From assembly GCA_016218255.1 (NCBI GenBank), contig JACREN010000002.1, forward strand, positions 4,029 through 68,028: a DNA stretch of 64,000 nucleotides, in the 5' to 3' direction. This DNA is from Candidatus Gottesmanbacteria bacterium (GTDB taxonomy: Bacteria > Patescibacteriota > Microgenomatia > UBA10105 > UBA927). The notes beneath the pieces were generated by a model. That model saw only the letters and a list, made by a program, of their open reading frames with translations. It did not search any database and was not told the DNA's origin. Positions 1 to 64,000 of the stretch are shown piece by piece. Positions within the stretch are counted from its first letter, which is position 1. The number at the start of each line of letters is the position of its first letter. Made by a program: the position numbers and the translations under genes.

Positions 1-54
1 GTTTGCAAAGTTTTTATTTTTCCGCCGCCATCTGCGGGATACGGATATGCTTGA

Positions 55-1185
55 CTAAGATAGAGTATTTTCCTTTTCATACTTTTTGATAATTTGTTCG
101 AATCGTCTGATAAACCGTTTCTCGGAAAACGTATCAGCCTGTTTCCGACATATTTTTGCATCAAATGAAATTAATTCAAAATCTCGAAAAGCCTTTTTTA
201 ACGACCCAACGGTATAGTCATAAAATAAAATTCCGGTCTTTTCGAAAACAACCGTTTCTCGGATACCGCCGCTTGCGTACGCAATAACCGGCACGCCCTG
301 TGCCATCGCTTCCACCGGTGCCATACCAAAATCTTCATCGATTGCGCACGATAACAGTGCCTTGGCACCAGCATACATGTCAGCCATTCTATTGTCCGGG
401 ACGAAACCACAAAAATGAACCGTCGGACCTGCAATAGATCTTAAACGTCTTTCTTCTGGCCCGGTACCGACAACATACAGGGGAAGCTTCAGGTCATTAC
501 ATGCACGGATTGCCAAATCAATTCCTTTTTGTTTTACCAACCTGGAAACACAAAGGAAATACAAACTCCTTGGCTTATTTAATACCTTAATGGATGGTAT
601 ATGCACCGAAGGATATATGACGATGCTTTTTCGTTTATAATAATTCCATATTCTTTTTTGCACCGTCTTGGAATTCGCAATCAAAATATCAGGACGCTGA
701 GCTCCTTCGAAATCCTTCTTTTTCAACCAGCCAAATAGCGGCGACAGCGCAAACTGAATAAACGGATGCTTCATCCATCGCATTTCATTATATTCGTTAT
801 ATAAATACCTCGGAGGCGTATGAATATATGAAACATGAAGAGTTCTCGAAGAAACCCGGATGGATTTAGAGGAAAACGAATGGGAAGAAGAAATCACCAA
901 ATCATAACCGGACAAATCAAGATGTTCCCAGTACCAAAATAGTATGGGTTTTAGAAAACTCGCGTATGTACTCAAGCGGGGGAAGCTACTCAAAATCGTG
1001 GTCCGGACATCACCGTTCGTTCTTTTTCTGATATCCCACCTATAAGCACGTTGGAGAATGGGAATATACATGTCCGCATCAGGAAACAATCGAAGCAACT
1101 GATACAGAACCCGCTCGGCGCCACCCAGACAAAGCACCGCGTCATGGACAATCGCGATTTTTCTAAATTTTCCATATTGTTTCAT
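55..1185 (-). CDS. glycosyltransferase family 4 (GT-B fold, GT1 superfamily)
   Basis: 376-aa ORF; C-terminal half has GT4 hallmarks (VVGTGPEERRLR; E-x7-E motif EDFGMAPVEAM; QGVPVIA). Confidence 0.8.
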   Translation of the reverse strand: MKQYGKFRKIAIVHDAVLCLGGAERVLYQLLRLFPDADMYIPILQRAYRWDIRKRTNGDVRTTILSSFPRLSTYASFLKPILFWYWEHLDLSGYDLVISSSHSFSSKSIRVSSRTLHVSYIHTPPRYLYNEYNEMRWMKHPFIQFALSPLFGWLKKKDFEGAQRPDILIANSKTVQKRIWNYYKRKSIVIYPSVHIPSIKVLNKPRSLYFLCVSRLVKQKGIDLAIRACNDLKLPLYVVGTGPEERRLRSIAGPTVHFCGFVPDNRMADMYAGAKALLSCAIDEDFGMAPVEAMAQGVPVIAYASGGIRETVVFEKTGILFYDYTVGSLKKAFRDFELISFDAKICRKQADTFSEKRFIRRFEQIIKKYEKENTLS

Positions 1186-1209
1186 ATACTCTTTCCGATC
1201 ATTCCGAAT

Positions 1210-2385
1210 TTATGGAATAATATCCTTTAAAGAATCATATACTGCTTCAGCAAAATATCTGTTCCCTAATGCATTGAGGTGCTTCCATCCAAAAGGAAAT
1301 TGCATTTCTTCAACCCGAAATAACGAATATGCTAAATTATCCGAGTTTATTCCAAGAGCATTCTGACCGATGTAAACCGGATGGCCTTCAGATCGTGTTC
1401 GAAGCGAAAGCAGTGCCGGATCATGAGATTGTGCAATTTTATCATTAACATCAATAAATATCTCACCCACGTTTTTCAATGTGTCGCGAAGTTGAGAATA
1501 TAAACCCACCGACCAGTGACGATAATCTTGAGCTTCATCAAAATACCATTGAAACGGTGCGAGGGTGACCACGAGCTGAATATTCCTCTTCTTCGTTTGT
1601 CGCTGCATTTCACGAATCAGATACTGGATTTTCTGAAACATAGCTTTCCGAACTTCTGTCAATGTTCCTTTTTCCGTACATCCCAACGTTATCCTTCCTA
1701 ATCCGGAAATTCTATTTGGCGCATACACAACAAAATTGGTTACGGCATACTGGAATAACCATTCAGGCATATGACGGATTAAAAGGCCTTGGACATACAG
1801 CGAATTTAGCCATCCCGGAAATTCTAAATAATTATTTCCGATCTTACGAATAAGACATGACTCATTTGCATCATTAATATCATTCATATTGAAATTCCAA
1901 ATAATCATATCTGGACTTTCATGAGAAAGAATTTCTTTTATATAAACATACTCCTGATCCGGACTGTACCCAGATATACCTGCATTATGTACAATAACTT
2001 TTGGTTTTTTCTGATGAAATAATTGCTCAAGTACCGCTGGATACGCTTGATCGTGAATTACTCCCTGACCATAGGTAAAAGAATCCCCAATCATAACTAT
2101 TTCATAAAAACTTTCTTTACCAGTAAGTCTCGGACGGTAAACAAATCGATAACCGTATTGGTCTGTGCCGTCATATTCACTTATGTAAATATTTTTCTGT
2201 ATAGAATAAATTTTGTTCCTGTCAAGTGAAAATAATAGCGATTTCGTTTTACCTACCTCTGTCACAAACGACCACGGCGAAGGATATGGTTCATAATGTT
2301 GTGCTCGAAGTATCAATTCCAGGCACACAAAGCCAACGAGCAAAGAAAGTGCTGTTGATATGGTGAACAACTCCAATCGCTTCAT
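1210..2385 (-). CDS. SGNH/GDSL-family hydrolase (putative glycan O-acetyl esterase/acyltransferase), N-terminal membrane anchor
   Basis: GDS(L) block MIGDSFTYGQGV near N-terminus after a single TM helix; start placed at internal Met (MMKRLELF...) to avoid 95-bp overlap with upstream gene. Confidence 0.6.
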   Translation of the reverse strand: MKRLELFTISTALSLLVGFVCLELILRAQHYEPYPSPWSFVTEVGKTKSLLFSLDRNKIYSIQKNIYISEYDGTDQYGYRFVYRPRLTGKESFYEIVMIGDSFTYGQGVIHDQAYPAVLEQLFHQKKPKVIVHNAGISGYSPDQEYVYIKEILSHESPDMIIWNFNMNDINDANESCLIRKIGNNYLEFPGWLNSLYVQGLLIRHMPEWLFQYAVTNFVVYAPNRISGLGRITLGCTEKGTLTEVRKAMFQKIQYLIREMQRQTKKRNIQLVVTLAPFQWYFDEAQDYRHWSVGLYSQLRDTLKNVGEIFIDVNDKIAQSHDPALLSLRTRSEGHPVYIGQNALGINSDNLAYSLFRVEEMQFPFGWKHLNALGNRYFAEAVYDSLKDIIP

Positions 2386-2395
2386 CATAACTGCA

Positions 2396-4372
2396 TTATC
2401 GCGCGTGTATCCGCCGAATAGCCTTCTGGAAAATTCCTGGGGTTGAGAACGCACCTCCCGATAACACAATTTGACAGTGATTTTTTGCATAGCGATCAGA
2501 TAAACATGATGCTATCACGTCATTTGCAGCCTGGCTATCAAAAAATCTATAGCGATACAATGCTGCAAGCTCTATAGAAAAATAGCTCCAATCAGGAGCG
2601 AAATCCCGCGCAAGGAGCCATAATTTTTTGGTTTCCATTAAGTCTTTATCTATCAAGGAAAGACCAATTAAATACATAAGTTTTGCATATGCTGTTGGAG
2701 TCTTTGCTGCAAAAATATCTGCATTATTCCGCGTATAGAAAGAAGCATACTCCGGAGCACCAAAATCTATACGCGCAATCTTGGTCCGCAACTCTTGTGG
2801 AAGCGCCACCTGACTTAGTCTGTTTATCGCCAAACCAATAACCGAAGGTGATATTGGACGCTTTTCGAATAGGTATTGTATATATTTTATATGATAATCA
2901 ACGTTTATCGGATCCCAACGAATGGCATTCTCATAAAAAGACTGAGTCTCATCTTGTTTGTTGATGCCCATATCGGTTTTAGCAGTTGCATACATCACCT
3001 CCGGGTCGCGGCGGTTTAACCACAATATACCCTTTTGAACCGCGTATGAGGATGCCAGCAATGCATCCAGGGCATTCTGCTTGTAATACGGAGCCGCATA
3101 CCATGCCCACTGCTTTTTTCCCGGCAGAACGCCGAACAAAACACCGGCCATGGAGGAAAGATAAAAGAGCAGCAGCACAAATAGAAACAGTTTTGTCCGC
3201 ATATATTGTGTGCGAGAGTCTAACGAAAATTGCAGAGATACACTGCCGGATGCAAGCCCAAGGCTCGCCCAAAACAATAACCAAATTGAGGAATAATTTA
3301 GATTGAATTCAAATACGCTATACAAAAGAATGAGAACAATCGGAACAAATAGGGGAGACCAAAAACTGCGGCGCAGTGATATACCCAAAATAAATATCAA
3401 AAGCACGGCGCCTACAAAACCCAACTCCACCACTGTCTCCAGCGGAAAACTGTGGGCATACCAGGAATACGTCTGCGGTGCCTCCTGAAGACGCTTAGAC
3501 TGAAGGAAGAACGTCCCGGGCCCGCTGCCAAATAACGGCCGTTCAGCTATCGCCATAGCCGCCTGCCTCCAATAGCCCCACCGGCTGTCCTGAGTGATCG
3601 GCCGCTTTACAATCTGGCGAATAAGCGCATTGGTTGATTTCTCAAAACGAAAAACGTCGTACCGAAGAGAAATGAATGACACAGCCCCAAACAGAACCAG
3701 AAACAAGCAGGCGAAACTAAAAATAACCCGGCGTTCGATTCGGTCGCGGCGCCATAAAAATTGCCCAAGCAAATATACAACAAGAAGCATCCATGCCGCG
3801 CGGGCAAACGTCAGAATCATACCCAATATAAATACTGAAACTATTACCCATCTCAATTTTTTGAAATCGTTCGTAAAAAAAATCAAAGGGAAAATAGGAA
3901 GCAGAAGATCCGCCAAATGATTATGTCCATAGTTGGCATACAAAAGATTCATGAGGGGTAAAAATTCAGCAAACGATGGGAACAGCATAAATACCCACGA
4001 CAACCCAATCGCGATAAACCCGATGGTAATAAGACTTTTCCGGTACCACATCACTGCGCCATCGGAAGCCACCGAATAAAACAGGATAAAAAGGAGGTAT
4101 CCTTCGATATAACGGATAGACGCGCTGACAGAATAGGCAATACTGTCCGAAAATAATGTCCGGCCTGCCATATAGAGAAGCAATACGATCCAACCCCGAG
4201 ATAGGGAGCGGGGAAGCGGACGAATTGTGAAAGACCCTAACGAAGCATACCGAATCGCATAGAGGATCAAGATGCCGAGCGCCCAAAATATGTCGACGAA
4301 CGGCTGTTTCCCGTCACCCACAAGGAGCGATACGGCAAACAAAAGGCAAAAGGCTACGGTCAGTCGTTTCAT
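2396..4372 (-). CDS. O-antigen ligase (Wzy_C) family polytopic membrane protein with C-terminal TPR-like region; candidate O-oligosaccharyltransferase (PglL/TfpO-like)
   Basis: 658 aa, about 10 predicted TM helices; Wzy_C signature RWGYWR...RPLFGSGPGTF...YAHSFPLETVVELGFVGA; C-terminal soluble repeat region. Confidence 0.65.
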   Translation of the reverse strand: MKRLTVAFCLLFAVSLLVGDGKQPFVDIFWALGILILYAIRYASLGSFTIRPLPRSLSRGWIVLLLYMAGRTLFSDSIAYSVSASIRYIEGYLLFILFYSVASDGAVMWYRKSLITIGFIAIGLSWVFMLFPSFAEFLPLMNLLYANYGHNHLADLLLPIFPLIFFTNDFKKLRWVIVSVFILGMILTFARAAWMLLVVYLLGQFLWRRDRIERRVIFSFACLFLVLFGAVSFISLRYDVFRFEKSTNALIRQIVKRPITQDSRWGYWRQAAMAIAERPLFGSGPGTFFLQSKRLQEAPQTYSWYAHSFPLETVVELGFVGAVLLIFILGISLRRSFWSPLFVPIVLILLYSVFEFNLNYSSIWLLFWASLGLASGSVSLQFSLDSRTQYMRTKLFLFVLLLFYLSSMAGVLFGVLPGKKQWAWYAAPYYKQNALDALLASSYAVQKGILWLNRRDPEVMYATAKTDMGINKQDETQSFYENAIRWDPINVDYHIKYIQYLFEKRPISPSVIGLAINRLSQVALPQELRTKIARIDFGAPEYASFYTRNNADIFAAKTPTAYAKLMYLIGLSLIDKDLMETKKLWLLARDFAPDWSYFSIELAALYRYRFFDSQAANDVIASCLSDRYAKNHCQIVLSGGAFSTPGIFQKAIRRIHAR

Positions 4373-4935
4373 TGCTTGGCATTCCGAATGGCAGCAGTCG
4401 TCTGAAATGAAGCGCTCGCGCGGTCGAATTGGTCCGGCGGCGTGCCCTTTTGCGCCAGACTAAAAATAATCGCCACCGTCGCCGGCTGACCTGCCGGCAT
4501 CGTACAGACAAACGTCAGACTGGAAGCATTGCAATCCGCTCCACCGAGCGTCAATGCACTGTCCGTCAGATACTCTGTCGTAGAAGCACTTACGGATGCA
4601 ATACGAGTCACGGTACCGTCCAGGAGACATCCCAAAGAGGTAGATTCGCCATCAGGATTTGTCAACGTGATACTGGACGATGAAGTCCCGCCCTCCGCAC
4701 ACGTCGAGGTCACTTCCGTTGCATTCCGAACAAGCTGATATATTCGCTCGAGAGAAAAATCACCGTTCTGTTTTACATTCTTTAATACTTCTGATTTTGC
4801 ATTGCTTCGGGTCGTGGTAAAAAATACCTGAGAAATCAAAACACCCACGACAGCCACAATGCCGATCGACACCATGATCTCCAGCAGAGTAAATCCCTGT
4901 TTTTTCCATGAATCATGAACATTTTTTATCGCCAT
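4369..4935 (-). CDS. type IV pilin-like (pseudopilin) with prepilin N-terminal cleavage/methylation motif
   Basis: N-terminus KKQGFTLLEIMVSIGIVAVVG (G-1, F+1, E+5) followed by hydrophobic helix; 4-bp overlap with neighbours. Confidence 0.75.
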   Translation of the reverse strand: MAIKNVHDSWKKQGFTLLEIMVSIGIVAVVGVLISQVFFTTTRSNAKSEVLKNVKQNGDFSLERIYQLVRNATEVTSTCAEGGTSSSSITLTNPDGESTSLGCLLDGTVTRIASVSASTTEYLTDSALTLGGADCNASSLTFVCTMPAGQPATVAIIFSLAQKGTPPDQFDRASASFQTTAAIRNAKQ

Positions 4936-5366
4936 CTTGTAAAGTTGGTTGTGAGCTCGCTTTTATGTTCACCCCGGCCGTCATCCCATGCCACTTTCGA
5001 TGCAACATTCATAACCGGATCAACCCATGTAAAAGTAAGGCTTCTTATGTAGATGCTGTCGACATTCACTGGACATACACTATTAGCAGATGCAGTCAGG
5101 ACATTTGTTTTATCCAGACAATAGACACCGCTTTTTTCTGCAAAACCGGTCCACCCGATATTGCGGAGGTTTCTGGCATACTCTATGCCTTCCTGAGAAT
5201 ATTTTAAGGCCAAACTCCTTGTTTTCCCCTCGTTGATATTCCGAAGCGATGCGGTCGTACCGACAATAATACCCGTTACTAACACTGTAACCACGCCAAT
5301 CACGACTACCGCCTCAACAAGCGATTGGCCAGACTGACCGGATGTTTTATAGAAATCCCAGATCAT
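4926..5366 (-). CDS. type IV pilin-like minor pilin
   Basis: N-terminus SGQSLVEAVVVIGVVTVLV (G-1, E+5) class III signal; 146 aa. Confidence 0.6.
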   Translation of the reverse strand: MIWDFYKTSGQSGQSLVEAVVVIGVVTVLVTGIIVGTTASLRNINEGKTRSLALKYSQEGIEYARNLRNIGWTGFAEKSGVYCLDKTNVLTASANSVCPVNVDSIYIRSLTFTWVDPVMNVASKVAWDDGRGEHKSELTTNFTRWR

Positions 5367-5829
5367 TTATGTCTCCTCCGGTTGAAACCTGTATGCGGTA
5401 TGATTTTACAATTCCGACCATTGTAATCGTTACCGCATCGCTTGAAAGCAGTCCCCGGGTTAACACGCCATAAACAAACGAGGCGGGCACAGGCGAAAAC
5501 GTAATTCCTGAGGGCAACGCGGTAGAAAGCGCATCTCCTACGGCGCCTTCTGTGCACTCTGCAACAACCGTATATGTCGAATCCGTAAATTGTACGGTAT
5601 ATCCCACAAGCTCAGTGCACCCGCTGGTTGGTTTTTTCGATGAAGCGGCAAGCGTCTGGGCATAACGAAGATTATTTTTCATCGTCAGGGCTGCCTGCTT
5701 CAAGCGCTGATTATCATTGTAATTATTATAATTAACGATAAGCCCGCCAACCGCAAGAAGTGAAATACCGATCGTCACGATAAGCTCTATGAGAGTAAAC
5801 CCAGAACGAGATGCAAAAAGCCGCTTCAT
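5347..5829 (-). CDS. type IV pilin-like minor pilin
   Basis: N-terminus RSGFTLIELIVTIGISLLAVGG; 160 aa. Confidence 0.75.
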   Translation of the reverse strand: MKRLFASRSGFTLIELIVTIGISLLAVGGLIVNYNNYNDNQRLKQAALTMKNNLRYAQTLAASSKKPTSGCTELVGYTVQFTDSTYTVVAECTEGAVGDALSTALPSGITFSPVPASFVYGVLTRGLLSSDAVTITMVGIVKSYRIQVSTGGDINDLGFL

Positions 5830-6266
5830 GGACTCTTGACCCCGAAATTATGGGCTGGGGTCTGCGATGCATCAGGGGTGCAGCTGTTACTTGCGGGCGT
5901 TTCTGCTTCAAGGTACGCGCTTACACAGTAGCCGTAATAACTGCCTCCCGAAACATCAGTTGCTTTATACCGGTATACATAATCGGGATCTTTTGGGTCT
6001 GCTGGGATAGACGGCATGTAGGTAGCCACTAAATCAGCACTTAAATTAGACATATCCGTCCAGCTACCGGCCCCGGTACTGGGATAATACCCATTGTCGG
6101 TTCGGTACATCTCGATAGCCGACCGGATCTGCTCGACGTCGCTTTTCCGCTTTGTATCACGGGATCTACGGTTTACCGATCCATACGATACGATACCTAT
6201 AGCAGTCAATATTGCGATAATAGATATCGCAACCAATATCTCCATGAGGGTAAATCCTTTTTTCAT
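5826..6266 (-). CDS. GspG/PulG-like pseudopilin
   Basis: MKKGFTLMEILVAISIIAIL...RDTKRKSDVEQIRSAIEMY (T2SS-G-like N-domain). Confidence 0.75.
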   Translation of the reverse strand: MKKGFTLMEILVAISIIAILTAIGIVSYGSVNRRSRDTKRKSDVEQIRSAIEMYRTDNGYYPSTGAGSWTDMSNLSADLVATYMPSIPADPKDPDYVYRYKATDVSGGSYYGYCVSAYLEAETPASNSCTPDASQTPAHNFGVKSP

Positions 6267-6268
6267 AA

Positions 6269-6712
6269 TTACTGAGCGCTTTTGACGCAGTACAACCCCG
6301 TGTATTCACTTGGTGCTGCGGCAGCTGCACAGTCCGTCACCTCATTGGCTTCTCCCTCAAGACCAGCACAAACACAAAAACTTGCAGCACTACAACTGCT
6401 CCATCCCGTGACCGTTGTGTAATCTGTTCCGCTCTTGGGATCAGTCGGCATACCGTTTGGCAAATATGTCACCGCCAGAGTGCAGGTAGCCGGATATGAT
6501 CCTTTATTGTCTGCATAATACTGCTCAAAACCATTCTGCACTTCCTTCAGATCGTTTTTTCGTCTGTTATCACGCGCCTTCTTTTGCCCTGTGGTATACG
6601 CCGAAACTGCGATCGAAACTAAAATCGCAATGACCGATACCGCCACCAATAATTCCATAAGACTAAAACCTATAGAATGTTTCCCCACCATGCGAGTATT
6701 TGAGTTTTCCAT
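6269..6712 (-). CDS. GspG/PulG-like pseudopilin
   Basis: GFSLMELLVAVSVIAIL...ARDNRRKNDLKEVQNGFEQYY; start moved to internal Met so it does not run into pilD. Confidence 0.7.
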   Translation of the reverse strand: MENSNTRMVGKHSIGFSLMELLVAVSVIAILVSIAVSAYTTGQKKARDNRRKNDLKEVQNGFEQYYADNKGSYPATCTLAVTYLPNGMPTDPKSGTDYTTVTGWSSCSAASFCVCAGLEGEANEVTDCAAAAAPSEYTGLYCVKSAQ

Positions 6713-7413
6713 AATATGGTGATAACGGTTCCTAAAATCAAAAAAGGACCGAATGCAACCCGGCTTTTCCACGTTTTATGTCTAGCTTTCATCAGTATGA
6801 CACCCACTCCAGCGCCCGTCAAGAACGCTGCATACAGCGCCACAACGATGCCTGGATACCCCAAAAGCAGCCCGAGCAGAAACACAAGTTTTACGTCTCC
6901 CAGTCCCATTCCTCGTCCGCCAGTCAATAACCAAAGAAGCAGAAAGAACACGGACGCTCCAAACGCGGAAATCCAAAAAACCTGCGCATGACGGACGTCA
7001 AAAACCGACCCAAGAAGACCTACTCCGATAATCCCCACCACCACCATACTGTCCGGAATTATTTGATATTTAAGATCTGCAAAAAAAATAACAATCAATG
7101 AGCAAAAAATAAGAACATATGCTGATAATTTGGTAATCGAATCAGCAAAATAAAAAAACAGCAATGCGAAACCAACACCAGTCAAAAGTTCAATGGCGGG
7201 ATACTGTAGCGAAAGCTTTTTGTGACACCGACGGCACCGGGCGAGCTGGATCACAAACGATACGATTGGAATAAGTTCGTACCACCGGAGCGTTTTTTTA
7301 CAATGATCGCAATGTGACCGACCATATACCACAGATTGCCCCTTTGGTAGCCGGTCGATAAGGACATTAAGAAATGATCCTATACATAACCCAAATAATC
7401 CTGCCAACCACAT
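6670..7413 (-). CDS. pilD: prepilin peptidase (A24 family) PilD
   Basis: N-terminal Zn-binding CIGSFLNVLIDRLP...SHCDHCKKTLRWYELIPIVSF, multi-TM A24 core. Confidence 0.85.
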   Translation of the reverse strand: MWLAGLFGLCIGSFLNVLIDRLPKGQSVVYGRSHCDHCKKTLRWYELIPIVSFVIQLARCRRCHKKLSLQYPAIELLTGVGFALLFFYFADSITKLSAYVLIFCSLIVIFFADLKYQIIPDSMVVVGIIGVGLLGSVFDVRHAQVFWISAFGASVFFLLLWLLTGGRGMGLGDVKLVFLLGLLLGYPGIVVALYAAFLTGAGVGVILMKARHKTWKSRVAFGPFLILGTVITILWKTQILAWWGNIL

Positions 7414-7443
7414 ACATATATCATACCATGATATACTTCAGCC

Positions 7444-9633
7444 ATGAAACGCGATGCATGGGCGCTTCTTGTCATATCTACGTGTGCAGCCGCATTTTTT
7501 TTCCGGCTGTTCTGGCCTACACCTCTTCTTCTCGTCACACCTGATTTCGGCAGAAGTGATGCATGGCATTTTACCTTTGTCACTAAATTCCTCTTGGGAA
7601 AAAATCTGACTGGGGGAGCACTCCCTATCTGGATACCGGAGCTTGGACGCGGATTTCCGCTTATGGCTGAAGGGCAAACAGGGACATTTTATATTCCTAA
7701 CGTGCTTCTTTACCGATTTTTGGACAGCGTGACCGCATACAATGCATCAATTCTTCTGACAATTCTGTTTTTGGGGTGGGGTATGTATATGTGGGTTCGC
7801 AGAATGAACTGGAGCCGGATCGCCGGATTATTTGCTGCTCTCTCGCTTATGTTTTCCGGCATGACACTGTCGCAACTCCCACATGGCGCGCTTCTTCAAG
7901 GCATAAGCCTTCTTCCGTGGGTACTCTACCTAACACTTCGCCTTTTTCAAACTAAATCCCGTTCTGCAATAGCTATTTGGGCTTTTATCTACTCCCAGCA
8001 GTTGCTTACCGGGTTTCCCCAAGCAGCATTTATCACTATCCTTTTTTCGTTTGCTTACGGCGCATGGCTTCTTCAGGAAAGCTCAACCAAAACAATGGAC
8101 AGCATACGGTTTCTACTCGCATGTGCTGCATCGCTGGGTCTCTCCGCGGTTCAGATTCTGCCGTCATGGGAATTTTTGAATCAGACCACGGTCGCCGGAG
8201 GCATGACTTCGGACGTATCCACATATTTTTCCTACCCGATCAAGCATCTGGCGACGCTCTTGGAACCATTTTTTTTGGGCAATCCAAAATTCGGTACCTA
8301 TCCACCTTTTTTTGCATTTGACGGAAGCATTTTCTGGGAAAACGTCGGCGGCATTGGATGGATTCCTGTTAGTCTCGCCATTATCACCATGATGAAATTC
8401 AGATCCAAAAATATTGCTTTTTTTGCTCTGTCTGTACCGATATCGCTTCTTCTTATGCTTGGTAAATATTCTCCGCTATACCTGGTCTATTCATTTTGGC
8501 CGTTTCATTTATTCCGTGTCCCTTCACGGTTTATTTGGATATTTGTTCTCTCAATCATCATGATTGCATCCTATGCCATCCACCGGATTTGGCGAAACGG
8601 GCGGATCCAAAAAATCGGCGTTCTGGCTGCTATTACTCTACATACCGCAATCTTAACAAACACCTGGTTCTCCTACCAAGCATTTGAACCCGCACACCTC
8701 TGGCTCACACCTCCTGAGGCAATTTCAAGACTACCGAATGATCCAAATATATTTACAGTCGGCTCGGAACCAATACACAACCAATCCTTTCTGACAAACG
8801 GATGGAAATCTATGAAACCCTATACATCACTTCGTAACAGCCTTGCCCCAAACAGCAGCAGCATATGGGGCATCACTTCTGCCAATGTCTACGCGGGTAG
8901 ATTTCTACGGCGACCGAGTATTCTGGCAGAATTCATTGACCATGAGTTTCCCGTCGATAGCCGGGAGGCCACACTCTCAGCGGTGGGGAAGAAGCTTCTA
9001 ACAATATCAGGCATTACTTCAGTTATCGCGGCGGTTCCGCTCACGCAATCTGAACCACCATATCTGGAAAAAATCACAACCCATGACACACTGACCCTCT
9101 GGAATAATCCTGAAGCTGTCCCCAGAGCCTATTTAGCCGACCGAGTCCATGTGGCAACGACCAAAGAGAAGGCATTCGGGATCTTACGCCACGAGGATTT
9201 TATTCCCGGCAAAAGCGTTCTTTTAGAAGACCCCATACATGTGGGCCAAACTACGGATAAGCCAACCGGAACAGCTCAAATAACCGACCGGTCAAACACA
9301 ACACTCACCATATCCGTGAAGGATAACAATCGAGATACAGTTCTCATCGTAACCGATACGTACTATCCCGGCTGGAAGGCGATACTCGACGGATTTGAAG
9401 TGCCTATATTTCCTGCAAATATCCGCCAACGGGGAGTCATCGTACCACCGGGAAACCACACGATACAAATGCGCTATGAACCAAAGAGCCTATTTTTGGG
9501 ATTTGCTATCAGTGTGGTGACGCTCTTACTTCTTGTTATCTTAATGGTGTTTCTTCCTTCTTCTTCAGATCCTCATACTCTTGCAACAGATGCTTCGCCC
9601 GGCCCGCATCGCCCACACAGTCGCGCATCGTGA
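7444..9633 (+). CDS. YfhO-family polytopic membrane protein (GT-C-like glycosyltransferase)
   Basis: 729 aa, about 13 TM helices followed by C-terminal extracytoplasmic domain; YfhO-like architecture. Confidence 0.55.
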   Translation: MKRDAWALLVISTCAAAFFFRLFWPTPLLLVTPDFGRSDAWHFTFVTKFLLGKNLTGGALPIWIPELGRGFPLMAEGQTGTFYIPNVLLYRFLDSVTAYNASILLTILFLGWGMYMWVRRMNWSRIAGLFAALSLMFSGMTLSQLPHGALLQGISLLPWVLYLTLRLFQTKSRSAIAIWAFIYSQQLLTGFPQAAFITILFSFAYGAWLLQESSTKTMDSIRFLLACAASLGLSAVQILPSWEFLNQTTVAGGMTSDVSTYFSYPIKHLATLLEPFFLGNPKFGTYPPFFAFDGSIFWENVGGIGWIPVSLAIITMMKFRSKNIAFFALSVPISLLLMLGKYSPLYLVYSFWPFHLFRVPSRFIWIFVLSIIMIASYAIHRIWRNGRIQKIGVLAAITLHTAILTNTWFSYQAFEPAHLWLTPPEAISRLPNDPNIFTVGSEPIHNQSFLTNGWKSMKPYTSLRNSLAPNSSSIWGITSANVYAGRFLRRPSILAEFIDHEFPVDSREATLSAVGKKLLTISGITSVIAAVPLTQSEPPYLEKITTHDTLTLWNNPEAVPRAYLADRVHVATTKEKAFGILRHEDFIPGKSVLLEDPIHVGQTTDKPTGTAQITDRSNTTLTISVKDNNRDTVLIVTDTYYPGWKAILDGFEVPIFPANIRQRGVIVPPGNHTIQMRYEPKSLFLGFAISVVTLLLLVILMVFLPSSSDPHTLATDASPGPHRPHSRAS

Positions 9634-11500
9634 TGCCTTCGTACAAATAAAGGGTTGGCTGTACCCGCGCAAGATCAGTTTCCCTAGCAGACCGAAAATG
9701 ATCCAATGCAGATGAGCAGTCTTTTAAAAACAGATCCGTAAGACCTGCATACGCATGCGCGTCACTTAGCTGGGTATCACCATCAGTATATATCGCCTTG
9801 GCAAAATACCGTTTGGCATCATCAAGCTTACCGATCCGAAGGAGCGTTTTGCCAAATTCCACCCCTGCACCCGCGTAGACATCCAGTACATCTGCAAGCA
9901 TAAGATGGCGGTAGCGTGCAAGAATACCTTTTTGAGGATCATGATACTGTTCCCACCGCACATTATTAACCGCAAGTACTGAATCCGTAGACGGCGCATC
10001 AGTGAGTCGCACCAGACGGTAAATTAATCCTTCCTGCACCCATGCTTCACCGGCTGAAACCGCCAGGGGATATACTGAAAATATCGGAAACCGGCTCCTG
10101 TTCATCGCGATAAAATCAGTCAAAAACGACTCGCCGGTTTTGGACGGAACGGATAATTTTGGAAAGACACGCGAAAGAACTACTGGATAATCTGCAGTCG
10201 CAAGTCTAGATGCGTGTATGACCATCACATCCGGACGCCGGCCCAATGCATACCGGACATATTGTACCGTAAAAAGCGGTGTATCCCGAGATACAAGCAG
10301 GATGCTGTCGGCATCCACACCCGCAAGAATATCATATGCCAAGGCATCAGCCGTTCTGTCATTTGTGACACCCTGGAACTTCCACATTGTCGCACCCATA
10401 ACCTTCATGGGATAAATAAGCATCAAAATCGCAAACACCCAAAATAACAATGTATTTCGCCGCACTAATTGTAAAGACTGCCAGTATCCCAATCCGATGA
10501 GCACGGAAAAAAGAACATACGAAGGAAGTAAAAACCGCTCATATGTACCCAAGGTAAACCTGTTCGCGAGCGGAAAACTCGCATAAAAGAAAAATACAGG
10601 CCCCAAGGAAATAAGGCCAATCACCAAAAACCAAAACAAGCCTCGCTTGTGGATCCAACACCATACAAAGCCCAATAAAAGAAGCAGTACCCCGACTGTG
10701 GTAAGGTCCAGGACGAGGAATTGCCCATAGGCTTTTAACTGTGTCATTCGCTGGGACAACAATGTGCCGAATGCATTACCGGATACAAACGTACCGTAAT
10801 CTGCGCGGGTGACCAACCGGACAAAGGAGGAGATATCCACAGGCCGATTCCAATTTATAATGGATGGCCCGTGGCCGGCTATCGGAAGATATACATATGG
10901 CAATAATCCGATCAACACATAAAAAGGCAAACGGAAAAACGTGTGCCGATCCAACAATTGCTTGTGAATATATATCCAATACAGCAATGCAGGAACAAAA
11001 AATAGTATGACGTGATGATGACTTAGTGATAATCCAAACACAAACAAAGCCCAATGAAAATATACGGGCTTTTTTGTTTCAGACCAATAAATAAACAGGG
11101 AAAAGAGCAACACAAGGAACAAATCAAAAAGTCCGAACACTTCGGGCGTGATGCTATAGAGAAAAAAAAGATAATTACCGGCGAGTACCAGCGCGGCAAA
11201 AAAACCGACAAAGGATTTTCCTGTAAACCGCGCCGCAAGCGCATACACGATAGTCACAGTTGCAGCGTGGGTGAGAGACGAAAGCAAGCCAACTCGCCAT
11301 GCCGGGGTAAACCAAGGCAACCAATTCAAAAACCAGCCCAACAACGTGTACAACGGATACCCAGGCGGGTGGGGTACGCCAAAGGTCGCAGCCGCCGTAA
11401 CCAAATCTCCGCTGTCGCCGCCAAAAATACCCTTTGTCTGAAACAAGAGAAACAAAAGAAAACTCGCGGCAAAAACAAAGAAGGAAAATCCGCGACCCAT
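9536..11500 (-). CDS. DUF2723 (TMEM260/PMT-like GT-C fold) membrane glycosyltransferase with C-terminal TPR
   Basis: N-terminal motif FGGDSGDLVTAAATFGVPHPPGYPLYTLLGW typical of DUF2723; multi-TM; C-terminal TPR-like repeats; start chosen at Met overlapping pilin stop (ATGA). Confidence 0.65.
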   Translation of the reverse strand: MGRGFSFFVFAASFLLFLLFQTKGIFGGDSGDLVTAAATFGVPHPPGYPLYTLLGWFLNWLPWFTPAWRVGLLSSLTHAATVTIVYALAARFTGKSFVGFFAALVLAGNYLFFLYSITPEVFGLFDLFLVLLFSLFIYWSETKKPVYFHWALFVFGLSLSHHHVILFFVPALLYWIYIHKQLLDRHTFFRLPFYVLIGLLPYVYLPIAGHGPSIINWNRPVDISSFVRLVTRADYGTFVSGNAFGTLLSQRMTQLKAYGQFLVLDLTTVGVLLLLLGFVWCWIHKRGLFWFLVIGLISLGPVFFFYASFPLANRFTLGTYERFLLPSYVLFSVLIGLGYWQSLQLVRRNTLLFWVFAILMLIYPMKVMGATMWKFQGVTNDRTADALAYDILAGVDADSILLVSRDTPLFTVQYVRYALGRRPDVMVIHASRLATADYPVVLSRVFPKLSVPSKTGESFLTDFIAMNRSRFPIFSVYPLAVSAGEAWVQEGLIYRLVRLTDAPSTDSVLAVNNVRWEQYHDPQKGILARYRHLMLADVLDVYAGAGVEFGKTLLRIGKLDDAKRYFAKAIYTDGDTQLSDAHAYAGLTDLFLKDCSSALDHFRSARETDLARVQPTLYLYEGITMRDCVGDAGRAKHLLQEYEDLKKKEETPLR

Positions 11501-12009
11501 TACTGGACGCAGAAGTAGCAGTCGGTGCCGCCGGTAGAAGTCTGCGACTTGCACCCGCTGGAGACTACTGCTCCATCTGTGCTATACGTCGTGTTGGTAT
11601 CGATCTGAAAAGATTTGGACTCCGGCTTGAAACAGACTGCCATATGCTCGGGAGCAGTCGAGGTGACCAGGACTTTCGCCAAATTCCCTGTTCCTGCCAG
11701 ATCCATAAACCGATTTTTGAGTTCTCCGGCGTTGATAAGATCAGTAACGTAGCTGCCCATCGTATCGACCCCTGATGCCGTAAACGATGAGCTTGTTCCC
11801 CAAGGAAAATTTCCCTTGGTGGCATAATAGCGGAGATTCGCGTTATAAAATTCTGCCGTGGTATTTCTCAGTGATGTATCACGACCTTTTTTCAATTGCT
11901 CAAATGGATCAATCGTTGCCAATAGTCCTACTGCCAAGGCACCCAGTAACGCAATAACGATAAGAAGTTCAATGAGGGTGAATCCTTTTTTGAGGTGGGC
12001 AGTATTCAT
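11500..12009 (-). CDS. pilA: type IV major pilin (PilA-like)
   Basis: MNTAHLKKGFTLIELLIVIALLGALAVGLLA; C-terminal Cys-rich segment (GCKSQTSTGGTDCYFC). Confidence 0.8.
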   Translation of the reverse strand: MNTAHLKKGFTLIELLIVIALLGALAVGLLATIDPFEQLKKGRDTSLRNTTAEFYNANLRYYATKGNFPWGTSSSFTASGVDTMGSYVTDLINAGELKNRFMDLAGTGNLAKVLVTSTAPEHMAVCFKPESKSFQIDTNTTYSTDGAVVSSGCKSQTSTGGTDCYFCVQ

Positions 12010-12054
12010 AGGTCTTCTTTAGGTGTAACACACACCAAAAACAATTGTCAAGCA

Positions 12055-13266
12055 CTACTTAAACTGACTGGTGAGATTGTAAATGGGCGTAATAACGGAT
12101 ATCACGATAAATCCTACACCGACGCCCAATACGACCATAATAAGCGGCTCAATGGCAGTGGTCAGACCCCTGACAAGGTGCTCAGATTCCGATTCAAAGT
12201 AACGGGATAGCTTGGTAAGCGTATCGTCCAGCTTCCCGGTTTCCTCTCCCACTTTCATCATCTGCGACACAATCGGAGGAAACACCTCATACTGGCCGAA
12301 CGTTTCACCAAGGGGAAATCCTTTTTCCACTTTCTTGGCAATTTCACTGATTGCCTCGCGGAATAAGACATTACCAAGCGAATCCCGTAAGATATTGAGT
12401 CCTTCCAGGATATGTATACCTGCGGTAATAAGCATTGCGAGCGTTCTGGTAAATTCCACCAGAATAATTTTTTTCTGGAGCTCCCCAAAAAGAGGAATGC
12501 GGAGAATGAGGCTGTCCACCAGGTGTTCGCCGACAGACGTTTTTTTCCACCTCATAAATCCGATAGTCCCGCCGACAGACACCAGGATAATAAGCCACCA
12601 AAAATTCACAAAAAATCCGGACAGGGTAATGAGTACCTGAGTAGATGCAGGGAGCGACATCCCGAAATCCTTATACAATTCCGTCAATTTCGGGACAACT
12701 ACGGTCATCATGACCATAACAACCGCCATCATACCGATGACAATGATAACCGGGTAGATCATAGCGCCGGATACTTTGCTCCGGAATTCCCGCTGCGCTT
12801 CCAGTGTCTCGGCAAGCCGCAAAAGCACCTTATCGAGGGTACCCGATGATTCACCCGCATGCACGAGCGCGATATAAATATTGGAAAAATTTGCCGGATA
12901 CTTTGCCAATGAGTCTGCCAAATTACCGCCGCCCACGATCTGGTGTTCCACGTCCAAAAGAATCCGCGCGAATGCCGGATTGGTCGTCTGCGTACGCAAA
13001 ATCGTCAGGGCATCCGGAAGCGAAAGCCCTGCCACAATCATTGTCGATAATTGACGGGTAAAATTGACGATATCACCGAATCCGACCTTTTTGAATTTTG
13101 CCAATAACGCAGACAGCGATAAGTGTTCCTTGGATTCCGTCAATTTAATAACAAAAAGCTGTTTGTCGCGCAATAATTTCGTCGCAACATCACTACCAGG
13201 AGCTTCAACAAGACCGGAAATCGTTTTCCCTGATGTGTCCCGCGCTTTATAGGAAAAAAATGCCAT
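12055..13266 (-). CDS. pilC: type IV pilus assembly platform protein PilC (GspF family)
   Basis: 403 aa, two GspF repeats, 3 TM; N-term MAFFSYKARDTSGKTISGLVEAPGSDVATKLLRDKQLFVIKL. Confidence 0.85.
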   Translation of the reverse strand: MAFFSYKARDTSGKTISGLVEAPGSDVATKLLRDKQLFVIKLTESKEHLSLSALLAKFKKVGFGDIVNFTRQLSTMIVAGLSLPDALTILRTQTTNPAFARILLDVEHQIVGGGNLADSLAKYPANFSNIYIALVHAGESSGTLDKVLLRLAETLEAQREFRSKVSGAMIYPVIIVIGMMAVVMVMMTVVVPKLTELYKDFGMSLPASTQVLITLSGFFVNFWWLIILVSVGGTIGFMRWKKTSVGEHLVDSLILRIPLFGELQKKIILVEFTRTLAMLITAGIHILEGLNILRDSLGNVLFREAISEIAKKVEKGFPLGETFGQYEVFPPIVSQMMKVGEETGKLDDTLTKLSRYFESESEHLVRGLTTAIEPLIMVVLGVGVGFIVISVITPIYNLTSQFK

Positions 13267-13271
13267 ACCGG

Positions 13272-14324
13272 TTAATATTTAAGTAATCTTCCCAGCTCTT
13301 CCGGCCGCACCGCATAGGCTGTCGCTGTTTCTGCACTGATTTTGCCTTCCTTTACCGCGCGGGCAAGCGATGTCTCAAGGGTCATCATGCCCAGCTCTGC
13401 CGATGTCTGGATGACGTTGTCTAAAAGATGTGTCTTGCCTTCCCGAATCGTGTTTCGTACTGCAGGAGTTCCAGTAAGGACTTCTGCCACTGCCACACGG
13501 CCTCCTGCCACTGCAGGAACCAGTCGCTGGGAAAAGACTCCTTCCAGAGCAAAAGAGAGCTGCAGCCGCACCTGGCCCTGCTGGTTCTCCGGAAATACGT
13601 CCACAATACGGTCAATCGTCTGCGCCGCAGAATTTGTGTGCAGCGTGGCAAAGACTAAGTGTCCGGTTTCTGCTACAGTGAGCGCCGCCTGAATCGTTTC
13701 AAAATCACGCATTTCTCCCACCAGCACCACATCCGGATCCTCCCGCAGGACGCTGCGAAGCGCTACCGTCCAGGAATGCGTATCCTGATGCATTTCGCGC
13801 TGGGAAATGATGGAGAATCCCGGCGGATACACATATTCAATCGGGTCTTCAATCGTGACAATATGCGTCGCCTTTGTCTGATTAATGCTTTGAATCATCG
13901 CAGCCAGTGTCGTGGATTTTCCGTGCCCGGTCGGTCCGGTAACTAACACCAGCCCCTGACGCAATCCGACGAACTGTTTGCAAATAGTAGGGAGCCCCAA
14001 CTCATCAATCGATCTGATTTTTGATGGGATGAGCCGAAAATCCGCAGCTACTGTGCCTTTTTGATAGTAAACATTCGCACGAAACCTGCCCACCTGGGTG
14101 GCCACGGAGTAGTCGATTTCTCTATTGGTCAAAAACAATTCCTTTTGCTGGGGAGTAAATGTGGCAAAAACAAGCTGCTCCACGTCGGAAGGGGTCAGTG
14201 CTCCCGTTCCACCGATCGGCCCAAGTTTTCCTGAGACCCGAAGCATGGGTGCAAACCCAACGAGCAAATGGAGGTCTGCCGCTTCCAACCTGGCTGTTTC
14301 CGTAAATAATTGTTGTATATCCAT
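13272..14324 (-). CDS. pilT: twitching motility ATPase PilT
   Basis: Walker A VLVTGPTGHGKSTTLAAMI; PilT-type ...IVTIEDPIEY...; 350 aa. Confidence 0.85.
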   Translation of the reverse strand: MDIQQLFTETARLEAADLHLLVGFAPMLRVSGKLGPIGGTGALTPSDVEQLVFATFTPQQKELFLTNREIDYSVATQVGRFRANVYYQKGTVAADFRLIPSKIRSIDELGLPTICKQFVGLRQGLVLVTGPTGHGKSTTLAAMIQSINQTKATHIVTIEDPIEYVYPPGFSIISQREMHQDTHSWTVALRSVLREDPDVVLVGEMRDFETIQAALTVAETGHLVFATLHTNSAAQTIDRIVDVFPENQQGQVRLQLSFALEGVFSQRLVPAVAGGRVAVAEVLTGTPAVRNTIREGKTHLLDNVIQTSAELGMMTLETSLARAVKEGKISAETATAYAVRPEELGRLLKY

Positions 14325-14325
14325 A

Positions 14326-16068
14326 CTAGTCCTGTGCTACCCTTAGCACTTCTTCAAGCGTTGTCACGCCTTCGATCGCCTTCATGTAGCCGTCCTGCTT
14401 CATCGTTATCATACCGTCATTGATCGCCTGATCTTCTATAGTTTTCATCGGCGTGCGGGCCAATATCAGTTTACTGATTGCCTCAGTCACTGGGAATACC
14501 TCAAACACACCCAACCGCCCGAGATATCCAGATCCGCCGCAGGTACCGCATGGCTGGCCGTCCACCGTTCCTTTGCCCCGGTATAGCTTGATCGGTTTAT
14601 CTTTTTGAAGCAGATTTCCAAGAACCGACGCGATATCTGTTTTCACTGATTCCTCAGGATCATATTCTTCCCGGCACGTCCCGCACACGCGACGGGCGAT
14701 ACGTTGACCAATCACTGCATTGAGGGCAGATGCCACCAAAAACGGCTCAGCGCCCAAATCAAGCAACCGTGGCACCGCACCTGCCGCATTATTTGTGTGG
14801 AGCGTAGAGAAGACCAAGTGTCCAGTCAGAGCAGCCTGTATAGCTAAATCTGTCGTTTCATTATCGCGGATTTCTCCCACAAGAATGATATTCGGATCCT
14901 GCCGCAGAAATGAACGTAATCCCGTCGCAAACGTCAATCCTGCTGTCGGATTTATCTGCACCTGATTGACACCGGCGATTTCGTACTCGACCGGGTCTTC
15001 AAGCGTCATGATATTCACCCGCGATGTATTGAGCTTGGCAAGCACAGCATAGAGCGTCGTGGTTTTGCCGGACCCGGTAGGTCCGGTGACCAGAATAATG
15101 CCATGCGGCCGGAGTACATTTATTTCAAGATTCTTAAGCGCCGTCCCGCGGAGTCCCAACTCCGGAAGCGTCGGAATTCCACCGGATTTCTTCAGCAAAC
15201 GCATGACTATCTTTTCCCCATGGACTGTCGGCAGTGTGGATACACGGAGGTCCACCTCAGAATCACCCATTTTGAAATTAAACCGTCCGTCCTGAGGAAT
15301 ACGTTTCTCGTCAATTTTCATATCCGCCAAAATCTTTATGCGCGATACCACTGCTTCCCGTAATCCCCGGGGAAGCGCAAGTCTCTCCTGCAAAATACCG
15401 TCAACACGATACCGCACGCGGGTATCTCCAATCTGCGGCTCTATATGTACGTCTGATGCACGAAGCCTCATGGCTTGCTCTAAAATCGCGGAAACAATCT
15501 GAGCGATCGGCGCCTCCCGTATGACCTCGCCGAGTTTCCCTGCCTCGTATGTCTTGACCGAAAGCGGAGCAGTCTCAGCCAGCGCCGCAGACACATCCTC
15601 ACCCAAATTTTGGGTATAGACATCTTCAATCGCTGATACAATGTCTTCCTTTGTACCCATAAACGGCAAAACGTGCTTGGCTGACTTTTTTTCCAAAAAC
15701 TCAATCACCTGAAAATCCAATGGATCGAGCATCGCAACAGATAACTCGCCCTTCTTTTCATCAAATGAAAAGGGGACAAGCGTATAGCGCCTCGCGACTG
15801 CTTCGGGGATAAAATTAACAGCATTTGGAGCTATGGCTTTGCCGGCAAGTATCACGAAGGCAATACCCATGGCTTTCGCCCTGGCCGCAACCAGATCGTC
15901 TTCTGTCACCATGTGTTTACGAATTAGTAATTTATCGAGGGCCTCTCCGGAGCTTAAAGACTCCGAGTTAATGGCGTCCGCCTGTTCGCGGGTAAGATGT
16001 TTTTGTTCAACGAGAACACTTAATAAATCAGCACTTGAGGCAGGCATACAAACAAAATCAAAAGGCAA
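14326..16068 (-). CDS. pilB: type IV pilus assembly ATPase PilB (GspE family)
   Basis: N-terminal GSPII_E_N-like domain, Walker A VTGPTGSGKTTTLYAVL, tetracysteine CGTC...CGTCGGSG. Confidence 0.85.
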   Translation of the reverse strand: MPFDFVCMPASSADLLSVLVEQKHLTREQADAINSESLSSGEALDKLLIRKHMVTEDDLVAARAKAMGIAFVILAGKAIAPNAVNFIPEAVARRYTLVPFSFDEKKGELSVAMLDPLDFQVIEFLEKKSAKHVLPFMGTKEDIVSAIEDVYTQNLGEDVSAALAETAPLSVKTYEAGKLGEVIREAPIAQIVSAILEQAMRLRASDVHIEPQIGDTRVRYRVDGILQERLALPRGLREAVVSRIKILADMKIDEKRIPQDGRFNFKMGDSEVDLRVSTLPTVHGEKIVMRLLKKSGGIPTLPELGLRGTALKNLEINVLRPHGIILVTGPTGSGKTTTLYAVLAKLNTSRVNIMTLEDPVEYEIAGVNQVQINPTAGLTFATGLRSFLRQDPNIILVGEIRDNETTDLAIQAALTGHLVFSTLHTNNAAGAVPRLLDLGAEPFLVASALNAVIGQRIARRVCGTCREEYDPEESVKTDIASVLGNLLQKDKPIKLYRGKGTVDGQPCGTCGGSGYLGRLGVFEVFPVTEAISKLILARTPMKTIEDQAINDGMITMKQDGYMKAIEGVTTLEEVLRVAQD

Positions 16069-16172
16069 AAATCAAAATGCAAAACGACATATGTATTATT
16101 GCCGCTTTTCTACTATAATGCAAGGGATTTACTTTTGCATTTTACCTTTTAAATTTTTATTTTCTTTTTTGT

Positions 16173-16817
16173 ATGCATGCATATATTATCATCGGGGGGA
16201 CAAAGGATATACGCATGACGGAAATTCAGGAAAGGCTTAAAAAGGATCATATTTCTCCATTTGATATCATCGCCCTCAATTCTCCTGACGGAACGATTGG
16301 GATAGACCGAGTACGCGAATTTCAACACAATCTCATGTTTATTCCATATCACTCTAAACAAAAAATGGGGGTGATCTCAGACGCCGAAACATTAACCATT
16401 GAAGCACAAAATGCACTTCTGAAAACCCTGGAGGAGCCGCCTGCCCACACGATACTACTACTGGAAACAGCTAATCCCGACTTCCTCCTGCTCACCATTC
16501 TTTCCCGCTGCCAGATAATCCGTCTCAAGGGAAATCCGGATGTACCAACAATCGATGTTTGGTCGGCATTCGCAGGACCCATTGGTAAACGCATCCAGCT
16601 CGTGGACGAAATAGCAAAAACGCGGGACGAGGCAAAACAATGGGTCGAAAAGGCAATTTTTTCCGTCCGCCACGCCATGCTCCTTGAGCATTCCATACGT
16701 TATGCTGGGGTACTCCGCCGCCTTCTGGCTGCACGAAGCCATCTGGCAGCAAACGTCAACCCAAAACTGGTCATGGATGCCGTCGTTCTTTCCGAAGAAC
16801 ATGCCCCTGCGGACTGA
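16173..16817 (+). CDS. holB: DNA polymerase III delta-prime-like clamp-loader subunit
   Basis: AAA+ clamp-loader box AQNALLKTLEEPP, sensor-1 SRC; short 214-aa form. Confidence 0.6.
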   Translation: MHAYIIIGGTKDIRMTEIQERLKKDHISPFDIIALNSPDGTIGIDRVREFQHNLMFIPYHSKQKMGVISDAETLTIEAQNALLKTLEEPPAHTILLLETANPDFLLLTILSRCQIIRLKGNPDVPTIDVWSAFAGPIGKRIQLVDEIAKTRDEAKQWVEKAIFSVRHAMLLEHSIRYAGVLRRLLAARSHLAANVNPKLVMDAVVLSEEHAPAD

Positions 16818-17385
16818 TTTGGTAAATCAAAATTTCCCCGGTTGCTATCTCAACGTCGGCAATTTTTTCATCGGATACGTTCTCTAAATGCTTCACGAGC
16901 GCACGCAGAGAATTACCATGCGCCACGATTAACACGTTTTTTTCGGATCTGATGTGCGCTTGAATCGTCGATTGATAATAAGGGATCACTCGATCGTGTA
17001 CGTCTTTGAGACTTTCTCCGCCGGCAATAGGGTAATCCCAACTTCTTCTGATTTTCAAAAACTCCGCTTCACCCACAGCTTTTTTCACTTCCCATTTGTT
17101 TTGCCCGGTGTATATACCATAATGCCGTTCATCCAATGAGCGGTGGCGAACTACCGGCATATCTTTCACCTTAAGCCTTTCCGCAATCACATCGAGCGTC
17201 TCGCGTGTCCGCACTAATGTGGAAGTAAAATAAATATGAAAGGAAATGTCCAGCAAGAGTCCAGCAGCAAGTTCGGCCTCCTGCCTGCCTTTTTGGGTTA
17301 AATGGACATCAGTCATTCCGGTCCAGAGCCCTCGTGCATTCCACTCAGACTCACCATGCCGGACAAGCACAAGATAACTATGCAT
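16771..17385 (-). CDS. gpm: histidine phosphatase family phosphoglycerate mutase (dPGM-like)
   Basis: LVRHGESEWN catalytic His motif; HGNSLRAL second His; adjacent to pgk/gap. Confidence 0.75.
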   Translation of the reverse strand: MHSYLVLVRHGESEWNARGLWTGMTDVHLTQKGRQEAELAAGLLLDISFHIYFTSTLVRTRETLDVIAERLKVKDMPVVRHRSLDERHYGIYTGQNKWEVKKAVGEAEFLKIRRSWDYPIAGGESLKDVHDRVIPYYQSTIQAHIRSEKNVLIVAHGNSLRALVKHLENVSDEKIADVEIATGEILIYQISPQGHVLRKERRHP

Positions 17386-18562
17386 GATTTTTGAGCGCTT
17401 CTATCGCAGGCAGAGTACCTTTTTCCATAAACTCGAGCATCGCACTCCCACCGGTGGATACGTGGTGAATTTTCCCAAGAAGAGTCTGATCATGAATAGT
17501 AGAAATCGTATCGCCGCCTCCGATGATAGTCGTAGCCCCGCTTTCGGCCAGCGACCGGAAGACTGACTGGGTGCCTGCCATAAACCGGTCGTCTTCGTAC
17601 ATGCCCATCGGCCCATTCCAAATTATGGTCTTTGCCTCTTTTGCATACCCGTCCAACTCACGGCACGCCACAGGCCCTATATCAAAAATTCCAAGTGCCT
17701 TCGGGACCGAGTGAAACGGCCTCACTGATGGCTTTGCCGTCCTTCCACTATTACTGACGACGACATCGTTGGGGAGAATAAGCCGAGCATGCACGCGTGT
17801 GGCTTTCCAGAGTACTGCCCTGGCCATCTCGATCATCTCATGATCGACTTTTGATACGCCTACGCTTATGCCCCAGGTGGCAAAAAAAGTATTCGCAACC
17901 GCGCCTCCCAGATAGATGGTATTGGCTACATCCAGAAGCCTGTCGATCACGCGGATCTTCTCCGGGGTCTTTCCTCCTCCAATGATCAATAGAAGCGGCC
18001 TCCCGGGAGCAGCAAGGGCACACCCGATCATTGCGACTTCCCGGCTAAATAAAAAACCGGCATACGAAGGCAAAAATCTGGTAATCCCGACGGTCGAAGC
18101 ATGTGTCCGATGCGCAGTACCAAATGCATCATTGACAAAGACATCTGCAAAGCCCGACAGATGTCTCCCAAACCACACATCATTACTCTCTTCGCCCGGA
18201 TAAAACCGGATATTTTCACAAAGAGCCACTGTTCCCGCAGACATTTTTTTGATGCGTGGCAACGCATCACTCGCCCAAAAACGGTCAACCAACACCACCT
18301 GTTTGCCCAACAATTCTCCCAGCCGACCCGCCACACACGAAAGACTCAACGCCGCATCCGGCTTGCCGTCTGGACGCCCCATATGAGATATAAGAACCGG
18401 CGTAGCTTTGTGCTCCAAAAGAAATTCAATAGTCGGCAGGGCTTCCCGTATCCGCTGGTCATTGGCAATGCGCTGATCAGCCGCCAACGAAACATTAAAA
18501 TCCACACGCACCAGTACGCGTTTCCCTGCTATTGCCTGTGGGGTCACCGTAGGTATGTTCAT
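17378..18562 (-). CDS. pgk: phosphoglycerate kinase
   Basis: AGKRVLVRVDFNV N-terminal motif; full Pgk two-domain length; start at MNIPTV overlapping gap stop. Confidence 0.9.
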   Translation of the reverse strand: MNIPTVTPQAIAGKRVLVRVDFNVSLAADQRIANDQRIREALPTIEFLLEHKATPVLISHMGRPDGKPDAALSLSCVAGRLGELLGKQVVLVDRFWASDALPRIKKMSAGTVALCENIRFYPGEESNDVWFGRHLSGFADVFVNDAFGTAHRTHASTVGITRFLPSYAGFLFSREVAMIGCALAAPGRPLLLIIGGGKTPEKIRVIDRLLDVANTIYLGGAVANTFFATWGISVGVSKVDHEMIEMARAVLWKATRVHARLILPNDVVVSNSGRTAKPSVRPFHSVPKALGIFDIGPVACRELDGYAKEAKTIIWNGPMGMYEDDRFMAGTQSVFRSLAESGATTIIGGGDTISTIHDQTLLGKIHHVSTGGSAMLEFMEKGTLPAIEALKNHA

Positions 18563-19560
18563 GTCTTCTTCATTATGTGAGCAGCCATATCTACTAAACG
18601 GTTCGCATACCCCCACTCATTGTCATACCAGGCCGATACATGCACAAGCGTTCCGTCCGCGACATCAGTAAGAGATGAATCAATCACAGAAGAAAACGGC
18701 GAGCCTATATAATCAGTCGATACGAGTTCCTCTTCTGCCACCGCCAACGCGTTTTTCAATCCGGATTTTGCTGCAAGAATAAACAGCCGGTTTACGCTAT
18801 CAACTGATGTCTTTTTCTTTACTTCCACCACAAGATCAATCATTGATACCGCAGGCACCGGCACCCGGACGGAACGGCAGGGGAGTCTACCTGCTAAATG
18901 AGGAAAAATCTTCGAAACGTCTTTCCCTGATCCGGACGCCGTTGGGATAAGATTAACCAGCGCAGATCTACGGAGGCGCAAGTTTTTTTTGTGCGAATTA
19001 TCCAATAGATTCTGTGAATCCGTCACTGCATGAATCGTGGTCATATTGCCGCGTATCACTCCCAGCGCATCATCCAGCACTTTCAACACAGTTGCCACAC
19101 AGTTGGTAGTACAGGAAGAATTGGAAATAATGGGCTCTCCGCTATATGACAAATGATTCACGCCCATGATATAGGTAGGTGTCGCGTCTTTGGCTGGGGC
19201 GGATATCACGACACGTTGCACACTTTCTCGTATATGCTTCCCGGCCAATTCCGTTGTACGGGATTTACCCGTACACTCAAGGACGATATCCACACGCTCC
19301 GCGCCCCAAGGAACGTTAGAAGCATCCGCTGCCTGAAAACACCGGATGCGGTGATTGCCGGAAACGAGTATATCCTCCTCCGCAAAGACAGACTCATGCC
19401 ACAGTCCATATACTGAATCATGACGAAGAAGATAAGCATGAGAAGCGACGTCTGAATTGCTATTAATAGCTGCGAGTGTGAGGTCAGAGCGCGACAGAAT
19501 GATCCGCGCCGCGCATCTACCGATTCTGCCAAACCCGTTGATTCCAATGCATACCCCCAT
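18559..19560 (-). CDS. gap: glyceraldehyde-3-phosphate dehydrogenase
   Basis: IGINGFGRIGR Rossmann N-terminus; catalytic SNSSCTTNC. Confidence 0.9.
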   Translation of the reverse strand: MGVCIGINGFGRIGRCAARIILSRSDLTLAAINSNSDVASHAYLLRHDSVYGLWHESVFAEEDILVSGNHRIRCFQAADASNVPWGAERVDIVLECTGKSRTTELAGKHIRESVQRVVISAPAKDATPTYIMGVNHLSYSGEPIISNSSCTTNCVATVLKVLDDALGVIRGNMTTIHAVTDSQNLLDNSHKKNLRLRRSALVNLIPTASGSGKDVSKIFPHLAGRLPCRSVRVPVPAVSMIDLVVEVKKKTSVDSVNRLFILAAKSGLKNALAVAEEELVSTDYIGSPFSSVIDSSLTDVADGTLVHVSAWYDNEWGYANRLVDMAAHIMKKT

Positions 19561-19633
19561 AGTGTGTATGGTATATAAATATAGTATGCTTCGTCAAACT
19601 CCGCTTGACACGATTCTGACAACATGACCGCCC

Positions 19634-19662
19634 TAGACAACTATTTTTTTATCATCTATAAT
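19634..19662 (+). promoter_or_regulatory. sigma-70-like promoter upstream of gyrB (TAGACA-17bp-TATAAT)
   Basis: -35 TAGACA at 19634-19639, 17-bp spacer, -10 TATAAT at 19657-19662, about 75 bp before gyrB ATG. Confidence 0.4.
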
Positions 19663-19664
19663 GA

Positions 19665-21662
<1,998 letters not shown>

Positions 21663-21719
21663 TATTCTTCAAGCGATAGCGAGAAGTTCTCGCTTACGCT
21701 TGAATGATAAGGAGGTTCT

Positions 21720-22229
21720 ATGAAAAATATAACAGCCGGCAAAAATCCACCCGAACAAATTAATGTATTTGTCGAGATTCCCATGGGCGGAAGCATAAAA
21801 TATGAATTAGACAAAGAAAGCGGCGTGGTATTTGTCGACCGATTTCTCTACACCGCATTTACGTATCCTTTTAATTATGGCTTTGTGCCGGGTACCAAAG
21901 CAAAGGATGGCGATCCCGTCGATGTATTAGTGCTGTGTGATAAAATCGTACAGGCAGGTACAGTGCTTCCTGCAACTCCCATCGGCATGCTGGAGATGGA
22001 AGATGAAGAGGGGATCGATACGAAAATTATCGCAGTCCCTACTAAAAAAGTGGACCCGGACTGGGGAGCATATGGCGACATTTCTGAAATCAGCCAGGCT
22101 ATCAAGGACAAAATCAAGCACTTCTTCGAACACTATAAAGAACTCGAACCGGGTAAATGGGTAAAAATTAAAAACTGGAAAGATAAAGCTGCGGCTTTAG
22201 AAGACATAAGGAATGCGCTAACAGGATAA
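21720..22229 (+). CDS. ppa: inorganic pyrophosphatase (family I)
   Basis: ...NVFVEIPMGGSIKYELDKESG...DGDPVDVLV active-site Asp cluster. Confidence 0.9.
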   Translation: MKNITAGKNPPEQINVFVEIPMGGSIKYELDKESGVVFVDRFLYTAFTYPFNYGFVPGTKAKDGDPVDVLVLCDKIVQAGTVLPATPIGMLEMEDEEGIDTKIIAVPTKKVDPDWGAYGDISEISQAIKDKIKHFFEHYKELEPGKWVKIKNWKDKAAALEDIRNALTG

Positions 22230-22238
22230 TTAGGAAGT

Positions 22239-24719
22239 ATGAATATCGGTAAAATCGTACCATCTGAAATAGTGACGGAAATGCAAAAGTCGTATCTGGA
22301 CTATGCCATGAGCGTCATCGTGGCACGCGCCCTTCCGGACGTCCGGGACGGTCTGAAACCCGTCCACAGAAGAATCCTGTATGCCATGCATCAGATGGGT
22401 CTGCACCACACCAGCCGCTACACCAAAAGCGCAAAAGTCGTGGGAGAAGTGCTCGGGAAATATCATCCACACGGCGACGCGCCGGTATATGAAGCCATGG
22501 TGCGGCTTGCCCAAAATTTTTCCATGCGCTACATGCTTATCGACGGCCAGGGAAACTATGGATCCGTAGACGGCGATCCGCCGGCCGCCATGCGGTATAC
22601 GGAATGCCGGTTGGCGGCAATTGCTGACGAGATGCTTCTGGATATCGAAAAGGAGACGGTTGACTTTACTCCGAATTTTGACGGCACCATCGATGAACCG
22701 CTGTATGTCCCGGCCAAACTGCCCAATCTGCTTCTTATGGGAAGCGAAGGCATTGCGGTCGGCATGGCGACCAAAATTCCGCCGCACAACCTAACTGAAG
22801 TCGTGGACGCCATCGTAGCGATGATAGCAAAGACGAAAATAGAGAAGCAATCAGTTTTTCACTTTGACATCACCATTGACGAACTCATGGAGCATATCCA
22901 GGGTCCGGATTTTCCAACCGGAGGCGCTATTTATGACATAAACGAGATTAAGACCGCCTACGCCACCGGACGGGGTAAAATTGTCATGCGCGGGAAAGCA
23001 GAAATCGAAGAAATCGGCCAGGGCAAAAGCGCCATCATCATATCCGAACTTCCGTATCAGGTAAATAAGGCACAGCTCGTTGCTAAAATTGCCGATCTCG
23101 TACACGAAAAAAAACTGGAAGGCATTTCGGATCTTCGCGATGAATCCGACCGCCGCGGTATCCGCGTGTATGTCGAGCTTAAACGGGATGCCCGGCCCAA
23201 ACAGGTACTGAATAATCTGTACAAGCACACCGCGCTCCAAACGACGTTCCCGGTCAACACCGTAGCACTCGTCGATAACACGCCGCAGACCTGTTCACTC
23301 AAACTAATCTTGGAAGAATATATTAAACACCGCCACAACGTGATACGGAAACGCAGCGAATTTGAGCTAAGGGAGGCCCGCGCCCGTGAACACATTCTGG
23401 AAGGGCTAAAAATCGCCGTCGACCACATCGACGAAGTCATCGCTATCATCAAAAAAAGCAAAGATGCCGATGAGGCAAAATCCAAACTCATGACAAAATT
23501 CGGCTTATCCGATCTTCAGGCTACCGCCATCCTTGATATGCAGCTGCGTCGATTAGCAGCTCTCGAGCGCCAAAAAATCGAGGATGAACTGGCCATGGTG
23601 CGCGAAACGATCGCGTATCTCGAAGATTTATTGGCTCACCCGGATAAAATCCTAAAAGTGGTAAAAGACGAACTTGTGAAGCTCAAGGAAAAATATGGCG
23701 ATGAACGGCGAACCCGGGTATATAAAAGCAAAGTCGGGGAATTCAGCGAAGAACAGCTTATCGCCAACGAAGAAGTTATCATCACCATGACCCAAACCGG
23801 ATATATCAAACGATTGCCCAGGGCGACATTTAAAATGCAGGAGCGGGGAGGCAAAGGCGTCATCGGCATGGCCACAAAAGAAGAAGATACGATTGACCGG
23901 ATCGTATCGGCACAAACACATGACAACATGCTCTTTTTCACCGACCGCGGCCGCGTCTATCAGGTGCGCGTCTGGGATATACAGGAATCCAGCCGTCAAT
24001 CCAAAGGCCAGGCGGTAGTCAATCTCATCAATATCGAAGGCGGAGAACGGGTAACTTCTGTACTCACCTACAGCCTCAAGAAAGATGAACAAAAAGAGCT
24101 CGGCGTTAAATACATCCTTATGGCCACAAAAAACGGCACGATCAAAAAATCAAAACTTACGGAGTACGAAAACATACGGCGGAGCGGACTGGTTGCCATA
24201 AAGCTCGACAAAGGCGATGAGCTTGCGTGGGCCAAAATTACCAGCGGCAGTGATGACATCCTCCTGGTGACGCACGAAGGTAAGTCAATCCGATTTTCCG
24301 AGGCGGAAGTGCGCCCGACCGGCCGCGATACCATGGGCGTCCGGGGCATCCTCTTAAAAGACGTAGATTATGTCGTTAGCGTCGACGTGATAGACGATCA
24401 GACAAAAAAAGCGGATTTCCTGACCGTTATGGGTAAAGGCATGGGTAAAAAAACAGCCATTAAGGATTTTCCCAAACAAAAGCGCGGCGGTCAGGGCGTG
24501 AAAGTGGCAGAGATAAAGGATAAAACCGGCAAAGTGATCATATCTCAGATTGTACCTGCCGAGTGTGACAGTGTGATCTTAACGTCCACCAAGGGACAGG
24601 TTGTGAAGCTCCCGATCGCCTCTGTGCCGATCCTGGGTCGCGCCACCTCCGGCGTCATTCTCATGCGCTTCACCGACAAAAGTGATACCATCGCCGCCGC
24701 TACCTGCCTCACAAAATAA
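22239..24719 (+). CDS. gyrA: DNA gyrase subunit A
   Basis: [33 protein letters not shown]; 826 aa with C-terminal beta-pinwheel repeats. Confidence 0.95.
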
Positions 24720-24791
24720 AACAGGTACTCATAGGCATCCTTTCATCTGCTTACGACAACATACATAAACGAAAAATGTTTGATCCTATGA

Positions 24792-25847
24792 TTACTGCAT
24801 GAACGAGACTAAAAATATACCCGGAAGATAAGTCATCTGATACGCAACGCGAGCGGCATTAAGCGCCATTAATCCAAACGCCACCACATACACCAGACGC
24901 TTTTCCCAAAGAGCAAAGGTTCGACAGAAATAAAGCGCATACGCCATGCTAAAAAGCATGCTTAACGCGACGATCTGTAAACTACGGACATGAAGAATGG
25001 GAATCCAAGCCCATGAAACAATAGCTGCCACTATATACGACGCAACCGCACCATGCCATATCATCCCTCCTAGCGTACGATACCCATTCTCCATGAAGTG
25101 CAGGTAATACCCCGCAACCCAGATCACGACAACGGGAAAGGCAACGAACGGAATACCTGCAAAGCCGCTAAGATAGGGTAAGGTAAACGCCGGATGCATA
25201 TAACTCCGGACCCATGCGGTTCCTGCGATAAATCGAGGATAATCCCTCGGAATTCCCAGAATATAAAGACCAAAAAGCAATCCTGCGGAAATAACTACTG
25301 CAGTCACTCTGTTTTTGTGTCTCAAGACCATATAGTAAAACGTCATCGGTATATAGAAATAGAGGTATCCGAAATCCAACAATAGCCCGGACAACAAGGT
25401 GCCAAACAAAAACAAGAAATGAACCGATTTTCTCTGAAGTAAAAAAATCGTCAATAACATCGCCGTCAACAGGGCAGTGTAAGGCTTAACCCGCCAATCA
25501 AATATGACAAAATAGCCGGAAAGTGCATATACCGCCACAAGCATTTTCCCAAAAAATCTATCATGAAGAGCAGAACCGATTTTCCAAAGCACATAACAAT
25601 TGATGCCAAAAAAAATAAAACTGGAAAATCTAAGCCACGGCAACGCAAGAGAAACAGACGACCATGCCTTGAGAAAAATATAATACATCGGGGGCCGGGC
25701 CGCGTCCGTAGACCGAAGCATGATATCTATAAAAGGGCGGGACACGATGGTATACGCGATGTGCTCGTCTGCCCAAATTGGCAGCACCATGATCATAAAA
25801 AATCGAACCAACATTCCAAACAAAACCAATACAGCAAATAAACTCAT
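24792..25847 (-). CDS. polytopic membrane protein, probable GT-C fold glycosyltransferase
   Basis: 351 aa, about 10 TM helices; first periplasmic loop carries acidic DE pair (IWADEHIAYTI) typical of GT-C enzymes. Confidence 0.45.
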   Translation of the reverse strand: MSLFAVLVLFGMLVRFFMIMVLPIWADEHIAYTIVSRPFIDIMLRSTDAARPPMYYIFLKAWSSVSLALPWLRFSSFIFFGINCYVLWKIGSALHDRFFGKMLVAVYALSGYFVIFDWRVKPYTALLTAMLLTIFLLQRKSVHFLFLFGTLLSGLLLDFGYLYFYIPMTFYYMVLRHKNRVTAVVISAGLLFGLYILGIPRDYPRFIAGTAWVRSYMHPAFTLPYLSGFAGIPFVAFPVVVIWVAGYYLHFMENGYRTLGGMIWHGAVASYIVAAIVSWAWIPILHVRSLQIVALSMLFSMAYALYFCRTFALWEKRLVYVVAFGLMALNAARVAYQMTYLPGIFLVSFMQ

Positions 25848-25919
25848 ATCTCTATCTCATATAACCATACTCTGTATTTCGGAAAAAAAGCAATCAGCAC
25901 CATTCATCTTTTTTATTCT

Positions 25920-26441
25920 ATGAAGTACAATGATTATATGAAGAAAATCAGACTCAGAAACGCATCATATGTGCGGAATTTCGTCTTTGGTGTGGAAGAT
26001 AGCCTTGTCTCAACCGTCGGTCTCCTATCGGGAATCGCGGTCGGCGGGGTAGCACGAAATGACATCGTACTAACCGGCATCATTCTTTTATTGGTTGAAG
26101 CGTTTTCCATGGCAATCGGCAGTTTATTATCTGAACAATCAGCAGAAGAATATCTCCAGCGCCGCGAAGTGCCACCACTTGCACTCGTGGCCAATAGCCT
26201 CATCATGTTTTTCTCCTATTTTTGCTCCGGTCTCCTGACTTTATTTCCGTATTTTTTCTCCGAACCGCACGCAGCACTGCCTTTTTCTGTTGGCATCGCA
26301 CTGCTTGCGCTCTTTGGCTTAGGAGCAATCAATGCGCGCCTCTTCAAGATTCGACTGTTTAAAAATGGCATCCGAACTATGATGATCGGCGGATTTGCCA
26401 TACTCGTTGGCGTCACCGCAAGCGTGCTGCTCACGCGTTAA
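25920..26441 (+). CDS. VIT1/CCC1 family iron/manganese transporter
   Basis: NFVFGVEDSLVSTVGLLSGIAVG motif and 5-TM layout. Confidence 0.7.
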   Translation: MKYNDYMKKIRLRNASYVRNFVFGVEDSLVSTVGLLSGIAVGGVARNDIVLTGIILLLVEAFSMAIGSLLSEQSAEEYLQRREVPPLALVANSLIMFFSYFCSGLLTLFPYFFSEPHAALPFSVGIALLALFGLGAINARLFKIRLFKNGIRTMMIGGFAILVGVTASVLLTR

Positions 26442-26449
26442 CGCATATC

Positions 26450-27274
26450 ATGAAAATAGACGGCAAAGCAATTGCGGAACAGATACTGACAATGTGTTCC
26501 AAACGCGTACTGGATCTGAAGCATAAAGGCACGATACCAACTATGGCCGTCATCCAGGTTGGAGACGATCCGGCATCCACTGCCTACATCAACCAAAAGA
26601 AAAAGGCGGCAGAGCGCATCGGCGCTTTACTCATACATAAAAAATTACCCACTGGGGTAACGTATCAACATGTTAACATGTTAATATGTGAATACAATAC
26701 AAATCCAGCTATCCACGGCGTCATTATCCAACAGCCATTACCACACACACTCGGAGACAGCGCAACCCTCATAGGCCAAATAGACCCAAAAAAAGATATA
26801 GACGGTTTTTTGCCGAACTCACCATATCCGGTTCCCGTCGCGTCAGCGGTGGTCGAAATTCTGCGTTCCGTTTTTTCCCAATTTGACTCGTCACTAAATA
26901 CGAAAAATATTGTTGTCATCGGCAGGGGAGCAACCGCGGGAAAACCGATTGCGGATTTGTTAATTTCGCGCGGACTCAACCCAACAGTCATTCATTCACA
27001 AACAAATAATTCCAAAGAAATTATAAAAACCGCGGATATCGTAGTAAGTTGTGTAGGGAAACCAAATATTGTACGACGAGATAATATAAAAAGGGATGCC
27101 GTTCTGATCAGTGTCGGCATCTGGCGAGACAGCAGCGGCAAGCTCCACGGTGATTACGAAGAGGATGCAATCAAAGATATCGCCGGATCTTACACGCCTA
27201 CACCCGGAGGAGTAGGACCTGTCAACGTAGCCTGCCTCATGCAGAATCTTATTTCGGCTGCAATAAACAGTTGA
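26450..27274 (+). CDS. folD: bifunctional methylenetetrahydrofolate dehydrogenase/methenyl-THF cyclohydrolase
   Basis: MKIDGKAIAEQI...VIQVGDDPASTAYINQKKKA; C-terminal TPTPGGVGPVNVACLMQN. Confidence 0.9.
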   Translation: MKIDGKAIAEQILTMCSKRVLDLKHKGTIPTMAVIQVGDDPASTAYINQKKKAAERIGALLIHKKLPTGVTYQHVNMLICEYNTNPAIHGVIIQQPLPHTLGDSATLIGQIDPKKDIDGFLPNSPYPVPVASAVVEILRSVFSQFDSSLNTKNIVVIGRGATAGKPIADLLISRGLNPTVIHSQTNNSKEIIKTADIVVSCVGKPNIVRRDNIKRDAVLISVGIWRDSSGKLHGDYEEDAIKDIAGSYTPTPGGVGPVNVACLMQNLISAAINS

Positions 27275-27310
27275 CGAATTCTACAAAAGGCATCTATACT
27301 GGATTTATAT

Positions 27311-28039
27311 ATGAATCAACTCATTCCGGCAGTTCTTTTATTTTTTGTCGCGCTTTTTACCTACACCAAATTTGCTGGCCCCATCCCATTTTCCATAACG
27401 AGCACTACCACAACCAAAAGTGATACCTTTACGGTGTCAGGGGAAGGGAAAGTAGTTGTTGTACCCGATAGCGCAGTAGTTCACGCCGGTGTACAGACCA
27501 CAGCAGGAACCGCAAAACTTGCACAAGAACAATTAAACAAGGCAGCCAATGCCGTAACTCAAGCAGTCAAGAAGCTGGGCATCGACACCACGGATATAAA
27601 AACTACCAATTATTCTGTCTATCCGATTACCGATTACCAGGATAAGCAACAGCGGATCACGGGCTATCAGGCGTCCAGCAGCCTCACCATAAAAGTCCGC
27701 GATATGGACAAGACGAATAGCGTCATCGACGCAGCCACTGGGGCAGGAGCAAACCAGGTAGGCGGAGTAGTTTTTGAAGTAGCAGATAAATCAAAGGCAG
27801 AAAACGAAGCCAGGGAAAAGGCGGTCTCCGAGGCCAAAAAGAAAGCAAGCGATGCAGCCAGAATTGCCGGATTCCGGCTGGGCAGGATCGTCAATTATAG
27901 CGAAGGATATAATGGCGCACCGCGCCCTATGCCCATTATGGCCAAGGCTGAATCAGCAGATACCGGAGTACCGACTCAGATAGAGCCGGGATCATCCGAA
28001 ATTACCGTGAGCGTAACCCTCTTTTACGAGATACTATAG
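27311..28039 (+). CDS. SIMPL-domain (BP26/DUF541) secreted/anchored protein
   Basis: N-terminal signal anchor; FTVSGEGKVVVVPDSAVVHAGVQT...TTNYSVYPITDY SIMPL pattern. Confidence 0.7.
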   Translation: MNQLIPAVLLFFVALFTYTKFAGPIPFSITSTTTTKSDTFTVSGEGKVVVVPDSAVVHAGVQTTAGTAKLAQEQLNKAANAVTQAVKKLGIDTTDIKTTNYSVYPITDYQDKQQRITGYQASSSLTIKVRDMDKTNSVIDAATGAGANQVGGVVFEVADKSKAENEAREKAVSEAKKKASDAARIAGFRLGRIVNYSEGYNGAPRPMPIMAKAESADTGVPTQIEPGSSEITVSVTLFYEIL

Positions 28040-28082
28040 GTCTTGCTCGCTTCTCCCCAGGGCAGTACAATAATGCGACTCC

Positions 28083-28676
28083 ATGGGAAGAAGCCATATT
28101 ACACCAATTCATCAACCAGACGATACGACGTGTGGGCCATCGGCCCTGAAACTTGCGTTGGAAATTTTTGGCAAGCACAAATCACTAGACACGCTGATCG
28201 AGCTTTGCAAGACAAACAGCAGCGGCACCACCACTCCGAACCTCATTGCCGCAGCGAACAAACTTGGCTATTCTATTCTGGCTGTCGAATATGCGACGCT
28301 ACACCACCTGCAGGGCGCGCTCAAATACCCGCCCAACCGGCCGCGTGCAGCTCTCGTGACATACCTCTATGATCTGGATGAAAAGGAAAACCCCCATCCC
28401 GATTCCGGTCACTGGGCTGTCGTCTGTTCTTATTCAGCCAGAAGCAGCCGCATTGTACTTCTGGACAGCGCCAGCGGAAAGAAAAAATCATACAAATGGG
28501 AAGATTTTCGGGAGCGCTGGATGGATTATGATCTCAAACGGAAAAAAATCAAAAAACGCGGAAAAAAATATAAAATGATCCGCCATTGGCAACAGCAGCC
28601 ACTTATTATTCTCGCAAAAAAAGAAAGCGATTTGCCGAAATTTAAAATCTCGACAGCTAAACTATTTACGCCATAA
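28083..28676 (+). CDS. standalone papain-fold C39-like cysteine peptidase with Lys-rich C-terminal tail
   Basis: Q..TTCGPSALKLALEIFG (Gln oxyanion + catalytic Cys) and SGHWAVVCSY (catalytic His); tail KRKKIKKRGKKYK. Confidence 0.6.
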   Translation: MGRSHITPIHQPDDTTCGPSALKLALEIFGKHKSLDTLIELCKTNSSGTTTPNLIAAANKLGYSILAVEYATLHHLQGALKYPPNRPRAALVTYLYDLDEKENPHPDSGHWAVVCSYSARSSRIVLLDSASGKKKSYKWEDFRERWMDYDLKRKKIKKRGKKYKMIRHWQQQPLIILAKKESDLPKFKISTAKLFTP

Positions 28677-29658
28677 ACCGTCTCAGCGAAGACGCAACAA
28701 TTTCCCAGATAAAATCGGCAAATGACAGCCCCACTGCTTTATATGACACGGTCATGCCGTACTCGTCGCTGTCTCCCAGTCCCGGATTCGCGTTGGCTTC
28801 GAGAACAAAAATGTCCTCTCCGCGGCTCCGGATATCCAGCCGCGCATAGTCACAAAACTCAAACGTTCTCATGCAAGCCCAAGCGATACGATCAAGATTT
28901 ACAGAAAATGCCGGCGCCAATAATGCGAGTTTAACATGAGACAGAGAATACTCTGCATGCTCCTCATTCCAACGGCTGTTAAACGTCAGGAAAGCGTCCT
29001 CTTTGCCCTGATGATCAAACATTATTTCACTCGCAGGCAAGACCGCCCACCCATCTTTACGGGATAAAAGCGTGACCTGAAACTCACGCCCGCCTATGTA
29101 TTCCTCCACGATGACCGGCTGTCCGAATACACGAATCCGCTCCTGTACGACCGGTACCAACGCAAGGGAATCCCTAACCACTGCATCTTTTGTAAGTCCA
29201 ATACTACAATGCTCGAGAGCCAATTTCACAATGACCGGATAGTGAAAATCAGGGCGAACCGATTCTTTTCCCGTTTCAAAAACTTGCCAACGGGGGGTCG
29301 GGATACCCGCTTTATCCATCGCATGCTTCATTCCAACCTTATCGCTTGTTCGATCAAATACGCCAATACGTGACCCGGTAAATGGAATATGCGCTGCCTC
29401 AAGCCTTGTGTACACCATACGCGCCAGTGGCAAATCAAAACCGTCCCACTCAATAAGATTAAAGATGCAGTCCGCCTTTATGGAACTGATAGCGTCGATC
29501 CCATCTTCATGAACAGGCACCAAAAATGATTGTCCGCCTTTTCCTAAAATGGCCGCTGCAACTTCTTCGGCAGAATCTTTCGTATCCTCATCCGTGGATT
29601 TATACGGGCTGGCAATGGCCCGCTTGGTGGGGAGACTATAAAGGACGGCAATACGCAT
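28666..29658 (-). CDS. ATP-grasp ligase, D-alanine--D-alanine ligase family (divergent paralog)
   Basis: Ddl-like blocks IPFTGS, YPVIVK, QPVIVEEYIGGREFQVTLL, ARLDIRSRGEDIFVLEANANPGLG; N-terminal Gly-rich loop of canonical Ddl not recognisable. Confidence 0.6.
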   Translation of the reverse strand: MRIAVLYSLPTKRAIASPYKSTDEDTKDSAEEVAAAILGKGGQSFLVPVHEDGIDAISSIKADCIFNLIEWDGFDLPLARMVYTRLEAAHIPFTGSRIGVFDRTSDKVGMKHAMDKAGIPTPRWQVFETGKESVRPDFHYPVIVKLALEHCSIGLTKDAVVRDSLALVPVVQERIRVFGQPVIVEEYIGGREFQVTLLSRKDGWAVLPASEIMFDHQGKEDAFLTFNSRWNEEHAEYSLSHVKLALLAPAFSVNLDRIAWACMRTFEFCDYARLDIRSRGEDIFVLEANANPGLGDSDEYGMTVSYKAVGLSFADFIWEIVASSLRRFMA

Positions 29659-30941
29659 TATTTTTTTATCAATTTATACCCACGGGTCTTTACGGTCAAA
29701 ACTTCATAGCTGCTTTTTTGGTCCTTAAGCTTCGACCGAACCCGAGCGACCAGCCGGTCAATCGCCCAATCCGACACACCCATGTCTTTGGATTCCGGCC
29801 AGACTGCTTCTATGATCGCATCCCGCTCGCAAAGATCTCCTAGATGAGATTGAAGAAATGAAACGAGCGAATGTTCCTTTTTTGTAAATTCTCCATTACC
29901 TGATCCAGTTGCCAATGTCCCAAGATATTGCGCAAATAACGAGCTAAAAATATGTTGCTTCCCTTGTGTTTCTGAAACGATACCGGTGTTCCACAGATAC
30001 GACGCGGTCCGCCGCATAGTGATATCAATAGCATCACCCCGCGCAGCAGCAATCACGGTTTCTTTTTCTATCTTTGTCAGACTCTCAAATAATTCTTCAG
30101 ACAGCAATTGAATCTGTTCATCTCCCACAAGATACGTCAAAAGATCAGGCGGTGGATTTTTCTCTTCTTGCAGCCGAAGAATCGCAAGATGTAGGTACTG
30201 CACATGACCGCCGGAAAGAATGACAAGCGCATCTCTCACGTCTTCGGTAAAACTCGTGTGATATCGCTCAGCAAGCGTACCAAAAATAATCTTCATATCC
30301 CCGGGCTTTGCAGGAGTCAAAAACATATCGCGGGCAAATACAGAAAGCACGGATTTCGGGAATACGCGGGGAGACAAGTCGTAGAGCGGCCGGTAACTGG
30401 TGAACACATATGACAACTTCTGATGGGCCGCTTCTTTAAGTCCCTGCAGATTATTAAAAAATTCCTGGCTTGCAACATCACTCATCCGGTCAAAACGGAT
30501 CAGGAAAATAGTAGGATATAGCCCACCCGCAACTATCTCCGCTAATACTTTCTGCACACTATCCACCGTAAAGAATAAATCTTTCAGCTGAATGCTTTGC
30601 ACAAAGAGCCTCCGGCACTGTCGTTTGACCGCCTCCGGCAGGGGAGAGCCCTGAACACTGTCCACAAGACGAGTTAAAAGAAGCGTCCAGAAGGGCACGA
30701 TATTCCGTTCTACCAGATCATTTAAATCAACGGTAATAAAGAGGTGCGGCGTGCCATTTCTTATATAAATGGATCCGATATCCTCGTGATAGAGGAAAAA
30801 CCGGAGAAAATTACTGATACCTACTCGTTTGGCGCCGATGAGAACCACGGAATCATGATGTGCAAGGCTTTCTCCCAATTTCCGTGCATCAGCGGCACGA
30901 AATTCAATCGGATACGAGGCTTCGGTCACGCGTTTTGTCAT
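29658..30941 (-). CDS. putative transcriptional regulator: N-terminal degenerate P-loop NTPase-like domain + C-terminal OmpR/PhoB-type winged helix
   Basis: VVLIGAKRVGISNFLRFF (Walker-A-like, Lys replaced) near N-terminus; C-terminal SLVSFLQSHLGDLCERDAIIEAVWPE...DWAIDRLVARVRSKL...TVKTRGYKL matches trans_reg_C wHTH; 1-nt overlap with downstream ATP-grasp gene. Confidence 0.55.
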   Translation of the reverse strand: MTKRVTEASYPIEFRAADARKLGESLAHHDSVVLIGAKRVGISNFLRFFLYHEDIGSIYIRNGTPHLFITVDLNDLVERNIVPFWTLLLTRLVDSVQGSPLPEAVKRQCRRLFVQSIQLKDLFFTVDSVQKVLAEIVAGGLYPTIFLIRFDRMSDVASQEFFNNLQGLKEAAHQKLSYVFTSYRPLYDLSPRVFPKSVLSVFARDMFLTPAKPGDMKIIFGTLAERYHTSFTEDVRDALVILSGGHVQYLHLAILRLQEEKNPPPDLLTYLVGDEQIQLLSEELFESLTKIEKETVIAAARGDAIDITMRRTASYLWNTGIVSETQGKQHIFSSLFAQYLGTLATGSGNGEFTKKEHSLVSFLQSHLGDLCERDAIIEAVWPESKDMGVSDWAIDRLVARVRSKLKDQKSSYEVLTVKTRGYKLIKK

Positions 30942-30992
30942 GATCTCGATTGTAGCGGCTTAAGAGGGAAGATACAAGAAAATCAAATAACC

Positions 30993-31439
30993 TTATGAGC
31001 CGGGCAACGAATCGTATGCGTATATGACCTCATCTTCTTGGAGTTCATTCAATATTAAAATTGTTTGGCGTCTTGCTTCCGCTCCATGGCCTTTAACCGG
31101 CAAATCAAGAACAGACGACTCGCCTGAGACAAGTGCTATCCACCGAGCTTGATCTGAATCCCATGTGATGGTGAGATTTGCTGAATCGACCGCAGGAGGA
31201 TCAGACACCTTAAGACAGTTGATCGCTTGTCTATGCTCCGGATCAATATAAGTCAAATCTGCCCACGCCTCTTCGCTCCCCAAACCCGTAAATCGAACGT
31301 CCTCTCCGATACGCACTATATGCGTTCCTGCAATTTTACAGGTTCGAGCGAATCTTGCTCCCTCGGTCGGCAACTGTGCCTCATCTAATGCGTAAATCAA
31401 TCCAGAATATTGATAAAGCTCCGTCTTCACTTGGCTCAT
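30993..31439 (-). CDS. hypothetical protein (first gene of minus-strand operon)
   Basis: ORF with no recognisable motifs; start set at internal Met; co-directional and closely spaced with regulator gene. Confidence 0.4.
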   Translation of the reverse strand: MSQVKTELYQYSGLIYALDEAQLPTEGARFARTCKIAGTHIVRIGEDVRFTGLGSEEAWADLTYIDPEHRQAINCLKVSDPPAVDSANLTITWDSDQARWIALVSGESSVLDLPVKGHGAEARRQTILILNELQEDEVIYAYDSLPGS

Positions 31440-31618
31440 ATATGCAGTAGAGCATACCAGGAAATGGCCAAAAAGCAAGCCCCACGGCCCTTTGTCAGAA
31501 AGATGTCAGGAAAAGATATGAAGCCTGTCAAGGACAACGCAACGTACCATCATATAATTCATTTACGAACGTGTGTTGGCCACCACTGGACACGCTAACA
31601 GCTATCCTTTACCATAGA

Positions 31619-33289
31619 ATGCATCCTGAAACCTTAACTCAACGCATAGCAATTATGGGCGAATCCGCGGACTCCGACAGACCACCTGTTTCATCACACC
31701 TTCCGGACATCGTTGAGACACCGATCACAAATAGTAATCCGTATTACGACTTCAATGACATCCTTGAACCTGCCATAAAGAAATATGCCGCTGCTTTCGG
31801 AGGCGGCGGACCGGGAGAGCCTACTGATACAGAAAAAAGCGCAAGACACTTACATTTTATTCTCACCACCAAAAGACAACTCAGTACGGACTGGGATCAT
31901 ACCATCGTTGATAGCAAACCGATTTTTGATGATGATATAAAAATAACCGCAAGAGAAGGGTATCTGCCAATTGAATTAGAGAATATCGACCTCCTATGTC
32001 TATTGGCATTAACGGGAACAGCAGTGAATATAGAAACCGGAAAAGGAGCTAACGCATGGCGCTGGGCAATGTACATCCAAGAGCGATTGGATCTTATTGC
32101 CACAAAATTAGGAAACAAAAGGCACGACAAACTTGGCAGCCCATTTCACAACAGACTTCTAACGCTTCATGACAACCAACCAGTAGTCTTTACCTACACA
32201 TCCAGCAATGGAGCCAGATCTATTGATCTCTTATCGAATCAAATCATTATAGACAAGCCTATTCCGCTTACCGCCTGGGAGAGACTCCAGAAACATGGCG
32301 ATCTTCTTCGTGACTCAACGCTCCCACAGCAATTGGAAAGAATACAAAAACGCCGCAATCATTTTGGAAGCGTGACACTGGACTCTCCGGTTATGACCCC
32401 ACGCGTAAAATATGATGAAACTAAAGATCATTATGCGCTGGATCGGGTTAAGGGCATACAGGTACCAGTCACCAATCAGGTGTCACCAGACAATTATGAA
32501 CCTATTATTCGATATCAAGATCTAACCCGCGAGGTCGACCAGCAACTGTCAGAACCCGAGCTCAATCACCGCATGCAGCTCCAGGCAGATATCCGGGATT
32601 TTGCGGTCTTTATCGCAGGAGAAAGCACAAAAGCAAACCTGGTTCTAGATATTCAAAAAATCAAAAATGATCCAACGCTCAATTCCCGTTGGGAACAAAC
32701 AACCGGCATTCATATAACCGATAACGCGACGCTCTATCACGCAGTCCAAGCTTTGTTTAGAGATACCGGAGTCAAAATTTTTCAGGCACATGCACAGGGA
32801 ATCACCTATTTCGATATCGGTGCAATAGACAAACAAAATAGTTCTCGAAAGGTAAAAAATTATACCCAGGGCCTTCTGCGATGCTGGATGAGAGAGATAC
32901 ACGGAATAGAAGACGAATCCGTAGCGCCGGAAATCCCAAAGTTTTTCACAACAAGCCTGGGCGATGCACCTCCAACGACTGAGAATGAATTTACCAACGA
33001 TGCCCCAATGATAAGCCATACCGGAGGGGTAAACGTCGGACCGTTTGATGATACACAAATTAAAAAAAGAAACGGTTGGCCAATGAATCTCAACGCGCTG
33101 TGTCCACAAGCAAAAAATATACAACTCACACACTGGTATCTGATGCAACTTCTTGTGGGAAGTGTGCAGGAACAATACCTTTCAAAGACAGTCGATGCGT
33201 TTATTGCTATCCTTGCATCGCTCCGACAAGAAAGAAGAACGGCTTTGAAAGAAACATCTGTAATTGGAAAAACATCTAGTGTACAATAA
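31619..33289 (+). CDS. hypothetical protein, 556 aa, no recognisable domain
   Basis: Long intact ORF, soluble, no TM/signal; overlaps downstream hexokinase-family gene start; divergent from 30993-31439 operon. Confidence 0.55.
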   Translation: MHPETLTQRIAIMGESADSDRPPVSSHLPDIVETPITNSNPYYDFNDILEPAIKKYAAAFGGGGPGEPTDTEKSARHLHFILTTKRQLSTDWDHTIVDSKPIFDDDIKITAREGYLPIELENIDLLCLLALTGTAVNIETGKGANAWRWAMYIQERLDLIATKLGNKRHDKLGSPFHNRLLTLHDNQPVVFTYTSSNGARSIDLLSNQIIIDKPIPLTAWERLQKHGDLLRDSTLPQQLERIQKRRNHFGSVTLDSPVMTPRVKYDETKDHYALDRVKGIQVPVTNQVSPDNYEPIIRYQDLTREVDQQLSEPELNHRMQLQADIRDFAVFIAGESTKANLVLDIQKIKNDPTLNSRWEQTTGIHITDNATLYHAVQALFRDTGVKIFQAHAQGITYFDIGAIDKQNSSRKVKNYTQGLLRCWMREIHGIEDESVAPEIPKFFTTSLGDAPPTTENEFTNDAPMISHTGGVNVGPFDDTQIKKRNGWPMNLNALCPQAKNIQLTHWYLMQLLVGSVQEQYLSKTVDAFIAILASLRQERRTALKETSVIGKTSSVQ

Positions 33290-33296
33290 CCTCGAT

Positions 33297-34373
33297 ATGA
33301 TGAAATTTTCTACCCTCCAAACCATTACCGATAATTTTTATAAAGAGCTCCAATTGGCAAAAGCCGGAAAAAAAACGAGCCTGCCGTTTATCAAACACCA
33401 GCTTTCACTCACTCCCAAAGTAAAAAAAGGCGAGGTATTTCAGGTGCTCCGCATCGGCGGATCCATATACCAAAATGCACTGGTGAAACGGATCAACGGC
33501 AAAATCGCCATCGAGCGAAGTGCCCAGCGGCCATTGCCGGTATTTAGAACCCAGGAAATTTTTCTCTCCTTCATCGATCGGGTACTGGATAAATCCGTCA
33601 ATCATCTGGCACTCAACTTCGCCTATCCCATGAAGCCGCTATCCCGTGACGGGTATCTGGACGGTACGCTGGTATCAGGCAGCAAAGAACATGAATTTGC
33701 AGGCCTCGTGGGCAACGCAGTAGGAGAGACGATTGAACGATATATCAAAGACAAACAGAAGCGCACGATCCATACGGCTCTAGCCAATGACACAGTATGC
33801 CTGCTTCTGTCCGGGCTTACCCAATTTCCAAAAAACAATCTCGTCGCCGGCATCATCGGCACCGGACTCAATTTTGCGATATTCTTAGATGAACAAACCC
33901 TCGTCAATTTGGAGTCGGCAAATTTTGACAAATTTCCACAAAGCCAGGAAGGCAAACTCATAGACCAGGGATCCAATCACCCGGGGTCGTCACTGTTTGA
34001 AAAAGAAATTTCCGGCGGCTATTTATACAAAAACTTTAACATCCGCTTAGCCAAAGAAGGACTGGGGTACCCGAACGTTTCTTCAACCAAAGAAATGGAC
34101 AAGGTAGCCTTTAACGACATCCCCAAAGTGTCACTGCTTGCCCGTGAAGTATCTGAACATTCTTCATCGCTCGTGGCCTGCCAGATAGCTGGCATTACAA
34201 AATTGTATAACCGCGACTGCACGGTCGTTATTGAGGGCAGTTTATTCTGGAAAGGGTACCGGTACAAAGAAAACGTCGGCGTCGTATGCCGCCAGCTTGA
34301 ACCGGATCACCAGGTCTCCTTCGTCTTCGTCGAAGAAAGCGGGATTTTAGGAGCAGCGAAACTCATTTCGTGA
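33297..34373 (+). CDS. hexokinase-family sugar kinase
   Basis: Hexokinase signature blocks: VLRIGGSIYQNALV (phosphate-1), LALNFAYPMKP (LGFTFSFP-like), HTALANDTVCLLLSG (connect-1), AGIIGTGLNFAIF (phosphate-2), SGGYLYKN (adenosine). Confidence 0.7.
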   Translation: MMKFSTLQTITDNFYKELQLAKAGKKTSLPFIKHQLSLTPKVKKGEVFQVLRIGGSIYQNALVKRINGKIAIERSAQRPLPVFRTQEIFLSFIDRVLDKSVNHLALNFAYPMKPLSRDGYLDGTLVSGSKEHEFAGLVGNAVGETIERYIKDKQKRTIHTALANDTVCLLLSGLTQFPKNNLVAGIIGTGLNFAIFLDEQTLVNLESANFDKFPQSQEGKLIDQGSNHPGSSLFEKEISGGYLYKNFNIRLAKEGLGYPNVSSTKEMDKVAFNDIPKVSLLAREVSEHSSSLVACQIAGITKLYNRDCTVVIEGSLFWKGYRYKENVGVVCRQLEPDHQVSFVFVEESGILGAAKLIS

Positions 34374-34376
34374 CCG

Positions 34377-34779
34377 GTTTGTCATTGCGAGGAGTCTTCG
34401 ACGAAGCAATCTCTTGTTTATGAGTGTCCATCACTACTTTGTATATATAATGACAAATGTAGTTCATACAACCCTGTATACTGGCGTTACTAATCATTTA
34501 ACTCGAAGAGTATTTGAACATAAATTCCATCAAGGCCCGTCATTTACATCCAAATATAAAGTAAACAGACTTATATATTATGAAATATTTACTGATATTC
34601 GAGAGGCAATACAACGAGAAAAGCAAATCAAAGCGGGTTCAAGACAGAAAAAAATTGACCTTATTCGTTCTATGAATCCTGGATGGGAAGATTTATTTAA
34701 GAAAATAATTGCCTAAATCTACTATCGGAGTAATCAAACAAGAGATTGCCGCGTCACTTCGCTCCTCGCAATGACAAAC
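34377..34779 (+). mobile_element. about 400-bp element with terminal inverted repeats carrying a GIY-YIG nuclease ORF
   Basis: Perfect 18-bp TIR GTTTGTCATTGCGAGGAG (34377-34394) / CTCCTCGCAATGACAAAC (34762-34779) plus inner 14-bp IR GCAATCTCTTGTTT (34406-34419) / AAACAAGAGATTGC (34736-34749); fills the whole hexokinase-xerC intergenic gap. Confidence 0.6.
34420..34716 (+). CDS. GIY-YIG nuclease family protein (small, YhbQ/UPF0213-like)
   Basis: FVYIMTN...LYTGVTNHLTRRVFEH (GIY..YIG, Arg, Glu catalytic pattern); about 98 aa. Confidence 0.75.
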   Translation: MSVHHYFVYIMTNVVHTTLYTGVTNHLTRRVFEHKFHQGPSFTSKYKVNRLIYYEIFTDIREAIQREKQIKAGSRQKKIDLIRSMNPGWEDLFKKIIA

Positions 34780-35732
34780 TATTTCCGGTGAAATTTTGTG
34801 TGAATTTCGCGAAGTTGCGGATTCGTAATGTGTGTATACACTTGCGTTGTGGCAACATTTTTATGCCCCAGCATTTCCTGGATCGCGCGAAGATCCGCAC
34901 CGCCGTGCAGAAGATCTGTCGCAAAACTGTGGCGGAGCCCGTGCGGGGTAATTTTTATGGGCAGCCGGGCTTTTTTCACATATTTTTCCACTAACCGTTG
35001 GACGCTTCGGGCAGTCAGCCGCAACGACTCGCCGCTGGTCTCGCCTTCAACCGGTTTTTTTCCGGAATACCGGATGAATATGGGCTTTCCATCATCTTCG
35101 CGGCCGGACAGATATCGCCGCAACCACTCAGCCGCACTGTCTGATAAAAATACCACGCGCGGCCTGCGGCCTTTACCGATGACGCCGAATTCTTTGCGGT
35201 CCAGATTAATCTGGTCGCGATTGAGTGATACAAGCTCTGATACACGAAGTCCTGTGGAAAACAACACTTCCAAAATCGCTTTGTCCCGCAAACCCTCGGG
35301 CGTTGAAATTTCCGGCATATTGAGCAACCGATCCACCTGCTCACGTTCAAGAAATTTTATGGAACGGCTTTCTGCTTTCGGCAGTTCAATGGTTTCTGGA
35401 GCAAGCGTTTTGACGCCGTGCCGTGTGAGATATTTGAGAAACGACCGGAGGGCAATCAGATGATAATTTTGCGTCACGCGCTTGAGCGATATGCCATGAG
35501 GATCAACGAAACGGGAAAGAAATAAACGGTATTCATGAATCGTATCGGGGGTAATAGCAGAAAGCGGAATAGTTTTCACAGGAGTTTTCACGGATGGAGC
35601 AGAGGAGTCTCCTCTAAGAAATCTCAAAAACCGCTCTAAATAGTGCCGATAGTTGCGGATCGTGAGCCGGGAAACATTTTTCTCAATTTCGAGGTATTCT
35701 AGAAAGTCTTGGATATATTGCTCAAGATTCAT
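34779..35732 (-). CDS. tyrosine site-specific recombinase XerC/XerD family
   Basis: N-terminal SAM-like core-binding domain; catalytic box HGLRHSFATDLLHGGADLRAIQEMLGHKNVATTQVYTHI. Confidence 0.85.
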   Translation of the reverse strand: MNLEQYIQDFLEYLEIEKNVSRLTIRNYRHYLERFLRFLRGDSSAPSVKTPVKTIPLSAITPDTIHEYRLFLSRFVDPHGISLKRVTQNYHLIALRSFLKYLTRHGVKTLAPETIELPKAESRSIKFLEREQVDRLLNMPEISTPEGLRDKAILEVLFSTGLRVSELVSLNRDQINLDRKEFGVIGKGRRPRVVFLSDSAAEWLRRYLSGREDDGKPIFIRYSGKKPVEGETSGESLRLTARSVQRLVEKYVKKARLPIKITPHGLRHSFATDLLHGGADLRAIQEMLGHKNVATTQVYTHITNPQLREIHTKFHRK

Positions 35733-36426
35733 AAATGCCTCTACAATCCATATTGTACGACATAGAGCAAATTGTCAACATATCTTTACAACTGGACGCT
35801 TCAGGTCGGCATACCTTGATTCTCGCGACGGTCAAGGTCCAGACCTCTTCATGCTTTCCTAGTATTTTCCGCCAAGGCCGTGACCATCGCTGCGAAAAGA
35901 TATGCCTCCCAAGCGTCTATAAATGGTAATAAATCTAGCCTCAGTTTTGAGGCTGTAGGATGCCCTAGGAAGGCTTTTCCAGACACACGAGCACTAGATA
36001 GTCATCCAGGCTACAGATAAAAAGTTCATGGTTCATAGTTCATAGCAAAACGAGTTCAGATAAAACAAGGGAATACACAGTAGATAGACTGATGATTGTA
36101 TATTCAATAAAAGTCCATTTTGCGATGATTTTCTACGCGTCGCAACAACGGACGCATACATTTGGGTACGCACACGAGAGAGGTATACGTCGCAAAAGTA
36201 TTCTTGTGCGACATCATAGGTGATTATACTCTGCCAGAGCCAGATCCATAGAAATCCTGCTGTTTGACCCGGGGAATAACTCACAGGAATATACCAACAT
36301 GTATCTGCGCCCCCTGAAGAAGAGACTGTTCTTCTTGGAGTGTCAAATCGGCACAAAATACCACTTCTCCGGATACACCTAAAAACGCCCATTCGGCTTT
36401 TCTATGGACGTCGCAAATAGAGCGTT

Positions 36427-36462
36427 ATTATGCTCTAAACACTAACTTTTGAAGCTAATACT
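36427..36462 (+). repeat. direct repeat copy 1 (ATTATGCTCTAAAC...TTTTGAAGCT)
   Basis: About 29/36 identity with copy at 36607-36652; a third inverted partial copy (TTTAGAGCATA) at 36672-36682. Confidence 0.5.
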
Positions 36463-36606
36463 ACGCTGCTTCCGGTGGTTTATTGAGTGTATTTTGGAGC
36501 GTAAAGACAGCACAAACTGTATCATTTGAAGCTATTTCTGTTCCCCGCTGGCACTCATGTGAACCAAGCAACAAGCCGCTCATGTTTCGGTTTATTTTAG
36601 CCTATC

Positions 36607-36652
36607 ATTATGCTCTAAACTCTTATTTTTGAAGCTGATTTCACCAACATTG
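36607..36652 (+). repeat. direct repeat copy 2
   Basis: See copy 1; both lie in the 1.3-kb ORF-free island 35733-37017. Confidence 0.5.
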
Positions 36653-36956
36653 TGCGCTTCTATATCAATAATTTAGAGCATATCAACAATCTAAACCTCC
36701 ATAATTACGCACACATTGTGTACTCAATCCGAAGAAGAGTAGAACGGTGTTTAATACAGCGGAGGCGAGGCAGGCTTGCCCCCTATGGAGACAGACGTAC
36801 TTTACTTCCCGATACTGTTTGTGAAATGAACACTATTAATACCGTGAAAAGAATTATCTCTCCCGCACCACTTCGCGTGCGGGACAGGCACAAAATAAAT
36901 GTCCTATAGTTTTAAGTTATCCACAAATATATAATATAAATATATCAAACCATATC

Positions 36957-36986
36957 AACGTATCGATGCTTCGCATCGTACGTTGT
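36957..36986 (-). terminator. possible rho-independent terminator for membrane-protein gene 37018-37839
   Basis: Hairpin CGATGC-TTC-GCATCG (extended stem with one bulge) 35 bp past the stop, followed on the minus strand by U-rich tract. Confidence 0.3.
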
Positions 36987-37017
36987 GAACACTACCCTCT
37001 CCCCGACTTCCCTGTTC

Positions 37018-37839
37018 TTATAAATTTCCCCGCCAGCTGGTAGTGATTACTACCAACAAAAACACAACCATACAGACCACAAAAAATTCAATCACATTTT
37101 TCTTGTACAGCTTTTCCACGACATACTGCTGCGACATACCAGATAGGCTATAAAAACAGGTCGTGAAAAAAAGCGCCTGGAGCGTGGTCTTGACAGGTAA
37201 AAAAGAAAACACCCATGATAATTCTGCAAGAAGAAGCGTCAGAGCCAACGATAAATGCCACACTCGCCTGCTCACTCGGCTTCCTAATTCCATAGACCAA
37301 AGCGACTGCAAAAGAAGAGGAAAACTTATCAAAGCGGTGAGCACGGCCACAACACCGCTAGAAAATCTGAATGCCAGGACCGTCTGCATAAGCAAAAAAT
37401 ACGTGAGGATGGTCACCAAAAACCCGATGGATTGTGCCGCGCGCAACAGTGCAATCGTACGATCTGCTGCCACATTGTAAATATTTTCCGTCAGGAGTAA
37501 CGCGTACATGCCCACAGCGTACAACACTGCCACCGGCACCCGCGTGAGCCAACGCACCGGCAATAAAAAATAAAACAGCGCGATCGCAGCGGTAAAAAAA
37601 GTTGGAAGTGTCAGAAGCGTTACCCATTCTATCCCTGCCAAATCTTCACGAAGTCCGAACGCAGCAAACACATACGTCGCAAGCGATAACGCCAATACCA
37701 TCGGATACCGCCAATCAGGGGGAACCAGCTGCGTGAGCACCAAGCCAATGGTCAAAAGCAACGTAATTGCAACTAATTGTTGCCGTCTGGACAATGCCAG
37801 CTTTCTCCCCCACCGTTTCACGAGTAATTGAAGATTCAT
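37018..37839 (-). CDS. hypothetical polytopic membrane protein
   Basis: 273 aa, about 8 hydrophobic helices, no motif recognised. Confidence 0.5.
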   Translation of the reverse strand: MNLQLLVKRWGRKLALSRRQQLVAITLLLTIGLVLTQLVPPDWRYPMVLALSLATYVFAAFGLREDLAGIEWVTLLTLPTFFTAAIALFYFLLPVRWLTRVPVAVLYAVGMYALLLTENIYNVAADRTIALLRAAQSIGFLVTILTYFLLMQTVLAFRFSSGVVAVLTALISFPLLLQSLWSMELGSRVSRRVWHLSLALTLLLAELSWVFSFLPVKTTLQALFFTTCFYSLSGMSQQYVVEKLYKKNVIEFFVVCMVVFLLVVITTSWRGNL

Positions 37840-37874
37840 AATCTGAACATCATAGTGTCCGAGCCTCTTTGGGG

Positions 37875-38600
37875 CTATTTCCAGACAGCATTGGTATACA
37901 CTTTCTGAACATCGTCTAATAATTCTAATTGGTCAATGAAAGCGCCAAGTTGCGTTTGTTGATCTTGGGTAAGCGTAAGCGGGACTACTGGATTCATAAC
38001 AAGCTCAGCAGTTTCAATGGAAAAACCTAATGCAACCAATTTTTGTTTCACGTCGTAGAGTGCGGCCGGCTCTGTATAGACCTCAAATACGTCTTCCGCT
38101 TCCGTCACGTCCTCGGCTCCTGCTTCTATGCCAGCCGCTATCATTGCATCCAGCCCCGCTCCCCCTTTGTGCACGAACAGCACGCCATTTTTGACAAATT
38201 GAAACTGCACCGCCCCCGGTCCGGCCAGCGTTCCGCCGCCGCGTTCGAGTACATTTTTTACGATCGACGTCGTGCGATTCCGGTTGTCTGTTGCCCCCTC
38301 AATGAGTATCGCCGCTCCGCCAGGTCCATATCCTTCATACAAGACCTGCTCAAATACGGTTGCCCCTTCTCCCGCTGCTTTATCGATCGCCCGCTGAATG
38401 GTGTCCTTGGGCATATTCACCTCACGGGCCTTATCCATCGCCAAGCGGAGACGAAAATTACCGTTGGGATCCGTGACGCCGCCGCCTTCCTTTACTGCCA
38501 CCGTAATGGCACGGGAGGCCTTGGTAAAGGCTGCAGCTTTTGCTACATCGGTTGTCGCTTTCTGATGTTTTACTTTAGACCATTTCGAATGACCGGACAT
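37875..38600 (-). CDS. yebC: YebC/PmpR family DNA-binding regulatory protein
   Basis: MSGHSKWSKVKHQKATTD...KASRAITVAVKEGGG...NMPKDTIQRAIDKA. Confidence 0.9.
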   Translation of the reverse strand: MSGHSKWSKVKHQKATTDVAKAAAFTKASRAITVAVKEGGGVTDPNGNFRLRLAMDKAREVNMPKDTIQRAIDKAAGEGATVFEQVLYEGYGPGGAAILIEGATDNRNRTTSIVKNVLERGGGTLAGPGAVQFQFVKNGVLFVHKGGAGLDAMIAAGIEAGAEDVTEAEDVFEVYTEPAALYDVKQKLVALGFSIETAELVMNPVVPLTLTQDQQTQLGAFIDQLELLDDVQKVYTNAVWK

Positions 38601-38760
38601 AGAGAATGCTAAATATCCAATGCTAAATGCTAAACAGAAAAAGAGACGATATCTTTTTGAAATTTACCATTTGGCATTTATCATTTAGCATTACTGATTG
38701 TATCTTCTCCCTTGACATTTCTCAAGAAACCGATACACTCTCCTTCACATCTTATATTTT

Positions 38761-39486
38761 ATGAATGACCGCCCGACTGCCGATGACGCGATACAAGCTG
38801 CACTCCTTCAAAATTGGAAAAACGCCATCCGTATAAATTCCGCACTCATAGACCTGGATAAAACCGATATCGACGCCCTGTGTAGACTTGCCTTTGCCTA
38901 TATGAAAACCGGCCAGGTCAATACGTCCAAACAAACCTATCAAAAGGTGCTCCGTCTGGACGCCTATCACCAAATCGCGCTGAAAAACATGAAAAAATTG
39001 GGTTCTCTCTCAAAAAAAGACCTCATCAAAAGTACACCGCTCCACGCAACGAGTCCGCTTATGTTTCTGGAGGAACCTGGAAAAACAAAAATGGTGGAAT
39101 GCGTGCACATCGCTCCGATTCCAGTGCTTTCCCGGCTCGTCAGCGGGCAGGAGGTGTTTCTGAAAGCAAAAAACCACGTCGTAGAAGTCCGCGATGAGCA
39201 AAACCGGTATATCGCTGCCATACCTGATGATCTTTCGTTTAAGCTGATAAAATTTTTGGCCGGGGGCAATACCTATAAAGCGCTTATCAAGGGAACGGAT
39301 ACAAAATCCGTCAAAATTTTTCTTCGGGAAATGTCCCGGGGGAAAAAATTTGCACAGCAACCGTCTTTCACCTCCACGACCAGCTATATACCGTTTGCCA
39401 AAGGTGGAACAATATCAATAGACACCAACGAGTCCACCGCCATTGATTCAGAAGACAAAGAAGACGATGCCCCTGACGAAGACTAA
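38761..39486 (+). CDS. hypothetical protein with N-terminal TPR-like helix pair and acidic C-terminal tail
   Basis: 241 aa; LAFAYMKTGQVNTSKQTYQKVLRLDAYHQIALKNM TPR-like; tail DSEDKEDDAPDED. Confidence 0.45.
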   Translation: MNDRPTADDAIQAALLQNWKNAIRINSALIDLDKTDIDALCRLAFAYMKTGQVNTSKQTYQKVLRLDAYHQIALKNMKKLGSLSKKDLIKSTPLHATSPLMFLEEPGKTKMVECVHIAPIPVLSRLVSGQEVFLKAKNHVVEVRDEQNRYIAAIPDDLSFKLIKFLAGGNTYKALIKGTDTKSVKIFLREMSRGKKFAQQPSFTSTTSYIPFAKGGTISIDTNESTAIDSEDKEDDAPDED

Positions 39487-40367
39487 GGGGAAGACAGAAA
39501 CCGCTTCTCATACCGCAAGCCTACCCGTATCTCCAAATCACCTGCGTCTGACGGCTTCACAACCAACTGACAGTCAAGCGCGGCGGCAACAACCCGGGCG
39601 GTGACCGATTGCAATACCGATTGCTCACCACTCACAACACACTGGTCCACCCGCGGCGTATCATTGCCAACCCGAACCACAAAAATACCCATACGATTGA
39701 GTAGCCTCCCCACGCGTTTACCCAATGTCGGCATCTCTGTCGTGTTATAGACTGTGGCAGATAAATGTTCACGGCGGATCGCCTCATCTTCGAAAAGTGA
39801 ACCGAGTGCCGTATCAATACGATCGGGATCCAACACCTCGACACCTACTCCATCGGGCTGAGCGGTTTCCATCAGTCCGGTTTGGCGGTTCATAACGATC
39901 TCCTTCATCTGATCCGGCCGAATACTGCGCGTGTTCCATAGCCAAATCAACAACATGGTAATCGGCATATTCGTTCGGGGTAAGAAACGTTGCCCAGAGG
40001 TATCTAAATACCACGGAATAGGGACGCCAAACGCCTCTTCGAGGCTTTTCTGTACGAGTGCGGCACTTTTTTTATCCATCTCTCCCAACTTCCAAAGCGC
40101 ATCAAGTGAATACCTCCCATATCCTCCTACGGCATCGACCTGAACCGCGGCAGGAATGGTAATTTTTATAAATCCTCGTCCTGCCGGATCCCGCGACCAT
40201 ATCACCATGGGATCACCAACGGATAAGACGGTAAGTCGGGATACATCTGCTTTGGCCCCCATGGAAAACAGTACAATGCCGCCGGAAACGAGAACCAGCA
40301 GTACAAACACCAGCAAGACCATCCATCCATACCGGGCACCTAAGCGCTCGTACCGCTTTTTCTGCAT
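39483..40367 (-). CDS. membrane-anchored extracytoplasmic protein, possibly LCP (LytR-CpsA-Psr)-related
   Basis: Single N-terminal TM then about 260-aa external domain; weak LytR_C-like C-terminus; assignment tentative. Confidence 0.35.
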   Translation of the reverse strand: MQKKRYERLGARYGWMVLLVFVLLVLVSGGIVLFSMGAKADVSRLTVLSVGDPMVIWSRDPAGRGFIKITIPAAVQVDAVGGYGRYSLDALWKLGEMDKKSAALVQKSLEEAFGVPIPWYLDTSGQRFLPRTNMPITMLLIWLWNTRSIRPDQMKEIVMNRQTGLMETAQPDGVGVEVLDPDRIDTALGSLFEDEAIRREHLSATVYNTTEMPTLGKRVGRLLNRMGIFVVRVGNDTPRVDQCVVSGEQSVLQSVTARVVAAALDCQLVVKPSDAGDLEIRVGLRYEKRFLSSP

Positions 40368-40371
40368 GGGT

Positions 40372-40518
40372 TTACCACTCCTTTTTGCCTTTTTTGATGA
40401 TCTCTACCTGAGGCAACTGCCATGTGCTCCCGGAGAGCTGTTTTTGCGCCTTTTTTTCTAATTGGGATTTCTTGAGTTTTCGTTTATCCCCCTTATACAT
40501 ATCACCGAATCCGCCCAT
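40372..40518 (-). CDS. small highly basic protein (48 aa)
   Basis: Strong SD GGAGGTG 6 nt upstream of ATG; MGGFGDMYKGDKRKLKKSQLEKKAQKQL...; immediately downstream of tgt. Confidence 0.45.
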   Translation of the reverse strand: MGGFGDMYKGDKRKLKKSQLEKKAQKQLSGSTWQLPQVEIIKKGKKEW

Positions 40519-40577
40519 ATCACGCACCTCCTTCGCCTCGCCGCAGCTTTCGAGCATATAGGTGGGCTCTCTCTATT

Positions 40578-41861
40578 CTAGAGCCACTGCTTGGTGAGAT
40601 CAAGAAGCGATCCATCCTCAATGGCCCGCCGGATATCTTCCATCAGGGAATTAATGAAATGAATATTGTGAATCGTCGCCAATCGGTATGCCAACAACTC
40701 TTTTACCCGAAACAAATGATGGATATATGCCCTGGAAAAATGCTGGCAAGCATAGCATTCACAGCCTTCCTCAATTGGACGAATATCTTCTGCACATGCT
40801 TTTTTCGTAATATCCATTTCCCATTTTCTACTGGCAGCATTGATATATACGCATCCCACACGTGCGAGTCGGGTGGGCTGAACACAATCAAACGTATCCA
40901 TCCCGCGAGCGACAAGGGCAAAAATATCATCAATTTCCCCGACTCCCAATAGATGCCGCGGCTTTTCAACCGGAAGTAAGGGCACGACCCAATCCAAGAC
41001 ATCAACCATTTCTTTTTTCGTCTCGCCTACGGACACACCGCCGATCGCAATGCCGTCAAAATCTAGAGTACTGATGAACTTCGCTGATTCCTTCCGCAAA
41101 TCCTCATAGATACTCCCCTGAACCGATCCATACAGAGCCTGATACGGTTTTCCTAATTTTGCATTTTGCATTTTGATTTTTGCATTCGCGCTTAACGAGC
41201 GCGCCGCCCACCGATGCGTTCTGTCCATAGAAATCCGCGCTTTTTCGTGCGTCAGTCCATATGGGGTGCAATCATCGAATGCGATATGTATATCACTACC
41301 TAAAACCCATTGGTACTCCATGGCTTTTTCCGGTGTAAAAAAATGCTTCGTCCCGTCCCAGTGGGACCGGAACTCTGCGCCCTCATCAGAAATCTTGACA
41401 AGCGATGCGATGGCGCGGGGAGCTGACAAAATTTTGTCCGGCTTCATTTTCTTTTTAGTATCAAGCCCATGGAACCGACTGCCTGAAACTGAAGACGGAT
41501 CTAAATTTTCGTCAGCGACCTCAGCGCCTTTACCACGACGGCCCAAAGAGAACACCTGAAATCCGCCGCTGTCTGTGATAATTGGTCCATCCCACCCCAT
41601 GAATTGGTGTAGGCCGCCGAATTTTTTTATGACGTCTAATCCCGGCCGAAGATATGTGTGATAAGTGTTAACAAAAAATAATTGCGTCCCGCACTCCCGT
41701 ATTTCTTCGGGAGTTAGCGATTTGACCGCGCCTTGTGTCCCCACCGGCACGAACGCCGGGGTTTGAATAATGCCATGCGGCGTCATGATCTCCCCCACCC
41801 GCGCTTTCGTCTTTTTGTCCTTTGCCTGTACCCGGAACCCAAAATCAACCATAAACAACAT
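40578..41861 (-). CDS. tgt: tRNA-guanine transglycosylase (queuine tRNA-ribosyltransferase)
   Basis: PAFVPVGTQGAVKSLT, Zn site CECYACQHFSRAYIHHL; about 50-aa insertion relative to typical 375-aa Tgt. Confidence 0.9.
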   Translation of the reverse strand: MLFMVDFGFRVQAKDKKTKARVGEIMTPHGIIQTPAFVPVGTQGAVKSLTPEEIRECGTQLFFVNTYHTYLRPGLDVIKKFGGLHQFMGWDGPIITDSGGFQVFSLGRRGKGAEVADENLDPSSVSGSRFHGLDTKKKMKPDKILSAPRAIASLVKISDEGAEFRSHWDGTKHFFTPEKAMEYQWVLGSDIHIAFDDCTPYGLTHEKARISMDRTHRWAARSLSANAKIKMQNAKLGKPYQALYGSVQGSIYEDLRKESAKFISTLDFDGIAIGGVSVGETKKEMVDVLDWVVPLLPVEKPRHLLGVGEIDDIFALVARGMDTFDCVQPTRLARVGCVYINAASRKWEMDITKKACAEDIRPIEEGCECYACQHFSRAYIHHLFRVKELLAYRLATIHNIHFINSLMEDIRRAIEDGSLLDLTKQWL

Positions 41862-42430
41862 TGTATCATGACATTGACAATTATACGTTTACTTTGATAG
41901 AATCTGCCAAACAGTTTCTTATGCCTACCGTCGAAGCTCCTCATTGGGAAACACTTATCAAAGAATGTCACCAACATCCGCTGCAGGCGGATATGGAAAT
42001 CATTCAGACAATGATCGACACTCTCAATACCCAAACGCTTCAAACCGGATATGAATTTCATCTTCAGCAAATCGTTGACAACGTCGTTCCTCCCAACGTC
42101 GCCCCTCTTTACCATGACGGTCACGAATGGACCAAACCAATAAAAGCAGAAAAGACCGGAGATGTCATATTGGGCGTACTCAGCAAGCTTCCGGCATCGG
42201 TACGGAACGGATCTGACGAATTATACGAGGCCTACCAAGTGCGACTGGACGATTTCAATTCATTCGAACATGTGATGGGCACGACCACCCTCCTTATCGT
42301 ATTTCTCAGCGTCCGAAATGAAGCAGACGCGTGCTATTTTTTTCCGGATGATACGGATTCCGTAACCAACTGGGAAGTATTGAAAGACATGCATGCAAAA
42401 CAGTTTCCTCAGATCGGCGACATCTCATAA
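41861..42430 (+). CDS. hypothetical protein
   Basis: 189-aa ORF, no motif; true start may be downstream (MPTVEAP...) since the annotated start overlaps tgt start. Confidence 0.4.
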   Translation: MYHDIDNYTFTLIESAKQFLMPTVEAPHWETLIKECHQHPLQADMEIIQTMIDTLNTQTLQTGYEFHLQQIVDNVVPPNVAPLYHDGHEWTKPIKAEKTGDVILGVLSKLPASVRNGSDELYEAYQVRLDDFNSFEHVMGTTTLLIVFLSVRNEADACYFFPDDTDSVTNWEVLKDMHAKQFPQIGDIS

Positions 42431-42495
42431 GCAATGCCATCGTCCTCTATAAAGCACCAGAAGCGGAGCAAGGGTCTGGGAGAAGAAGATATAAG

Positions 42496-44229
42496 CTAAC
42501 CAACCCCATGCTCGATCTTGAGTCGTGAGATTTTCCCGGAAAGGTCATCAGCTGGGACGCCGAAATCCGAAAGTACGCGGGAGACGATCGAGATGGCCGC
42601 TTCAAATTCCGGCTGGACTATCGTGTGCACACCCAATGATTTGAGATGCCGCTGATCTTCTTCATGGTGGCAGCGGCAGAGAATTTTTATGCGCCGGTTG
42701 AGCGTCTGGGCATGAGCGATAATCATTTCTTGCGTATGCTTGTCCGGTATGGCAATAATGATGGCTCGTGCGCGATCCACCTGGGCATAATCAAGCACTT
42801 CTGTATCAGCCGGATCGCCAAAGATAACCGCGATACTTTTTGCTTTCAGTGCAGCCACAGTCGTCTGATCGTAATCCACAACCAAAAATGGAATATTGGC
42901 CATTTGCAGTGCACGTCCGATGTACTTCCCCACCCGGCCGTAGCCACAGATAACTATATGATCCGATAAAGGCAGCTCTTCTCTGTTCACCATAAACTGC
43001 TCATCGCCCTGCCGGAATATCCGCGGCCATCGACTACCCAACGTGTGATACACCCAATAGTATAATCGGTGACCGTGTGCGATAACCGGCGCATTGAGGA
43101 GTATCGTCATAAAAACCAGGGAAACAATCAGATTGGCATCCGATGAAGTAAGTACACCCAGAGAAGCACCGACTGCAGCGATAATAAATCCAAACTCAGA
43201 CAACTGCCCCAAATACAAACCTACCAGAAAGGCAGTTTTTCTGTGATACCCTACATATCGGGAAAGGCCGTACACAACCACGCTTTTTACCACAATCATA
43301 CTCACTGCAAGCGACAGAATAACCGGCCACATCCCTGCAAGCGAACTGACTGATATCGTCATGCCCAAACTAACAAAAAAGACAACGGCAAATATGTCCC
43401 GCAACGGCCGAATTTCTGAAAAAATCGCATGATTCTGGCTCGTTTCCGCAACCAGCAGTCCTGCGATAAACGCTCCGAGGGCCGCGGACATCCCCAACGA
43501 ATACGTAGTAATACCGGCCAAAAAAACCAAACCAACCGTAAAAAGCACAAATATTTCCCTGCTACCGACAGAAGCAACTTTTCCCAATAATCTGGGTATC
43601 AGCGTTTTCCCCAAAAATACAATGACTGCCAAAGCAGTAATGGAAAATACGAGCGTTTTGCCGATGGCCCACATGGCGCCGGGAATAGTAACGGAATTCC
43701 CTATTACAACAGAAGCCACAGCCGGCAAAAGCAACATAATGGGTACCACCGCAAGATCCTGTATGACGAGCCAACCAGTGGCTATTTGACCAGGTACAGT
43801 GTCCAGTTCCCCCCTCTCGCTTAACAACTTAATAACAACTGCAGTAGATGAAAGCGATCCTGCAATAGCCACAAAAAAACTCGGAAGAAACGGTAACTTT
43901 AATGCAAATCCCGCAAACAGAAAAAGCAATGAACAGACAACAATCTGTGCTACAGCCGCCCAAAAAACGCTGCGCAGCACCGGACGGAGGCGGACAAACG
44001 AAAATTCCACTCCAAGAGTAAAAAGAAGGAGAGTGACCCCACTGTCTGCGATAGCTCTGAGAAATGACTGCTCCAGGATACCGGGGGCCACCGTACCCGC
44101 AACTAATCCTGCACTGATATATCCAATTATCATGGGCAAACGCAATGAATGGGCTATGATGCCACCAACTATTGCGGCAGTAAAAACAAGAAGTAATGTC
44201 GTAATCAGTGAAATGCTATGGGGCTCCAT
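42496..44229 (-). CDS. CPA2-family cation/proton antiporter with C-terminal RCK/TrkA-N domain (Kef-like)
   Basis: 12-13 TM helices then Rossmann DHIVICGYGRVGKYIGRAL. Confidence 0.8.
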   Translation of the reverse strand: MEPHSISLITTLLLVFTAAIVGGIIAHSLRLPMIIGYISAGLVAGTVAPGILEQSFLRAIADSGVTLLLFTLGVEFSFVRLRPVLRSVFWAAVAQIVVCSLLFLFAGFALKLPFLPSFFVAIAGSLSSTAVVIKLLSERGELDTVPGQIATGWLVIQDLAVVPIMLLLPAVASVVIGNSVTIPGAMWAIGKTLVFSITALAVIVFLGKTLIPRLLGKVASVGSREIFVLFTVGLVFLAGITTYSLGMSAALGAFIAGLLVAETSQNHAIFSEIRPLRDIFAVVFFVSLGMTISVSSLAGMWPVILSLAVSMIVVKSVVVYGLSRYVGYHRKTAFLVGLYLGQLSEFGFIIAAVGASLGVLTSSDANLIVSLVFMTILLNAPVIAHGHRLYYWVYHTLGSRWPRIFRQGDEQFMVNREELPLSDHIVICGYGRVGKYIGRALQMANIPFLVVDYDQTTVAALKAKSIAVIFGDPADTEVLDYAQVDRARAIIIAIPDKHTQEMIIAHAQTLNRRIKILCRCHHEEDQRHLKSLGVHTIVQPEFEAAISIVSRVLSDFGVPADDLSGKISRLKIEHGVG

Positions 44230-44992
44230 GGATAATTGTATTCATATCATCGGGTATCGGTGCTTCTATTGCAAGAGTCTCCCCGCTGTTTGGGTGAGAA
44301 AATGACATTTTCCAAGCGTGAAGCATTACTCTAGGTGCCCACCGTCGATCATCCCTCGCCGTCTTCCTACCTGCATACAGATAATCGCCCACAATCGCAT
44401 GGTTGATATACTTAAGATGCACTCGTATCTGATGAGTCCTGCCTGTCTCGGGGTAAAGCTCCACTAGAGAAAGCAAGGCGCTACGCAAATCCTTTGGATT
44501 TCCGCTATGATGAGGAGCGGGAAACGATGATCGGACAGTATATCTCGTCACGGCTTCCTTTCCGCCCGGCACGATGCCGAAGTGCTCCCGGTTCCACGGC
44601 AACCTCCCCACCGGTGCACGGATTTCTCCGCGTTCCGGCGTGACAGCGCCGTGTGCAATAGCAAGATAGGTTTTTTTCACAATACGTTCCTTAAACTGGC
44701 GCTGCAGCTCGATAAATGCCTCAGGTGTTTTTGCGATGAGGAGGCACCCTGAGGTTTCTTTATCAATACGATGCACAATCCCCGCCCGATCGCAAAAATC
44801 ACTATTCTGATCTGACGGCTGACAGTTGACGGCTGACAACTTCTTCTCCATCCACTCCTGAACCGTCTCAACCTTTACGCTCTCTGCGCGGTTTACCACG
44901 ATGCCGGGAGGCTTATTGATAACCGTAAGTGTATCGTCTTCAAAGAGTATGGGGATATTCACGCTACTTTTTTTTCTTTGTCTCACAGGCAA
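44216..44992 (-). CDS. RluA-family pseudouridine synthase
   Basis: Catalytic motif HRIDKETSGCLLIAK; 258 aa, no S4 domain. Confidence 0.8.
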   Translation of the reverse strand: MPVRQRKKSSVNIPILFEDDTLTVINKPPGIVVNRAESVKVETVQEWMEKKLSAVNCQPSDQNSDFCDRAGIVHRIDKETSGCLLIAKTPEAFIELQRQFKERIVKKTYLAIAHGAVTPERGEIRAPVGRLPWNREHFGIVPGGKEAVTRYTVRSSFPAPHHSGNPKDLRSALLSLVELYPETGRTHQIRVHLKYINHAIVGDYLYAGRKTARDDRRWAPRVMLHAWKMSFSHPNSGETLAIEAPIPDDMNTIIHGAP

Positions 44993-45326
44993 GGCATAAT
45001 GTTGCCGTAGGCAATATAGCCAGCCGGTCCGTATCGATCATGTCTTTGCACTCTTCACAATATCCGTACGTCCCCTGTGAAATGCGTACGAGCGCGCTGT
45101 TGATCCGAACAAGTTCTTCTTTCATCTCTTCAATCATGGCCGTAAAACGGTCATGACTGGATTCCTCACTCGCCTCTGCATCTGACGCCGCATTGTCATT
45201 CAGCCTGTCCGGGTCGGAAAACGGATCCTGAGCCGTCAACTGTGCGATGCGCGCGATAACCCTCTGCTTTTCTTCTGCAAGATGTTGCTGCAGCTTCAAT
45301 AGAACATCACTTGGAAAACTTTGCAT
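44964..45326 (-). CDS. DksA/TraR-family C4 zinc-finger protein
   Basis: Coiled-coil N-terminus, C-terminal CEECKDMIDTDRLAILPTATLCLAC. Confidence 0.7.
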   Translation of the reverse strand: MQSFPSDVLLKLQQHLAEEKQRVIARIAQLTAQDPFSDPDRLNDNAASDAEASEESSHDRFTAMIEEMKEELVRINSALVRISQGTYGYCEECKDMIDTDRLAILPTATLCLACETKKKK

Positions 45327-46131
45327 AGATACTCCTTTTTATATTCGCAATCACGGGACGGATTTTTTCCCTTCCGCCGCCGCGCACATAAAACGCGCCC
45401 AGGCTTTCAGCAAATAGTGCCACCAAAACCCACTGATTGGCGCGTAGCCCCAAGTATACAGGATTCTCCTTAAAAAATTCAAGAGCGAACTCACCGATAC
45501 TAAATAACAGAACAAACCATATACCAACCAAACCATACGGCCATTTATCCCGTTCTCCCCGCTTGCCCAATAACCAGATCAATACCAACACCACAATGAG
45601 CCAAAGAAGTTCATAGACCTGCACCGGATGACGGCGGCCCACATGTCCCGCATACGACACAGCCCACGGTAACGCCGCACTCAGCCCAACCTCTGCACCG
45701 TCCAGCAGCGATCCGATTTTCCCCAATATAAGAGCTGCCGGAAATGCATATGCCACACTATCGAGCACATGACCCAAACGCACACGATAAGACCTGGCCA
45801 GCGCAACGAGCATCGCAAGGCCTGCAATAAGCGCACCATATAATGACAATCCCGGCACAACCCACAGCGCTGCAGTCGCTAACCAGTCATTAGCAAATAG
45901 ATCGCGATGAAGAAACACATATCCCAACCGTCCGCCCACGATCGCCGCAATAGTAGCATAAAATGTCAGATCAAATATGCGATCCTCAGGCACAGCGACT
46001 GCACGCAATAATTTCCAAAAGACAAATGAAAAAACAAGCCACCCTGCGATTAGAAAGATACTGAAATTAAAAATCTGCAGAGGACCAATGGAAAAAAGTA
46101 TAGGAAACATGGTAAAAAATTTAAAACTCAA
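45307..46131 (-). CDS. lgt: prolipoprotein diacylglyceryl transferase
   Basis: Lgt motifs GGRLGYV and HPVQVYEL, 7 TM. Confidence 0.8.
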   Translation of the reverse strand: MSFKFFTMFPILFSIGPLQIFNFSIFLIAGWLVFSFVFWKLLRAVAVPEDRIFDLTFYATIAAIVGGRLGYVFLHRDLFANDWLATAALWVVPGLSLYGALIAGLAMLVALARSYRVRLGHVLDSVAYAFPAALILGKIGSLLDGAEVGLSAALPWAVSYAGHVGRRHPVQVYELLWLIVVLVLIWLLGKRGERDKWPYGLVGIWFVLLFSIGEFALEFFKENPVYLGLRANQWVLVALFAESLGAFYVRGGGREKIRPVIANIKRSIYAKFSK

Positions 46132-46170
46132 AGTTCAAAATTTTTGACTTTTTGAATTTTATATTTTGAT

Positions 46171-47445
46171 TTATGTCTTATTATACCTCACCCGCCACAC
46201 ACCATAACAGAGCACTACGACTCCCAGAAAAAAAATAACTTTTGCCACTCCGAACGTATCTGCCAATACACCGCCCAATACCACGGGAATCATGCCGACC
46301 CCACCTACGGCGGTCGTCAGCATGCCATAAACGCGTCCCCGCATAGAGCCGGTTGCTTTTTCCTGTAGCGTACTGTTGGCAGGGACATCGAGAAAACTGT
46401 TTGCCACCCCCAAAAGGAAAAAAAGCGTCACTTCGACAGGTACAATGATATGTTTGGAGTATAACCAGCTCCACCACGGTATCTGCGTCAACGGCACCGT
46501 CGCCGCGATCAGAAGAAGAAGAACTCCAACAGAGACAATACCAATTTTTATAAGACGGATCTGACCGATCCGGTATCCCTGACTACCGACCCACAACGCA
46601 CCAAGAATAATGCCTATGACCGCAGGGCCAACGATAACCACCGAAGCGTCCCGTAAATCTATTTCCAGAACCCGATCCGCGAAACCCGGTGCCAATGATC
46701 CCAAAACCGCAATGATAATTTGCGTACCGGTAAGAAGTACAATTGCATCAGAAAGCATAGGCACGGAAAAAATATAGTCTAATCCATTGGTGACTTCCTG
46801 CCACATTTTCCCTACCAGCGTCCAAAGGTTATAACCACGAATCTTCAACAGGCTGGAAAAACCCTCACCCTGACGGGGTATATTTCGGACCATGAGACTG
46901 GCAACCAAAAACAGACCAGCCAAAAAAAGCACGGTATTCTGTGCGCCCAGAAGTTTGAGAAACGGGCCTGCCAAAATAAATCCGATCGCCATACTGCTGT
47001 AATATGTGAATGAAAATAAGCTATTGGCACGCACAAGTTGATCCCGCGGCACTAGCTTGGGTATCGTCGGGGCTTCTGCCGGAATATAGAACTGATTAAT
47101 AATGGCGTTTATACATACTAAAAAATATACGAGTGGCATATTCTTCAGGAAAAAGAAAAGAAAAAGCACCAATACGGCACGCAAAAAATCACAAAGGATA
47201 AGCACCATCCTGCGGTCCAGCCGGTCTACCACCGTGCCGGCTATCATACCAAAAATAAGAGCTGGGACTCCGTAAGCCAAAAACAACCCCGATACTGCAG
47301 TATTGCTGCCTGTTGCACGGTACACGACCAGCGCCAGTGTGAAGATCATCATGTTCATGGCGAGCTGGGAAAAAATCTGACCGAGCCACAGAAATCGGAA
47401 TGCGCGATTGGCAATCAGAAATTGCAACATACCCCATGATATCAT
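46171..47445 (-). CDS. MFS transporter
   Basis: 12 TM helices, MFS motif A-like GMIAGTVVDRLDRR. Confidence 0.75.
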   Translation of the reverse strand: MISWGMLQFLIANRAFRFLWLGQIFSQLAMNMMIFTLALVVYRATGSNTAVSGLFLAYGVPALIFGMIAGTVVDRLDRRMVLILCDFLRAVLVLFLFFFLKNMPLVYFLVCINAIINQFYIPAEAPTIPKLVPRDQLVRANSLFSFTYYSSMAIGFILAGPFLKLLGAQNTVLFLAGLFLVASLMVRNIPRQGEGFSSLLKIRGYNLWTLVGKMWQEVTNGLDYIFSVPMLSDAIVLLTGTQIIIAVLGSLAPGFADRVLEIDLRDASVVIVGPAVIGIILGALWVGSQGYRIGQIRLIKIGIVSVGVLLLLIAATVPLTQIPWWSWLYSKHIIVPVEVTLFFLLGVANSFLDVPANSTLQEKATGSMRGRVYGMLTTAVGGVGMIPVVLGGVLADTFGVAKVIFFLGVVVLCYGVWRVRYNKT

Positions 47446-47450
47446 ACAAT

Positions 47451-47930
47451 ATGCGTATGACTGCTACTGCACATGCACTGGTGGCCGGAGCGATAGCAAC
47501 AAAATTCTCTGATCCCGCCTCCGCCGCCATCCTCGCCCTCACGTCTCACTACATCATGGACAGCGTCCCTCATTGGGACTTTGGTACCAACTGGCGTTTA
47601 CGCAGCAAAACCGCAACCGGCACATTTGCGATCGCAGAAACGCTGTTCGGAATCGCCGCAAGCTGGTATTTTTTTGGCGGTAGTTCGCAGATCCTGCCGT
47701 TTCTGGCGGCGATTGCCGGCGCACTGCTGCCGGACTGGGCTGAAGCGCCATGGTATATATTTTTTGCTACCGCAAAAAAGAAGGAACCAACCAAAAATGC
47801 AGGAATGATCGAAAAGACGCTATTTCAGGCGTATAAAGTACAGAACAGATTTCATACCAAAGCCCAATTCCCCTTCGGATTCATCACTCAAGTCGCCACT
47901 GTAGTATTTTTCTTATTTCTCCTGAAGTAA
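47451..47930 (+). CDS. hypothetical membrane protein (possibly membrane-bound metal-dependent hydrolase-like)
   Basis: 4 hydrophobic helices, conserved-looking His (SHYIMDSVPHWDFG); start uncertain. Confidence 0.4.
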   Translation: MRMTATAHALVAGAIATKFSDPASAAILALTSHYIMDSVPHWDFGTNWRLRSKTATGTFAIAETLFGIAASWYFFGGSSQILPFLAAIAGALLPDWAEAPWYIFFATAKKKEPTKNAGMIEKTLFQAYKVQNRFHTKAQFPFGFITQVATVVFFLFLLK

Positions 47931-49439
47931 CCAGTTGATAAGCATCCGTACACCAAATCCGGTGCCTCCTTTTGGCGTCAACGGAGCCTCCTTTTCGGCA
48001 AACGCAGGACCTGCGATATCCAGATGTGCCCATGGAACGGTGTCCGGAACGAATTCCTGCAAAAATAACGCACCGTTAATGGCGCCACCATATCGCTTTC
48101 CTGAAATATTTTTGATATCCGCGACCGTACTTTTGAGAATTTCTTTGTATTCGCAGGCAAGAGGCAATTCCCACACTCGCTCGCCCGCTTGTCCGGCAGA
48201 TTTTTTGAGCGCATCACAAAGCGCGGGCGTATTTGCGAATAATCCTGCAATATCTTCCCCAAGCGCTACCATGCATGCGCCGGTGAGAGTCGCCAGATCC
48301 ACCAGGGCATCAGGTTTTACTTTTTCCACAGCATACGACAATGCATCGGCGAGCACAACGCGGCCTTCGGCATCGGTATTGAGAATTTCTATTGTCTTGC
48401 CATTCATCGCACTGACCACATCTCCGGGCTTAATGGCACTGCTTCCCGGCATATTTTCTGTGGCAGAAATAAGACCCACAATCGTAGCTTTTGGCTTTAG
48501 CAAGGGCAGAACACTGAATATTCCTAAAATAACCGCCGCCCCTGCCATATCGAGCTTCATCGTTTCCATGCTGTCCGAGGGTTTGAGTGAAAGTCCGCCG
48601 GTATCAAAGGTAATGCCTTTTCCGACAAGACAAAGCGTTTTGCGTCCACTTCCCCGATACGATAGCTTGATAAATTTTGGCTCCTCATCACTGCCCCGGG
48701 CAATTCCCAATATACCGCCCATGCCCAATGTCTCCATATCGCTTTTTCCCAGCACATCGCAGGTCATTTCTGACCGGCCTTTGGCAAGTGATTTCGCAAC
48801 ATTTCCCAAATGCGTCGGTGTTGTATATGATGGAGGCTCATTCACGAGATCTCGGGCAAAAACAACTGCCCGGGAAACAATCTCTCCCATATCCTTGCCA
48901 TACGCGGCTGCGTCCAACTTCCCTGCTGGCACCAGCAGCACAACATCATCTATGTGATGTTCCTTTTCCTGCGTTTCTTTGCTTTTGTGGCGGTTAAACT
49001 CATACGTTCCGAGGGACAGTCCCTCAACCATTCCCTGTGCTAATACCTGAATACTAAATGTGTTCAATAAGTCAAAAGGCATAGCAATCGCAATCCGTTT
49101 GGCATGGATCTTTTTTGCCTTCCGCCCTATCACAGCCGCCTGCTCCAGGAGATGCACCATCGTACATTCATTGGCCTTTCCCAAGCCCACCAACAACACC
49201 CGAGGCGCAGCAATACCACCATGTGTGTAAACAAGCTGAGTACTGCCGCGGTTTCCGTCAAACCCTTCAGCGCGGGATACGTCTGCAAGATCGCCATGCA
49301 ATACCTGATCAATGACCGATGCCTCATGAGAAAAAACCGCACTATCCCCGGCAAACACCACGATCATATCCGTGGCTATTTTTGTACTGTCCGTTGGTTT
49401 AACCGAGAATTTCATTCTACCTTTTGGGCGGCTGCCCAC
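47913..49439 (-). CDS. pepA: leucyl aminopeptidase (M17)
   Basis: M17 signature NTDAEGRVVLADAL, 508 aa. Confidence 0.9.
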   Translation of the reverse strand: MGSRPKGRMKFSVKPTDSTKIATDMIVVFAGDSAVFSHEASVIDQVLHGDLADVSRAEGFDGNRGSTQLVYTHGGIAAPRVLLVGLGKANECTMVHLLEQAAVIGRKAKKIHAKRIAIAMPFDLLNTFSIQVLAQGMVEGLSLGTYEFNRHKSKETQEKEHHIDDVVLLVPAGKLDAAAYGKDMGEIVSRAVVFARDLVNEPPSYTTPTHLGNVAKSLAKGRSEMTCDVLGKSDMETLGMGGILGIARGSDEEPKFIKLSYRGSGRKTLCLVGKGITFDTGGLSLKPSDSMETMKLDMAGAAVILGIFSVLPLLKPKATIVGLISATENMPGSSAIKPGDVVSAMNGKTIEILNTDAEGRVVLADALSYAVEKVKPDALVDLATLTGACMVALGEDIAGLFANTPALCDALKKSAGQAGERVWELPLACEYKEILKSTVADIKNISGKRYGGAINGALFLQEFVPDTVPWAHLDIAGPAFAEKEAPLTPKGGTGFGVRMLINWLLQEK

Positions 49440-49651
49440 GCATCTTCTTCCGAAACTATAGAAATGGCTGAAGCCTGATCATGCAACAATATTGTCGGCG
49501 TCCGTTGCTGTTTGCCCGCATATAACCACAACGCATCTACTTTCGATTCTGAATCGATTAACCTCAATACCCCTGCCCGCGATTGCGAACCAATGAGAGT
49601 TCCTTCCCGAAGAAGGAAAAATATTTCACCATTTGGCTCTACTTCGCTCAT
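49412..49651 (-). CDS. small hypothetical ORF upstream of pepA (79 aa)
   Basis: Only ORF evidence; overlaps pepA start by 28 bp. Confidence 0.25.
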   Translation of the reverse strand: MSEVEPNGEIFFLLREGTLIGSQSRAGVLRLIDSESKVDALWLYAGKQQRTPTILLHDQASAISIVSEEDAWAAAQKVE

Positions 49652-49673
49652 AACAGCTCCTATTCTGGACAGG

Positions 49674-49759
49674 TGTGCCTAGGGAGAGACTCGAACTCTC
49701 ATGGAGTGTTAGCCCCACAGGTTTTTGAGACCTGCGCGTCTACCGGTTCCGCCACCCAG
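49674..49759 (-). tRNA. tRNA-Leu (anticodon CAA)
   Basis: Minus-strand read GCCTGGGTGGCGGAACCGGTAGACGCGCAGGTCTCAAAAACCTGTGGGGCTAACACTCCATGAGAGTTCGAGTCTCTCCCTAGGCA: 7-bp acceptor (one G-U), D-arm, anticodon stem CAGGT/ACCTG with loop CTCAAAA, long variable arm, T-arm GAGAG-TTCGAGT-CTCTC; CCA not encoded. Confidence 0.85.
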
Positions 49760-49784
49760 GCAATCAATACTGCTCCGTATTATA

Positions 49785-51128
49785 TCACGCTGGGTTTACC
49801 GCTTCGTTCTGATGCTTTTCCACCGAATAAAAACGGATCCGGTCGCCACGGAACATAAGGTCAACTTCTCCCAATGGTCCGTTTCTATGCTTGGCAATAC
49901 GCAATTTGGTAGGTATTTGCTCTCCCCACGTGGTCTGATCTCCTTCTTCTCGATAGATGAACATCACGACATCGGCATCCTGCTCAATACTGCCGGATTC
50001 GCGCAGATCAGACAATTCCGGCACACGGGTGCCGCGCGCCTCCACTGCCCGGGAAAGCTGGGAGCATGCCAGTACCGGCAAACGTAATTCGCGCGCCAAA
50101 TTTTTCATGCTTTGGGATATAACAGATACCTCTTGCACCCGGTTATCGTATCTGCGCCCGGAATCAGCGAGCTGCAGGTAGTCAACGATAATAAACTTTA
50201 TCCCGTGTTCTACCTGAAGCCTGCGGGCTTTCGTACGCATTTCCAGAATATTTATACCCGGCGTATCATCAATGAAAATTGGTGCTTCGGCGAGTTCACC
50301 CATTGCCTCAGAGAGACGGGTAAAATCATCATCGGTTAACCTGCCGGTTTTGAGCTTCCATGCATCTATATCTGCCTGCGAGACCAACAACCGGTCCACC
50401 AGCTCTTCTTTGCTCATTTCAAGCGAGAAGATCCCAACCGGCATCTTTTCCTTTACCGCAACATATTGCGCGATATTGAGAACCATCGCCGTTTTCCCGG
50501 TGCCCGGACGGGCGGCCAGAATAATAAGGTTTGCATCCTGAAGTCCCGCAAGTTTGTTATCCAGTTCGGTAAATCCGGTCGGCACCCCACGAAGTCCTCC
50601 GGCTCGTTTATGAAGTTCATCGAGCCGATCAAAAGAAGACGCAAGGGCGTCTTTTATAGGAATAAAATCGCGGCGCATGGACGCCTGCGAGATCGCAAAA
50701 ATTTCCTGCTCGGCACGGTCTACTATCTGCTGCGCTGACCCTTCTTCCCGAAATGCGAGTTCGGTAATCTGGGCTGCTGCTGCCACGAGCTGGCGCTTAG
50801 TGAAATGCTCCTGAATAATCCGCGCATACCGCTCGGCGTGTGCGCTGGTGGGAACAGCATTAAGAAGGTCACTCACCGCCGAAGCTCCACCTGCATCCTT
50901 GAGCGTCCCGTTTTTTTTAAGCTGCGCCGTGACGGTCACTACATCGATCGGCTCATGAGATTCGTACAGCTCCAAAATAGAGCTATAAATAAGGCCATGG
51001 GATTCTTTATAAAAGTGTTCCGGACGAAGAAACTCCGCGACGTCTATCATCGCGTCTTTATCTATAAGAATAGCGCCGAGTACCGACTGCTCGGCCGTAT
51101 CATCATGTGGAGGGACTTTGGGGTTCAT
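49785..51128 (-). CDS. dnaB: replicative DNA helicase DnaB
   Basis: N-terminal AEQSVLGAILID; Walker A ILAARPGTGKTAMVLN; 447 aa. Confidence 0.9.
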   Translation of the reverse strand: MNPKVPPHDDTAEQSVLGAILIDKDAMIDVAEFLRPEHFYKESHGLIYSSILELYESHEPIDVVTVTAQLKKNGTLKDAGGASAVSDLLNAVPTSAHAERYARIIQEHFTKRQLVAAAAQITELAFREEGSAQQIVDRAEQEIFAISQASMRRDFIPIKDALASSFDRLDELHKRAGGLRGVPTGFTELDNKLAGLQDANLIILAARPGTGKTAMVLNIAQYVAVKEKMPVGIFSLEMSKEELVDRLLVSQADIDAWKLKTGRLTDDDFTRLSEAMGELAEAPIFIDDTPGINILEMRTKARRLQVEHGIKFIIVDYLQLADSGRRYDNRVQEVSVISQSMKNLARELRLPVLACSQLSRAVEARGTRVPELSDLRESGSIEQDADVVMFIYREEGDQTTWGEQIPTKLRIAKHRNGPLGEVDLMFRGDRIRFYSVEKHQNEAVNPA

Positions 51129-51746
51129 TTATTCCAGTACGACAATCTGCATCTCTTCGGGAATTTTCTCTTTGGTGACCACAAGCTTTGGCTGGGGCAG
51201 CACTGATTCTTTCCCCATCTCCTTTAAAAAAGCTTCCACTTGAGCGAGGTCTCCCAATATTTTTTGATTTAATTCCGGTCGTCCATAATGCATGGGTATG
51301 ACGATGGACGGCTCTACTTCGTGAATGATCTGGGAAGCAGCTGCCGCGTCCACAGTAGAGACACCACCCACCGGAATCATAAGAATATCAACACCATTCA
51401 GGCTGTCCACCTGAGCCGAAGTCAATACGTGTCCGATATCACCCAAATGCACCACGCTGATTCCGTCTATCTCAATACGGTACATCGTGTTTTTGTCGAC
51501 GGAAAAACCGACAATACCAACCCCTTTGACCTCATATTCTCCAGGGCCGTCTACTATATAGAATTCACCCTCCAACTCTTGCGTGGCGCTATGATCTCGT
51601 TGATCATGGGAAATCGTCACGATATCCGCAGTTATATGCTTTGGAAATTTAAGTCCTACGGCCGAAGAATCAAAGGGGTCTGTCACCACCGTCGCCGCTT
51701 TTCCGCGTAGTCTGAAAGAAGAATGACCTAAATACGTAATATCCAT
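51129..51746 (-). CDS. MBL-fold metallo-hydrolase
   Basis: MDITYLGHSSFRL...ISHDQRDH (HxHxDH-like) beta-lactamase fold pattern. Confidence 0.7.
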   Translation of the reverse strand: MDITYLGHSSFRLRGKAATVVTDPFDSSAVGLKFPKHITADIVTISHDQRDHSATQELEGEFYIVDGPGEYEVKGVGIVGFSVDKNTMYRIEIDGISVVHLGDIGHVLTSAQVDSLNGVDILMIPVGGVSTVDAAAASQIIHEVEPSIVIPMHYGRPELNQKILGDLAQVEAFLKEMGKESVLPQPKLVVTKEKIPEEMQIVVLE

Positions 51747-51943
51747 ATATACTGTACTTGCCCCTCACCAGAACTCGTTCGATGCGGGACTGCGCCTACC
51801 TTCATACTATCATCGATCTGTACGTTTGCCAATTAAGCAATGCAGAAATTCGATCACTGTACGGGGCTTGCATTTTATAGCAGATTTCAGTATTCTAAGC
51901 AACACGGACTTTTCCTCTGCCTCAAGAATCTTCTACTAAAAAT

Positions 51944-52384
51944 ATGAATAGAGACGCACTACTTGCAACACTCATAGGATTAGGCGTCGGCCTGGTGATA
52001 ACTGGGTTGCTCTTGGTGGGCCCCACCCTCGTAAAATCCATCTCGCTCCCGAAGTTCTCCTTTTCTTTCCCATCTGCCAAACAAAATCCGTCGACGTCAC
52101 CCACTCCAGCACCCACAGAATTTTTTGTTTCCATTGACAGCCCGCTTGCTGAGGACATCGCGGCCAATGATGAACTCCTGGTTTCCGGTAAAACACTCGA
52201 AGGAACGATCGTGACAGTGCAAGGACCCAAAGACGAAGACGTCGTAACGGCAAAAACCGATGGAGCCTACGCGGGAAAAGTCATGCTCATAGAAGGGAAA
52301 AATGATATTACCGTCACAGCGTACAAAGACGGCAAACAGATGAGTCAGACGGTGACAGTCTACTTTACGCCGGAGGAAATATAA
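51944..52384 (+). CDS. hypothetical membrane-anchored extracytoplasmic protein
   Basis: N-terminal TM anchor then beta-rich 100 aa; no motif. Confidence 0.45.
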   Translation: MNRDALLATLIGLGVGLVITGLLLVGPTLVKSISLPKFSFSFPSAKQNPSTSPTPAPTEFFVSIDSPLAEDIAANDELLVSGKTLEGTIVTVQGPKDEDVVTAKTDGAYAGKVMLIEGKNDITVTAYKDGKQMSQTVTVYFTPEEI

Positions 52385-53109
52385 TGAAAAAATATATGCT
52401 TTTTTCCCTGTTTTCACTGTTCTTTCTTTTTCCCTTTGCCGTGGCCCAAGCATCCTCTGAAGCAACGCCATCGACAAATCAGAAACAATTAAATGACCTC
52501 AAAGACCGGCTTGCGACCAAAGTCGCTGAACTTCGACAACTACAGCGGAAAGCAATTTCTGGAACAGTCAAAACGGTATCCGCATCAACCGCGACCATCG
52601 AGACAGCCACCAAAGACATAAAAATCGAACTACTCGATGATATCGCAATCGCACAGGTGATAAAAGGAACACGGACGAAACTGACCATCGATAAACTGGA
52701 AAAAGGAGACCAAGTCGTTGTATTCGGGGAATTTGATGCAACCCTTGATCTGTTGCGCGCCAAAGCTATATTCATCGAGTCTGCTCTCCCCCAACGAATT
52801 GCGGGCACAGTCGTTGAGACAAAAAAAACAGACTACACCATAACCGTAAAAACGCCGGAAGGCAAACAGTATACCGTTGATATTGAAACCATAACAAAAA
52901 TATCGGCGTGGACTTCTGATAAAGGTATGACAAAAGCAGGTTTTTCTAAATTAACCTCTGGGGACAGCGTCCATGTCATAGGCACTCCTGTGGCAAAAAA
53001 AGAAGACCGCTTGAGTGCGCTTCGGATATTGGATCTTGGCAATCTAACAGGAAGACCAATACCGACCGAACAAGTCACCCAAAAATCCGCTACAACTCCT
53101 AGCCAATAA
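52384..53109 (+). CDS. hypothetical secreted protein
   Basis: Signal peptide MKKYMLFSLFSLFFLFPFAVAQA|SS; repeat-like beta-rich body; overlaps upstream gene (ATAATG). Confidence 0.5.
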   Translation: MKKYMLFSLFSLFFLFPFAVAQASSEATPSTNQKQLNDLKDRLATKVAELRQLQRKAISGTVKTVSASTATIETATKDIKIELLDDIAIAQVIKGTRTKLTIDKLEKGDQVVVFGEFDATLDLLRAKAIFIESALPQRIAGTVVETKKTDYTITVKTPEGKQYTVDIETITKISAWTSDKGMTKAGFSKLTSGDSVHVIGTPVAKKEDRLSALRILDLGNLTGRPIPTEQVTQKSATTPSQ

Positions 53110-53133
53110 CGTCTTTTCAGAAGATATGTCATC

Positions 53134-53526
53134 ATGTTACCATATGACTATATGAAACAATCGGTCAAACATATAAAAAAACTACGGCCCTACCCGTCTC
53201 CTGCAATGAAGGAATTATTTAATGCAGCCCTACTCCTTCGAACACCACGCGAGGCATCTGATTTTTTTCGGGATTTACTGACGATCGCAGAATTAACCGA
53301 ATTTGCGAGCCGGTGGCAGATAGTCAAACGACTCAACAAAGGAGAATCCTACCTGAAAATTGCCACGGAATTAAATGTCTCAACAACCACCGTCACCCGC
53401 GTTGCCCAGTGGCTTCATGAAGGAATGGGAGGCTACCGCACGATTGCTACCCGTGCATTCGGCAAAAATCCCGACTACCAGCCGGAAAAACCACTCATCC
53501 CCCGCGGGAAACGCTGGGTGCGATAA
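53134..53526 (+). CDS. TrpR-related YerC/YecD-family HTH protein
   Basis: DLLTIAELTEFASRWQIVKRLNKGESYLKIATELNVSTTTVTRVAQWL matches the YerC/YecD (Trp-repressor-like) helix-turn-helix core. Confidence 0.65.
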   Translation: MLPYDYMKQSVKHIKKLRPYPSPAMKELFNAALLLRTPREASDFFRDLLTIAELTEFASRWQIVKRLNKGESYLKIATELNVSTTTVTRVAQWLHEGMGGYRTIATRAFGKNPDYQPEKPLIPRGKRWVR

Positions 53527-53609
53527 CGCCTCGCTTATTGCTCAGGATTCCCAAATTAACTCTCCCAAAAAAACAAAAGAATAACTCTTTTTCATTACGC
53601 CTTTACCAC

Positions 53610-53638
53610 TTGACACCATTTTTATAATATTGTAATAT
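53610..53638 (+). promoter_or_regulatory. sigma-70-like promoter (TTGACA-17bp-TAATAT) for the 53890 operon
   Basis: Perfect -35 TTGACA 53610-53615, 17-bp spacer, -10 TAATAT 53633-53638. Confidence 0.45.
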
Positions 53639-53639
53639 A

Positions 53640-53667
53640 TTAACGTGTTAACATGGTAACACGTTAA
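53640..53667 (+). promoter_or_regulatory. near-perfect 28-bp palindrome (operator-like) immediately downstream of the -10
   Basis: TTAACGTGTTA-ACATGG-TAACACGTTAA: 11-bp inverted arms, 26/28 self-complementary; contains TGTTAACAT core. Confidence 0.45.
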
Positions 53668-53889
53668 TACACTGATATATGAGCCCCTTCATCACTGTTT
53701 TTGCTGTTATAAATAAATATCTTCGACCAGAAATAAATACTGGCGTTTCTTCGCGCGTTTCCCCAGTTTTCCATCACCACCTCACCCGCTAATCTGCGCG
53801 CGGTCGAGGCGAGATTTCATATTTTTTCCACCTTCTCTTCTTAACCGTACGTAGATACCGTTTCTACGCACAAAAGGGGGGTGAAAAAT

Positions 53890-54915
53890 ATGAAGCTCGA
53901 ATTTACTAGAATGAATAACATAGATGGAGATCCGCTTTTGATACGCGGCAGTGAAGCGGCGCTTGCATCAGGCGGTGCATATATCGTCACACAGGATACC
54001 GAACGCCTCCTCCTGCGACTGGGTGTTATCTTACCCGATCGCGACATCCAGACATTTAATACCGCAGTACTGCAGACGCTTTCGCCTGTATTTAATGTTG
54101 TTATGACGGACGAAAACCGCTTTTATAATCGGCTCGGCACTGCGTTTGTTTATGCCTGTATCAGGGCGAAATCCGAAAACGCTGAAGTCATACTTCTTGA
54201 CCGATTTATTAGCGCGCCGGGTCTACCGCCAGATGAATTTTCAACCCTTAGTATCGGACGCGTAACGACACCTATCGGAGAAATACTTGGGCCGCGCCCC
54301 GGCGATCCGGATATAGATGAGCAGCTTGCCATCATAGATGCAAAGATGAGACAAAAGGGAACAAATAAAATCATACTCGTAGACGACGGCCTTTCTACCG
54401 TTGATGCCCTTGAGCCATATGAGGAAATCGCCAACACCCAAGGGTGGCAAATCGTAGATATGACATTGGGAGTATTACCGTCTGCTGGCAACGGCGACGA
54501 GTGGAACACAAAAGCCGCTGCAATGATAATTACCGGCAGATCGCCTGTCTGCGTACTACCAGTAACGTCTCCTCTCGATTGGATTTGCCAACGTGATTTT
54601 ACTCTTTTTGGCGGAAAAACGGTTGCAATGGACGGCGTCGGGTACCCATTGACTGCTCCGTACTTTAGCCCCTTTACCGGAGGACAAAGTGCGAGCATAC
54701 CGACCGGACGACTGAATGAGGTAAGTCAAAAAATCCTGCTTGCCAATCAAGCCATGATTAGAGCAATCGATCGTCAAATCGGACAACCATTGACGTTTAC
54801 TGACGTGTTAAATGCCGGCTATGGGCTACCCGTAAGTTTATTAGGCAAACTTCCGATACCTTCGCCGGAAGATAGTGTAACTGAATATATAGGTACCGCG
54901 TTGGCATGCATATGA
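53890..54915 (+). CDS. hypothetical protein with PRTase-like nucleotide-binding motif
   Basis: 341 aa; KIILVDDGLSTVDAL resembles type I phosphoribosyltransferase PRPP-binding loop (hydrophobic4-DD-x3-T); SD AAGGGGGG upstream of ATG at 53890; stop overlaps next start. Confidence 0.45.
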   Translation: MKLEFTRMNNIDGDPLLIRGSEAALASGGAYIVTQDTERLLLRLGVILPDRDIQTFNTAVLQTLSPVFNVVMTDENRFYNRLGTAFVYACIRAKSENAEVILLDRFISAPGLPPDEFSTLSIGRVTTPIGEILGPRPGDPDIDEQLAIIDAKMRQKGTNKIILVDDGLSTVDALEPYEEIANTQGWQIVDMTLGVLPSAGNGDEWNTKAAAMIITGRSPVCVLPVTSPLDWICQRDFTLFGGKTVAMDGVGYPLTAPYFSPFTGGQSASIPTGRLNEVSQKILLANQAMIRAIDRQIGQPLTFTDVLNAGYGLPVSLLGKLPIPSPEDSVTEYIGTALACI

Positions 54916-55676
54916 AAGAAATGGAATCGATACCATCGCTGTGGTACCAATCAGATCCGCGGCGGCTCGACCAGACAAACATACCTCTTGGATGGGTACG
55001 TGAGGTCGTGCCGCTGCGGGCATACGCCCAAAACCTGTTCGCCATTGTCGGCACTTCAGGATGCGGCCGGGACACGCTCATTGACGCCATGATGGTTCTC
55101 TCTCCCACACTGGCCCGTGTGCGGCGGACGACGACCCGGCCCTCTCGATATCCCAACGAATCCGTCCGTATTCTCTCCCTGTCTGAGTCATCGTTTACCG
55201 CAATACAGCAAAATCAAAAAATATTGTGTCCGTACCGGTATCCTCCAAATGGAAAATGGTACGGCATTTCACAGGATGAATTGAAAATAATAAAACAGGG
55301 ACCGGCGATCCTCGAAGGAACCGCAGAAATTCTTCCGCTTAAAATGCTGCTTCCGGAAAGCACCGCAGTCATCATTGTCCCGCGGTCATTCAATCAATTA
55401 GAACAGCAGCTCATAGGCCGCGACGGCGAAACTGCGGAGACACTCAAGCGCGTCGAGCGATCAAAACGGGAGCTTACCATCCTATTGACACGCTTACCCC
55501 GACTGATTGAGACAAACGCAATCAATGGCATAGTGATAAACGATGATACACCCGCAAATGTTGGCTCGCGTACGCTTATGCAAATGCAAGGCAATATGTG
55601 GCCAACCGCGATACCACAAAAATTACAGACGGATATTACAGACTATTTATCACAATGGAATTGTACTAGCGTATGA
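54906..55676 (+). CDS. guanylate kinase/PhnN-fold P-loop kinase with atypical Walker A (GTSGCGRDT)
   Basis: Aligns along full length with Gmk: LFAIVGTSGCGRDTLIDAM ~ LYIVSAPSGAGKSSLIQAL; RRTTTRPSRYPNE ~ HTTRQPRPGE; NGIVINDD ~ YLIVNDD; Lys-to-Arg and Ser-to-Asp in P-loop (PhnN has GKDS). Confidence 0.6.
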   Translation: MHMKEMESIPSLWYQSDPRRLDQTNIPLGWVREVVPLRAYAQNLFAIVGTSGCGRDTLIDAMMVLSPTLARVRRTTTRPSRYPNESVRILSLSESSFTAIQQNQKILCPYRYPPNGKWYGISQDELKIIKQGPAILEGTAEILPLKMLLPESTAVIIVPRSFNQLEQQLIGRDGETAETLKRVERSKRELTILLTRLPRLIETNAINGIVINDDTPANVGSRTLMQMQGNMWPTAIPQKLQTDITDYLSQWNCTSV

Positions 55677-56611
55677 AACCTATCCTGTACATAGACACCG
55701 ATGCTGGAGTTGACGATATCGTTGCGATTTGTATGATCATCGCCGCTGATACATTTGATGTACGGGGTATAAGTATCGTAAACGGGGTGGCTTCGGTATC
55801 CCGCGGCATACGGAATCTTTCCCGCATTCTGCCGACCATAACACAATCAATAATTCCACTATATAGTGGGATAAATCAAACCAGCCAAAACTCAAGCGTT
55901 CAATTTCCCCCAATCGACCGAATTCGTGCTGAATCTTTTGCGCTATTCCCCGGCATATCCTTCCCTCCCTCATCTGGCAAATTCGGAAATATAAAAGACC
56001 TGCAAAAAAGCATCGCAGCACAAAATGAGTCGGTTACTTTTCTTTGTCTGGGGCCGCTGAGCAATATTGCGTATTTGCTACAAAACACCAGCATCCGTAC
56101 GGTTGTCCGAGAATTGGTTATCATGGGTGGCGCAGTCAATGTGCCCGGCATCGTGCCACCCCGTAATATCTCGGAGTATAATTTCAGGCTGGATGCTGTT
56201 GCTGCAAACATGATTCTCCGATCATCAATTCCCAAAAGACTTATTCCCATCGATGCAACGAAAAAAGTACCTGCAACTATGGCCTCTGCGTCTAAAACCA
56301 TGCAGTCTACCGTGCAAATGTTTTTCAACGATGTATCTGCCGCCCAACCGCTATCCAATGCTGGCAAAATTATCCGTTCCATAATACTGAATAACACGGG
56401 CGATTTTCAAAACTTCTACGACCCGCTTGCAGCAGCCACCCTGCTCAGTCGCACTATAACGTGCCAATGGCACCCGTATAATCTTTCTGTATCGACAAAA
56501 GGATATTGTAAAGGGAAAGTGCTCGTTGGAAAAAACAAAAATACAACACAGGTCCCTGAAACCATCAATGCAGGGGCGTTTTATTCACTCATGATACAAT
56601 CACTGCAATGA
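55673..56611 (+). CDS. inosine-uridine-preferring nucleoside hydrolase family protein
   Basis: N-terminal Ca-binding aspartate cluster ILYIDTDAGVDDIVAI (DTDPGxDD signature); 312 aa. Confidence 0.75.
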   Translation: MKPILYIDTDAGVDDIVAICMIIAADTFDVRGISIVNGVASVSRGIRNLSRILPTITQSIIPLYSGINQTSQNSSVQFPPIDRIRAESFALFPGISFPPSSGKFGNIKDLQKSIAAQNESVTFLCLGPLSNIAYLLQNTSIRTVVRELVIMGGAVNVPGIVPPRNISEYNFRLDAVAANMILRSSIPKRLIPIDATKKVPATMASASKTMQSTVQMFFNDVSAAQPLSNAGKIIRSIILNNTGDFQNFYDPLAAATLLSRTITCQWHPYNLSVSTKGYCKGKVLVGKNKNTTQVPETINAGAFYSLMIQSLQ

Positions 56612-57744
56612 TACGAAAAACAACAGCTGCAACCGCACTTTTGATCACCAACCCTACAAATATACGGTATCTCACCGGATTTACGGGCGCAGCTCCCGAG
56701 GAACGGGAGGCGTATGTCTTGTTGACTCAAAAAACGCCCTATTTGTTTACAAGCGCGCTATACCGTGAGTCAACAAAAAATCTCAAATCACAAATCCCAA
56801 TGACCAAACAGGATACGATAACGACTGTTGAAATTTCACGCGAAGATCCCTTTACGAAAAAACTTACTGAAATTCTCAAAAAAAATGCGTGCGTTCGCTT
56901 AGAATTTGAGGAGAACAACCTCACCGTAGCAGAACTTGGAAAGCTGAAAAAGGAACTTAAGGGAATCACTCTCATCCCAACACAAAACAAAATCGAAGAA
57001 CTGCGGGTGATCAAAAAAGATGATGAAATTACCAACATCCGTGCCGCAGCAACATGCACGGATCGATGCTTTGATTATATCCTCGGCAAACTCAAACCAG
57101 GAATTTCAGAAAGACAAATCGCGTGGGAAATCGAATCATACATCAGAAAAAACGGCGCGTCTCTCGCCTTCTCGCCTATCGTCGCGTTTGGAAGGAATCC
57201 TTCCATGCCTCATTATCAACCAAAAGACAGATGCAAGCTGACCGCTAACAACTTAATTCTTCTGGACTTTGGCGCGCGCGTCAACGGCTACTGCAGCGAT
57301 ATGACGCGGGTGGTATTTACGGGCAAACCAAAAAACGAATGGCTGCATGCTTACAATACAGTTTTTGAGGCCCAATCCGCTGCAATCAAATACCTGCAAG
57401 CTCAAGGGCGAACCTTAAATCCACAACTCTTAGGCACCAAAGCAGATCAAATCGCGAGGGATGTTATTGAGCGCGCTGGTTTCCCTACCTATCCCCACTC
57501 TCTCGGCCATGGCGTAGGACTGGACATACACGAAATTCCCCGCCTCATATCCCAGAAGGATCGCATCCTTCCAAAAACTCAACCACAGAAGGATGCGATC
57601 CTTCTATCTGGCATAGTGCTCACTGTCGAGCCAGGTATATATATGGAAGGCTCCTATGGCATCCGGATTGAAGATTTGGTACTCTTAAAACAAGATGGCA
57701 TTGAACTGCTTTCCAAAAGTCCAAAAAACATCATCATTCTATAA
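56608..57744 (+). CDS. M24B Xaa-Pro aminopeptidase
   Basis: HSLGHGVGLDIHEIP metal-ligand motif; creatinase-like N-domain. Confidence 0.85.
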   Translation: MIRKTTAATALLITNPTNIRYLTGFTGAAPEEREAYVLLTQKTPYLFTSALYRESTKNLKSQIPMTKQDTITTVEISREDPFTKKLTEILKKNACVRLEFEENNLTVAELGKLKKELKGITLIPTQNKIEELRVIKKDDEITNIRAAATCTDRCFDYILGKLKPGISERQIAWEIESYIRKNGASLAFSPIVAFGRNPSMPHYQPKDRCKLTANNLILLDFGARVNGYCSDMTRVVFTGKPKNEWLHAYNTVFEAQSAAIKYLQAQGRTLNPQLLGTKADQIARDVIERAGFPTYPHSLGHGVGLDIHEIPRLISQKDRILPKTQPQKDAILLSGIVLTVEPGIYMEGSYGIRIEDLVLLKQDGIELLSKSPKNIIIL

Positions 57745-57773
57745 AAATTGTTCTTTCGTAAGTAGCATATATA

Positions 57774-57793
57774 TTAATATGTTAACATATTAA
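57774..57793 (+). promoter_or_regulatory. perfect 20-bp palindrome TTAATATGTTAACATATTAA upstream of VOC-hisS operon
   Basis: Exact self-complement; shares TTAA..TGTTAACAT core with the 53640 operator-like site. Confidence 0.4.
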
Positions 57794-57815
57794 TATATTA
57801 CCATATACAACGAAT

Positions 57816-58208
57816 ATGAATACCTCTCTGGAGTGGGTCATCTTGATAACTGAACAGTACACTGCAATGAAAGCGTTTTATGAAAAAACGCTTGGCTTGC
57901 CTATCAAACGGGATGTTCCCGGAGAAGAATTTACGCAGTTTACATTACAAAATTGTAATATAGCGATATACGGAAAACGATACGCGGAAACGTTAGTTGG
58001 CAAAGACAAAATAGGAACTCCCGGCAGAGCCATATATAGCTTTGCCGCATCGGACGATATCGATCTTCTCTATCAACAATTAAAAGCGAAAGGTGTACAA
58101 TTTATAAAAGAGCCAGAAACCCAACCATGGGGACAGCGGACAGCATACTTTACCGACCCTGACGGAAATATCTGGGAAATACAGCAGTGGATATCTAAAC
58201 CAGCATGA
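57816..58208 (+). CDS. VOC (glyoxalase/bleomycin-resistance) family protein
   Basis: 130-aa beta-alpha-beta-beta-beta fold pattern; C-terminal YFTDPDGNIWEI. Confidence 0.7.
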   Translation: MNTSLEWVILITEQYTAMKAFYEKTLGLPIKRDVPGEEFTQFTLQNCNIAIYGKRYAETLVGKDKIGTPGRAIYSFAASDDIDLLYQQLKAKGVQFIKEPETQPWGQRTAYFTDPDGNIWEIQQWISKPA

Positions 58209-59416
58209 ACACTATTCAGACATTAAAAGGTTTTCGTGATTTTCTACCGAGGGATGCTGCACTTCGCAATTTCCTGAAAAATAAAATGGCGGAAATCACC
58301 TCCTCATGGGGATACGAACCGATTGAAACACCGACACTCGAACCGCTGGAACTTTTTGCCGGAGAAATCGGCGAAGACGAAAAATTATTTTTCTCTTTTG
58401 AAGATCAGGGCGGAAGAAAGGTCGCACTCCGATATGACCAAACCGTGCCAACATGCCGCGTGATCGGCGAATATGCCAATGAGCTGGTCTTTCCGTTTCG
58501 GAGATACCAAGTGCAGTCTGTATTCCGCGCTGAAAAACCGCAGCGGGGAAGATACCGCGAATTTACACAATTTGACATTGACATCTTCGGCATTGCCTCC
58601 CCTGATGCTGACGCAGAAGCCATAGCAGTAACACTGGATGTGTATACAAAACTTGGATTTCATGACGTTTGTGTGATCGTCAACAACCGGGATTTATTAA
58701 AAGCGCTCCCGTATGAAGCGCTCGTGGCGATTGATAAGGTAAAAAAAATTGGCGAGGATGGCGTCATCAACGATATGATAGCCAAAGGCATACCAGAAGA
58801 AAAAGCACAGGAATATTTGAAATACATCAAGACTGTAAAACCGGATCGAACCATACAAACCATTTTTGGATATTTAGCGAATGCCGGCTTCAAAGACAGC
58901 GCATACCGCTTTGAACCCACACTTGCCCGCTCATTCTCCTACTCTCAAGGGCCAATCTGGGAAGTCGTACTGCCGGGCTACAGCGCAGGATCTGTGGGTG
59001 GCGGCGAACGCTATGACGGAATGATGAAACGCATAACCGGCAAAGACATCCCCGCCACGGGCATCGCATTCGGATTTGATCGGACGATGGAAGCGCTTAT
59101 TGAATACAATCTGGCACCAGTAAATCGCCAAACCACGCAAGTGCTCGTCAGTGTATTTTCCGAAAATGTATGGGAACAAGCAATCAAAATAAGTTCCGAA
59201 ATCCGATCAGCCCAAATACCCACGGAACTGTTCCCGGATCCCAGGGCAAAGCTAGAGAGGCAGCTTAAATACGCCGACCGGAAAGGCATTCCCTACGTCA
59301 TTATCCAGGGGCCGGAAGAAACGAAAAAAGGAGTCGTCAAACTCAAAGATATGAAAAACCAGTCACAGGAGGAATTAACCGTCGAAGAAATTATTACCAA
59401 ACTGAAAGCAAACTGA
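58205..59416 (+). CDS. hisS: histidine--tRNA ligase
   Basis: N-terminal TLKGFRDFLP; class II motif 3 GGGERYDGMM; anticodon-binding C-domain. Confidence 0.9.
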   Translation: MNTIQTLKGFRDFLPRDAALRNFLKNKMAEITSSWGYEPIETPTLEPLELFAGEIGEDEKLFFSFEDQGGRKVALRYDQTVPTCRVIGEYANELVFPFRRYQVQSVFRAEKPQRGRYREFTQFDIDIFGIASPDADAEAIAVTLDVYTKLGFHDVCVIVNNRDLLKALPYEALVAIDKVKKIGEDGVINDMIAKGIPEEKAQEYLKYIKTVKPDRTIQTIFGYLANAGFKDSAYRFEPTLARSFSYSQGPIWEVVLPGYSAGSVGGGERYDGMMKRITGKDIPATGIAFGFDRTMEALIEYNLAPVNRQTTQVLVSVFSENVWEQAIKISSEIRSAQIPTELFPDPRAKLERQLKYADRKGIPYVIIQGPEETKKGVVKLKDMKNQSQEELTVEEIITKLKAN

Positions 59417-59423
59417 TCGCACT

Positions 59424-60392
59424 ATGTCCCCTCGTCTGTCTGCTTATCTCATGCTTCTCATTGTTTCCGTCATCTGGGGGGTCGCAGGACCGGTCATCAA
59501 ATTTACGCTTCACGATTTTCCGCCGCTTATCTTTCTCTCGTACCGGTTTGCCATAAGCGGGGTCATTGCCCTCGTCTATTTTGCCACGACCAAAACGCGC
59601 TTCCCGTCTAAACCAAAAGATATTGGTCTGGCAACGATATATAGTATATTTGCCGTCACATTGGCACTGGGACTTCTCTTTTTTGGTTTTGACAAAACAA
59701 CCTCACTCACCGGCACTCTACTCTCTGCCATGGCGCCCATAATCGTCGTCGCCGCCGGAGCTATTTTTCTCAAAGAACACGTCACGAAAATCGAACGTGC
59801 AGGCATAACTATAGCATTTGCCGGCACACTCATAACCGTCGCAGGGCCCCTCTTTAGCGGATCATCAGGATCCGTGCTGGGATCGCTCGAGGGAAACGGC
59901 CTTATCATTCTCTCCATTTTTGTCGATGCCGTGGCGACATTAGCTGCAAAAGTCATGGTCCGAGACCGATTTTCACCCACCACTCTGACGCATTTTTCTT
60001 TTATTATCGGGTTTGTCAGCATCTTTCCGTTTGCCCTTATGTCCCACTCTTGGCCAGCAATTCTTCAGACTATTCAAAAAGCGCCTATTACCGCCCATTC
60101 TGGAATCTGGTTTATGGCAATAGCATCCGGCACACTGGCATATTCGCTCAGAAACCGAGCACTCAAAACCATAGAGATGGGAGAAACTACGGTATTTTCC
60201 TATCTCTACCCCATCTGGGCCGCACCGCTTTCAATTTTTTGGCTTGGGGAAAAACTCACGGTTCCGTTTATCGTGGGTGCCTGCATAATCGCCGCAGGCG
60301 TATACATAGCCGAAAACAAACGACGCCATAAACACAGTCCGAAGCGCGCCGTCTTCCATGCACGGCGAAGATATGGTAAAATACACACATGA
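59424..60392 (+). CDS. DMT-superfamily (EamA-like) transporter
   Basis: 10 TM helices in two EamA-like halves. Confidence 0.7.
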
Positions 60393-60697
60393 AACAAGGC
60401 ATTCATCCCCAGTGGTATCCTGGTGCAACAGTTGTCTGCGCATGCGGCAACAGCTTCACAATCGGCGCAACCAAGCAGGAACTCCGCGTGGAAATCTGTT
60501 CCAAATGCCATCCTTTCTTTACCGGTGAAATGAAATTTGTCGATACACTGGGCCGCGTTGAACGCTTCCAGCAAAAGCAAAAAGCTGCAGTGTCCACCGC
60601 CTCCGCACTGGCTGCAAAGAAAAAGAAAAAAGCCGAACGGGAAGAACAACGCCGATCTCCGAAATCCCTCAAAGACATGTTAATGGGACTTAAATGA
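60389..60697 (+). CDS. rpmE: 50S ribosomal protein L31 with extended Lys-rich C-terminal tail
   Basis: [23 protein letters not shown]...[10 protein letters not shown]; 102 aa (typical about 70). Confidence 0.85.
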
Positions 60698-61392
60698 ACT
60701 CTGATGTCGCCATTCTCGAATTTCGACCCGGGCCGGGAGGCGAAGAAGCCCGCATATGGGCCAGTGACCTCATGCGCATGTATACACGCTATGCGAATGT
60801 CCTGGGCTGGAAGGTAGAGCAAATAAGCGACACCGCCATCCGCATCCGCGGAACGGATGCCTTCACCAAGCTCCAATATGAAGCAGGCACCCACCGCGTC
60901 CAACGGGTTCCGGTAACGGAACGGCAGGGCCGCATCCATACGTCCACAGCAACGGTGGCGGTACTGCCGGAAATACCCGAAACTGAAGTGCAAATCCGGA
61001 ATGATGATCTGGATTGGAGCTTTTTCCGTGCAGGGGGACATGGCGGTCAAAACGTAAACAAGGTCTCTTCTGCAGTACGATTGACACACAAGCCCACCGG
61101 TATCGTCGTAGCGTGTCAGACAGAAAGGGATCAAATACAAAACAGAAACGTCGCGCTCTCCATGCTTCGGGGGAAATTATGGGAACAGCAGGAGTTAATA
61201 AAAGCCAAAACGCTTAGCGACAACCGTAGTGTCATCGGACGGGGTATGCGCGCCGAAAAAATCAGAACCTACAACTTCCCTCAAAATAGAGTAACGGATC
61301 ACCGGATAAACAAAAGCTGGCATAATCTGGAAACAATTATCGAAGGCAAAATGCAAAAAATCACAGAAGCGATGATCGCGATGCGCGAGTAA
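60694..61392 (+). CDS. prfA: peptide chain release factor 1-like protein lacking N-terminal domain 1
   Basis: RF1-specific PVT tripeptide ([16 protein letters not shown]), GGQ motif ([12 protein letters not shown]), C-terminal [15 protein letters not shown]; only 232 aa; start overlaps rpmE stop so no room for domain 1. Confidence 0.75.
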
Positions 61393-61398
61393 GCCCCT

Positions 61399-62571
61399 TT
61401 ACTCCCCCTGGTTTCCCAGCGTCACCTTGACCAACCGGTCTTTACCGTCCCTCCATACAGAAATCGTCATAACATCTCCTGCTTTTTTCTTGGCGATCAC
61501 TTTCGCAAGTTCTGCATTATCTCCCGCAAGACGCACGTCATCTATTTTTGTAATGATATCCCCTTCCTCAATTCCGAATTGTTCCGCAGGGCTTCCGGCA
61601 ACGACCTCAATCACATACGCACCCTCCGGGATATCGTTAAGAATCCCCACATCGCGGGATACGGTTTTGTACCGTACACCCAGAAACGGCCGGTTAAACT
61701 GCCCGGTTGCGTTAAAATTCGCAAGCGACTCTTTAATCACATTGATGGGTATCGCAAACCCGATATTCTGCCCGTCGCCCGAAACCGCTGTATTCACCCC
61801 GATAACCTGCCCGGAAGAATTCAGAAGCGGCCCGCCGGAATTACCCGGATTGATAGCGGCATCGGTCTGAATGACATTGTCCAAACGCTCCACATATCCT
61901 TCAAAGGGGCTACCAGCCGTAATACCTCGCCCAACGCCTGAAATTACCCCGGTGGTCACCGTGTGCCGGAATTCCCCGAGCGCCGTACCGATAGCTATAG
62001 CCAACTGACCAACTTTGATGCTATTGGAATCACCCAGCTCAACCGGAGATAATCCCGACGCAGTGATCTTAAGAATTGCCAAATCATTGGCCGGATCCCG
62101 GTAGATTTTCACCACATCAAATGACTTGTCATCTTTGGTGATCACTCGGTATTTTGCCGTGGCATCTGCCACCACATGTTTATTTGTCACAATCAACCCA
62201 TCGGCCCCTACAATGAAACCGGAACCAATGTCCTGCTCCAACTTCTGCGTTTTTCCCGGTGTCCTCCGGAATGGGGAAAACGGGTCAAACGGATTGATCT
62301 CCAGCATATCGCCTAACTGCCGGGTTTTTGTAATGCCCACGGTCACCACCGAGGGAGACACACGTTCTACTGCATCAATAACGACTGACTCTTCCGTAAC
62401 CACCCGGATATTTTCGCTGCCAGGAAGCGTAACTGAAGATTTGGCAAAATCCGGCAAACGGACGTACTTTTCCAAAAATTTCCAGTTAAGACCGAAAATA
62501 CCGGAACTTACGATGCCGCCGACAATAAGAAAAGCTGCTGCAACCAGAAGGAGTGTTCGATGAATTTTCAT
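61399..62571 (-). CDS. HtrA/DegP-family S1C serine protease with PDZ domain
   Basis: Signal anchor, catalytic GNSGGPLLN, C-terminal PDZ. Confidence 0.9.
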   Translation of the reverse strand: MKIHRTLLLVAAAFLIVGGIVSSGIFGLNWKFLEKYVRLPDFAKSSVTLPGSENIRVVTEESVVIDAVERVSPSVVTVGITKTRQLGDMLEINPFDPFSPFRRTPGKTQKLEQDIGSGFIVGADGLIVTNKHVVADATAKYRVITKDDKSFDVVKIYRDPANDLAILKITASGLSPVELGDSNSIKVGQLAIAIGTALGEFRHTVTTGVISGVGRGITAGSPFEGYVERLDNVIQTDAAINPGNSGGPLLNSSGQVIGVNTAVSGDGQNIGFAIPINVIKESLANFNATGQFNRPFLGVRYKTVSRDVGILNDIPEGAYVIEVVAGSPAEQFGIEEGDIITKIDDVRLAGDNAELAKVIAKKKAGDVMTISVWRDGKDRLVKVTLGNQGE

Positions 62572-62578
62572 GCAGAAA

Positions 62579-63874
62579 TTATTTTAACAACAGCTCTACA
62601 GCTTTTGCAAGTTGAGCATCCCCTGTGGCGTTCGTCACGTCATCAATTTTTACTTCCACGTCCGGCTTTACACCGATTTTATGTATCCAGTCGCCCTTGG
62701 GCAATAACCATTTCGCAGTGGTAATATGCAGTCCTGCTCCACCACCCAGTTCCTGTGGTGTCTGAACCGACCCCTTGCCAAACGACGTCTCACCCACGAG
62801 AGTCGCGCGCTTATAATCACGGAGGGCTCCTGCCACGATTTCTGATGCCGATGCACTGCCCTTGTTTATTAAAACGATCAGCGGTATATCCAGCAAGCGA
62901 CCCTGACGAGCCACTGTATAGTCCTGTTTTGTATTGTCACTGTTGGCCTGTGATACGACAACTCCGCTTTTGATAAATTCACTGGCTATAAACACCGCGC
63001 CCTCAAGATATCCGCCAGGATTATTCCGTAGATCAAAAATCATGCCCTTGAGCTTCCCATTTGCGCGTTGAGCAACGAGCATATCTTCTACCGCCTTATT
63101 CCACTCATCATTAGTTCGGTCGCCGAAACGGGAAAGCCGCAGATAGGCAACCTTACCAGGCTTGGCGGAAAGTTCACGGATACCGGGAGTACCGGAAATT
63201 TCGACAATCTCCGAGGGCGTCTTTACCCAGGTCTCGACTGACGGCACAACAATGGTATCGCGAACAATGGCGATATCCACTGGTTTAGTACTTTTTTCAT
63301 GGAAAATATTTAATGTCACAGTGGTACCGCGTAAACCCCGAATTTTTGTGACCGCCTGCTGAACACTCCAACCTGCTGTCTCCTCACCATCTACCTTCAA
63401 AATCGTATCACCTGCCAATATGCCTGCTTTTTCTGCAGGATTTCCTTTGAGAGGAGCTACCACGATGACCCGATTTTCCCGCATACCCAATTGTGCACCG
63501 ATACCTTCAAATGCACCGCCTAAATCTTCTTTAAATTCCTTGTTCTCCTTTGGCGGCAAAAATGTAGTATAGGGATCACCCAAAGAATTCACCATGCCAG
63601 ATATGGCGCCCCAGGCCATTTTCTGGGGGTCCATGCTCGCCCGATCGATATAAAAACGGAACAATCTGCTCCATACGTCCCAAAACAAAGAAAAATCAAC
63701 GGCGGCGGTTGCAGGAGTTTCCTGATGCAGGATTAGGCGCTTTTCCGGGCTTACGGAAATCTGTGTTTTCCGAAGGCCCAACTGATAACCGGCGCCTCCA
63801 GCCACAAAAAGCAATGCTAAAATAAGAACACTATTTCTTATCCGGGAAAATGGAACTATACGCATAGTATCCAT
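62579..63874 (-). CDS. ctp: S41-family C-terminal processing peptidase
   Basis: PDZ then catalytic Ser block INKGSASASEIVAGAL; 431 aa with N-terminal anchor. Confidence 0.85.
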   Translation of the reverse strand: MDTMRIVPFSRIRNSVLILALLFVAGGAGYQLGLRKTQISVSPEKRLILHQETPATAAVDFSLFWDVWSRLFRFYIDRASMDPQKMAWGAISGMVNSLGDPYTTFLPPKENKEFKEDLGGAFEGIGAQLGMRENRVIVVAPLKGNPAEKAGILAGDTILKVDGEETAGWSVQQAVTKIRGLRGTTVTLNIFHEKSTKPVDIAIVRDTIVVPSVETWVKTPSEIVEISGTPGIRELSAKPGKVAYLRLSRFGDRTNDEWNKAVEDMLVAQRANGKLKGMIFDLRNNPGGYLEGAVFIASEFIKSGVVVSQANSDNTKQDYTVARQGRLLDIPLIVLINKGSASASEIVAGALRDYKRATLVGETSFGKGSVQTPQELGGGAGLHITTAKWLLPKGDWIHKIGVKPDVEVKIDDVTNATGDAQLAKAVELLLK

Positions 63875-64000
63875 ACTACCAACGATCGTGCCTCTCCGTA
63901 AATGGGGAATTTTTATGCGCGGACGACAAACGGCAACAGAGCGACATGGCGTGCGAGTTTAATCGCATGCGTGACCGCCCGTTGATGTTTACTACAGATG

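Follow-up and report, generated by a model that had tools for sequence, protein, structure and literature searches.

At one end of the window (the whole 64,000-nucleotide stretch of a Candidatus Gottesmanbacteria contig analyzed here) lies a row of minus-strand genes headed by the prepilin peptidase gene pilD, which is followed by five pilin-like genes, a gene for a Wzy_C-domain membrane protein with a TPR-like tail (Wzy_C-TPR), an SGNH/GDSL hydrolase gene and a GT4 glycosyltransferase gene that closes the row at the window edge (Table 1). Pfam searches and our reading of the DNA recover every gene that a sequence-only reading had named here, although that reading placed the row at 2396-7413 and the SGNH and GT4 genes fall outside, at 55-2388. 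It had also described spacings of 0-10 bp or overlaps, and the row is indeed tight throughout except for a 24-nt gap between SGNH and GT4: pilD overlaps the first pilin gene by ~22 nt, neighboring pilin genes overlap by 4-20 nt or leave a 2-nt gap, the stop codon of minor pilin 5 and the start codon of the Wzy_C gene share 4 nt (ATGA), and 7 nt separate the Wzy_C stop from the SGNH start. This gene spacing suggests a single operon from pilD to GT4.

Table 1. Genes of the row and of the surrounding pilus locus, in window coordinates
Feature	Coordinates	Strand	Evidence
GT4 glycosyltransferase, 376 aa, cytoplasmic	55..1185	-	Pfam Glycos_transf_1 E 5.9e-29, Glyco_transf_4 E 6e-9
SGNH/GDSL hydrolase, membrane-anchored (helix at N-terminus), 392 aa counted from MMKRLE, ORF reaches 2490	1210..2388	-	Pfam Lipase_GDSL_2 E 1.8e-11, Lipase_GDSL E 1.1e-7
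Wzy_C-TPR protein, 658 aa, WaaL/PglL-superfamily membrane enzyme	2396..4372	-	PF04932 E 2e-19, residues 179-326
Segment coding C-terminal TPR-like domain (residues 420-658)	2399..3115	-	Profile and model
Minor pilin 5, 188 aa, G↓FTLLE	4369..4935	-	N_methyl E 2.5e-6
Minor pilin 4, 146 aa, degenerate signal G↓QSLVE	4926..5366	-	N_methyl 16.1 bits, under Pfam cutoff of 21.2 bits
Minor pilin 3, 160 aa, G↓FTLIE, ComGD/GspH-like	5347..5829	-	N_methyl E 1.4e-4; NCBIfam ComGD E 4.4e-7
Pilin 2, 146 aa, G↓FTLME, GspG-like	5826..6266	-	T2SSG E 3.7e-8; N_methyl E 1.4e-6
Pilin 1, 140 aa from MVGKHSIG↓FSLME, ORF reaches 6772	6269..6691	-	N_methyl E 2.1e-5; GspG-like E 3e-8
Prepilin peptidase PilD, 247 aa	6670..7413	-	A24_N_bact E 2.9e-33; Peptidase_A24 E 2.1e-13
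YfhO-family GT-C membrane glycosyltransferase, 729 aa	7444..9633	+	Pfam YfhO E 3.1e-14
DUF2723/TMEM260-like GT-C glycosyltransferase, 654 aa	9536..11500	-	PF11028 E 6.5e-22; PMT_2 E 1.3e-5
Candidate major pilin (sixth pilin), 169 aa, G↓FTLIE, follows pilC	11500..12009	-	N_methyl E 1.8e-7
pilC	12055..13266	-	T2SSF E 1.4e-62
pilT	13272..14324	-	T2SSE E 9.6e-45
pilB	14326..16068	-	T2SSE E 3.3e-123, with MshEN

The row is merely the 3' part of a bigger pilus locus reaching 16068, in which pilB, pilT and pilC are the pilus motor and platform genes. Two GT-C glycosyltransferase genes inside this locus, DUF2723 and YfhO, had been overlooked by the sequence-only reading. The DUF2723 start codon overlaps the stop of the upstream pilin gene (TAATG); its product carries a TPR region at the C-terminus, and the AlphaFold model (pLDDT 85) has STT3, ALG12, PglB and DPY19 as top Foldseek matches. 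The YfhO gene points away from pilD, with 30 nt between the two, and toward DUF2723, overlapping it by ~98 nt at the 3' ends. As for the pilins themselves, all five in the row had been described as GFTL(I/L)E-type, and four do carry a canonical G↓F(T/S)L(L/I/M)E signal, but minor pilin 4 has G↓QSLVE and scores under the N_methyl cutoff. Ser and Thr make up 18-24% of the pilins, whereas the median in 48 other window proteins is 11.9%; pilins in general are often high in Ser/Thr. The candidate major pilin has a Ser/Thr-rich C-terminus, with S+T at 37% of its last 30 residues; none of the window pilins ends in Ser or Thr.

The Wzy_C signature of the 658-aa protein holds up well, as PF04932 matches all 28 family members scanned and the residues R191, R264, G282, G284, H307, C623 and C633 are invariant across the family. 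The protein consists of a transmembrane catalytic part (residues 1-415) and a TPR-like domain (420-658), and its AlphaFold model (pLDDT 91, pTM 0.89) is all-helical over residues 420-653. No Pfam TPR model matches the window protein at E<0.01, but a search with the family profile finds consensus TPR proteins (E 5e-13 to 1e-5), such that the TPR tail of the sequence-only reading survives as a TPR-like helical repeat. Four helices separate the catalytic loop from this tail in the model, which predicts that the domain faces outward on the same membrane side as the loop; in four related loci (L001, L015, L017 and L027) the TPR-like part is a separate ORF whose product starts with charged residues and a membrane helix.

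Candidate-phyla bacteria such as the host of this protein are generally described as lacking an outer membrane, which sets it apart from the best solved-enzyme match of the family profile, 9rmk_A (E 1.9e-11, profile positions 180-542). Judging from residue numbering, 9rmk_A appears to be PglL (PglO), the general O-oligosaccharyltransferase of Neisseria (PMC3643930, PMC9829042). The two share the Wzy_C domain and an Arg/Arg/His triad (R191, R264 and H307, aligned to R224, R298 and H349), a GxG motif after a conserved Pro, a conserved Glu in the next outer loop (G282, G284 and E355 corresponding to PglL-specific G316, G318 and E404), a large extracytoplasmic helical C-terminal domain, a size class of 550-660 aa, and a gene that is usually unlinked to the pilin substrate. 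They differ in that identity is only ~15-25%, Y351 and N357 stand where PglL has H400 and P406, Pfam scans find neither the PglL_A motif (PF15864) nor Wzy_C_2 in Wzy_C-TPR, and the TPR-like repeat that forms the tail of the latter is longer and contains two conserved cysteines (C623, C633). The O-antigen ligase WaaL (7tpg) gives a poorer profile match (E 2.1e-6), partly because the 9rmk_A alignment includes the helical tail, and is the top Foldseek match of the model (7tpg_B, E 2e-4, target-normalised TM-score 0.54), with the catalytic residues shared. Sequence alone cannot separate ligase, polymerase and protein transferase roles within the Wzy_C family.

Genomic context in relatives placed the Wzy_C-TPR gene mostly elsewhere. 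At 23 of the 33 related loci, the orthologous gene adjoins dnaA-dnaN (dnaA ≤4 genes upstream) and heads an envelope-glycan cluster, with GT2, GT4, WecG/TagA, an epimerase, a second, TPR-less Wzy_C protein and DUF4330 following, as well as an ABC-2-type permease that we suspect from reading the sequence; no pilins lie within 10 kb of these 23 orthologs. Pilins adjoin the gene in just 2 of the 33 loci, a pattern that tells largely against the pilin linkage the sequence-only reading had proposed. In a neighbor-joining tree, the window gene and its counterpart in L001 are nested inside the dnaA-adjacent orthologs; pilin linkage is not ancestral. Elsewhere in the family, a paralog is divergently adjacent to pilins in L032, and more distant members (L138, L139) sit in plain glycan clusters.

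The pilin/Wzy_C junction of the window recurs in one close relative only, L001. Since the junction is unique to this small lineage and falls exactly at the synteny break with relatives, it might be a chimeric join in a metagenome contig, but we consider such an assembly artefact very improbable: L001 is an independent metagenome-assembled genome from another study, at 63% protein identity, with the same gene order and junction, both Wzy_C copies read as shortened at the N-terminus, and the junction is an in-frame ATGA overlap. Downstream, L001 carries WecG/TagA, GT2, a second Wzy_C gene and DUF4330, the same genes as its dnaA-adjacent sister locus L006, with SGNH and GT4 missing within 10 kb of flank, so that Wzy_C, SGNH and GT4 are not conserved together as a three-gene module. 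An SGNH gene lies directly after Wzy_C in L006 and within ~2 kb downstream in L009 and L028, and in L008 a probable GT4 ortholog (E 2e-126) follows Wzy_C at a distance of 5 kb; in relatives, these homologs belong to the dnaA-side glycan locus.

The pilus locus, by comparison, has an identical gene order across 53 loci: pilB-pilT-pilC-pilin-DUF2723, then an oppositely oriented YfhO, followed by pilD and the minor pilins, five in number. The position of minor pilin 4 is kept in other loci, and orthologs of minor pilin 5 close the row there. What follows is pilM together with pilO-like genes in 13 of 18 other pilus loci, and a Wzy_C gene in none of the 18. DUF2723 lies immediately 3' of the pilin gene in 45/45 loci with upstream sequence, YfhO follows it in all 37 loci of sufficient extent (on the other strand in 36 and on the same one in L104), and wherever the contig reaches, the pair separates the main pilin gene from pilD. 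The two GT-C enzymes are thus more consistent candidates for pilin glycosylation than Wzy_C-TPR. TfpW is a GT-C membrane enzyme whose gene adjoins the major pilin gene. In Pseudomonas aeruginosa Pa5196 it is an oligosaccharyltransferase that glycosylates pilins (bioRxiv 10.1101/2020.04.19.049825), and we compare it with the window DUF2723 gene by description only; eukaryotic TMEM260, which O-mannosylates specific domains of proteins (PMC10214176), combines a DUF2723 GT-C part with a TPR tail, as the window protein does.

Homologs in other candidate-phyla bacteria present a different picture. Genes of a distant Wzy_C-TPR family, A3 (hhalign 99.7%, E 1.3e-25, 600 columns), adjoin pilins or pilD in 8/8 places examined, and in the Parcubacteria-type layout the Wzy_C-TPR gene immediately follows pilin genes and precedes pilD, with genes for GT2, GT4 and a methyltransferase in between. 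Homologs have become joined to pilins or pilD several times, each independently. Synteny inside one candidate phylum is weak functional evidence, since flanking housekeeping genes are conserved there too. The Parcubacteria-type layout most closely copies that of TfpO/PilO (Pseudomonas aeruginosa 1244, Acinetobacter) and TfpM (Moraxellaceae), pilin-specific O-oligosaccharyltransferases of the Wzy_C family whose genes lie in the pilin operon directly after the pilin. At 420-470 aa, TfpO and TfpM are shorter than the window enzyme and have no large domain at the C-terminus. Encoded after the major pilin, they glycosylate the Ser or Thr at its C-terminal end (PMC9829042), whereas the window enzyme comes after the fifth minor pilin, in a locus where no pilin ends in either residue.

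The Parcubacteria-type gene order, the ATGA overlap, the close spacing as far as GT4 and the recurrence of the junction in L001 would all suit a dedicated module, in which Wzy_C-TPR, SGNH and GT4 jointly produce a glycan, modify it and place it specifically on the five neighboring pilins. We regard this as unlikely, given the 23 dnaA-adjacent orthologs without nearby pilins, the 18 pilus loci lacking the gene at this position, the L001 flank without SGNH and GT4, the dnaA-side membership of their homologs, and the lack of C-terminal Ser or Thr.

A somewhat better, though still doubtful, alternative is that Wzy_C-TPR ligates or polymerises a lipid-linked polysaccharide of the cell surface onto a lipid or cell-wall acceptor, its position behind the pilins being a neutral consequence of rearrangement. 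The conserved cluster of WecG/TagA, GT2, GT4, epimerase, second Wzy_C protein and suspected permease agrees with this, as do the WaaL fold match, the missing PglL_A motif and the glycan-cluster setting of L138 and L139; the dnaA-adjacent default context would suit a non-protein acceptor equally well. However, candidate-phyla bacteria are generally held to be without lipopolysaccharide, in which case the classical WaaL acceptor, lipid A-core, would be missing. TPR domains are usually protein-binding, and the one here, absent from WaaL, is predicted on the catalytic-loop side of the membrane; the TPR-less second Wzy_C protein of the same clusters could be the polymerase, and the repeated, independent linkage of homologs to pilins or pilD also speaks against this alternative. 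Among single-membrane bacteria, WsaB/WsfB (Geobacillus, Paenibacillus) are Wzy_C-domain S-layer O-oligosaccharyltransferases that move glycans of an ABC-transporter-dependent lipid-linked pathway to surface proteins; we liken them to Wzy_C-TPR by description only, and no S-layer gene was identified in the window.

We therefore favor, at about even confidence, reading the row as the meeting point of two modules, each separately conserved in Gottesmanbacteria, with Wzy_C-TPR a broad-specificity PglL-type O-oligosaccharyltransferase that counts pilins among its substrates. The first module would be the type IV pilus locus from pilB to the five minor pilins, and the second would be Wzy_C-TPR-SGNH-GT4 and onward, the head of an envelope-glycan locus that is dnaA-dnaN-adjacent in most relatives. 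A rearrangement in the window's small lineage would have brought the second module directly behind the last minor pilin, to the site of the relatives' pilM and pilO-like genes, and the Wzy_C gene, as judged from spacing, consequently appears co-transcribed and translationally coupled with the pilins. The glycan would be assembled in the cytoplasm by GT4 and by further transferases encoded past the window edge. It tells against this reading that the window contains no initiating phosphoglycosyltransferase, flippase or transporter, which leaves the donor pathway out of view. Wzy_C-TPR would then transfer the preassembled, lipid-linked (undecaprenyl-diphosphate) glycan on the membrane's outer face, with the TPR-like domain beside the catalytic loop selecting the acceptor, and the membrane-anchored SGNH enzyme may modify the glycan extracellularly, for instance through O-acetylation or de-O-acetylation. 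O-oligosaccharyltransferases that modify internal sequons come with a larger periplasmic domain at the C-terminus (PMC9829042), and Wzy_C-TPR may modify such sequons too, with pilins as substrates in the window lineage but without being dedicated to them. The specifically pilus-tied enzymes of Gottesmanbacteria are the DUF2723/TMEM260-like and YfhO GT-C transferases, which would use polyprenyl-phosphate donors to place single sugars on the major pilin.

The claim that Wzy_C-TPR acts on pilins draws support from the ATGA coupling, the PglL-type match and the pilin-linked homologs, but is opposed by the other 18 pilus loci and the dnaA-nested tree. Together, these results suggest that Wzy_C-TPR is probably a PglL-like glycan transferase of broad specificity, recruited to a pilus operon, and that it plausibly glycosylates pilins in a small lineage of uncultured Gottesmanbacteria.

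The gene row that the sequence-only reading had described on the minus strand of this Candidatus Gottesmanbacteria window (Patescibacteria, candidate phyla radiation) stands with small corrections, because all of its genes are present and its junctions are tight: the stop codon of the last pilin and the Wzy_C start codon share an ATGA overlap (read directly from the DNA), and gaps of 7 nt (Wzy_C to SGNH) and 24 nt (SGNH to GT4) follow, an operon-like coupling. One correction concerns the five pilin genes, all of which had been credited with a canonical motif; G|F(T/S)L(L/I/M)E is indeed canonical in four, which together with the pilin at 11500-12009 score above the N_methyl cutoff, but the one at 4926-5366 carries the signal G|QSLVE and reaches only 16.1 bits, below the Pfam cutoff. 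The row makes up just the 3' portion of a longer pilus locus, further along which the stop codon of the sixth pilin and the start codon of the DUF2723 gene overlap as TAATG. NCBIfam returned no match for either the window Wzy_C protein or pilD, and Pfam searches of the remaining 40 window ORFs revealed no initiating transferase, flippase or GT2. A search of the 64-kb window likewise found no dnaA, dnaN, recurrent glycan-cluster families or pilM/N/O, the last of which follow the minor pilins in most relatives. Scans for promoters and terminators were uninformative, with promoter-like sites fewer than in shuffles and terminator-like sites all inside coding regions.

Table. Positions of the pilus and glycosylation genes in the window and of Wzy_C-TPR genes in comparison loci (L and P handles denote loci of relatives and homologs)
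Locus	Feature	Position	Strand	Evidence or arrangement
Window	GT4 glycosyltransferase	55-1185	minus	
Window	SGNH/GDSL hydrolase, membrane-anchored	1210-2388	minus	
Window	Wzy_C protein, 658 aa	2396-4372	minus	PF04932, E 2e-19
Window	Five pilin-like genes	6269-6691, 5826-6266, 5347-5829, 4926-5366, 4369-4935	minus	N_methyl above cutoff in four; G|QSLVE at 4926-5366
Window	pilD, prepilin peptidase	6670-7413	minus	A24_N_bact, E 2.9e-33, and Peptidase_A24, E 2.1e-13 (both domains of the A24 class)
Window	YfhO-family GT-C gene	7444-9633	plus	30 nt from pilD
Window	DUF2723/TMEM260-like GT-C gene	9536-11500	minus	
Window	Sixth pilin, 169 aa, candidate major pilin	11500-12009	minus	N_methyl above cutoff; DUF2723 comes next
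Window	pilC, pilT, pilB	beyond sixth pilin, up to 16068	minus	
L001	Split Wzy_C-TPR gene	10001-12410		transmembrane ORF + TPR ORF
L015	Split Wzy_C-TPR gene	8050-9905		transmembrane ORF + TPR ORF
L017	Split Wzy_C-TPR gene	9935-11936		transmembrane ORF + TPR ORF
L027	Split Wzy_C-TPR gene	9929-11938		transmembrane ORF + TPR ORF
L035	Parcubacteria-type Wzy_C-TPR genes between pilin(s) and pilD	3837-14762		
L134, L135, L136, L137, L140, L141, P0214 place	Parcubacteria-type Wzy_C-TPR genes between pilin(s) and pilD			

Elsewhere in the window, comparison with two Gottesmanbacteria pilus loci (L081 and L082) showed gpmA-pgk-gap inserted between holB and gyrB, and a soluble inorganic pyrophosphatase where these relatives have a membrane H+-pyrophosphatase (16771-19560 and 21720-22229). 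At 34779-37017, a tyrosine recombinase (Phage_integrase, E 1.2e-43) adjoins about 1.3 kb holding just one short unannotated ORF (36033-36392), which may be a mobile-element remnant; the sole window tRNA (tRNA-Leu, 49675-49761) is not near the recombinase. In a 427-aa protein (29658-30941) the sole domain is a C-terminal OmpR-type winged helix, a receiver domain being absent, and near it, with a D-Ala-D-Ala ligase-like gene between, lies a stand-alone C39-like peptidase (28083-28676) with no adjacent ABC transporter.

The Wzy_C protein matches PF04932 over residues 179-326 (70.3 bits against a cutoff of 31.7), as do all 28 scanned members of its family. It has about 70 homologs at 28-63% identity (one at 100%), nearly all of them 640-700 aa long and from Gottesmanbacteria; we disregarded the JGI label 'putative inorganic carbon transporter' on some homologs, presumably a legacy name of this Pfam family. 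The AlphaFold model (pLDDT 91, pTM 0.89) shows a multi-helix membrane fold resembling WaaL, in which an outer loop is catalytic, and Foldseek against the PDB placed WaaL first (7tpg_B, E 2.1e-4, TM-score 0.54 normalised to target), with TPR proteins next. Searching PDB sequences with the single protein returned only noise, so that the family profile was required for a match; its best real enzyme was 9rmk_A ('Oligosaccharyltransferase', 610 aa; E 1.9e-11, profile positions 180-542, with the alignment extending as far as chain residue 557), compared with E 2.1e-6 for WaaL (7tpg). We infer that 9rmk_A is Neisseria PglL, since its chain numbering reproduces the N. meningitidis PglL residues listed by Schulz et al. 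(R224, R298, P313, G316, G318, H349, H400, E404 and P406; PMC3643930).

Seven residues are invariant in the 28-sequence alignment (R191, R264, G282, G284, H307, C623 and C633), and three of these, R191, R264 and H307, align to R224, R298 and H349 of 9rmk_A, an Arg/Arg/His triad common to PglL and WaaL. Among the residues described as PglL-specific (Q178, N180, G316, G318, H400, E404 and P406; PMC3643930), G316, G318 and E404 are kept as G282, G284 and E355, H400 and P406 are changed to Y351 and N357, and Q178 and N180 fall beyond the aligned region. At E<0.01, neither PglL_A (PF15864) nor PF11846 matched the window protein, nor did they match a single one of the 28 family members, and because PglL_A is a defining sequence test we do not file the protein as PglL; by its sequence it is a Wzy_C-superfamily member with PglL-like architecture. 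Putatively, the enzyme works most like PglL and has broad specificity, a reading we hold with middling confidence.

The Wzy_C domain plus TPR tail of the sequence-only reading was partly borne out by Pfam: PF04932 was recovered, but no Pfam TPR model matches the window protein, and each such model matches only one or two of the 28 relatives. The TPR likeness comes instead from Foldseek and from the family profile, which matches consensus TPR proteins at positions 480-545 (E 5e-13 to 1e-5), and in the model residues 420-653, a tail of about 240 aa, consist entirely of helical hairpins. Four modelled membrane helices lie between the outer catalytic loop and the tail; in four relatives (L001, L015, L017 and L027) a natural break divides the gene immediately ahead of the last of these helices, and the tail ORF opens with a short charged stretch and a membrane helix; and the tail holds an invariant cysteine pair (C623, C633). 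Taken together, these three features indicate that the TPR-like domain of the modelled protein lies outside the cell, beside the active site. In L001 the Wzy_C and TPR parts are 430 nt apart, and that copy may be damaged. A large C-terminal periplasmic domain is also the arrangement of the internal-sequon enzymes PglL and PglS (PMC9829042), with which the Wzy_C-TPR protein shares a large C-terminal extracytoplasmic domain.

We rejected an identity with the pilin-specific enzymes TfpO/TfpM on size, gene position and pilin C-termini. Those enzymes have 420-470 aa without a large C-terminal domain, whereas the window enzyme has 658 aa including its tail, and their genes lie directly downstream of a major pilin ending in Ser/Thr, whereas the window gene follows the fifth minor pilin. 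The C-terminal residues of the six window pilins are Q, R, L, P, Q and Q, and the absence of a terminal Ser or Thr argues against a TfpO/TfpM-type mechanism. Ser/Thr-rich pilin C-termini, which the pilin-glycosylation proposal had suggested looking for, were found in part: all six are rich overall (Ser plus Thr 18-24%, against a median of 11.9% and a maximum of 19.9% in 48 other window proteins), but the strongest C-terminal enrichment (37% of the last 30 residues) belongs to the 169-aa pilin beside DUF2723, outside the row originally noted. An 'NPTP'-like motif common to Parcubacteria pilins was not accepted as a glycosylation sequon because its site coincides with what we take to be the conserved structural motif of GspG-type pilins.

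We scanned 33 loci of the Wzy_C family, one genome per species with up to 10 kb on each side, seeking pilin neighbours by profile searches with the window pilus proteins and by a prepilin-motif scan. Linkage to pilins is mostly not conserved: pilins lie beside the Wzy_C-TPR gene in only 2 of the 33 loci, whereas dnaA lies at most four genes upstream in 23, mostly as dnaN-dnaA-(RGP-like)-Wzy_C, and the downstream genes include those for GT2, GT4, WecG/TagA, an epimerase, another Wzy_C protein that lacks the TPR tail, and DUF4330. One of the two is a deep paralog (L032) divergently adjacent to three pilin genes; the other, L001 (63% identity), comes from an independent genome and matches the gene order of the window exactly at the pilin/Wzy_C junction, which excludes an assembly chimera. 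In a neighbour-joining tree the window and L001 proteins nest inside the dnaA-adjacent orthologs, and downstream of its Wzy_C gene L001 carries the same genes (WecG/TagA, GT2, second Wzy_C gene, DUF4330) as its dnaA-adjacent sister L006, with no SGNH or GT4 within the flank of up to 10 kb. From the side of the pilus, 53 Gottesmanbacteria loci recovered via the DUF2723 protein all keep the order pilB-pilT-pilC-pilin-DUF2723-YfhO-pilD-minor pilins. Sequence extends past the last minor pilin in 18 of them; the next gene is pilM or one for a 287-aa protein in 13 of the 18, with pilM, a pilN-like gene and pilO next in those 13 where the contig extends, and a Wzy_C gene follows in none (0/18).

From the dnaA-side orthologs, the 18 pilus loci and the lack of dnaA, dnaN and pilM/N/O in the window, we infer a rearrangement in a small lineage by which the minor-pilin operon came to end at the head of a glycan locus that is intact in other respects; the N-terminus, which by our reading of the sequences is shortened in both the window and L001 copies relative to orthologs, fits such a join. 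That Wzy_C, SGNH and GT4 form a dedicated pilin O-glycosylation module, as first proposed, now seems improbable: the junction with the pilins recurs in L001, and no SGNH or GT4 gene accompanies it in that flank. Somewhat less unlikely, though still doubtful, is a ligase or polymerase that does not act on protein and stands next to the pilins incidentally. The WaaL-like fold and the orthologs' place at the head of a surface-glycan cluster are compatible with this; none of the loci read showed lipid A genes, and candidate-phyla bacteria are not known to make lipopolysaccharide. Taken alone, the window gives a more modest result, namely that in one particular lineage a core glycan gene has been fused to a pilus operon.

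The same loci yielded several side observations. An RGP homolog (PF03214, E 1.7e-50) lies between dnaA and the Wzy_C gene in nine loci, among them L004, L008, L009, L011, L025 and L027; this 'reversibly glycosylated polypeptide' family is plant-type and unusual in bacteria. Upstream of dnaN-dnaA, most Gottesmanbacteria (L002-L030; e.g., L006 675-9796) carry a conserved set of genes for a TraG/VirB4-like P-loop ATPase, a large protein resembling M23-type peptidases in its C-terminal sequence and two unknown proteins; the set resembles a secretion or conjugation-type module close to the replication origin. Gottesmanbacteria-typical loci also occur in many 'binchicken' genomes that bear the title 'uncultured Gammaproteobacteria bacterium' (L002, L005, L007, L011 and others), and these labels appear to be wrong.

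Wzy_C-TPR genes also lie in pilus loci of other candidate-phyla bacteria. A Falkowbacteria locus (L035) holds two Wzy_C-TPR genes, three GT2 genes and one PMT_2 GT-C gene between a major pilin and pilD, and we looked at the genes around homologs of the first of these two Wzy_C-TPR proteins in eight places (28-100% identity). Pilins lie directly upstream in six of the eight and pilD at most eight genes downstream in six, with at least one of the two in all eight; the most compact, L141, reads pilin-pilin-Wzy_C-TPR-GT2-pilD among housekeeping genes, and at the P0214 place genes for a Wzm/Wzt-type transporter come immediately after the Wzy_C gene. Partner genes across these loci encode GT2, GT4, GT8, a methyltransferase or Wzm/Wzt, and two remoter members (25% identity) sit in plain glycan clusters. 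This Parcubacteria-type family is homologous to the window family over its full length, tail included (hhalign 99.7%, E 1.3e-25, 600 columns), and judged by gene content its cluster amounts to a glycosylation island inside a pilus locus. Wzy_C-TPR genes thus neighbour pilin or pilD genes in three separate places, namely the Parcubacteria-type family, the L032 paralog and the window/L001 lineage, which we assume to be independent events; a neighbourhood gained repeatedly in this way would argue for a functional link.

In Gottesmanbacteria the slot between pilin and pilD is filled by two GT-C genes, which on this synteny are better-conserved pilus-linked candidates than Wzy_C-TPR. In each of the 45 loci whose sequence reaches upstream, DUF2723 comes immediately after the candidate major pilin, and YfhO follows DUF2723 in all 37 with downstream sequence, convergently in all but one, with 3' overlaps of 53-122 nt in the window, L081 and L082. 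Since flanking gyrA, gyrB and holB are also syntenic, such conservation within one candidate phylum is only moderate functional evidence. The DUF2723 protein matches PF11028 (E 6.5e-22), the Pfam family of human TMEM260, and carries an acidic motif of invariant G28, D29 and D32 in its first outer loop; its model (pLDDT 85) ends in a TPR-like tail of helices at residues 505-649, with TPR Pfam matches in several homologs, and Foldseek returned the GT-C enzymes STT3, ALG12, PglB and DPY19 (E 1.5e-5 to 1.4e-3), most of which glycosylate proteins. PF11028, GT-C fold, acidic motif and C-terminal TPR together place the gene in the TMEM260-like GT-C class as a putative protein glycosyltransferase; TMEM260 acts as a protein-specific O-mannosyltransferase, and its TPR tail is believed to choose the substrates (PMC10214176). 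The YfhO protein matches PF09586 (52.8 bits against a cutoff of 28.5) and, weakly, NCBIfam PgfM1/PgfM2. In Bacillus, enzymes of the YfhO type add sugars to lipoteichoic acid (PMC5836110), and in streptococci PgfM1 belongs to the Pgf machinery by which surface adhesins are glycosylated (PMC5856776, bioRxiv 10.1101/2022.10.10.511621). Our literature search met DUF2723 only in the TMEM260 study and found no bacterial role, and the pilin-DUF2723-YfhO arrangement offers a testable first role for bacterial relatives of this human O-mannosyltransferase.

For the window enzyme, we regard a PglL-like, broad-specificity Wzy_C-TPR O-oligosaccharyltransferase as an evenly balanced working reading. Under it, a glycan would be assembled on a lipid carrier by GT4 and other transferases encoded past the window edge and then exported, and the Wzy_C-TPR enzyme would transfer it en bloc to Ser/Thr of surface proteins, pilins included, with the TPR domain choosing acceptor proteins and the SGNH enzyme modifying the glycan outside the cell. 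More tentatively, Patescibacteria pili may be routinely glycosylated by pilus-locus enzymes, with the pilin-pilD slot filled differently in each lineage: by Wzy_C-TPR and glycan-building genes in the Parcubacteria type and by DUF2723 and YfhO in Gottesmanbacteria, while the window lineage would carry both kinds, its general Wzy_C-TPR enzyme being also fused to the minor-pilin operon.

In Proteobacteria, enzymes of the Wzy_C family are well known to glycosylate pilins, a modification that shapes phage resistance, antigenicity and adhesion, and type IV pili are believed to serve Patescibacteria episymbionts in finding and holding their hosts. We found nothing comparable in the literature for candidate-phyla bacteria, and no prior description in searches on pilin-linked O-oligosaccharyltransferases, on DUF2723 next to pilins or on glycosyltransferases with Patescibacteria pili; in the one candidate-phyla pilus paper found to mention glycosylation, the sites are only software-predicted (PMC12206443). 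We consider the occurrence of glycosylation genes within pilus loci of several lineages a more valuable lead than the window alone. If the PglL-like reading is true, enzymes of this kind with a TPR acceptor-binding tail would extend to bacteria described as single-membrane and without lipopolysaccharide, and if the slot is used as suggested, bacterial DUF2723 proteins would gain a first functional context as pilin O-glycosyltransferases. Glycosylated pili, if present, would bear on host recognition and phage evasion by these ultrasmall episymbionts.

Follow-up and report, generated by a model that had tools for sequence, protein, structure and literature searches.

A TMEM260-like (DUF2723) glycosyltransferase gene adjoins the type IV pilin gene in Gottesmanbacteria and may serve pilin O-glycosylation

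Loss of human TMEM260 causes a congenital heart and kidney syndrome, and this protein-specific O-mannosyltransferase is the sole characterised member of its family. Six residues of the enzyme (PDB 9rql/9rqm/9rqn; PF11028), namely D52, H67, R264, Y267, R355 and D441, are essential by mutagenesis (bioRxiv 10.64898/2026.03.17.711096; PMC10214176). Among the enzymes that modify pilins, TfpW of Pseudomonas aeruginosa is encoded directly 3′ of pilA and is a 646-aa GT-C enzyme that spans the membrane with 11 helices, has a TPR in the periplasm and glycosylates the pilin (bioRxiv 10.1101/2020.04.19.049825); as the group IV pilin D-arabinofuranosyl transferase, it acts on Ser/Thr acceptors with a polyprenyl-phosphate sugar donor. 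The gene tfpO likewise lies directly after pilA, and TfpO/PilO and PglL modify the pilin at the external face of the membrane, but these are Wzy_C-fold enzymes that transfer preassembled undecaprenyl-pyrophosphate oligosaccharides. Related precedents in protein O-glycosylation are the PMT/POMT enzymes (GT39) of fungi and actinobacteria, which are GT-C proteins with a polyprenyl-phosphate-mannose donor and Ser/Thr acceptors, and the Pgf system of Streptococcus mutans, in which the GT2 PgfS is joined by the YfhO-like GT-C proteins PgfM1 and PgfM2.

Bacterial DUF2723 genes are numerous: among the matches listed, one metagenome scan confirmed over 560 loci, and tblastn against plasmids gave a single weak match. 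In the literature searched, we found no assigned function for bacterial DUF2723 proteins, no link between the DUF2723 family and pilins, and no report of a pilin paired with a TMEM260-like enzyme.

The pilus locus and its pilin

The window, that is, the whole 64-kb stretch of DNA analysed, comes from Candidatus Gottesmanbacteria, an uncultured, ultra-small bacterium, and its pilus locus is mapped in Table 1. The genes pilB, pilT and pilC, all three with Pfam matches, are located directly upstream of the pilin/DUF2723 pair on the same strand, as had been predicted, and the exact ORF boundaries agree with the predicted succession of a pilin gene and a DUF2723 gene. Two details of the original prediction were corrected. 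The junction, claimed to be ATGA, is TAATG, so that stop and start codons overlap by one base; the product, claimed to have 666 aa, has 654 aa from the junction ATG and is identical to the NCBI protein, while the longest ORF would start at a GTG and encode 672 aa, and no start codon gives 666 aa. A promoter/terminator consensus scan of positions 7300-16300 yielded sites no commoner than in shuffled sequence. The minor-pilin orthologues are syntenic in relatives.

Table 1. Features of the pilus locus in the window
Feature	Position	Strand	Match or remark
GT4 glycosyltransferase	55-1185	-	
GDSL-like hydrolase	1210-2490	-	
Wzy_C (O-antigen-ligase-like) membrane protein, 658 aa	2396-4372	-	PF04932 2e-19
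Five minor-pilin-like genes	4369-6772	-	N_methyl matches on 4/5; singly 6269-6772, 5826-6266, 5347-5829, 4926-5366, 4369-4935
pilD prepilin peptidase	6670-7413	-	A24_N_bact 3e-33, Peptidase_A24 2e-13
YfhO-like GT-C membrane protein, 729 aa	7444-9633	+	YfhO 3e-14, PTPS_related 5e-6
TMEM260-like (DUF2723) GT-C glycosyltransferase, 654 aa	9536-11500	-	PF11028 6e-22
C-terminal TPR-like helical repeat, residues 505-649	9554-9988	-	presumed acceptor-binding module
Extracytoplasmic Rossmann-like domain, residues 383-500	10001-10354	-	five strands flanked by helices in model
Codon of D406	10283-10285	-	counterpart of TMEM260 catalytic base D441
Membrane GT-C core, residues 1 to ~375	10376-11500	-	
Donor-site codons	R322 10535-10537, Y235 10796-10798, R232 10805-10807, H44 11369-11371, D29 11414-11416	-	
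TAATG junction, pilin stop / DUF2723 start	11498-11502	-	one base common to both codons
Probable major type IVa pilin, 169 aa	11500-12009	-	N_methyl match and PilE homology
pilC platform protein	12055-13266	-	Pfam T2SSF 1.4e-62, 2 copies
pilT-type retraction ATPase, 350 aa	13272-14324	-	Pfam T2SSE 1e-44
pilB-type assembly ATPase	14326-16068	-	Pfam T2SSE 3e-123, MshEN 4e-14

The pilin begins with a class III signal peptide (MNTAHLKKG/FTLIELL, predicted cleavage after G9), matches Pfam N_methyl at 1.8e-7, and is homologous over residues 10-95 to residues 1-84 of Neisseria PilE (E 2.8e-5); its four cysteines are invariant. Ser and Thr together account for 24% of the globular part vs. 12% in neighbouring proteins, with patches rich in both at residues 72-79 and 155-162, and S74 is aligned with PilE S63, the O-glycosylated serine of the Neisseria pilin. 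Owing to this enrichment and this alignment, an acceptor role for the pilin is plausible. Pilins in general are often high in Ser/Thr.

Active site and modules of the TMEM260-like enzyme

The enzyme matched PF11028 (TMEM260-like) over residues 29-181 with 6.2e-22 and 78.7 bits, far above the cut-off of 24.2, and the predicted DUF2723 hallmark GGDSGDLV...HPPGYPLY was present. Using phmmer with the single sequence, residues 8-452 were aligned to residues 31-487 of the human TMEM260 9rql chain with E 2.4e-43, and a profile of 27 orthologues (A1) reached 8e-62 against human TMEM260 9rql; judged by homology, the enzyme is a true TMEM260-family GT-C. The essential TMEM260 residues D52/H67/R264/Y267/R355/D441 align with D29/H44/R232/Y235/R322/D406. 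All six were invariant in A1, nearly universal in a set of 81 homologues, and invariant in 24 of the 24 pilus-linked sequences of that set save for one alignment gap at D29. Since every essential residue is kept, the alignment indicates that the TMEM260-type active site is complete.

An AlphaFold (AF2) model of the enzyme (pLDDT 85, pTM 0.83) displayed ~11 membrane helices up to about residue 375, an alpha/beta domain of five strands and, from residue 505 to 649, seven helices. Supportively, Foldseek matched GT-C enzymes, including Emb, as well as the TPR proteins OGT, PilF and CTPR, and the A1 profile matched consensus TPR proteins at 1.5e-8, so both the multi-TM GT-C layout and the C-terminal TPR that had been predicted were borne out. 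As modelled, the architecture is made of the same three modules as that of TMEM260, with a homologous membrane core and Rossmann-like domain and, at the C-terminus and facing away from the cytoplasm, a TPR-like repeat. The two proteins differ in that their identity is ~28% and sequence alignment fails for the TPR part, that the enzyme has GGDSGD where human TMEM260 has GGDSGE, that by analogy a bacterial polyprenyl phosphate would be expected as the donor carrier in place of dolichyl phosphate, and that the DUF2723 gene sits in a type IV pilus operon. The TPR-like repeat is also the least conserved module, with a mean identity of 45% vs. 54% for the membrane core.

By description, TfpW is alike in that its gene lies directly 3′ of the pilin gene and encodes a GT-C protein of ~650 aa whose membrane part counts ~11 helices, whose first external loop carries an acidic motif and whose C-terminal TPR is external. 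It is, however, described as Emb/ArnT-like with DDX and a proline-rich chain-length motif YX6PFX7P, whereas the first-loop motif of our enzyme is GGDSGD, and no D-arabinofuranose precursor genes were found among the Pfam-annotated ORFs of the window. With TfpW compared by description, the best reading is that the cassette would work like Pseudomonas pilA-tfpW with a different GT-C family, which would be an extension and not a new principle, because Pseudomonas is already known to have a pilin gene with a glycosyltransferase of its own. Two other assignments were rejected. For a PMT (GT39) enzyme, PMT_2 scored 26.0 bits against a cut-off of 26.1 and no MIR match was found; the enzyme has a Rossmann-like domain and TPR instead of the MIR or WW-like luminal domain. 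For the PglL/TfpO type, no Wzy_C match was present in the DUF2723 gene, and the window has that domain on another gene, which is not conserved.

Conservation of the pairing and the choice of acceptor

The original prediction had proposed comparing genomes for a pilin gene immediately before the DUF2723 gene, and this adjacency proved to be conserved: in all 44 Gottesmanbacteria-type genome loci, the DUF2723 gene had a pilin ORF of the same strand directly 5′ of it. The pairing was retained at 29-36% identity in Curtissbacteria and other Microgenomates/Patescibacteria relatives (L080, L100, L109, L122, L124, L125-L127, L129, L131-L133). It was likewise retained where pilBTC is inverted (L036) and where an extra gene lies between pilC and the pilin gene (L106, L126), and in two loci without pilBTC (L089, L113) the DUF2723 gene nevertheless has a prepilin gene right next to it. 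L089 additionally carries DegT, GNAT, methyltransferase, GT2 and PMT_2 genes. The flanks examined of ~60 more distant bacterial DUF2723 loci, and those of L128, L130 and L134, contained neither prepilin nor pilus genes.

Because the pairing is retained across a whole bacterial lineage, the enzyme most likely glycosylates the pilin, and we consider that the DUF2723 gene product is probably a TMEM260-family GT-C protein O-glycosyltransferase that forms a pilin-accessory cassette with the pilin. From the predicted dedicated pilin O-glycosyltransferase, the conserved adjacency and the complete active site have been upheld, while the pilin as acceptor and mannose as sugar are what we infer.

An enzyme of the same kind could nevertheless act on substrates other than specifically the major pilin, such as minor pilins, a tip adhesin, other pilus components or secreted proteins in general, and a general enzyme would have its place in the pil operon owing to the abundance of pilins among its clients. 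The active-site and architecture evidence fits this possibility equally; five further prepilins of the locus contain 17-24% Ser+Thr, and in L089 and L113 the prepilin next to the DUF2723 gene resembles mp2, a minor pilin, rather than the major one. A general enzyme has precedents, moreover, in actinobacterial PMT and Neisseria PglL. The possibility is nonetheless unlikely in our view, as the adjacent gene in the 44 loci and in the distant relatives is the first and best-conserved pilin after pilC, and TMEM260 is itself protein-specific. In addition, the general pglL is unlinked to the pilin gene, whereas the pilin-specific TfpO and TfpW are encoded next to it (bioRxiv 10.1101/2020.04.19.049825).

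A non-protein acceptor was also weighed, in which the DUF2723 and YfhO-like pair would decorate an envelope glycopolymer or lipid, e.g. a teichoic-acid-like polymer, and would be co-expressed with pilus genes because passage of the pilus needs envelope remodelling. Lipids or polymers are the substrates of many GT-C enzymes (ArnT, Emb, YfhO), and Emb was among the Foldseek matches; teichoic acids are reported to be glycosylated by YfhO homologues (PMC5836110). DUF2723 and YfhO genes occur together even without a pilin gene in L096 and L120, and unlinked homologues are found in glycan-synthesis clusters (L128). Against these points, the catalytic base D441 of the acceptor-facing Rossmann-like domain is kept as D406, the peptide-gripping TPR module of a protein-specific enzyme is kept as well, and the strict adjacency is to the pilin gene and not to envelope genes, which makes such an acceptor very unlikely.

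The pilus-linked members formed one clade in a neighbour-joining tree, so the linkage may reflect a single ancestral event followed by vertical inheritance, and synteny with the pil operon in these loci extends to two unrelated genes, gyrB and holB. The predicted translational coupling, seen here as the one-base overlap, is confined to this genome and a few others and is not conserved in relatives, in which the pilin-DUF2723 spacer has a median of ~30 nt and some spacers contain -10 boxes or terminators, with hairpins in L025, L028 and L033. In a mirror-tree analysis of 30 loci with the shared PilB/PilT/PilC divergence removed, the pilin globular domain was not significantly correlated with the TPR module (partial r 0.17, p 0.08) or with YfhO (r 0.21, p 0.06), and the strong DUF2723/YfhO/PilD correlations look like a shared membrane-protein rate effect. 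That the adjacency is merely inherited gene order with an incidental overlap would agree with the single clade, the gyrB and holB synteny, the variable coupling and the non-significant co-evolution, but it is very unlikely, since the pair outlasts inversion, insertions and a move to a non-pilBTC context at ~30-38% identity, and a terminator after the pilin gene, which pilin-accessory cassettes often have, is typical of functional ones (PMC11841053).

Proposed reaction and neighbouring glycosyltransferase genes

For the favoured pilin O-glycosyltransferase, the following reaction is proposed. The prepilin would sit in the cytoplasmic membrane, its globular domain exposed to the exterior, the membrane core of the enzyme would bind a polyprenyl-phosphate-hexose, and the extracytoplasmic TPR-like repeat would grip an extended stretch of the pilin. 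The Rossmann-like domain would set a Ser/Thr hydroxyl beside D406, acting as base, and an inverting transfer of the sugar would precede entry of the subunit into the pilus. The acceptor sites would likely lie in the Ser/Thr cluster 72-79, where the alpha-beta loop begins, in the C-terminal loop 155-162 bounded by Cys, or in both. Mannose is the default guess because all mannose- and phosphate-contacting TMEM260 residues are kept. We infer the acceptor, the sugar and the sites, together with a biological role that could be pilus stability, host recognition or phage evasion.

The sequon of metazoan TMEM260 substrates, P-x5-P-x3-G-P-x2-[GA]-G-G-x2-[TS], which is found in IPT-domain acceptors, did not occur in the major pilin, in any of the five minor pilins or in 42 orthologous pilins; this sequon defines the metazoan substrate class and not the enzyme family. 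For the donor, the annotated parts of the window yielded neither a polyprenyl-phosphate-sugar synthase (GT2), such as PgfS of the Pgf system, nor a flippase or GtrA-like gene; the GT4 gene was all that this search turned up.

The YfhO-like gene, a second GT-C gene that the original prediction did not include, converges on the DUF2723 gene with a 3′-end overlap of 98 nt. Its product matched NCBIfam PgfM1 (3e-6) and PgfM2 (6e-5) at the C-terminus, both far under the family cut-offs, and the gene was found in nearly all relatives; the YfhO-like GT-C is thus a conserved partner of the cassette. It may extend the glycan or modify other pilins, and, being almost equally well linked, it could itself be the real pilin transferase. 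A wider proposal, possible but doubtful at present, is that a whole Microgenomates (CPR) clade of TMEM260 homologues is specialised for type IV pilins and forms, with the YfhO-like GT-C, an extracytoplasmic O-glycosylation system of two enzymes, in which the TMEM260-like enzyme starts a glycan on an extended segment read by the TPR and the YfhO-like GT-C extends it.

In CPR biology, pili are the foremost candidates for the organelle behind host attachment, DNA uptake and phage entry. If the two-enzyme pilin system were true, it would be the first function assigned to bacterial DUF2723 proteins and would give a human disease enzyme its prokaryotic counterpart, and the host-contact pili of ultra-small episymbionts would be sugar-coated; glycosylated pilins would change the interpretation of host range, of phage evasion and of pilin identification in metaproteomes. 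The pilin-tied clade also offers a concrete candidate substrate for the bacterial DUF2723 branch and a simple system for studying acceptor choice by the TPR and Rossmann-like modules.

Two independent pilin-modification routes had been predicted, the second through the Wzy_C protein. The Wzy_C gene does exist, but a second route is not established, and sequence searches of the PDB with the YfhO-like and Wzy_C proteins gave no match. A Wzy_C homologue was present in one of the 44 related loci (L002 only), and the gene is a variable accessory at the distal end of the locus.

Conservation of the pilin and DUF2723 gene pair

The 169 aa pilin encoded on this Candidatus Gottesmanbacteria contig (CPR/Patescibacteria, Microgenomates) carries the signal peptide MNTAHLKKG/FTLIELL, matches N_methyl (1.8e-7), and shows homology to Neisseria PilE across the N-terminal 85 residues of its mature form (E 2.8e-5). 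Four Cys (residues 126, 153, 164, and 167), among them those of a C-terminal CxxC (CYFC), do not vary across 42 orthologous pilins, which hints at a pair of disulfide bonds, or a metal site, in the head of the pilin. The pilin stop and enzyme start codons have one base in common, in TAATG at 11498-11502; the gene overlap of the original prediction is thus real, but its sequence is not ATGA, and the downstream product has 654 aa instead of the 666 given there.

Features of the pilus locus and of other parts of the window
Feature	Position	Strand	Remark
pilB	14326-16068	-	
pilT	13272-14324	-	
pilC	12055-13266	-	
Prepilin	11500-12009	-	
DUF2723 gene	9536-11500	-	product identical to NCBI "DUF2723 domain-containing protein", 654 aa
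YfhO-like GT-C protein	7444-9633	+	729 aa; between DUF2723 gene and pilD; convergent with DUF2723 gene, 3' ends overlapping by 98 nt (9536-9633)
pilD	6670-7413	-	
Minor-pilin-like genes	4369-6772	-	five genes
Wzy_C protein	2396-4372	-	4-nt overlap with last minor pilin gene
GDSL-like hydrolase	1210-2490	-	follows Wzy_C
GT4 glycosyltransferase	55-1185	-	follows GDSL-like hydrolase
Tyrosine recombinase	34779-35732	-	Phage_integrase 1e-43
ORF	31571-33289	+	572 aa; no Pfam match
ORF	24792-25847	-	351 aa; no Pfam match

A genome scan found DUF2723 proteins sharing 42-66% identity with the window enzyme at 44 loci, and in all 44 a pilin-coding sequence lay directly upstream of the DUF2723 gene on the same strand, so the predicted adjacency is conserved in relatives. 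The full order of pilB, pilT, pilC, pilin, DUF2723, convergent YfhO, pilD, and minor pilins was retained, with an inverted pilBTC block and an unbroken pilin-DUF2723-YfhO-pilD segment in L036. Among the matches listed from a scan of metagenomes, ranked by their match to human TMEM260, which gave 80 far more diverse DUF2723 loci, a prepilin lay directly 5′ of the DUF2723 gene in 10; five of those ten (L080, L100, L109, L122, and L124) share only 29-33% identity with the window enzyme, and their pilin is of a different type. A truncated pilin lies upstream in L084 (32% identity), and a prepilin 3 kb away in L098. In L089 (25-8521) and L113 (25-3170), the immediate 3′ neighbour of the DUF2723 gene is an orphan prepilin gene, read from the other strand, and pilBTC is absent from the vicinity; the L089 pair stands beside DegT, GNAT, methyltransferase, GT2, PMT_2, and YfhO genes, a group that looks like a self-contained glycosylation island. 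Neither a prepilin motif nor a pilus gene was found in the flanks examined of the ~60 remaining metagenome loci. Ten further homologues were looked up individually; pilus context was present in seven, including one Curtissbacteria and one Patescibacteria group bacterium, and absent from three.

The pilin and the DUF2723 gene are a real, well-conserved pilin-accessory cassette, whose GT-C family was not previously tied to pilins in the literature searched: no link of DUF2723 or TMEM260 to pilins or CPR pili was found there, and a Saccharibacteria pili study reported pilin O-glycosylation by software prediction only.

Family, active site, and fold of the enzyme

Both motifs of the predicted DUF2723 hallmark, GGDSGDLV and HPPGYPLY, were found in the window enzyme, which scored 78.7 bits against PF11028 (TMEM260-like; cut-off 24.2) and slightly below the cut-off for PMT_2. 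A profile of 27 orthologues matched the human TMEM260 structures (9rql, 9rqm, and 9rqn) with an E of 8e-62, and the single window sequence matched human TMEM260 over residues 8-452 (2.4e-43). In TMEM260, a GT-C membrane "wrist" binds dolichyl-phosphate-mannose, a Rossmann-like "palm" bears the catalytic base D441, TPR "fingers" hold the extended acceptor peptide, and D52, H67, R264, Y267, R355, and D441 are required for activity (bioRxiv 10.64898/2026.03.17.711096); the inactivity of D52A was known earlier (PMC10214176). HMMER and MAFFT alignments equated these residues with D29, H44, R232, Y235, R322, and D406 of the window enzyme, all six being invariant in the 27 orthologues and almost universal across an 81-sequence family sample. 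In the AlphaFold2 model (pLDDT 85, pTM 0.83), membrane helices extend as far as about residue 375 and are followed by an alpha/beta domain with five strands (383-500) and then by seven helices (505-649). Foldseek searches of the PDB matched the membrane part to the GT-C enzymes ALG12, PglB, STT3, DPY19, and Emb, and the C-terminal tail to the TPR proteins OGT, PilF, and designed CTPRs, bearing out the multi-TM GT-C layout with C-terminal TPR. Because of this homology, residue conservation, model, and Foldseek evidence, the window enzyme, which carries every testable feature of the TMEM260/DUF2723 family, is a bona fide member of it and apparently active. Wzy_C-type and GT39 identities were rejected on the Pfam matches.

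All pilus-linked or pilin-adjacent members fell into one clade of a neighbour-joining tree of 81 sequences built without support values. At the final acidic position of GGDSG[D/E] (position 32; window 11405-11407), this clade has Asp in 22 of 23 aligned sequences, and Glu is found there in human TMEM260 and in 51 of the 56 bacterial homologues without pilus linkage; Asp is a possible subfamily signature.

Proposed action on the pilin

By TMEM260 homology and TfpW analogy, the enzyme would be embedded in the cytoplasmic membrane, its Rossmann-like and TPR modules facing outward, and would transfer a hexose from a polyprenyl-phosphate donor to Ser/Thr residues of the pilin while the latter is still anchored in the membrane, ahead of pilus assembly. 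TfpW, a Pseudomonas aeruginosa pilin glycosyltransferase described as Emb/ArnT-like, acts in the way proposed for the window enzyme and has the same gene position and architecture, a likeness drawn from its published description. Against this reading, no donor-synthesis or flippase genes were found in the annotated parts of the window, the metazoan TMEM260 sequon was not found in the pilins, a co-evolution test gave no significant signal, and the linkage, confined to one clade, may have originated in a single ancestral event. It is unlikely that the enzyme serves a wider set of proteins, such as minor pilins or secreted proteins in general; that it works jointly with YfhO on an envelope acceptor other than protein is quite improbable, and we give equally little credence to a gene order inherited without functional link. 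For the preferred reading, transfer to the pilin, we infer acceptor, sugar, and sites, the candidate glycosites being the Ser/Thr cluster 72-79 and the Cys-bounded loop 155-162. Within the cluster, T72 is kept in 93% of orthologues, and the counterpart of S74 in the alignment with PilE is S63, the established Neisseria glycosite. The cassette proposal is directly testable.

Variable features of the locus

The predicted translational coupling is consistent with the one-base overlap in the window, but this overlap is not kept in relatives, where the median spacer from pilin stop to enzyme start is ~30 nt (44 loci). Three spacers contain a strong hairpin that, with its T-run, looks like a terminator (L025:7880-7946, L028:4599-4649, and L033:7903-7964). 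This resembles the pilin-accessory cassettes of Pseudomonas, where expression of the accessory gene is damped by a terminator downstream of pilA (PMC11841053). In about eight spacers (L010-L013, L015, L016, L019, and L039), a TATAAT box precedes the ATG by 6-7 nt, which suggests a separate promoter for the DUF2723 gene and possibly a leaderless transcript. The DUF2723 frame is in two ORFs in L039:7947-9798 and L044:7977-9955, which could be frameshift, pseudogenisation, or assembly error.

The convergent DUF2723/YfhO 3′ overlap, roughly 20-130 nt, recurred in nearly all relatives. In L106 the YfhO-like gene runs in the same direction as the DUF2723 gene, and in L127 and L129 it stands apart or has been replaced. 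Its product may act as a second glycosyltransferase, on pilins or on the envelope. The Wzy_C gene, originally proposed as a second pilin-modification route, looks like a strain-variable add-on, because a homologue was detectable in only one of the 44 genome-scan loci (L002). In two of the seven individually looked-up loci with pilus context, additional genes interrupt the order: an RHH/PIN toxin-antitoxin pair separates pilC from the pilin in L126 (5747-6411), and an unannotated 435-aa gene separates pilin from enzyme in L125 (5693-7000). A Bac_transf sugar-phosphate transferase adjoins pilB in L129 (1176-2234), and a PA14/GLEYA-domain protein, a possible adhesin, lies among the minor pilins of L133 (11493-12425). 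Finally, the Gottesmanbacteria-type pilus locus (PilB, PilT, and PilC 70-80% identical) occurs in numerous public MAGs whose records name an 'uncultured Gammaproteobacteria bacterium' (L006-L008, L012, L014, L016-L018, L021-L023, and others), organism labels that look wrong.

What the first reader, a model, noticed from the sequence alone, without database searches (positions are those of the whole stretch)
28666..31478. Operon of a hypothetical protein, a P-loop plus OmpR-wHTH regulator and a divergent D-Ala-D-Ala-ligase-family ATP-grasp enzyme, away from any mur/cell-wall genes
Seen in sequence: three co-directional genes with a 1-nt overlap between the regulator and the ATP-grasp gene. The ATP-grasp protein keeps the Ddl C-terminal catalytic blocks (EEYIGGREF, LEANANPG), but its N-terminal substrate-1 region is unlike housekeeping Ddl.

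Established knowledge: Ddl paralogs such as VanA and dipeptide-antibiotic ligases use altered substrates.

Inference: this is a regulated accessory ligase making a non-canonical dipeptide or depsipeptide, possibly for cell-wall remodelling or a small peptide product.
Basis: partly seen in the sequence, partly recalled or inferred. Interest (0 to 1): 0.6.

Follow-up and report, generated by a model that had tools for sequence, protein, structure and literature searches.

The report
Uncharacterised Ddl-like ligase in Gottesmanbacteria
The gene is a real, intact relative of the cell-wall enzyme D-alanine–D-alanine ligase, but it belongs to a large uncharacterised sister group with a different substrate pocket, and the regulator next to it is a recent neighbour that belongs to a sugar-kinase block.

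Summary
The described genes exist on the minus strand of a Candidatus Gottesmanbacteria (CPR) contig:
- an orphan ORF of 148-161 aa
- a 427-aa AAA+-like plus OmpR-type wHTH protein
- a 330-aa ATP-grasp protein, whose start overlaps the regulator's stop by 1 nt (TAATG)

The ATP-grasp protein keeps every ATP, Mg and phosphoryl-transfer residue of Ddl. It lacks the D-Ala-binding residues and scores far below the Ddl cut-offs (101 bits against 243). A neighbour-joining tree separates it from DdlA, DdlB and VanA/B/G in 200 of 200 bootstraps. It falls in a very large uncharacterised Ddl-like clade (1447 cluster representatives at E<=1e-30) that includes GNAT fusions.

The "regulated operon" reading is not supported by comparative context. 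In most Gottesmanbacteria the gene upstream is xerC. The regulator travels with hexokinase-like genes and can lie about 140 kb away in the same genome.

The only invariant neighbour is a convergent stand-alone C39-like cysteine peptidase, adjacent in all 32 loci. That lineage is syntenic overall, and one related genome keeps the peptidase without the ligase.

The substrate is unknown. I could not test whether a canonical ddl exists elsewhere in these genomes. Verdict: an ordinary but uncharacterised paralogous ligase of modest interest.

The parts
28666..29658 (-). ATP-grasp ligase of the Ddl superfamily, 330 aa (NCBI HY948_00240). It belongs to an uncharacterised clade that has K/R-W where DdlB has K215-Y216.
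   Evidence: - Pfam Dala_Dala_lig_C, 4.7e-18.
- NCBIfam Ddl models score 101 and 90 bits, below their cut-offs.
- AF2 model with pLDDT 87; best PDB fold match is DdlB 8evy, TM 0.78, 25% identity.
- Residue mapping against DdlB.
- Tree.
28083..28676 (+). Stand-alone C39-like cysteine peptidase, 197 aa. It converges on the ligase gene with an 11-nt 3' overlap and is the only invariant neighbour of the ligase.
   Evidence: - Pfam Peptidase_C39, 2.2e-11.
- C17, H110 and D128 are near-invariant (>=98%) and Q11 is conserved in >=90% of 122 aligned sequences.
- Adjacent and convergent in all 32 loci with a Gottesman-type ligase; the 3' ends overlap in 20 of them.
29658..30941 (-). Regulator of 427 aa: an AAA+/ORC-like N-terminal part with a deviant Walker A, plus an OmpR-type wHTH. 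It is translationally coupled to the ligase in this genome.
   Evidence: - Pfam Trans_reg_C, 8.8e-13, residues 351-424.
- AF2 model with pLDDT 91.8.
- Foldseek best matches are PAB2304 (2qen), Orc/Cdc6 proteins and SSO1545.
- Motif conservation.
- Genomic contexts.
30993..31478 (-). Orphan ORF: 161 aa from the TTG start, or 148 aa from the ATG at 31439 as NCBI annotates it (HY948_00250). It lies in the enlarged intergenic region between the regulator and the divergent 572-aa gene.
   Evidence: - No Pfam, NCBIfam or PADLOC hit.
- Singleton cluster.
- No tblastn hit in any related locus.
- In L040 the corresponding spacer is only 155 nt.
31571..33289 (+). Protein of 572 aa with no recognisable domain, divergent from the regulator. 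It occupies a slot that holds a large but unrelated or hyper-diverged protein in other genomes.
   Evidence: - No family hit.
- Proteins in the same position in L040, L036 and L038 have no Pfam hit, and the pairs compared (window vs L040, L036 vs L040) show no BLASTP similarity.
33264..34373 (+). Hexokinase-like sugar kinase, a conserved companion of the regulator.
   Evidence: - Pfam Hexokinase_2 at 2.8e-16 and Hexokinase_1 at 2.7e-07.
- Orthologues at 47-76% identity lie near the regulator in L036, L037, L040 and L041.
34414..34716 (+). Small GIY-YIG domain protein at the edge of the inserted block.
   Evidence: Pfam GIY-YIG, 4.3e-14.
34779..35732 (-). XerC/D-type tyrosine recombinase. It is the ancestral upstream partner of the ligase gene and is separated from it here by the inserted block at 29658-34716.
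   Evidence: - Pfam Phage_integrase, 1.2e-43.
- In 24 loci xerC lies upstream of the ligase, abutting or overlapping its start in many of them.

Best explanation
The 330-aa protein is an active ATP-grasp carboxylate-amine ligase of the Ddl superfamily, but it is not a D-Ala:D-Ala or D-Ala:D-Lac ligase. It is the Gottesmanbacteria branch of a very large, uncharacterised sister clade of Ddl.

Mechanism (inferred from the family chemistry): ATP and Mg2+ bind between the central and C-terminal domains. A substrate carboxylate is phosphorylated to an acyl-phosphate. A second substrate then attacks it, giving an amide (less likely an ester) plus ADP and Pi.

Substrates (inferred): both substrate sites are rebuilt. 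The first site uses the invariant motifs YSLPTxRA, DEDTxDSA and NLIEWxGxD in place of E15 and the HGxxGEDG motif. The lid carries R229-W230 in place of K215-Y216. C151 replaces S150. Acidic residues (D296, D/E298, E/D299) plus Y300 replace S281 and L282, which hold the D-Ala2 carboxylate in DdlB. I therefore infer a nucleophile that is not a simple alpha-amino acid carboxylate and is probably cationic or peptide-like. The identity of both substrates is unknown.

Expression: the gene follows whatever lies upstream. Ancestrally that is xerC. In this subclade it is the AAA+-wHTH gene, which arrived with a hexokinase-like sugar-kinase block inserted between xerC and the ligase. The regulator is therefore most likely not a dedicated regulator of the ligase.
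For: Shown:
- All catalytic residues are kept in 20 of 20 family members: K97, K144, E180, E187, R255, D257, E270 and N272 (DdlB numbering). The substrate residues are replaced.
- The fold is that of Ddl: pLDDT 87, TM 0.78 to DdlB.
- Ddl and Van HMM scores lie far below their cut-offs.
- The profile search gives 1447 representatives at E<=1e-30 with a smooth score continuum. Members include C-terminal GNAT fusions and tandem ATP-grasp proteins.
- W at the position of DdlB Y216 is near-universal among the listed representatives of that clade.
- The NJ tree separates the canonical Ddl/Van clade in 200 of 200 bootstraps. The window protein is 20-24% identical to canonical enzymes, whereas DdlB and VanA are 31% identical.
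- The clade includes proteins from Rhodanobacteraceae (L034) and Sinorhizobium pNGR234a (L048). By established knowledge these taxa also have a canonical ddl.
- Context: xerC is upstream in 24 loci and the regulator in 6. The regulator and the ligase lie about 140 kb apart in GCA_040960095.1. The regulator sits with hexokinase-like or other sugar-kinase genes in three different genomic settings.
- One related genome (L038, a 1.22-Mb contig) has regulator -> <- C39-like with no ligase between them.
Against: - No substrate evidence of any kind. The residue-based inference about the nucleophile is weak, and the N-terminal alignment to DdlB is uncertain. D25 could play the role of E15.
- I could not check whether a canonical ddl, murF or alr exists elsewhere in any Gottesmanbacteria genome. 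A lineage-specific replacement of the housekeeping Ddl is therefore not excluded.
- The gene is single-copy, strongly conserved and embedded among housekeeping genes, as an essential gene would be.
- The 1-nt overlap with the regulator gene means the two are probably co-transcribed in this genome, so some shared regulation is possible here.
Confidence: 0.65

Rival explanations
1. The ligase and the convergent C39-like cysteine peptidase form a two-gene ligase/hydrolase (or ligase/transferase) module specific to Gottesmanbacteria. One enzyme builds and the other trims or transfers an amide-linked group: a peptide tag, a small peptide or a cell-wall side chain. Known parallels, recalled from my own knowledge, are glutathionylspermidine synthetase/amidase and BtrJ/BtrH.
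For: - The two genes are adjacent and convergent in all 32 loci with a Gottesman-type ligase. Their 3' ends overlap by 4-50 nt in 20 of them.
- Both families look essentially lineage-restricted. The C39-like search gave 333 hits from only 436 candidates, and all 120 listed are at least 66% identical.
- The peptidase keeps its Q, C, H and D catalytic residues. It is more conserved (54-92% identity) than the ligase (44-73%).
- A sister CPR subfamily fuses the ligase to a 450-aa domain with an invariant Cys.
- A distant paralogue in L015 sits near an AstE/AspA-type deacylase gene.
Against: - The two genes are on opposite strands and belong to different transcription units (folD-SIMPL-C39 and xerC-ligase).
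- The whole gyrB-gyrA-folD-SIMPL-C39-ligase-xerC region is syntenic in this narrow lineage, so adjacency carries little information.
- L038 keeps the peptidase with no ligase at the site.
- More distant ligase homologues (L029, L031, L033, L034) have no C39 gene nearby.
Confidence: 0.2
2. It is the housekeeping D-Ala-D-Ala ligase of Gottesmanbacteria, highly diverged, and the only Ddl in these genomes.
For: - It is present as a single conserved copy at the same syntenic site in the 32 loci recovered.
- It lies among housekeeping genes.
- Its best sequence and fold matches in the PDB are all Ddl.
- Its catalytic residues are intact.
- No other ddl was seen in about 600 kb of Gottesmanbacteria DNA examined, although nearly all of that is this same region.
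Against: - It scores 101 bits against the 243-bit cut-off.
- The D-Ala-binding residues are replaced by other invariant residues.
- It groups with a paralogous clade that co-exists with canonical Ddl in Proteobacteria, with the split supported in 200 of 200 bootstraps.
- It is absent at the site in L038.
- Other housekeeping proteins of the same contig (GyrA, FolD, PGK) match their families normally.
Confidence: 0.1
3. One reading: the AAA+-wHTH protein is the dedicated regulator of the ligase, and the three genes form one regulated operon.
For: - The TAATG overlap couples the two genes in the window.
- The regulator and the ligase are adjacent in six loci of the closest relatives, with gaps of 0-102 nt.
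Against: - The adjacency is confined to one subclade. xerC is the upstream gene elsewhere.
- In GCA_040960095.1 both genes exist but lie about 140 kb apart.
- The regulator family is Microgenomates-wide, with 1572 hits including Levybacteria. That is far wider than the ligase family.
- The regulator always sits beside hexokinase-like or other sugar-kinase genes.
- The orphan ORF has no homologue anywhere.
Confidence: 0.1

Closest known systems
D-alanine--D-alanine ligase (DdlA/DdlB, EC 6.3.2.4)
   Same: - Three-domain ATP-grasp fold (TM 0.78 to P. aeruginosa DdlB).
- All ATP, Mg and phosphoryl-transfer residues are kept.
- Similar length.
   Different: - 20-24% identity.
- No Dala_Dala_lig_N match.
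- Below every Ddl HMM cut-off.
- Equivalents of E15, H63, E68, S150, Y216, S281 and L282 are replaced.
- No mur or fts neighbours.
VanA/VanB/VanG D-Ala-D-Lac and D-Ala-D-Ser ligases
   Different: - In the tree the Van enzymes sit inside the canonical Ddl clade, and this protein lies outside it.
- Van HMMs score 19-42 bits against cut-offs of 495-775.
- No vanH, vanX or vanRS genes are nearby.
Uncharacterised Ddl-like clade annotated 'D-alanine--D-alanine ligase family protein' or 'ATP-grasp domain-containing protein', including ATP-grasp-GNAT fusions
   Same: - Shares K/R-W at the lid, E-[HD]-x-S and NNP motifs.
- The HMM score continuum runs from 463 to 195 bits.
- Groups with these proteins in the tree.
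   Different: - The Gottesmanbacteria branch has its own invariant residues (EHC, EWxGxD, DxxEYG).
- It has no fused domain.
- It has a fixed C39-like neighbour.
MysD, the Ddl-like ligase of mycosporine-like amino acid biosynthesis (reviewed in PMC10666671; relationship recalled, not tested)
   Same: A Ddl homologue that has been given a non-cell-wall ligation role.
   Different: - No MAA genes are present here.
Ligase/cysteine-amidase pairs: glutathionylspermidine synthetase/amidase; BtrJ with the C39-like BtrH (own knowledge)
   Same: An ATP-grasp ligase is associated with a papain-fold cysteine enzyme.
   Different: - Here the two genes are separate, convergent and not co-transcribed.
- No biochemical link has been shown.
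- The association is restricted to one syntenic lineage.

Membership tests
D-alanine--D-alanine ligase (TIGR01205 / NF002378) | Whole-protein score above the curated HMM cut-off | tested here: not met
   NF002378 scores 101.4 bits against a cut-off of 243. TIGR01205 scores 90.4 bits against 245.65.
D-alanine--D-alanine ligase (TIGR01205 / NF002378) | N-terminal Dala_Dala_lig_N domain with E15 and the HGxxGEDG motif | tested here: not met
   No PF01820 hit. In the alignment E15 becomes T/A, H63 becomes E/D and E68 becomes L. The alignment of this region is uncertain.
D-alanine--D-alanine ligase (TIGR01205 / NF002378) | ATP-grasp catalytic residues K97, K144, E180, E187, R255, D257, E270 and N272 | tested here: met
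   All are conserved in 20 of 20 family members.
D-alanine--D-alanine ligase (TIGR01205 / NF002378) | D-Ala-binding residues S150, K215-Y216 and S281-L282 | tested here: not met
   These are C151, R229-W230 and D/E298-E/D299; C151, R229 and W230 are invariant and positions 298-299 are mostly acidic in the family.
D-alanine--D-alanine ligase (TIGR01205 / NF002378) | Groups with housekeeping Ddl in a phylogeny | tested here: not met
   The canonical Ddl/Van clade excludes it in 200 of 200 NJ bootstraps. The tree is small, with 7 canonical sequences.
D-alanine--D-alanine ligase (TIGR01205 / NF002378) | D-Ala-D-Ala synthesis; the only Ddl in the genome | not testable with these tools
   Whole genomes could not be read and no assay was possible.
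VanA-type D-Ala-D-Lac/Ser ligases | Score above the Van-specific HMM cut-offs; vanH, vanX or vanXY neighbours | tested here: not met
   Scores are 19-42 bits against cut-offs of 495-775. No such genes occur in the window.
ATP-grasp superfamily, Dala_Dala_lig_C (PF07478) | Pfam score above the gathering threshold and an ATP-grasp fold | tested here: met
   65.9 bits against a threshold of 24. The fold search gives Ddl structures at E of about 1e-21.
Uncharacterised K/R-W clade of Ddl-like ligases | W at the position of DdlB Y216, E-[HD]-x-S, the NNP motif; clusters with the clade | tested here: met
   Signature table over the 150 representatives. Tree.
OmpR/PhoB response regulators (for the 427-aa protein) | Receiver domain plus a Trans_reg_C wHTH | tested here: not met
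   Trans_reg_C is present at 8.8e-13 but there is no Response_reg domain. The N-terminal part has an AAA+/ORC-like fold.
AAA+/Arch_ATPase-like P-loop NTPases (for the 427-aa protein) | P-loop NTPase fold with a GxxxxGK[ST] Walker A and an hhhhDE Walker B | tested here: inconclusive
   The fold matches 2qen, 2fna and Orc/Cdc6 proteins. Walker A is GxKRVGIS with no Lys, and Walker B is RFDR; both are conserved. The AAA_35 Pfam hit reaches only E=0.019.
Peptidase C39 (for the convergent 197-aa protein) | Pfam score above threshold; catalytic Cys and His with an oxyanion Gln; usually the N-terminal domain of an ABC exporter | tested here: inconclusive
   PF03412 scores 44.2 bits against a threshold of 22. 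Q11, C17, H110 and D128 are conserved. The protein is stand-alone and has no ABC transporter part.

The most novel reading that the evidence does not exclude
The ligase and the near-invariant cytoplasmic C39-like peptidase are a Gottesmanbacteria-specific system. It would add and remove (or transfer) an amide-linked group on a protein, peptide or cell-wall precursor. That would be a new ligase/cysteine-peptidase modification cycle in CPR bacteria.
Probability: 0.15. Interest if true: 0.6.

Novelty: new member of a known kind. Interest (0 to 1): 0.3.

Why it matters
If the assignment is right, databases that label this family 'D-alanine-D-alanine ligase' mislead metabolic reconstructions of CPR cell-wall synthesis. 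JGI and some NCBI records do use that label.

The wider clade is one of the larger ATP-grasp groups for which I found no assigned substrate, with more than 1400 clusters at 50% identity. A tightly conserved, single-domain member from a minimal genome would be a convenient entry point for finding that substrate.

The finding itself is not surprising to a specialist. Ddl-like paralogues of unknown function are common.

Tried and rejected
- Canonical ddl elsewhere in the genome: I could not answer this. No tool reads whole genomes.
- Defence-system models (PADLOC): no hit for any of the seven genes at 28083-34716.
- Homology between the window's 572-aa protein and the 450-aa domain fused to sister ligases: an HMM of that domain hit only L029, so I rejected the idea.
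- Identity of the 450-aa fused domain, the 572-aa protein and the orphan ORF: Pfam at E<=10 gave nothing.
- Promoter and terminator scans of 27900-31700: counts were about 1 to 2.4 sd above the shuffled means, with no clearly placed functional site. A TTGACC-17-TAAATT site lies 13 nt upstream of the ligase ATG but is uninformative.
- Graspetide or RiPP reading (ATP-grasp plus C39): rejected. The ligase is a full three-domain Ddl-type enzyme. Precursor-peptide ORFs were not searched for, and the two genes overlap in the window.
- First tree script: timed out. I redid it with a faster distance routine.

Full report
**What is there**

The window is a Candidatus Gottesmanbacteria (CPR/Patescibacteria) contig. 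The 330-aa protein is identical to NCBI HY948_00240.

Three ORFs lie on the minus strand:
- 30993-31478
- 29658-30941 (427 aa)
- 28666-29658 (330 aa)

The last two share one base, TAATG.

The 330-aa protein contains the quoted blocks VEEYIGGREFQV and VLEANANPGLG. It matches Pfam Dala_Dala_lig_C only (65.9 bits, residues 114-321), with no Dala_Dala_lig_N.

The 427-aa protein has a C-terminal Trans_reg_C wHTH (8.8e-13).

The first ORF has no family hit. NCBI annotates it as 148 aa, it is a singleton in the 15-billion-protein collection, and no homologue was found in any related locus.

No mur, ddl or fts gene was found among the ORFs scanned by Pfam in the 64-kb window. tblastn with E. coli DdlB hits only this gene.

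A stand-alone C39-like cysteine peptidase gene (28083-28676, +; Pfam 2.2e-11) converges on the ligase gene with an 11-nt overlap.

**Is it a Ddl?**

By fold it is. An AF2 model (pLDDT 87) matches DdlB, DdlA and VanA structures, best 8evy at TM 0.78 and 25% identity. By sequence the best PDB match is also DdlB, at only 8e-14.

By family criteria it is not. The Ddl models NF002378 and TIGR01205 give 101 and 90 bits against cut-offs of 243 and 246. Van-specific models give 19-42 bits against cut-offs of 495-775.

I aligned 20 family members with DdlB:
- Kept in all members: every ATP, Mg and transfer residue (K97, K144, E180, E187, R255, D257, E270, N272).
- Replaced, mostly by other conserved residues: E15 to T/A, H63 to E/D, E68 to L, S150 to C151, Y210 to L, K215-Y216 to R229-W230, and S281-L282 to acidic residues.

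The N-terminal part of this alignment is uncertain.

I built a neighbour-joining tree with DdlA, DdlB, two plasmid Ddl proteins, VanA, VanB and VanG. It also included the window protein, its orthologues and representatives of the wider group. The canonical Ddl/Van clade separates from everything else in 200 of 200 bootstraps. The window protein is 20-24% identical to canonical enzymes, whereas DdlB and VanA share 31%.

**The wider family**

A profile search of 1.84 billion cluster representatives found 15,610 proteins at E<=1e-3 and 1447 at E<=1e-30. Scores fall smoothly from 463 to 195 bits over the first 150.

This group nearly always has K/R-W where DdlB has K215-Y216, E-[HD]-x-S where DdlB has EGSS, and NNP where DdlB has N-[ST]-SP.

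It contains several architectures:
- C-terminal GNAT fusions of about 500-545 aa
- tandem ATP-grasp proteins of 640-730 aa
- in a sister CPR branch, an N-terminal 450-aa domain of unknown family, which is a separate upstream gene in L029

Members occur in Omnitrophota, Rhodanobacteraceae, Wallbacteria and on Sinorhizobium pNGR234a. The proteobacterial hosts also have a canonical ddl, by established knowledge. The window protein is therefore a member of a paralogous, uncharacterised Ddl-like clade, not a diverged housekeeping Ddl or a Van-type enzyme. No member I could identify has a known substrate.

**Context and the 'operon'**

A scan of GTDB species genomes returned 32 loci, nearly all Gottesmanbacteria.

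tblastn of the window's genes shows a conserved order: gyrB, gyrA, folD, (SIMPL), C39-like, ligase, xerC. The C39-like gene is convergent with the ligase in every locus that has enough flank. The 3' ends of the two genes overlap by 4-50 nt in 20 of 32 loci.

The upstream gene is xerC in 24 loci, abutting or overlapping the ligase start in many of them. It is the 427-aa regulator only in the closest relatives (L001, L003, L004, L018, L040, L041).

The regulator family is much wider. It has 1572 hits at 50-86% identity, including Levybacteria.

Its contexts are informative:
- It is always divergent from a large protein with no Pfam hit, beside hexokinase-like or other sugar-kinase genes.
- That block sits in three different genomic settings. 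In L036 it lies between rplA and rplJ.

In GCA_040960095.1 the regulator lies at about 990 kb and the ligase, with xerC and the C39-like gene, at about 840 kb of the same contig.

In L038, a 1.22-Mb contig, the regulator converges directly on the C39-like gene and the ligase is absent from the site.

The window's arrangement is therefore best read as an insertion. The block at 29658-34716 carries the regulator, the orphan ORF, the 572-aa protein, the hexokinase-like gene and the GIY-YIG gene. It was inserted between xerC and the ligase.

The two genes are probably co-transcribed here, but the regulator's conserved business is with the sugar-kinase block.

**The regulator**

An AF2 model (pLDDT 91.8) matches the archaeal Walker-type ATPases PAB2304 (2qen) and SSO1545 (2fna), and Orc1/Cdc6 proteins. 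The 'P-loop' fold is therefore real.

The family-wide Walker A is GxKRVGIS, with Ile where the Lys should be. Walker B is RFDR. Pfam sees only a sub-threshold AAA_35 match.

It is not a two-component response regulator, because it has no receiver domain.

**The C39-like protein**

It is 197 aa with no signal peptide evident by eye and no ABC transporter part. C17, H110 and D128 are near-invariant (>=98%) and Q11 is conserved in >=90% of 122 sequences.

It is more conserved (54-92% identity) than the ligase (44-73%). Its family looks restricted to this lineage.

A functional ligase/peptidase pairing is attractive, but the support is weak:
- It rests only on adjacency in a lineage where the whole region is syntenic.
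- The two genes are in different transcription units.
- L038 shows the peptidase without the ligase.
- Distant ligase homologues lack a C39 neighbour.

**Conclusion**

Most likely (0.65) this is an active ATP-grasp amide ligase of an uncharacterised Ddl-sister clade, with substrates other than D-Ala plus D-Ala/D-Lac. It would be expressed through coupling to whatever gene lies upstream.

Three steps are inferred rather than shown: the acyl-phosphate mechanism, the amide product and a cationic or peptide-like nucleophile.

Rival readings and my confidence in each:
- a ligase/C39 module, 0.2
- the sole, diverged housekeeping Ddl, 0.1
- a dedicated wHTH-regulated operon, 0.1

It remains the most useful next computation.

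**What led nowhere**

- PADLOC gave no hits.
- The 572-aa protein is unrelated to the domain fused to sister ligases.
- Promoter and terminator scans were uninformative, with counts only modestly above the shuffled means and no interpretable site.
- Literature searches on CPR ddl returned nothing usable.

Noticed in passing
window 31571-33289; L040 6130-7845; L036 5943-7961; L038 4439-6364: A large protein (570-670 aa) with no Pfam hit always sits divergently from the conserved AAA+-wHTH gene, beside sugar-kinase genes. The pairs compared (window vs L040, L036 vs L040) show no BLASTP similarity. Either the slot holds unrelated proteins or the protein evolves extremely fast.
   Followed up: partly
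L036 4156-10827: A block is inserted between rplA and rplJ inside the nusG-rplK-rplA-rplJ-rplL cluster. It carries hexokinase-like, inositol-phosphatase, 672-aa, AAA+-wHTH, response-regulator and 368-aa genes. This suggests that the block moves as a unit.
   Followed up: no
L038 9293-9304 (also L039): In a related 1.22-Mb genome the AAA+-wHTH gene converges directly on the C39-like gene, and the ATP-grasp gene is cleanly absent from the site. I do not know whether the ligase lies elsewhere in that genome.
   Followed up: partly
L015 5802-9996: A second, distant ATP-grasp paralogue (8962-9996, 28% identity) lies in tandem upstream of the Gottesman-type ligase. With it are an AstE/AspA-type zinc deacylase gene (7729-8409), two ORFs that look GIY-YIG-like by eye (not scanned) and a split large serine recombinase (5802-7336), in the place where other genomes have xerC.
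   Followed up: partly
L029 2488-5512; proteins P0378-P0384: In a sister CPR subfamily the ATP-grasp is fused to, or directly preceded by, a domain of about 450 aa. That domain has an invariant 'CQT' motif, a 'YPGL' motif and no Pfam match. In L029 a SET-domain gene follows.
   Followed up: partly
window 4369-16068: Type IV pilus gene set: three pilin-like proteins with N_methyl motifs, a PilD-type A24 prepilin peptidase, a PilC-type T2SSF protein and two T2SSE ATPases. Large membrane glycosyltransferase-like proteins (YfhO, TMEM260-like) are interspersed.
   Followed up: no
window 30942-31570: The spacer between the regulator and the divergent 572-aa gene is 630 nt here, against 155 nt in L040. 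It holds the orphan 148-161-aa ORF, which has no homologue anywhere. The ORF may be spurious or a very young gene.
   Followed up: partly
L013 19341-20983; L038 12247-14765: gyrB (L013) and gyrA (L038) are split into two or three ORFs in long-read MAG chromosomes. These are probably assembly frameshifts rather than biology.
   Followed up: no

Follow-up and report, generated by a model that had tools for sequence, protein, structure and literature searches.

A GIY-YIG gene between two inverted hairpin motifs at a hexokinase–xerC junction of a Gottesmanbacteria genome is probably a variant Ssn cassette

What kind of genetic unit fills the space between two convergent genes in a genome of Candidatus Gottesmanbacteria, and is it a mobile element? 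We analysed a stretch of 64 kb (hereafter the window), in which a hexokinase gene (33264..34373, + strand) faces a xerC-type tyrosine recombinase gene (34779..35732, − strand), both identified by Pfam, across a 403-bp unit. An earlier sequence-only reading had described this unit as a MITE-like or homing element with nested terminal inverted repeats around a GIY-YIG open reading frame. The outer repeat was located as reported: its arm GTTTGTCATTGCGAGGAG lies at 34377-34394 (+), its exact reverse complement at 34762-34779 (−), and the two match at 18 of 18 positions. These are the sole matches in the window even when three mismatches are allowed (0.09 expected), and none of 100 shuffles gave two. 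The arms of the inner repeat, GCAATCTCTTGTTT (34406-34419, +) and AAACAAGAGATTGC (34736-34749, −), likewise pair perfectly (14/14), are separated from the outer repeat by a non-matching segment, as had been noticed, and can be extended to 20 nt at 90% complementarity. Taken alone with two mismatches allowed, the inner 14-mer is not significant (3/100 shuffles reach three matches), and its meaning rests on its position and on comparative data. The borders were also read correctly, since the left outer repeat begins 3 nt after the hexokinase stop codon TGA (34371-34373), while base 34779, the last of the right outer arm, is at the same time the first base of the + strand CTA (34779-34781), which on the minus strand reads as the stop codon of xerC. 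The inverted repeats and the ORF, which runs from ATG at 34420 to TAA at 34716, thus occupy the entire spacer. GC content is 0.34-0.36 inside the unit and 0.45-0.52 in the flanks, and CCGGT, considered as a target-site duplication, stands on either side of the cassette, the right-hand copy being xerC coding sequence.

We conclude that the unit is very probably an SRM–ssn–SRM cassette, in which the gene of an Ssn-family GIY-YIG endonuclease lies between two inverted copies of its presumed cognate hairpin. As such it adds a new, slightly variant representative to the known Ssn system and is no novel type of mobile element. This identity is based on homology, catalytic residues, motif grammar with covariation, a two-sided architecture across phyla and presence or absence in close relatives. 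SsnA of Neisseria meningitidis is a 94-aa single-domain GIY-YIG nuclease that binds its NTS/SRM hairpin in single-stranded DNA only (Chenal et al. 2025, Nat Commun 16:2388; PMC11893778). It cuts 3 nt upstream of a 28-nt NTS oligo and neither cleaves duplex DNA nor binds RNA; cleavage depends critically on the three nucleotides before the NTS palindrome, and binding on the C that follows it (PMC11893778). SRMs were reported on both sides in 42% of SsnA homologues and on at least one side in 71% (PMC11893778). The sequence-only reading knew of no named IS family to which the unit would belong: a recognised transposase, a consistent target-site duplication and defined, near-identical ends are lacking, but the system already has a name, the Ssn nuclease with flanking SRMs.

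The ssn gene (34420..34716, + strand) encodes a 98-aa, SsnA-like protein with a single GIY-YIG domain, assigned by Pfam, by homology to SsnA and by its invariant residues. GIY-YIG (PF01541) is its sole Pfam match (E=4.3e-14; 53 bits, the cutoff being 22.6; residues 8-80), and no NCBIfam model scored above cutoff for it. In a tblastn search of 7.3 Gb it matched an ORF of N. gonorrhoeae (E=9e-15, passing the E<1e-10 criterion of the Ssn study) that sits among seven exact NTS copies within 3.3 kb. Compared directly, the window protein and this gonococcal SsnA orthologue, which is not the assayed meningococcal SsnA and whose ORF has no in-frame ATG in that strain, are 41% identical over 90 aa without gaps (E=3e-24, 75 bits). 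Residues Y6, Y17 and E64 of N. meningitidis SsnA, which mutation in the Ssn study showed to be essential, align with Y9, Y20 and E67 of the window protein, and all three are invariant in 41 homologues; the predicted catalytic residues are Y9, Y20, R30, H34, E67 and N86. Public annotation starts the gene at a later ATG (34450, giving 88 aa) and thereby omits Y9; because of this gene call, the exact 98-aa protein is missing from public contigs. The start codon belongs at 34420, which brings the first catalytic tyrosine into the protein, and a label such as Ssn-family ssDNA nuclease with cognate hairpins fits the gene better than “GIY-YIG nuclease family protein” or “excinuclease ABC subunit C”.

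The two repeats of the sequence-only reading are two inverted copies of one bipartite hairpin motif. What had been taken for nested terminal inverted repeats are not two sets of transposon ends but the conserved 5′ and 3′ halves of a single motif of about 31 nt, present once on each side of the gene. The left SRM-like module (34381..34411, + strand) consists of GTC, ATTGC (P1 5′ arm, 34384-34388), the interior GAGGAGTCTTCGACGAA (34389-34405) with a small GTC/GAC stem, GCAAT (P1 3′ arm, 34406-34410) and C. The right module (34744..34775, − strand) follows the same grammar with a different interior: GTC (34775-34773), ATTGC (34772-34768), GAGGAGCGAAGTGACGCG (34767-34750), GCAAT (34749-34745) and C (34744). 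The left outer arm accordingly comprises four flanking nucleotides (GTTT), GTC, the P1 5′ arm and the first 6 nt of the interior, whereas the left inner arm, which abuts the ATG, comprises the P1 3′ arm, C and TCTTGTTT, an extension common to the closest relatives L002 and L003 only. The non-matching segment between the repeats is the variable distal stem-loop. On the strand that leads towards the gene, the grammar of the module is (T)GTC-ATTGC-GA-[variable stem-loop P2]-GAA/GCG-GCAAT-C, so that the GTC ends face outward.

The same arrangement, with one module upstream (+) and one downstream (−) of the gene, is found at the related loci L001-L004. Among 84 related loci from more than 15 phyla, modules with perfect stems stand on both sides at 50; with one P1 mismatch allowed, they stand on both sides at 61 and on at least one side at 76. 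Their orientation near the gene is biased: 69 modules upstream are (+) and 32 are (−), while 75 downstream are (−) and 21 are (+). When the palindrome alone served as anchor (297 modules), conservation came to 97-98% for GTC and to 95% for the C after the palindrome. Compensatory classes of P1, found from the 5′ arm alone, are paired with the matching 3′ arm in most cases (ATCCT→AGGAT in 21/31, ATTCT→AGAAT in 18/22, ATCGC→GCGAT in 12/16 and the ATTTC class in 5/5). Furthermore, an end-stem of at least 2 bp in P2 occurs in 57% of the interiors compared with 7% of shuffled ones, and in the alignment of the 26-nt class (A2) 99.4% of cells pair, with four pairs changing on both sides and none of 500 shuffles equalling it. 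Modules with a long P2 fold as P1+P2 (z = −3.5 and −2.5). The window's own two modules gave no thermodynamic hairpin support with standard DNA parameters (z +0.4 to +1.0), and the support for hairpins at this locus is comparative only.

The module is also found apart from the gene: of 370 family-type modules, 173 have no ssn gene nearby and occur in both orientations, and solo copies and arrays are present in other genomes of the clade. Within the 64-kb window there are the two gene-flanking modules only and no sign of a dispersed repeat population such as the one that underlies the role of the Neisseria system. The published degenerate string HGTCWYN(0-2)YYVSBRHN(0-5)WNVSBRGN(0-2)RNCYNB does recover the Neisseria copies; it gave no match on the window modules or on those of L001-L004, and none within 200 nt of the gene at the 84 related loci. 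The module therefore represents a variant motif class, and its membership is argued from the shared grammar and from the protein. A literature search for the repeat sequence returned unrelated primers only.

We infer the enzymatic activity, the cut positions and the biological role of the window Ssn by analogy with Neisseria SsnA. The enzyme would be inert on duplex DNA and RNA. When DNA becomes single-stranded, as in replication, repair or incoming transforming or conjugative DNA, the module would fold through P1 (ATTGC/GCAAT), followed by a purine-rich GA/GAA internal loop and the distal stem P2. The enzyme would then bind the folded module through the palindrome and the C after it, and would cut a few nucleotides 5′ of GTC on the GTC-bearing strand only. 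The predicted cuts would fall just left of ~34377 on the top strand and just right of ~34779 on the bottom strand, both outside the cassette. The likeliest role in a CPR genome is that of a largely selfish nuclease–target pair acting on ssDNA with its own motif; such a pair might limit recombinational replacement by incoming DNA and would come and go as one unit in the course of evolution.

Close relatives show that the unit comes and goes as a whole. At the orthologous junction the cassette and its repeats are both missing in L005, L013-15, L107-108 and L007-9, i.e. the empty sites whose existence the sequence-only reading had made a matter for checking are present in very close relatives. 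The one hexokinase–xerC junction is found in three allelic states among relatives that are about 94% identical in the flank. Since divergence of the cassette is in step with that of its flanks (86% vs 85%), the cassette is an old resident here that was later lost elsewhere, and no recent insertion. The dip in GC content was considered as a sign of recent transfer and rejected, because low GC is a trait of the whole family (ssn averages 0.35 and its flanks 0.46 over 78 loci) that tracks host GC (r=0.79). The neighbouring xerC gene offers no functional link either: of the 84 loci, just the window, L001 and L044 have a xerC-type gene close to the cassette, and we treat this as a coincidence or a lineage-specific hot spot. 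In addition, PADLOC models of anti-phage defence did not match, carriage by phages is rare (two weak matches in 50,697 phage records), and 2.9 million viral contigs yielded nine relatives, only two of them with modules.

The strongest competing explanation is compatible with an Ssn cassette and adds a claim of movement to it, namely that the cassette behaves like a transposon and is mobilised by its own GIY-YIG nuclease, which would recognise the terminal hairpins in ssDNA, comparable to peel-and-paste of IS200/IS605 or to REP/RAYT. We regard this as unlikely, and mobility of the cassette as only partly supported. Chenal et al. remarked on the IS-like layout of such loci without demonstrating mobility (PMC11893778). 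Presence/absence polymorphism at a single junction with flanks about 94% identical is in line with movement. So are the unrelated positions of relatives whose proteins share 67-75% identity (L003 has the gene after alaS, L004 has it between frr and a TrwB-like gene, and L001 beside another recombinase) and the spread of proteins 55-65% identical across more than 15 phyla. Gain and loss could, however, be explained equally well by homologous recombination of flanking DNA. The equal pace of cassette and flank divergence speaks against a mobile unit, and the correlation of ssn GC with host GC points to long residence. Ten of the 49 two-sided cassettes have flanking direct repeats of 5 nt or more, where about three are expected, but these 49 share neither a consistent target duplication nor a fixed repeat end, and there is no second copy in the 64 kb, where the 18-bp repeat with three mismatches finds no further unit; the evidence for a MITE-like or homing element is weak.

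The positions of the repeat ends deserve separate attention. In the window, the cuts predicted by analogy coincide exactly with the ends of the 18-bp repeat, which would suit a mobile element. As a general rule, the idea that repeat ends mark cut sites was rejected: over the 49 cassettes, repeat identity beyond GTC averages 1.06 nt, barely above the 0.65 of controls, and the 4 nt of the window are an outlier. Moreover, the two modules of one cassette mostly differ in class and interior, unlike the ends of a transposon, and the predicted cuts would lie on opposite strands, so that, unlike in IS200/IS605, no single-stranded copy would be released. No strand-transfer chemistry is known for GIY-YIG enzymes, which also counts against autonomous mobility. 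A broader proposal, in which the ATTGC-type module and the GIY-YIG gene form a distinct and widespread Ssn/SRM class missed by the published string and possibly also an autonomous mobile element, seems to us somewhat less probable still. If it were true, transposition through recognition of ssDNA hairpins would be a mode not yet described for the GIY-YIG superfamily, for which a natural filled/empty test case would be at hand in this Gottesmanbacteria lineage, at its hexokinase–xerC junction.

The repeats might instead act in RNA or transcription, by forming a hairpin in the 5′ leader and a terminator or stabiliser at the 3′ end, or by serving as autoregulatory operators, with no role as a nuclease substrate. 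The modules end 8 nt before the start codon and begin 27 nt after the stop, hairpins form equally in RNA, and regulation was at first considered by Chenal et al. for the Neisseria system, the SsnA of which does not bind RNA (PMC11893778). We consider such a role very improbable, given that the downstream copy is a reverse complement, in which the purine-rich GA/GAA loop becomes pyrimidine-rich in the mRNA, and that nearly half of the family-type modules (the 173 of 370 mentioned above) lie away from ssn genes in either orientation. Rfam gave no match at gathering thresholds in the whole window and, at E<=10, only a spurious snoRNA match in the unit, which contains no terminator-like or promoter-like site. 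A conserved bidirectional intrinsic terminator, the refuting possibility named by the sequence-only reading, is discarded for the same want of a terminator-like site and because relatives without the gene are also without the repeats.

Least probable of all the readings that we weighed is a free-standing GIY-YIG homing endonuclease of the I-TevI/Seg kind, which would cut the empty hexokinase–xerC junction as duplex and be copied in by repair. The GIY-YIG domain, the coexistence of filled and empty alleles and a weak resemblance to TIGR01453, a model of group I intron endonucleases (E=0.0096, below threshold), recall such enzymes, but this match reaches 16 bits against a cutoff of 56, and the 98-aa protein has no DNA-binding extension (NUMOD, IENR1). 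Relatives occupy unrelated sites, which means that there is no conserved homing site, and they are rare on phages and viral contigs; nothing in homing systems corresponds to the conserved hairpins on either side of the gene, and the characterised homologue SsnA leaves duplex DNA uncut (PMC11893778). An insertion sequence or MITE is disfavoured because the sole ORF encodes a GIY-YIG nuclease and no DDE, HUH, serine or tyrosine transposase, and a MITE would carry no ORF.

The assignment as an Ssn cassette extends this family to the CPR, with Gottesmanbacteria, Woesebacteria, Daviesbacteria and Saccharibacteria. A large cross-phylum clade uses a bipartite ATTGC/GCAAT motif that the published string does not detect, and the reported frequencies of 42% (both sides) and 71% (at least one side) are therefore probably underestimates. 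This clade is also a source of new enzyme–site pairs for ssDNA tools, and the three-state junction is a concrete place to test self-movement of cassettes against recombination of their flanks.

Compared with known systems, the window unit shares the catalytic superfamily and presence/absence polymorphism with the GIY-YIG homing endonucleases (I-TevI, SegA-G); the long DNA-binding extensions, duplex cutting at a homing site and intron or phage homes of these enzymes do not apply to it. The UPF0213/YhbQ and Slx1 branch shares the Y…Y…R…H…E pattern in a similarly small GIY-YIG core, and 1ZG2 and 1YWL (UPF0213/YhbQ) are the only solved structures detectable by sequence, yet similarity to them is far weaker than to SsnA (27 bits vs 75 bits), in keeping with a probable place of the window protein in the Ssn clade (CDD model cd10448). 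We know of no reported association of this branch with flanking hairpin motifs. As in REP/RAYT (TnpA-REP, Y1 HUH) and IS200/IS605, a small nuclease gene lies between short hairpin repeats that would be recognised as ssDNA, and as in REP/RAYT, many genomes carry solo and clustered repeats at other places and a similar debate on domesticated versus selfish elements arises. In contrast to these systems, the putative chemistry is GIY-YIG hydrolysis instead of HUH tyrosine transesterification, in an unrelated fold; the Ssn hairpins lie on opposite strands, with one predicted cleavable site per strand per cassette, and no transposition has been demonstrated for Ssn cassettes. From the Neisseria SsnA/NTS system, the window unit differs in its stem (ATTGC/GCAAT of 5 bp vs ATTCCCGC/GCGGGAAT of 8 bp), in its bipartite interior (GA, a variable P2 of 2-13 bp and GAA vs a short loop), in having two gene-flanking copies in 64 kb vs hundreds genome-wide, in its host, a CPR bacterium (Gottesmanbacteria), and in its inverted downstream module, since the downstream NTS copies of the gonococcal locus are direct. 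Nevertheless, the two have in common a single-domain GIY-YIG protein of about 95 aa in which the catalytic Tyr, Tyr and Glu are kept, hairpin motifs that bracket the gene, and a directional grammar of GTC, a palindrome with an AT-rich start and C(T/C), in which the positions critical in Neisseria are the most conserved ones here.

The 403-bp cassette between hexokinase and xerC (34377-34779) had been likened by the sequence-only reading to a small homing or MITE-like element with nested terminal inverted repeats; each sequence feature in that description was confirmed in the DNA, and the interpretation was supported in part. The outer 18-bp repeat GTTTGTCATTGCGAGGAG occupies 34377-34394 with its exact reverse complement at 34762-34779, and allowing for up to three mismatches only two matches to GTTTGTCATTGCGAGGAG occur in the 64-kb window (0.09 expected by chance; none of 100 shuffles reached two). 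The inner repeat GCAATCTCTTGTTT / AAACAAGAGATTGC (34406-34419 / 34736-34749) lengthens to 20 nt at 90% complementarity, and the enclosed GIY-YIG ORF of the ssn gene runs from ATG 34420 to TAA 34716 (98 aa; Pfam GIY-YIG, E=4.3e-14). Hexokinase (public record P0244, MBI5448744.1, HY948_00260) stops at 34371-34373 and xerC, on the minus strand, at 34779-34781, with one base in common with the repeat; GC inside the cassette falls to 0.34-0.36. The public call of the ssn gene, P0002, encodes 88 aa from the second ATG (34450) and lacks residues 1-10 including Y9, so its catalytic domain is truncated. Y6 and Y9 are conserved throughout an alignment of 41 homologues, which favours the 98-aa reading from 34420 as the better call.

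The ssn gene and its flanking DNA were examined in four relatives: L002 (90% protein identity, the same hexokinase locus as the window), L003 (75%, located after alaS), and L001 and L004 (73% and 66%, other Gottesmanbacteria contigs). In each of them GTCATTGCGAG-variable-GAAGCAATC stands directly 5' of the start codon and its reverse complement directly 3' of the stop, and the middle varies from copy to copy, often as a clean hairpin such as CCCCGCC-AACT-GGCGGGG (L001) or GTCCGAT-TAA-ATCGGAC (L003). Since conserved ends surround a variable middle in all of them, the outer and inner repeats are the conserved 5' and 3' halves of one module, present once per side and inverted (left, 34381-34411, plus strand; right, 34744-34775, minus strand). 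Both repeats of the nested description are therefore real, but they do not form two repeat sets, and what separates them without matching is the variable centre of the module. A further perfect inverted repeat of 12 nt, CTTCGTCGAAGA / TCTTCGACGAAG (34325-34336 / 34395-34406), has one arm at the end of the hexokinase coding sequence and the other inside the left module; it probably reflects chance, but could permit an alternative pairing in competition with the left-module hairpin.

A system of this kind is known from Neisseria meningitidis, whose SsnA is a 94-aa single-domain GIY-YIG protein, CDD cd10448 (Chenal et al. 2025, PMC11893778). Its target NTS, a hairpin repeat of ~28 nt (CGTCATTCCCGCGMAVGCGGGAATCYRG), is bound as ssDNA only, with no binding of the complementary strand, duplex DNA or RNA, and cleavage falls 3 nt 5' of the 28-nt NTS oligo (PMC11893778). 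In a plasmid collection the window protein matched one locus in each of two N. gonorrhoeae chromosomes (E=9e-15), and pairwise comparison with the gonococcal ORF (…VYILASQRNGTLYIGVTSDL…REKQLKKWNRAWK…) gave 41% identity over 90 gapless residues (E=3e-24). This ORF sits among seven exact NTS copies in 3.3 kb, with a one-mismatch copy immediately 3' of its stop. Residues Y6, Y17 and E64 of SsnA, whose mutation abolished activity (PMC11893778), align with Y9, Y20 and E67 of the window protein, which together with R30, H34 and N86 are invariant in the alignment of 41 homologues. Among solved structures, sequence comparison detected UPF0213 proteins only, at 27 and 17 bits, so the window protein is much nearer to SsnA than to the UPF0213 branch. 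Both gonococcal chromosomes are filed as plasmids in PLSDB and almost unannotated; in one of them, NZ_CP119142.1 (2.17 Mb; locus L096, 1880219-1883488), the ssnA-like ORF has no in-frame ATG and a nearby ATG in the +1 frame meets a stop after 10 codons, so the gene of this strain may be frameshifted. The NTS copies downstream of the L096 ORF are direct, not inverted.

The published degenerate string for Ssn-related motifs (SRM), which finds the Neisseria copies, had no match in the window or L001-L004, because their stem begins TTGC and not TYYV. We collected 80 further loci from named genomes by protein-family profile, including Chloroflexota, Ignavibacteria, Bacteroidota, Cyanobacteria, Planctomycetota, Elusimicrobiota, Nitrospirota, Bacillota, Proteobacteria and several CPR groups, and combined them with the window, L001, L003 and L004. 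The string was absent within 200 nt of the ssn gene in all 84 loci. Of the 84 loci, 50 have inward-facing GTC-X5-GA…-X5'-C modules with perfect stems on both sides of the gene, and 72 have one on at least one side; with one mismatch allowed in the P1 stem (ATTGC/GCAAT in the window) these counts rise to 61 and 76. Published shares for bacterial SsnA homologues are 42% with SRM on both sides and 71% with at least one (PMC11893778). Module orientation near the gene is biased as in the window (69 vs 32 upstream, 75 vs 21 downstream). The 10-kb flanks contain another 173 family-type modules away from these positions, often as arrays, so solo copies are common in other genomes; the 64-kb window contains none. 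Dense arrays near ssn reach 32 (L043), 30 (L092) and 22 (L091) loose-grammar matches per 10 kb, chance matches included. Judged by protein and motif, the cassette belongs to the known Ssn/SRM kind as a new member, with a CPR host and a motif variant outside the published search string.

The 206 distinct ATTGC-class interiors follow the plan GA-P2-GAA, at times with GCG or GTG at the end, where the distal stem-loop P2 ranges from a minimal GC-GAA-GC (with AC…GT and CC…GG variants) up to 13-bp stems; GAGGA-P2-GACGAA is the second common class. When modules were detected from the 5' arm alone, variant arms were followed by their own complement and not by the majority GCAAT (ATCCT 21/31, ATTCT 18/22, ATCGC 12/16, ATTTC 5/5, ACTGC 5/7). 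In 57% of interiors the P2 ends pair over 2 bp or more, vs 7% when shuffled. Within the 26-nt class of equal length, pairing holds in 99.4% of cells and four pairs have changes on both sides, a level reached by none of 500 shuffles and lost in slid controls; because the detector itself demanded P1 complementarity in this set, independent evidence comes from the P2 result and the 5'-arm test only. Among 297 modules anchored solely on the palindrome, GTC stands upstream in 97-98% and C next 3' in 95%. We infer that the conserved purines beside P1 could form tandem G·A pairs. Folded with standard DNA parameters, the two modules of the window do not make convincing hairpins (z +0.4 to +1.0); long-P2 modules of relatives do (z -3.5 and -2.5).

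We traced hexokinase orthologues and read members of the same 90% protein cluster with their flanks. Among them the hexokinase-xerC junction has at least three states: the cassette (window, L002), a near-zero spacer with stops 2 nt apart (L005, TAA-TG-TCA), and a 62-80-bp spacer with an unrelated hairpin (five assemblies, L013-15 and L107-108). Among more distant relatives, L007-9 have a spacer of 115 bp, L006 has another gene and L010-12 have different neighbours. No cassette-less junction allele contains a module, which excludes a conserved terminator independent of the GIY-YIG gene and shows that the empty sites proposed for checking exist. The L013 hairpin (4075-4136; perfect 18-bp GAAGGATCGCATCCTTCC…GGAAGGATGCGATCCTTC, also in L014, L015, L107 and L108) bears no relation to the Ssn motif and lacks a T-run, and its loop is the exact point at which two assemblies break. 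L005, the emptiest allele (1866-1880), reads TAA-TGTCAT-CGGCGG, where TGTCAT is identical to bases 1-6 of the module core and also holds the xerC stop; it could be a lost-cassette footprint, a preferred target or chance, and the allele is not derivable from the filled one by one simple deletion.

The last 274 nt of hexokinase are 94-95% identical among L002, L005 and L013 and 82-85% identical to the window, and the cassettes of the window and L002 are 86% identical. This places the cassette before the split of these two lineages, and it is not a recent insertion; the L005 and L013 lineages later lost or replaced it, or alleles were exchanged by recombination. A mobile element accords with the anatomy and the empty sites, but across 49 two-sided cassettes there was neither a consistent target duplication nor a fixed repeat extension past GTC (mean 1.06 nt vs 0.65 for mismatched-pair controls, with the window as an outlier at 4 nt), and the two modules of one cassette are mostly of different class. 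In the 78 loci of L016-L095 with enough flank, ssn genes are systematically more AT-rich than their hosts, with a mean GC of 0.35 vs 0.46 in the flanks and a correlation with host GC of r=0.79; low GC is a trait of the family. Relatives of ssn are rare on phages and viral contigs, and defence-system models gave no match.

Three loci, all CPR, have a xerC-type gene next to the cassette: the window, L001 and L044 (5484-6377); the other 81 loci have none there. In L001 a third module, upstream of the xerC-like paralogue (2932-3948), leaves the paralogue itself bracketed by modules, at 2811-2836 (minus) and 3958-3997 (plus), whose GTC ends face it. After xerC the window holds a 1.28-kb stretch (35733-37017, focus ~36187-36866) with ORFs all of at most 119 aa; relatives have an AP-endonuclease gene after xerC, which is missing here and left no tblastn trace. 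About 600 bp are conserved in unannotated DNA of L013 (6216-6799; 84% over 198 nt, 97% over 33 nt), L007 and L001, and may represent an unannotated RNA or small gene, for which Rfam gave no match.

By homology with SsnA, the window protein is predicted to bind each module in single-stranded DNA and to cut the module strand a few nt 5' of GTC. The cuts would fall near 34376/34377 on the top and 34779/34780 on the bottom strand, in both cases just beyond the cassette and at an end of the perfect 18-bp repeat; we take this coincidence as a remark only, since the pattern is not general across the cassettes compared. The role most consistent with the data would be a nuclease-target pair acting on ssDNA that bears its own motif, the whole being gained or lost together. 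Three results of this analysis remain useful: a variant motif class, a corrected start codon, and the three-allele junction as a natural case for testing cassette mobility.

The NTS-ssnA-NTS arrangement was likened by its authors to an insertion sequence, IS200/IS605 and REP/RAYT, mobility not being demonstrated there (PMC11893778). IS200/IS605 releases a single-stranded copy, whereas the cassette, with one cleavable site per strand, would not do so by its layout alone. The module arrays near ssn in some relatives look similar to REP/BIME clusters. In the Neisseria NTS the three bases 5' of the palindrome are most important for cleavage and the C 3' of it for binding (PMC11893778), and these functionally critical positions are the same ones, GTC and C, that are conserved in the 297 family modules.
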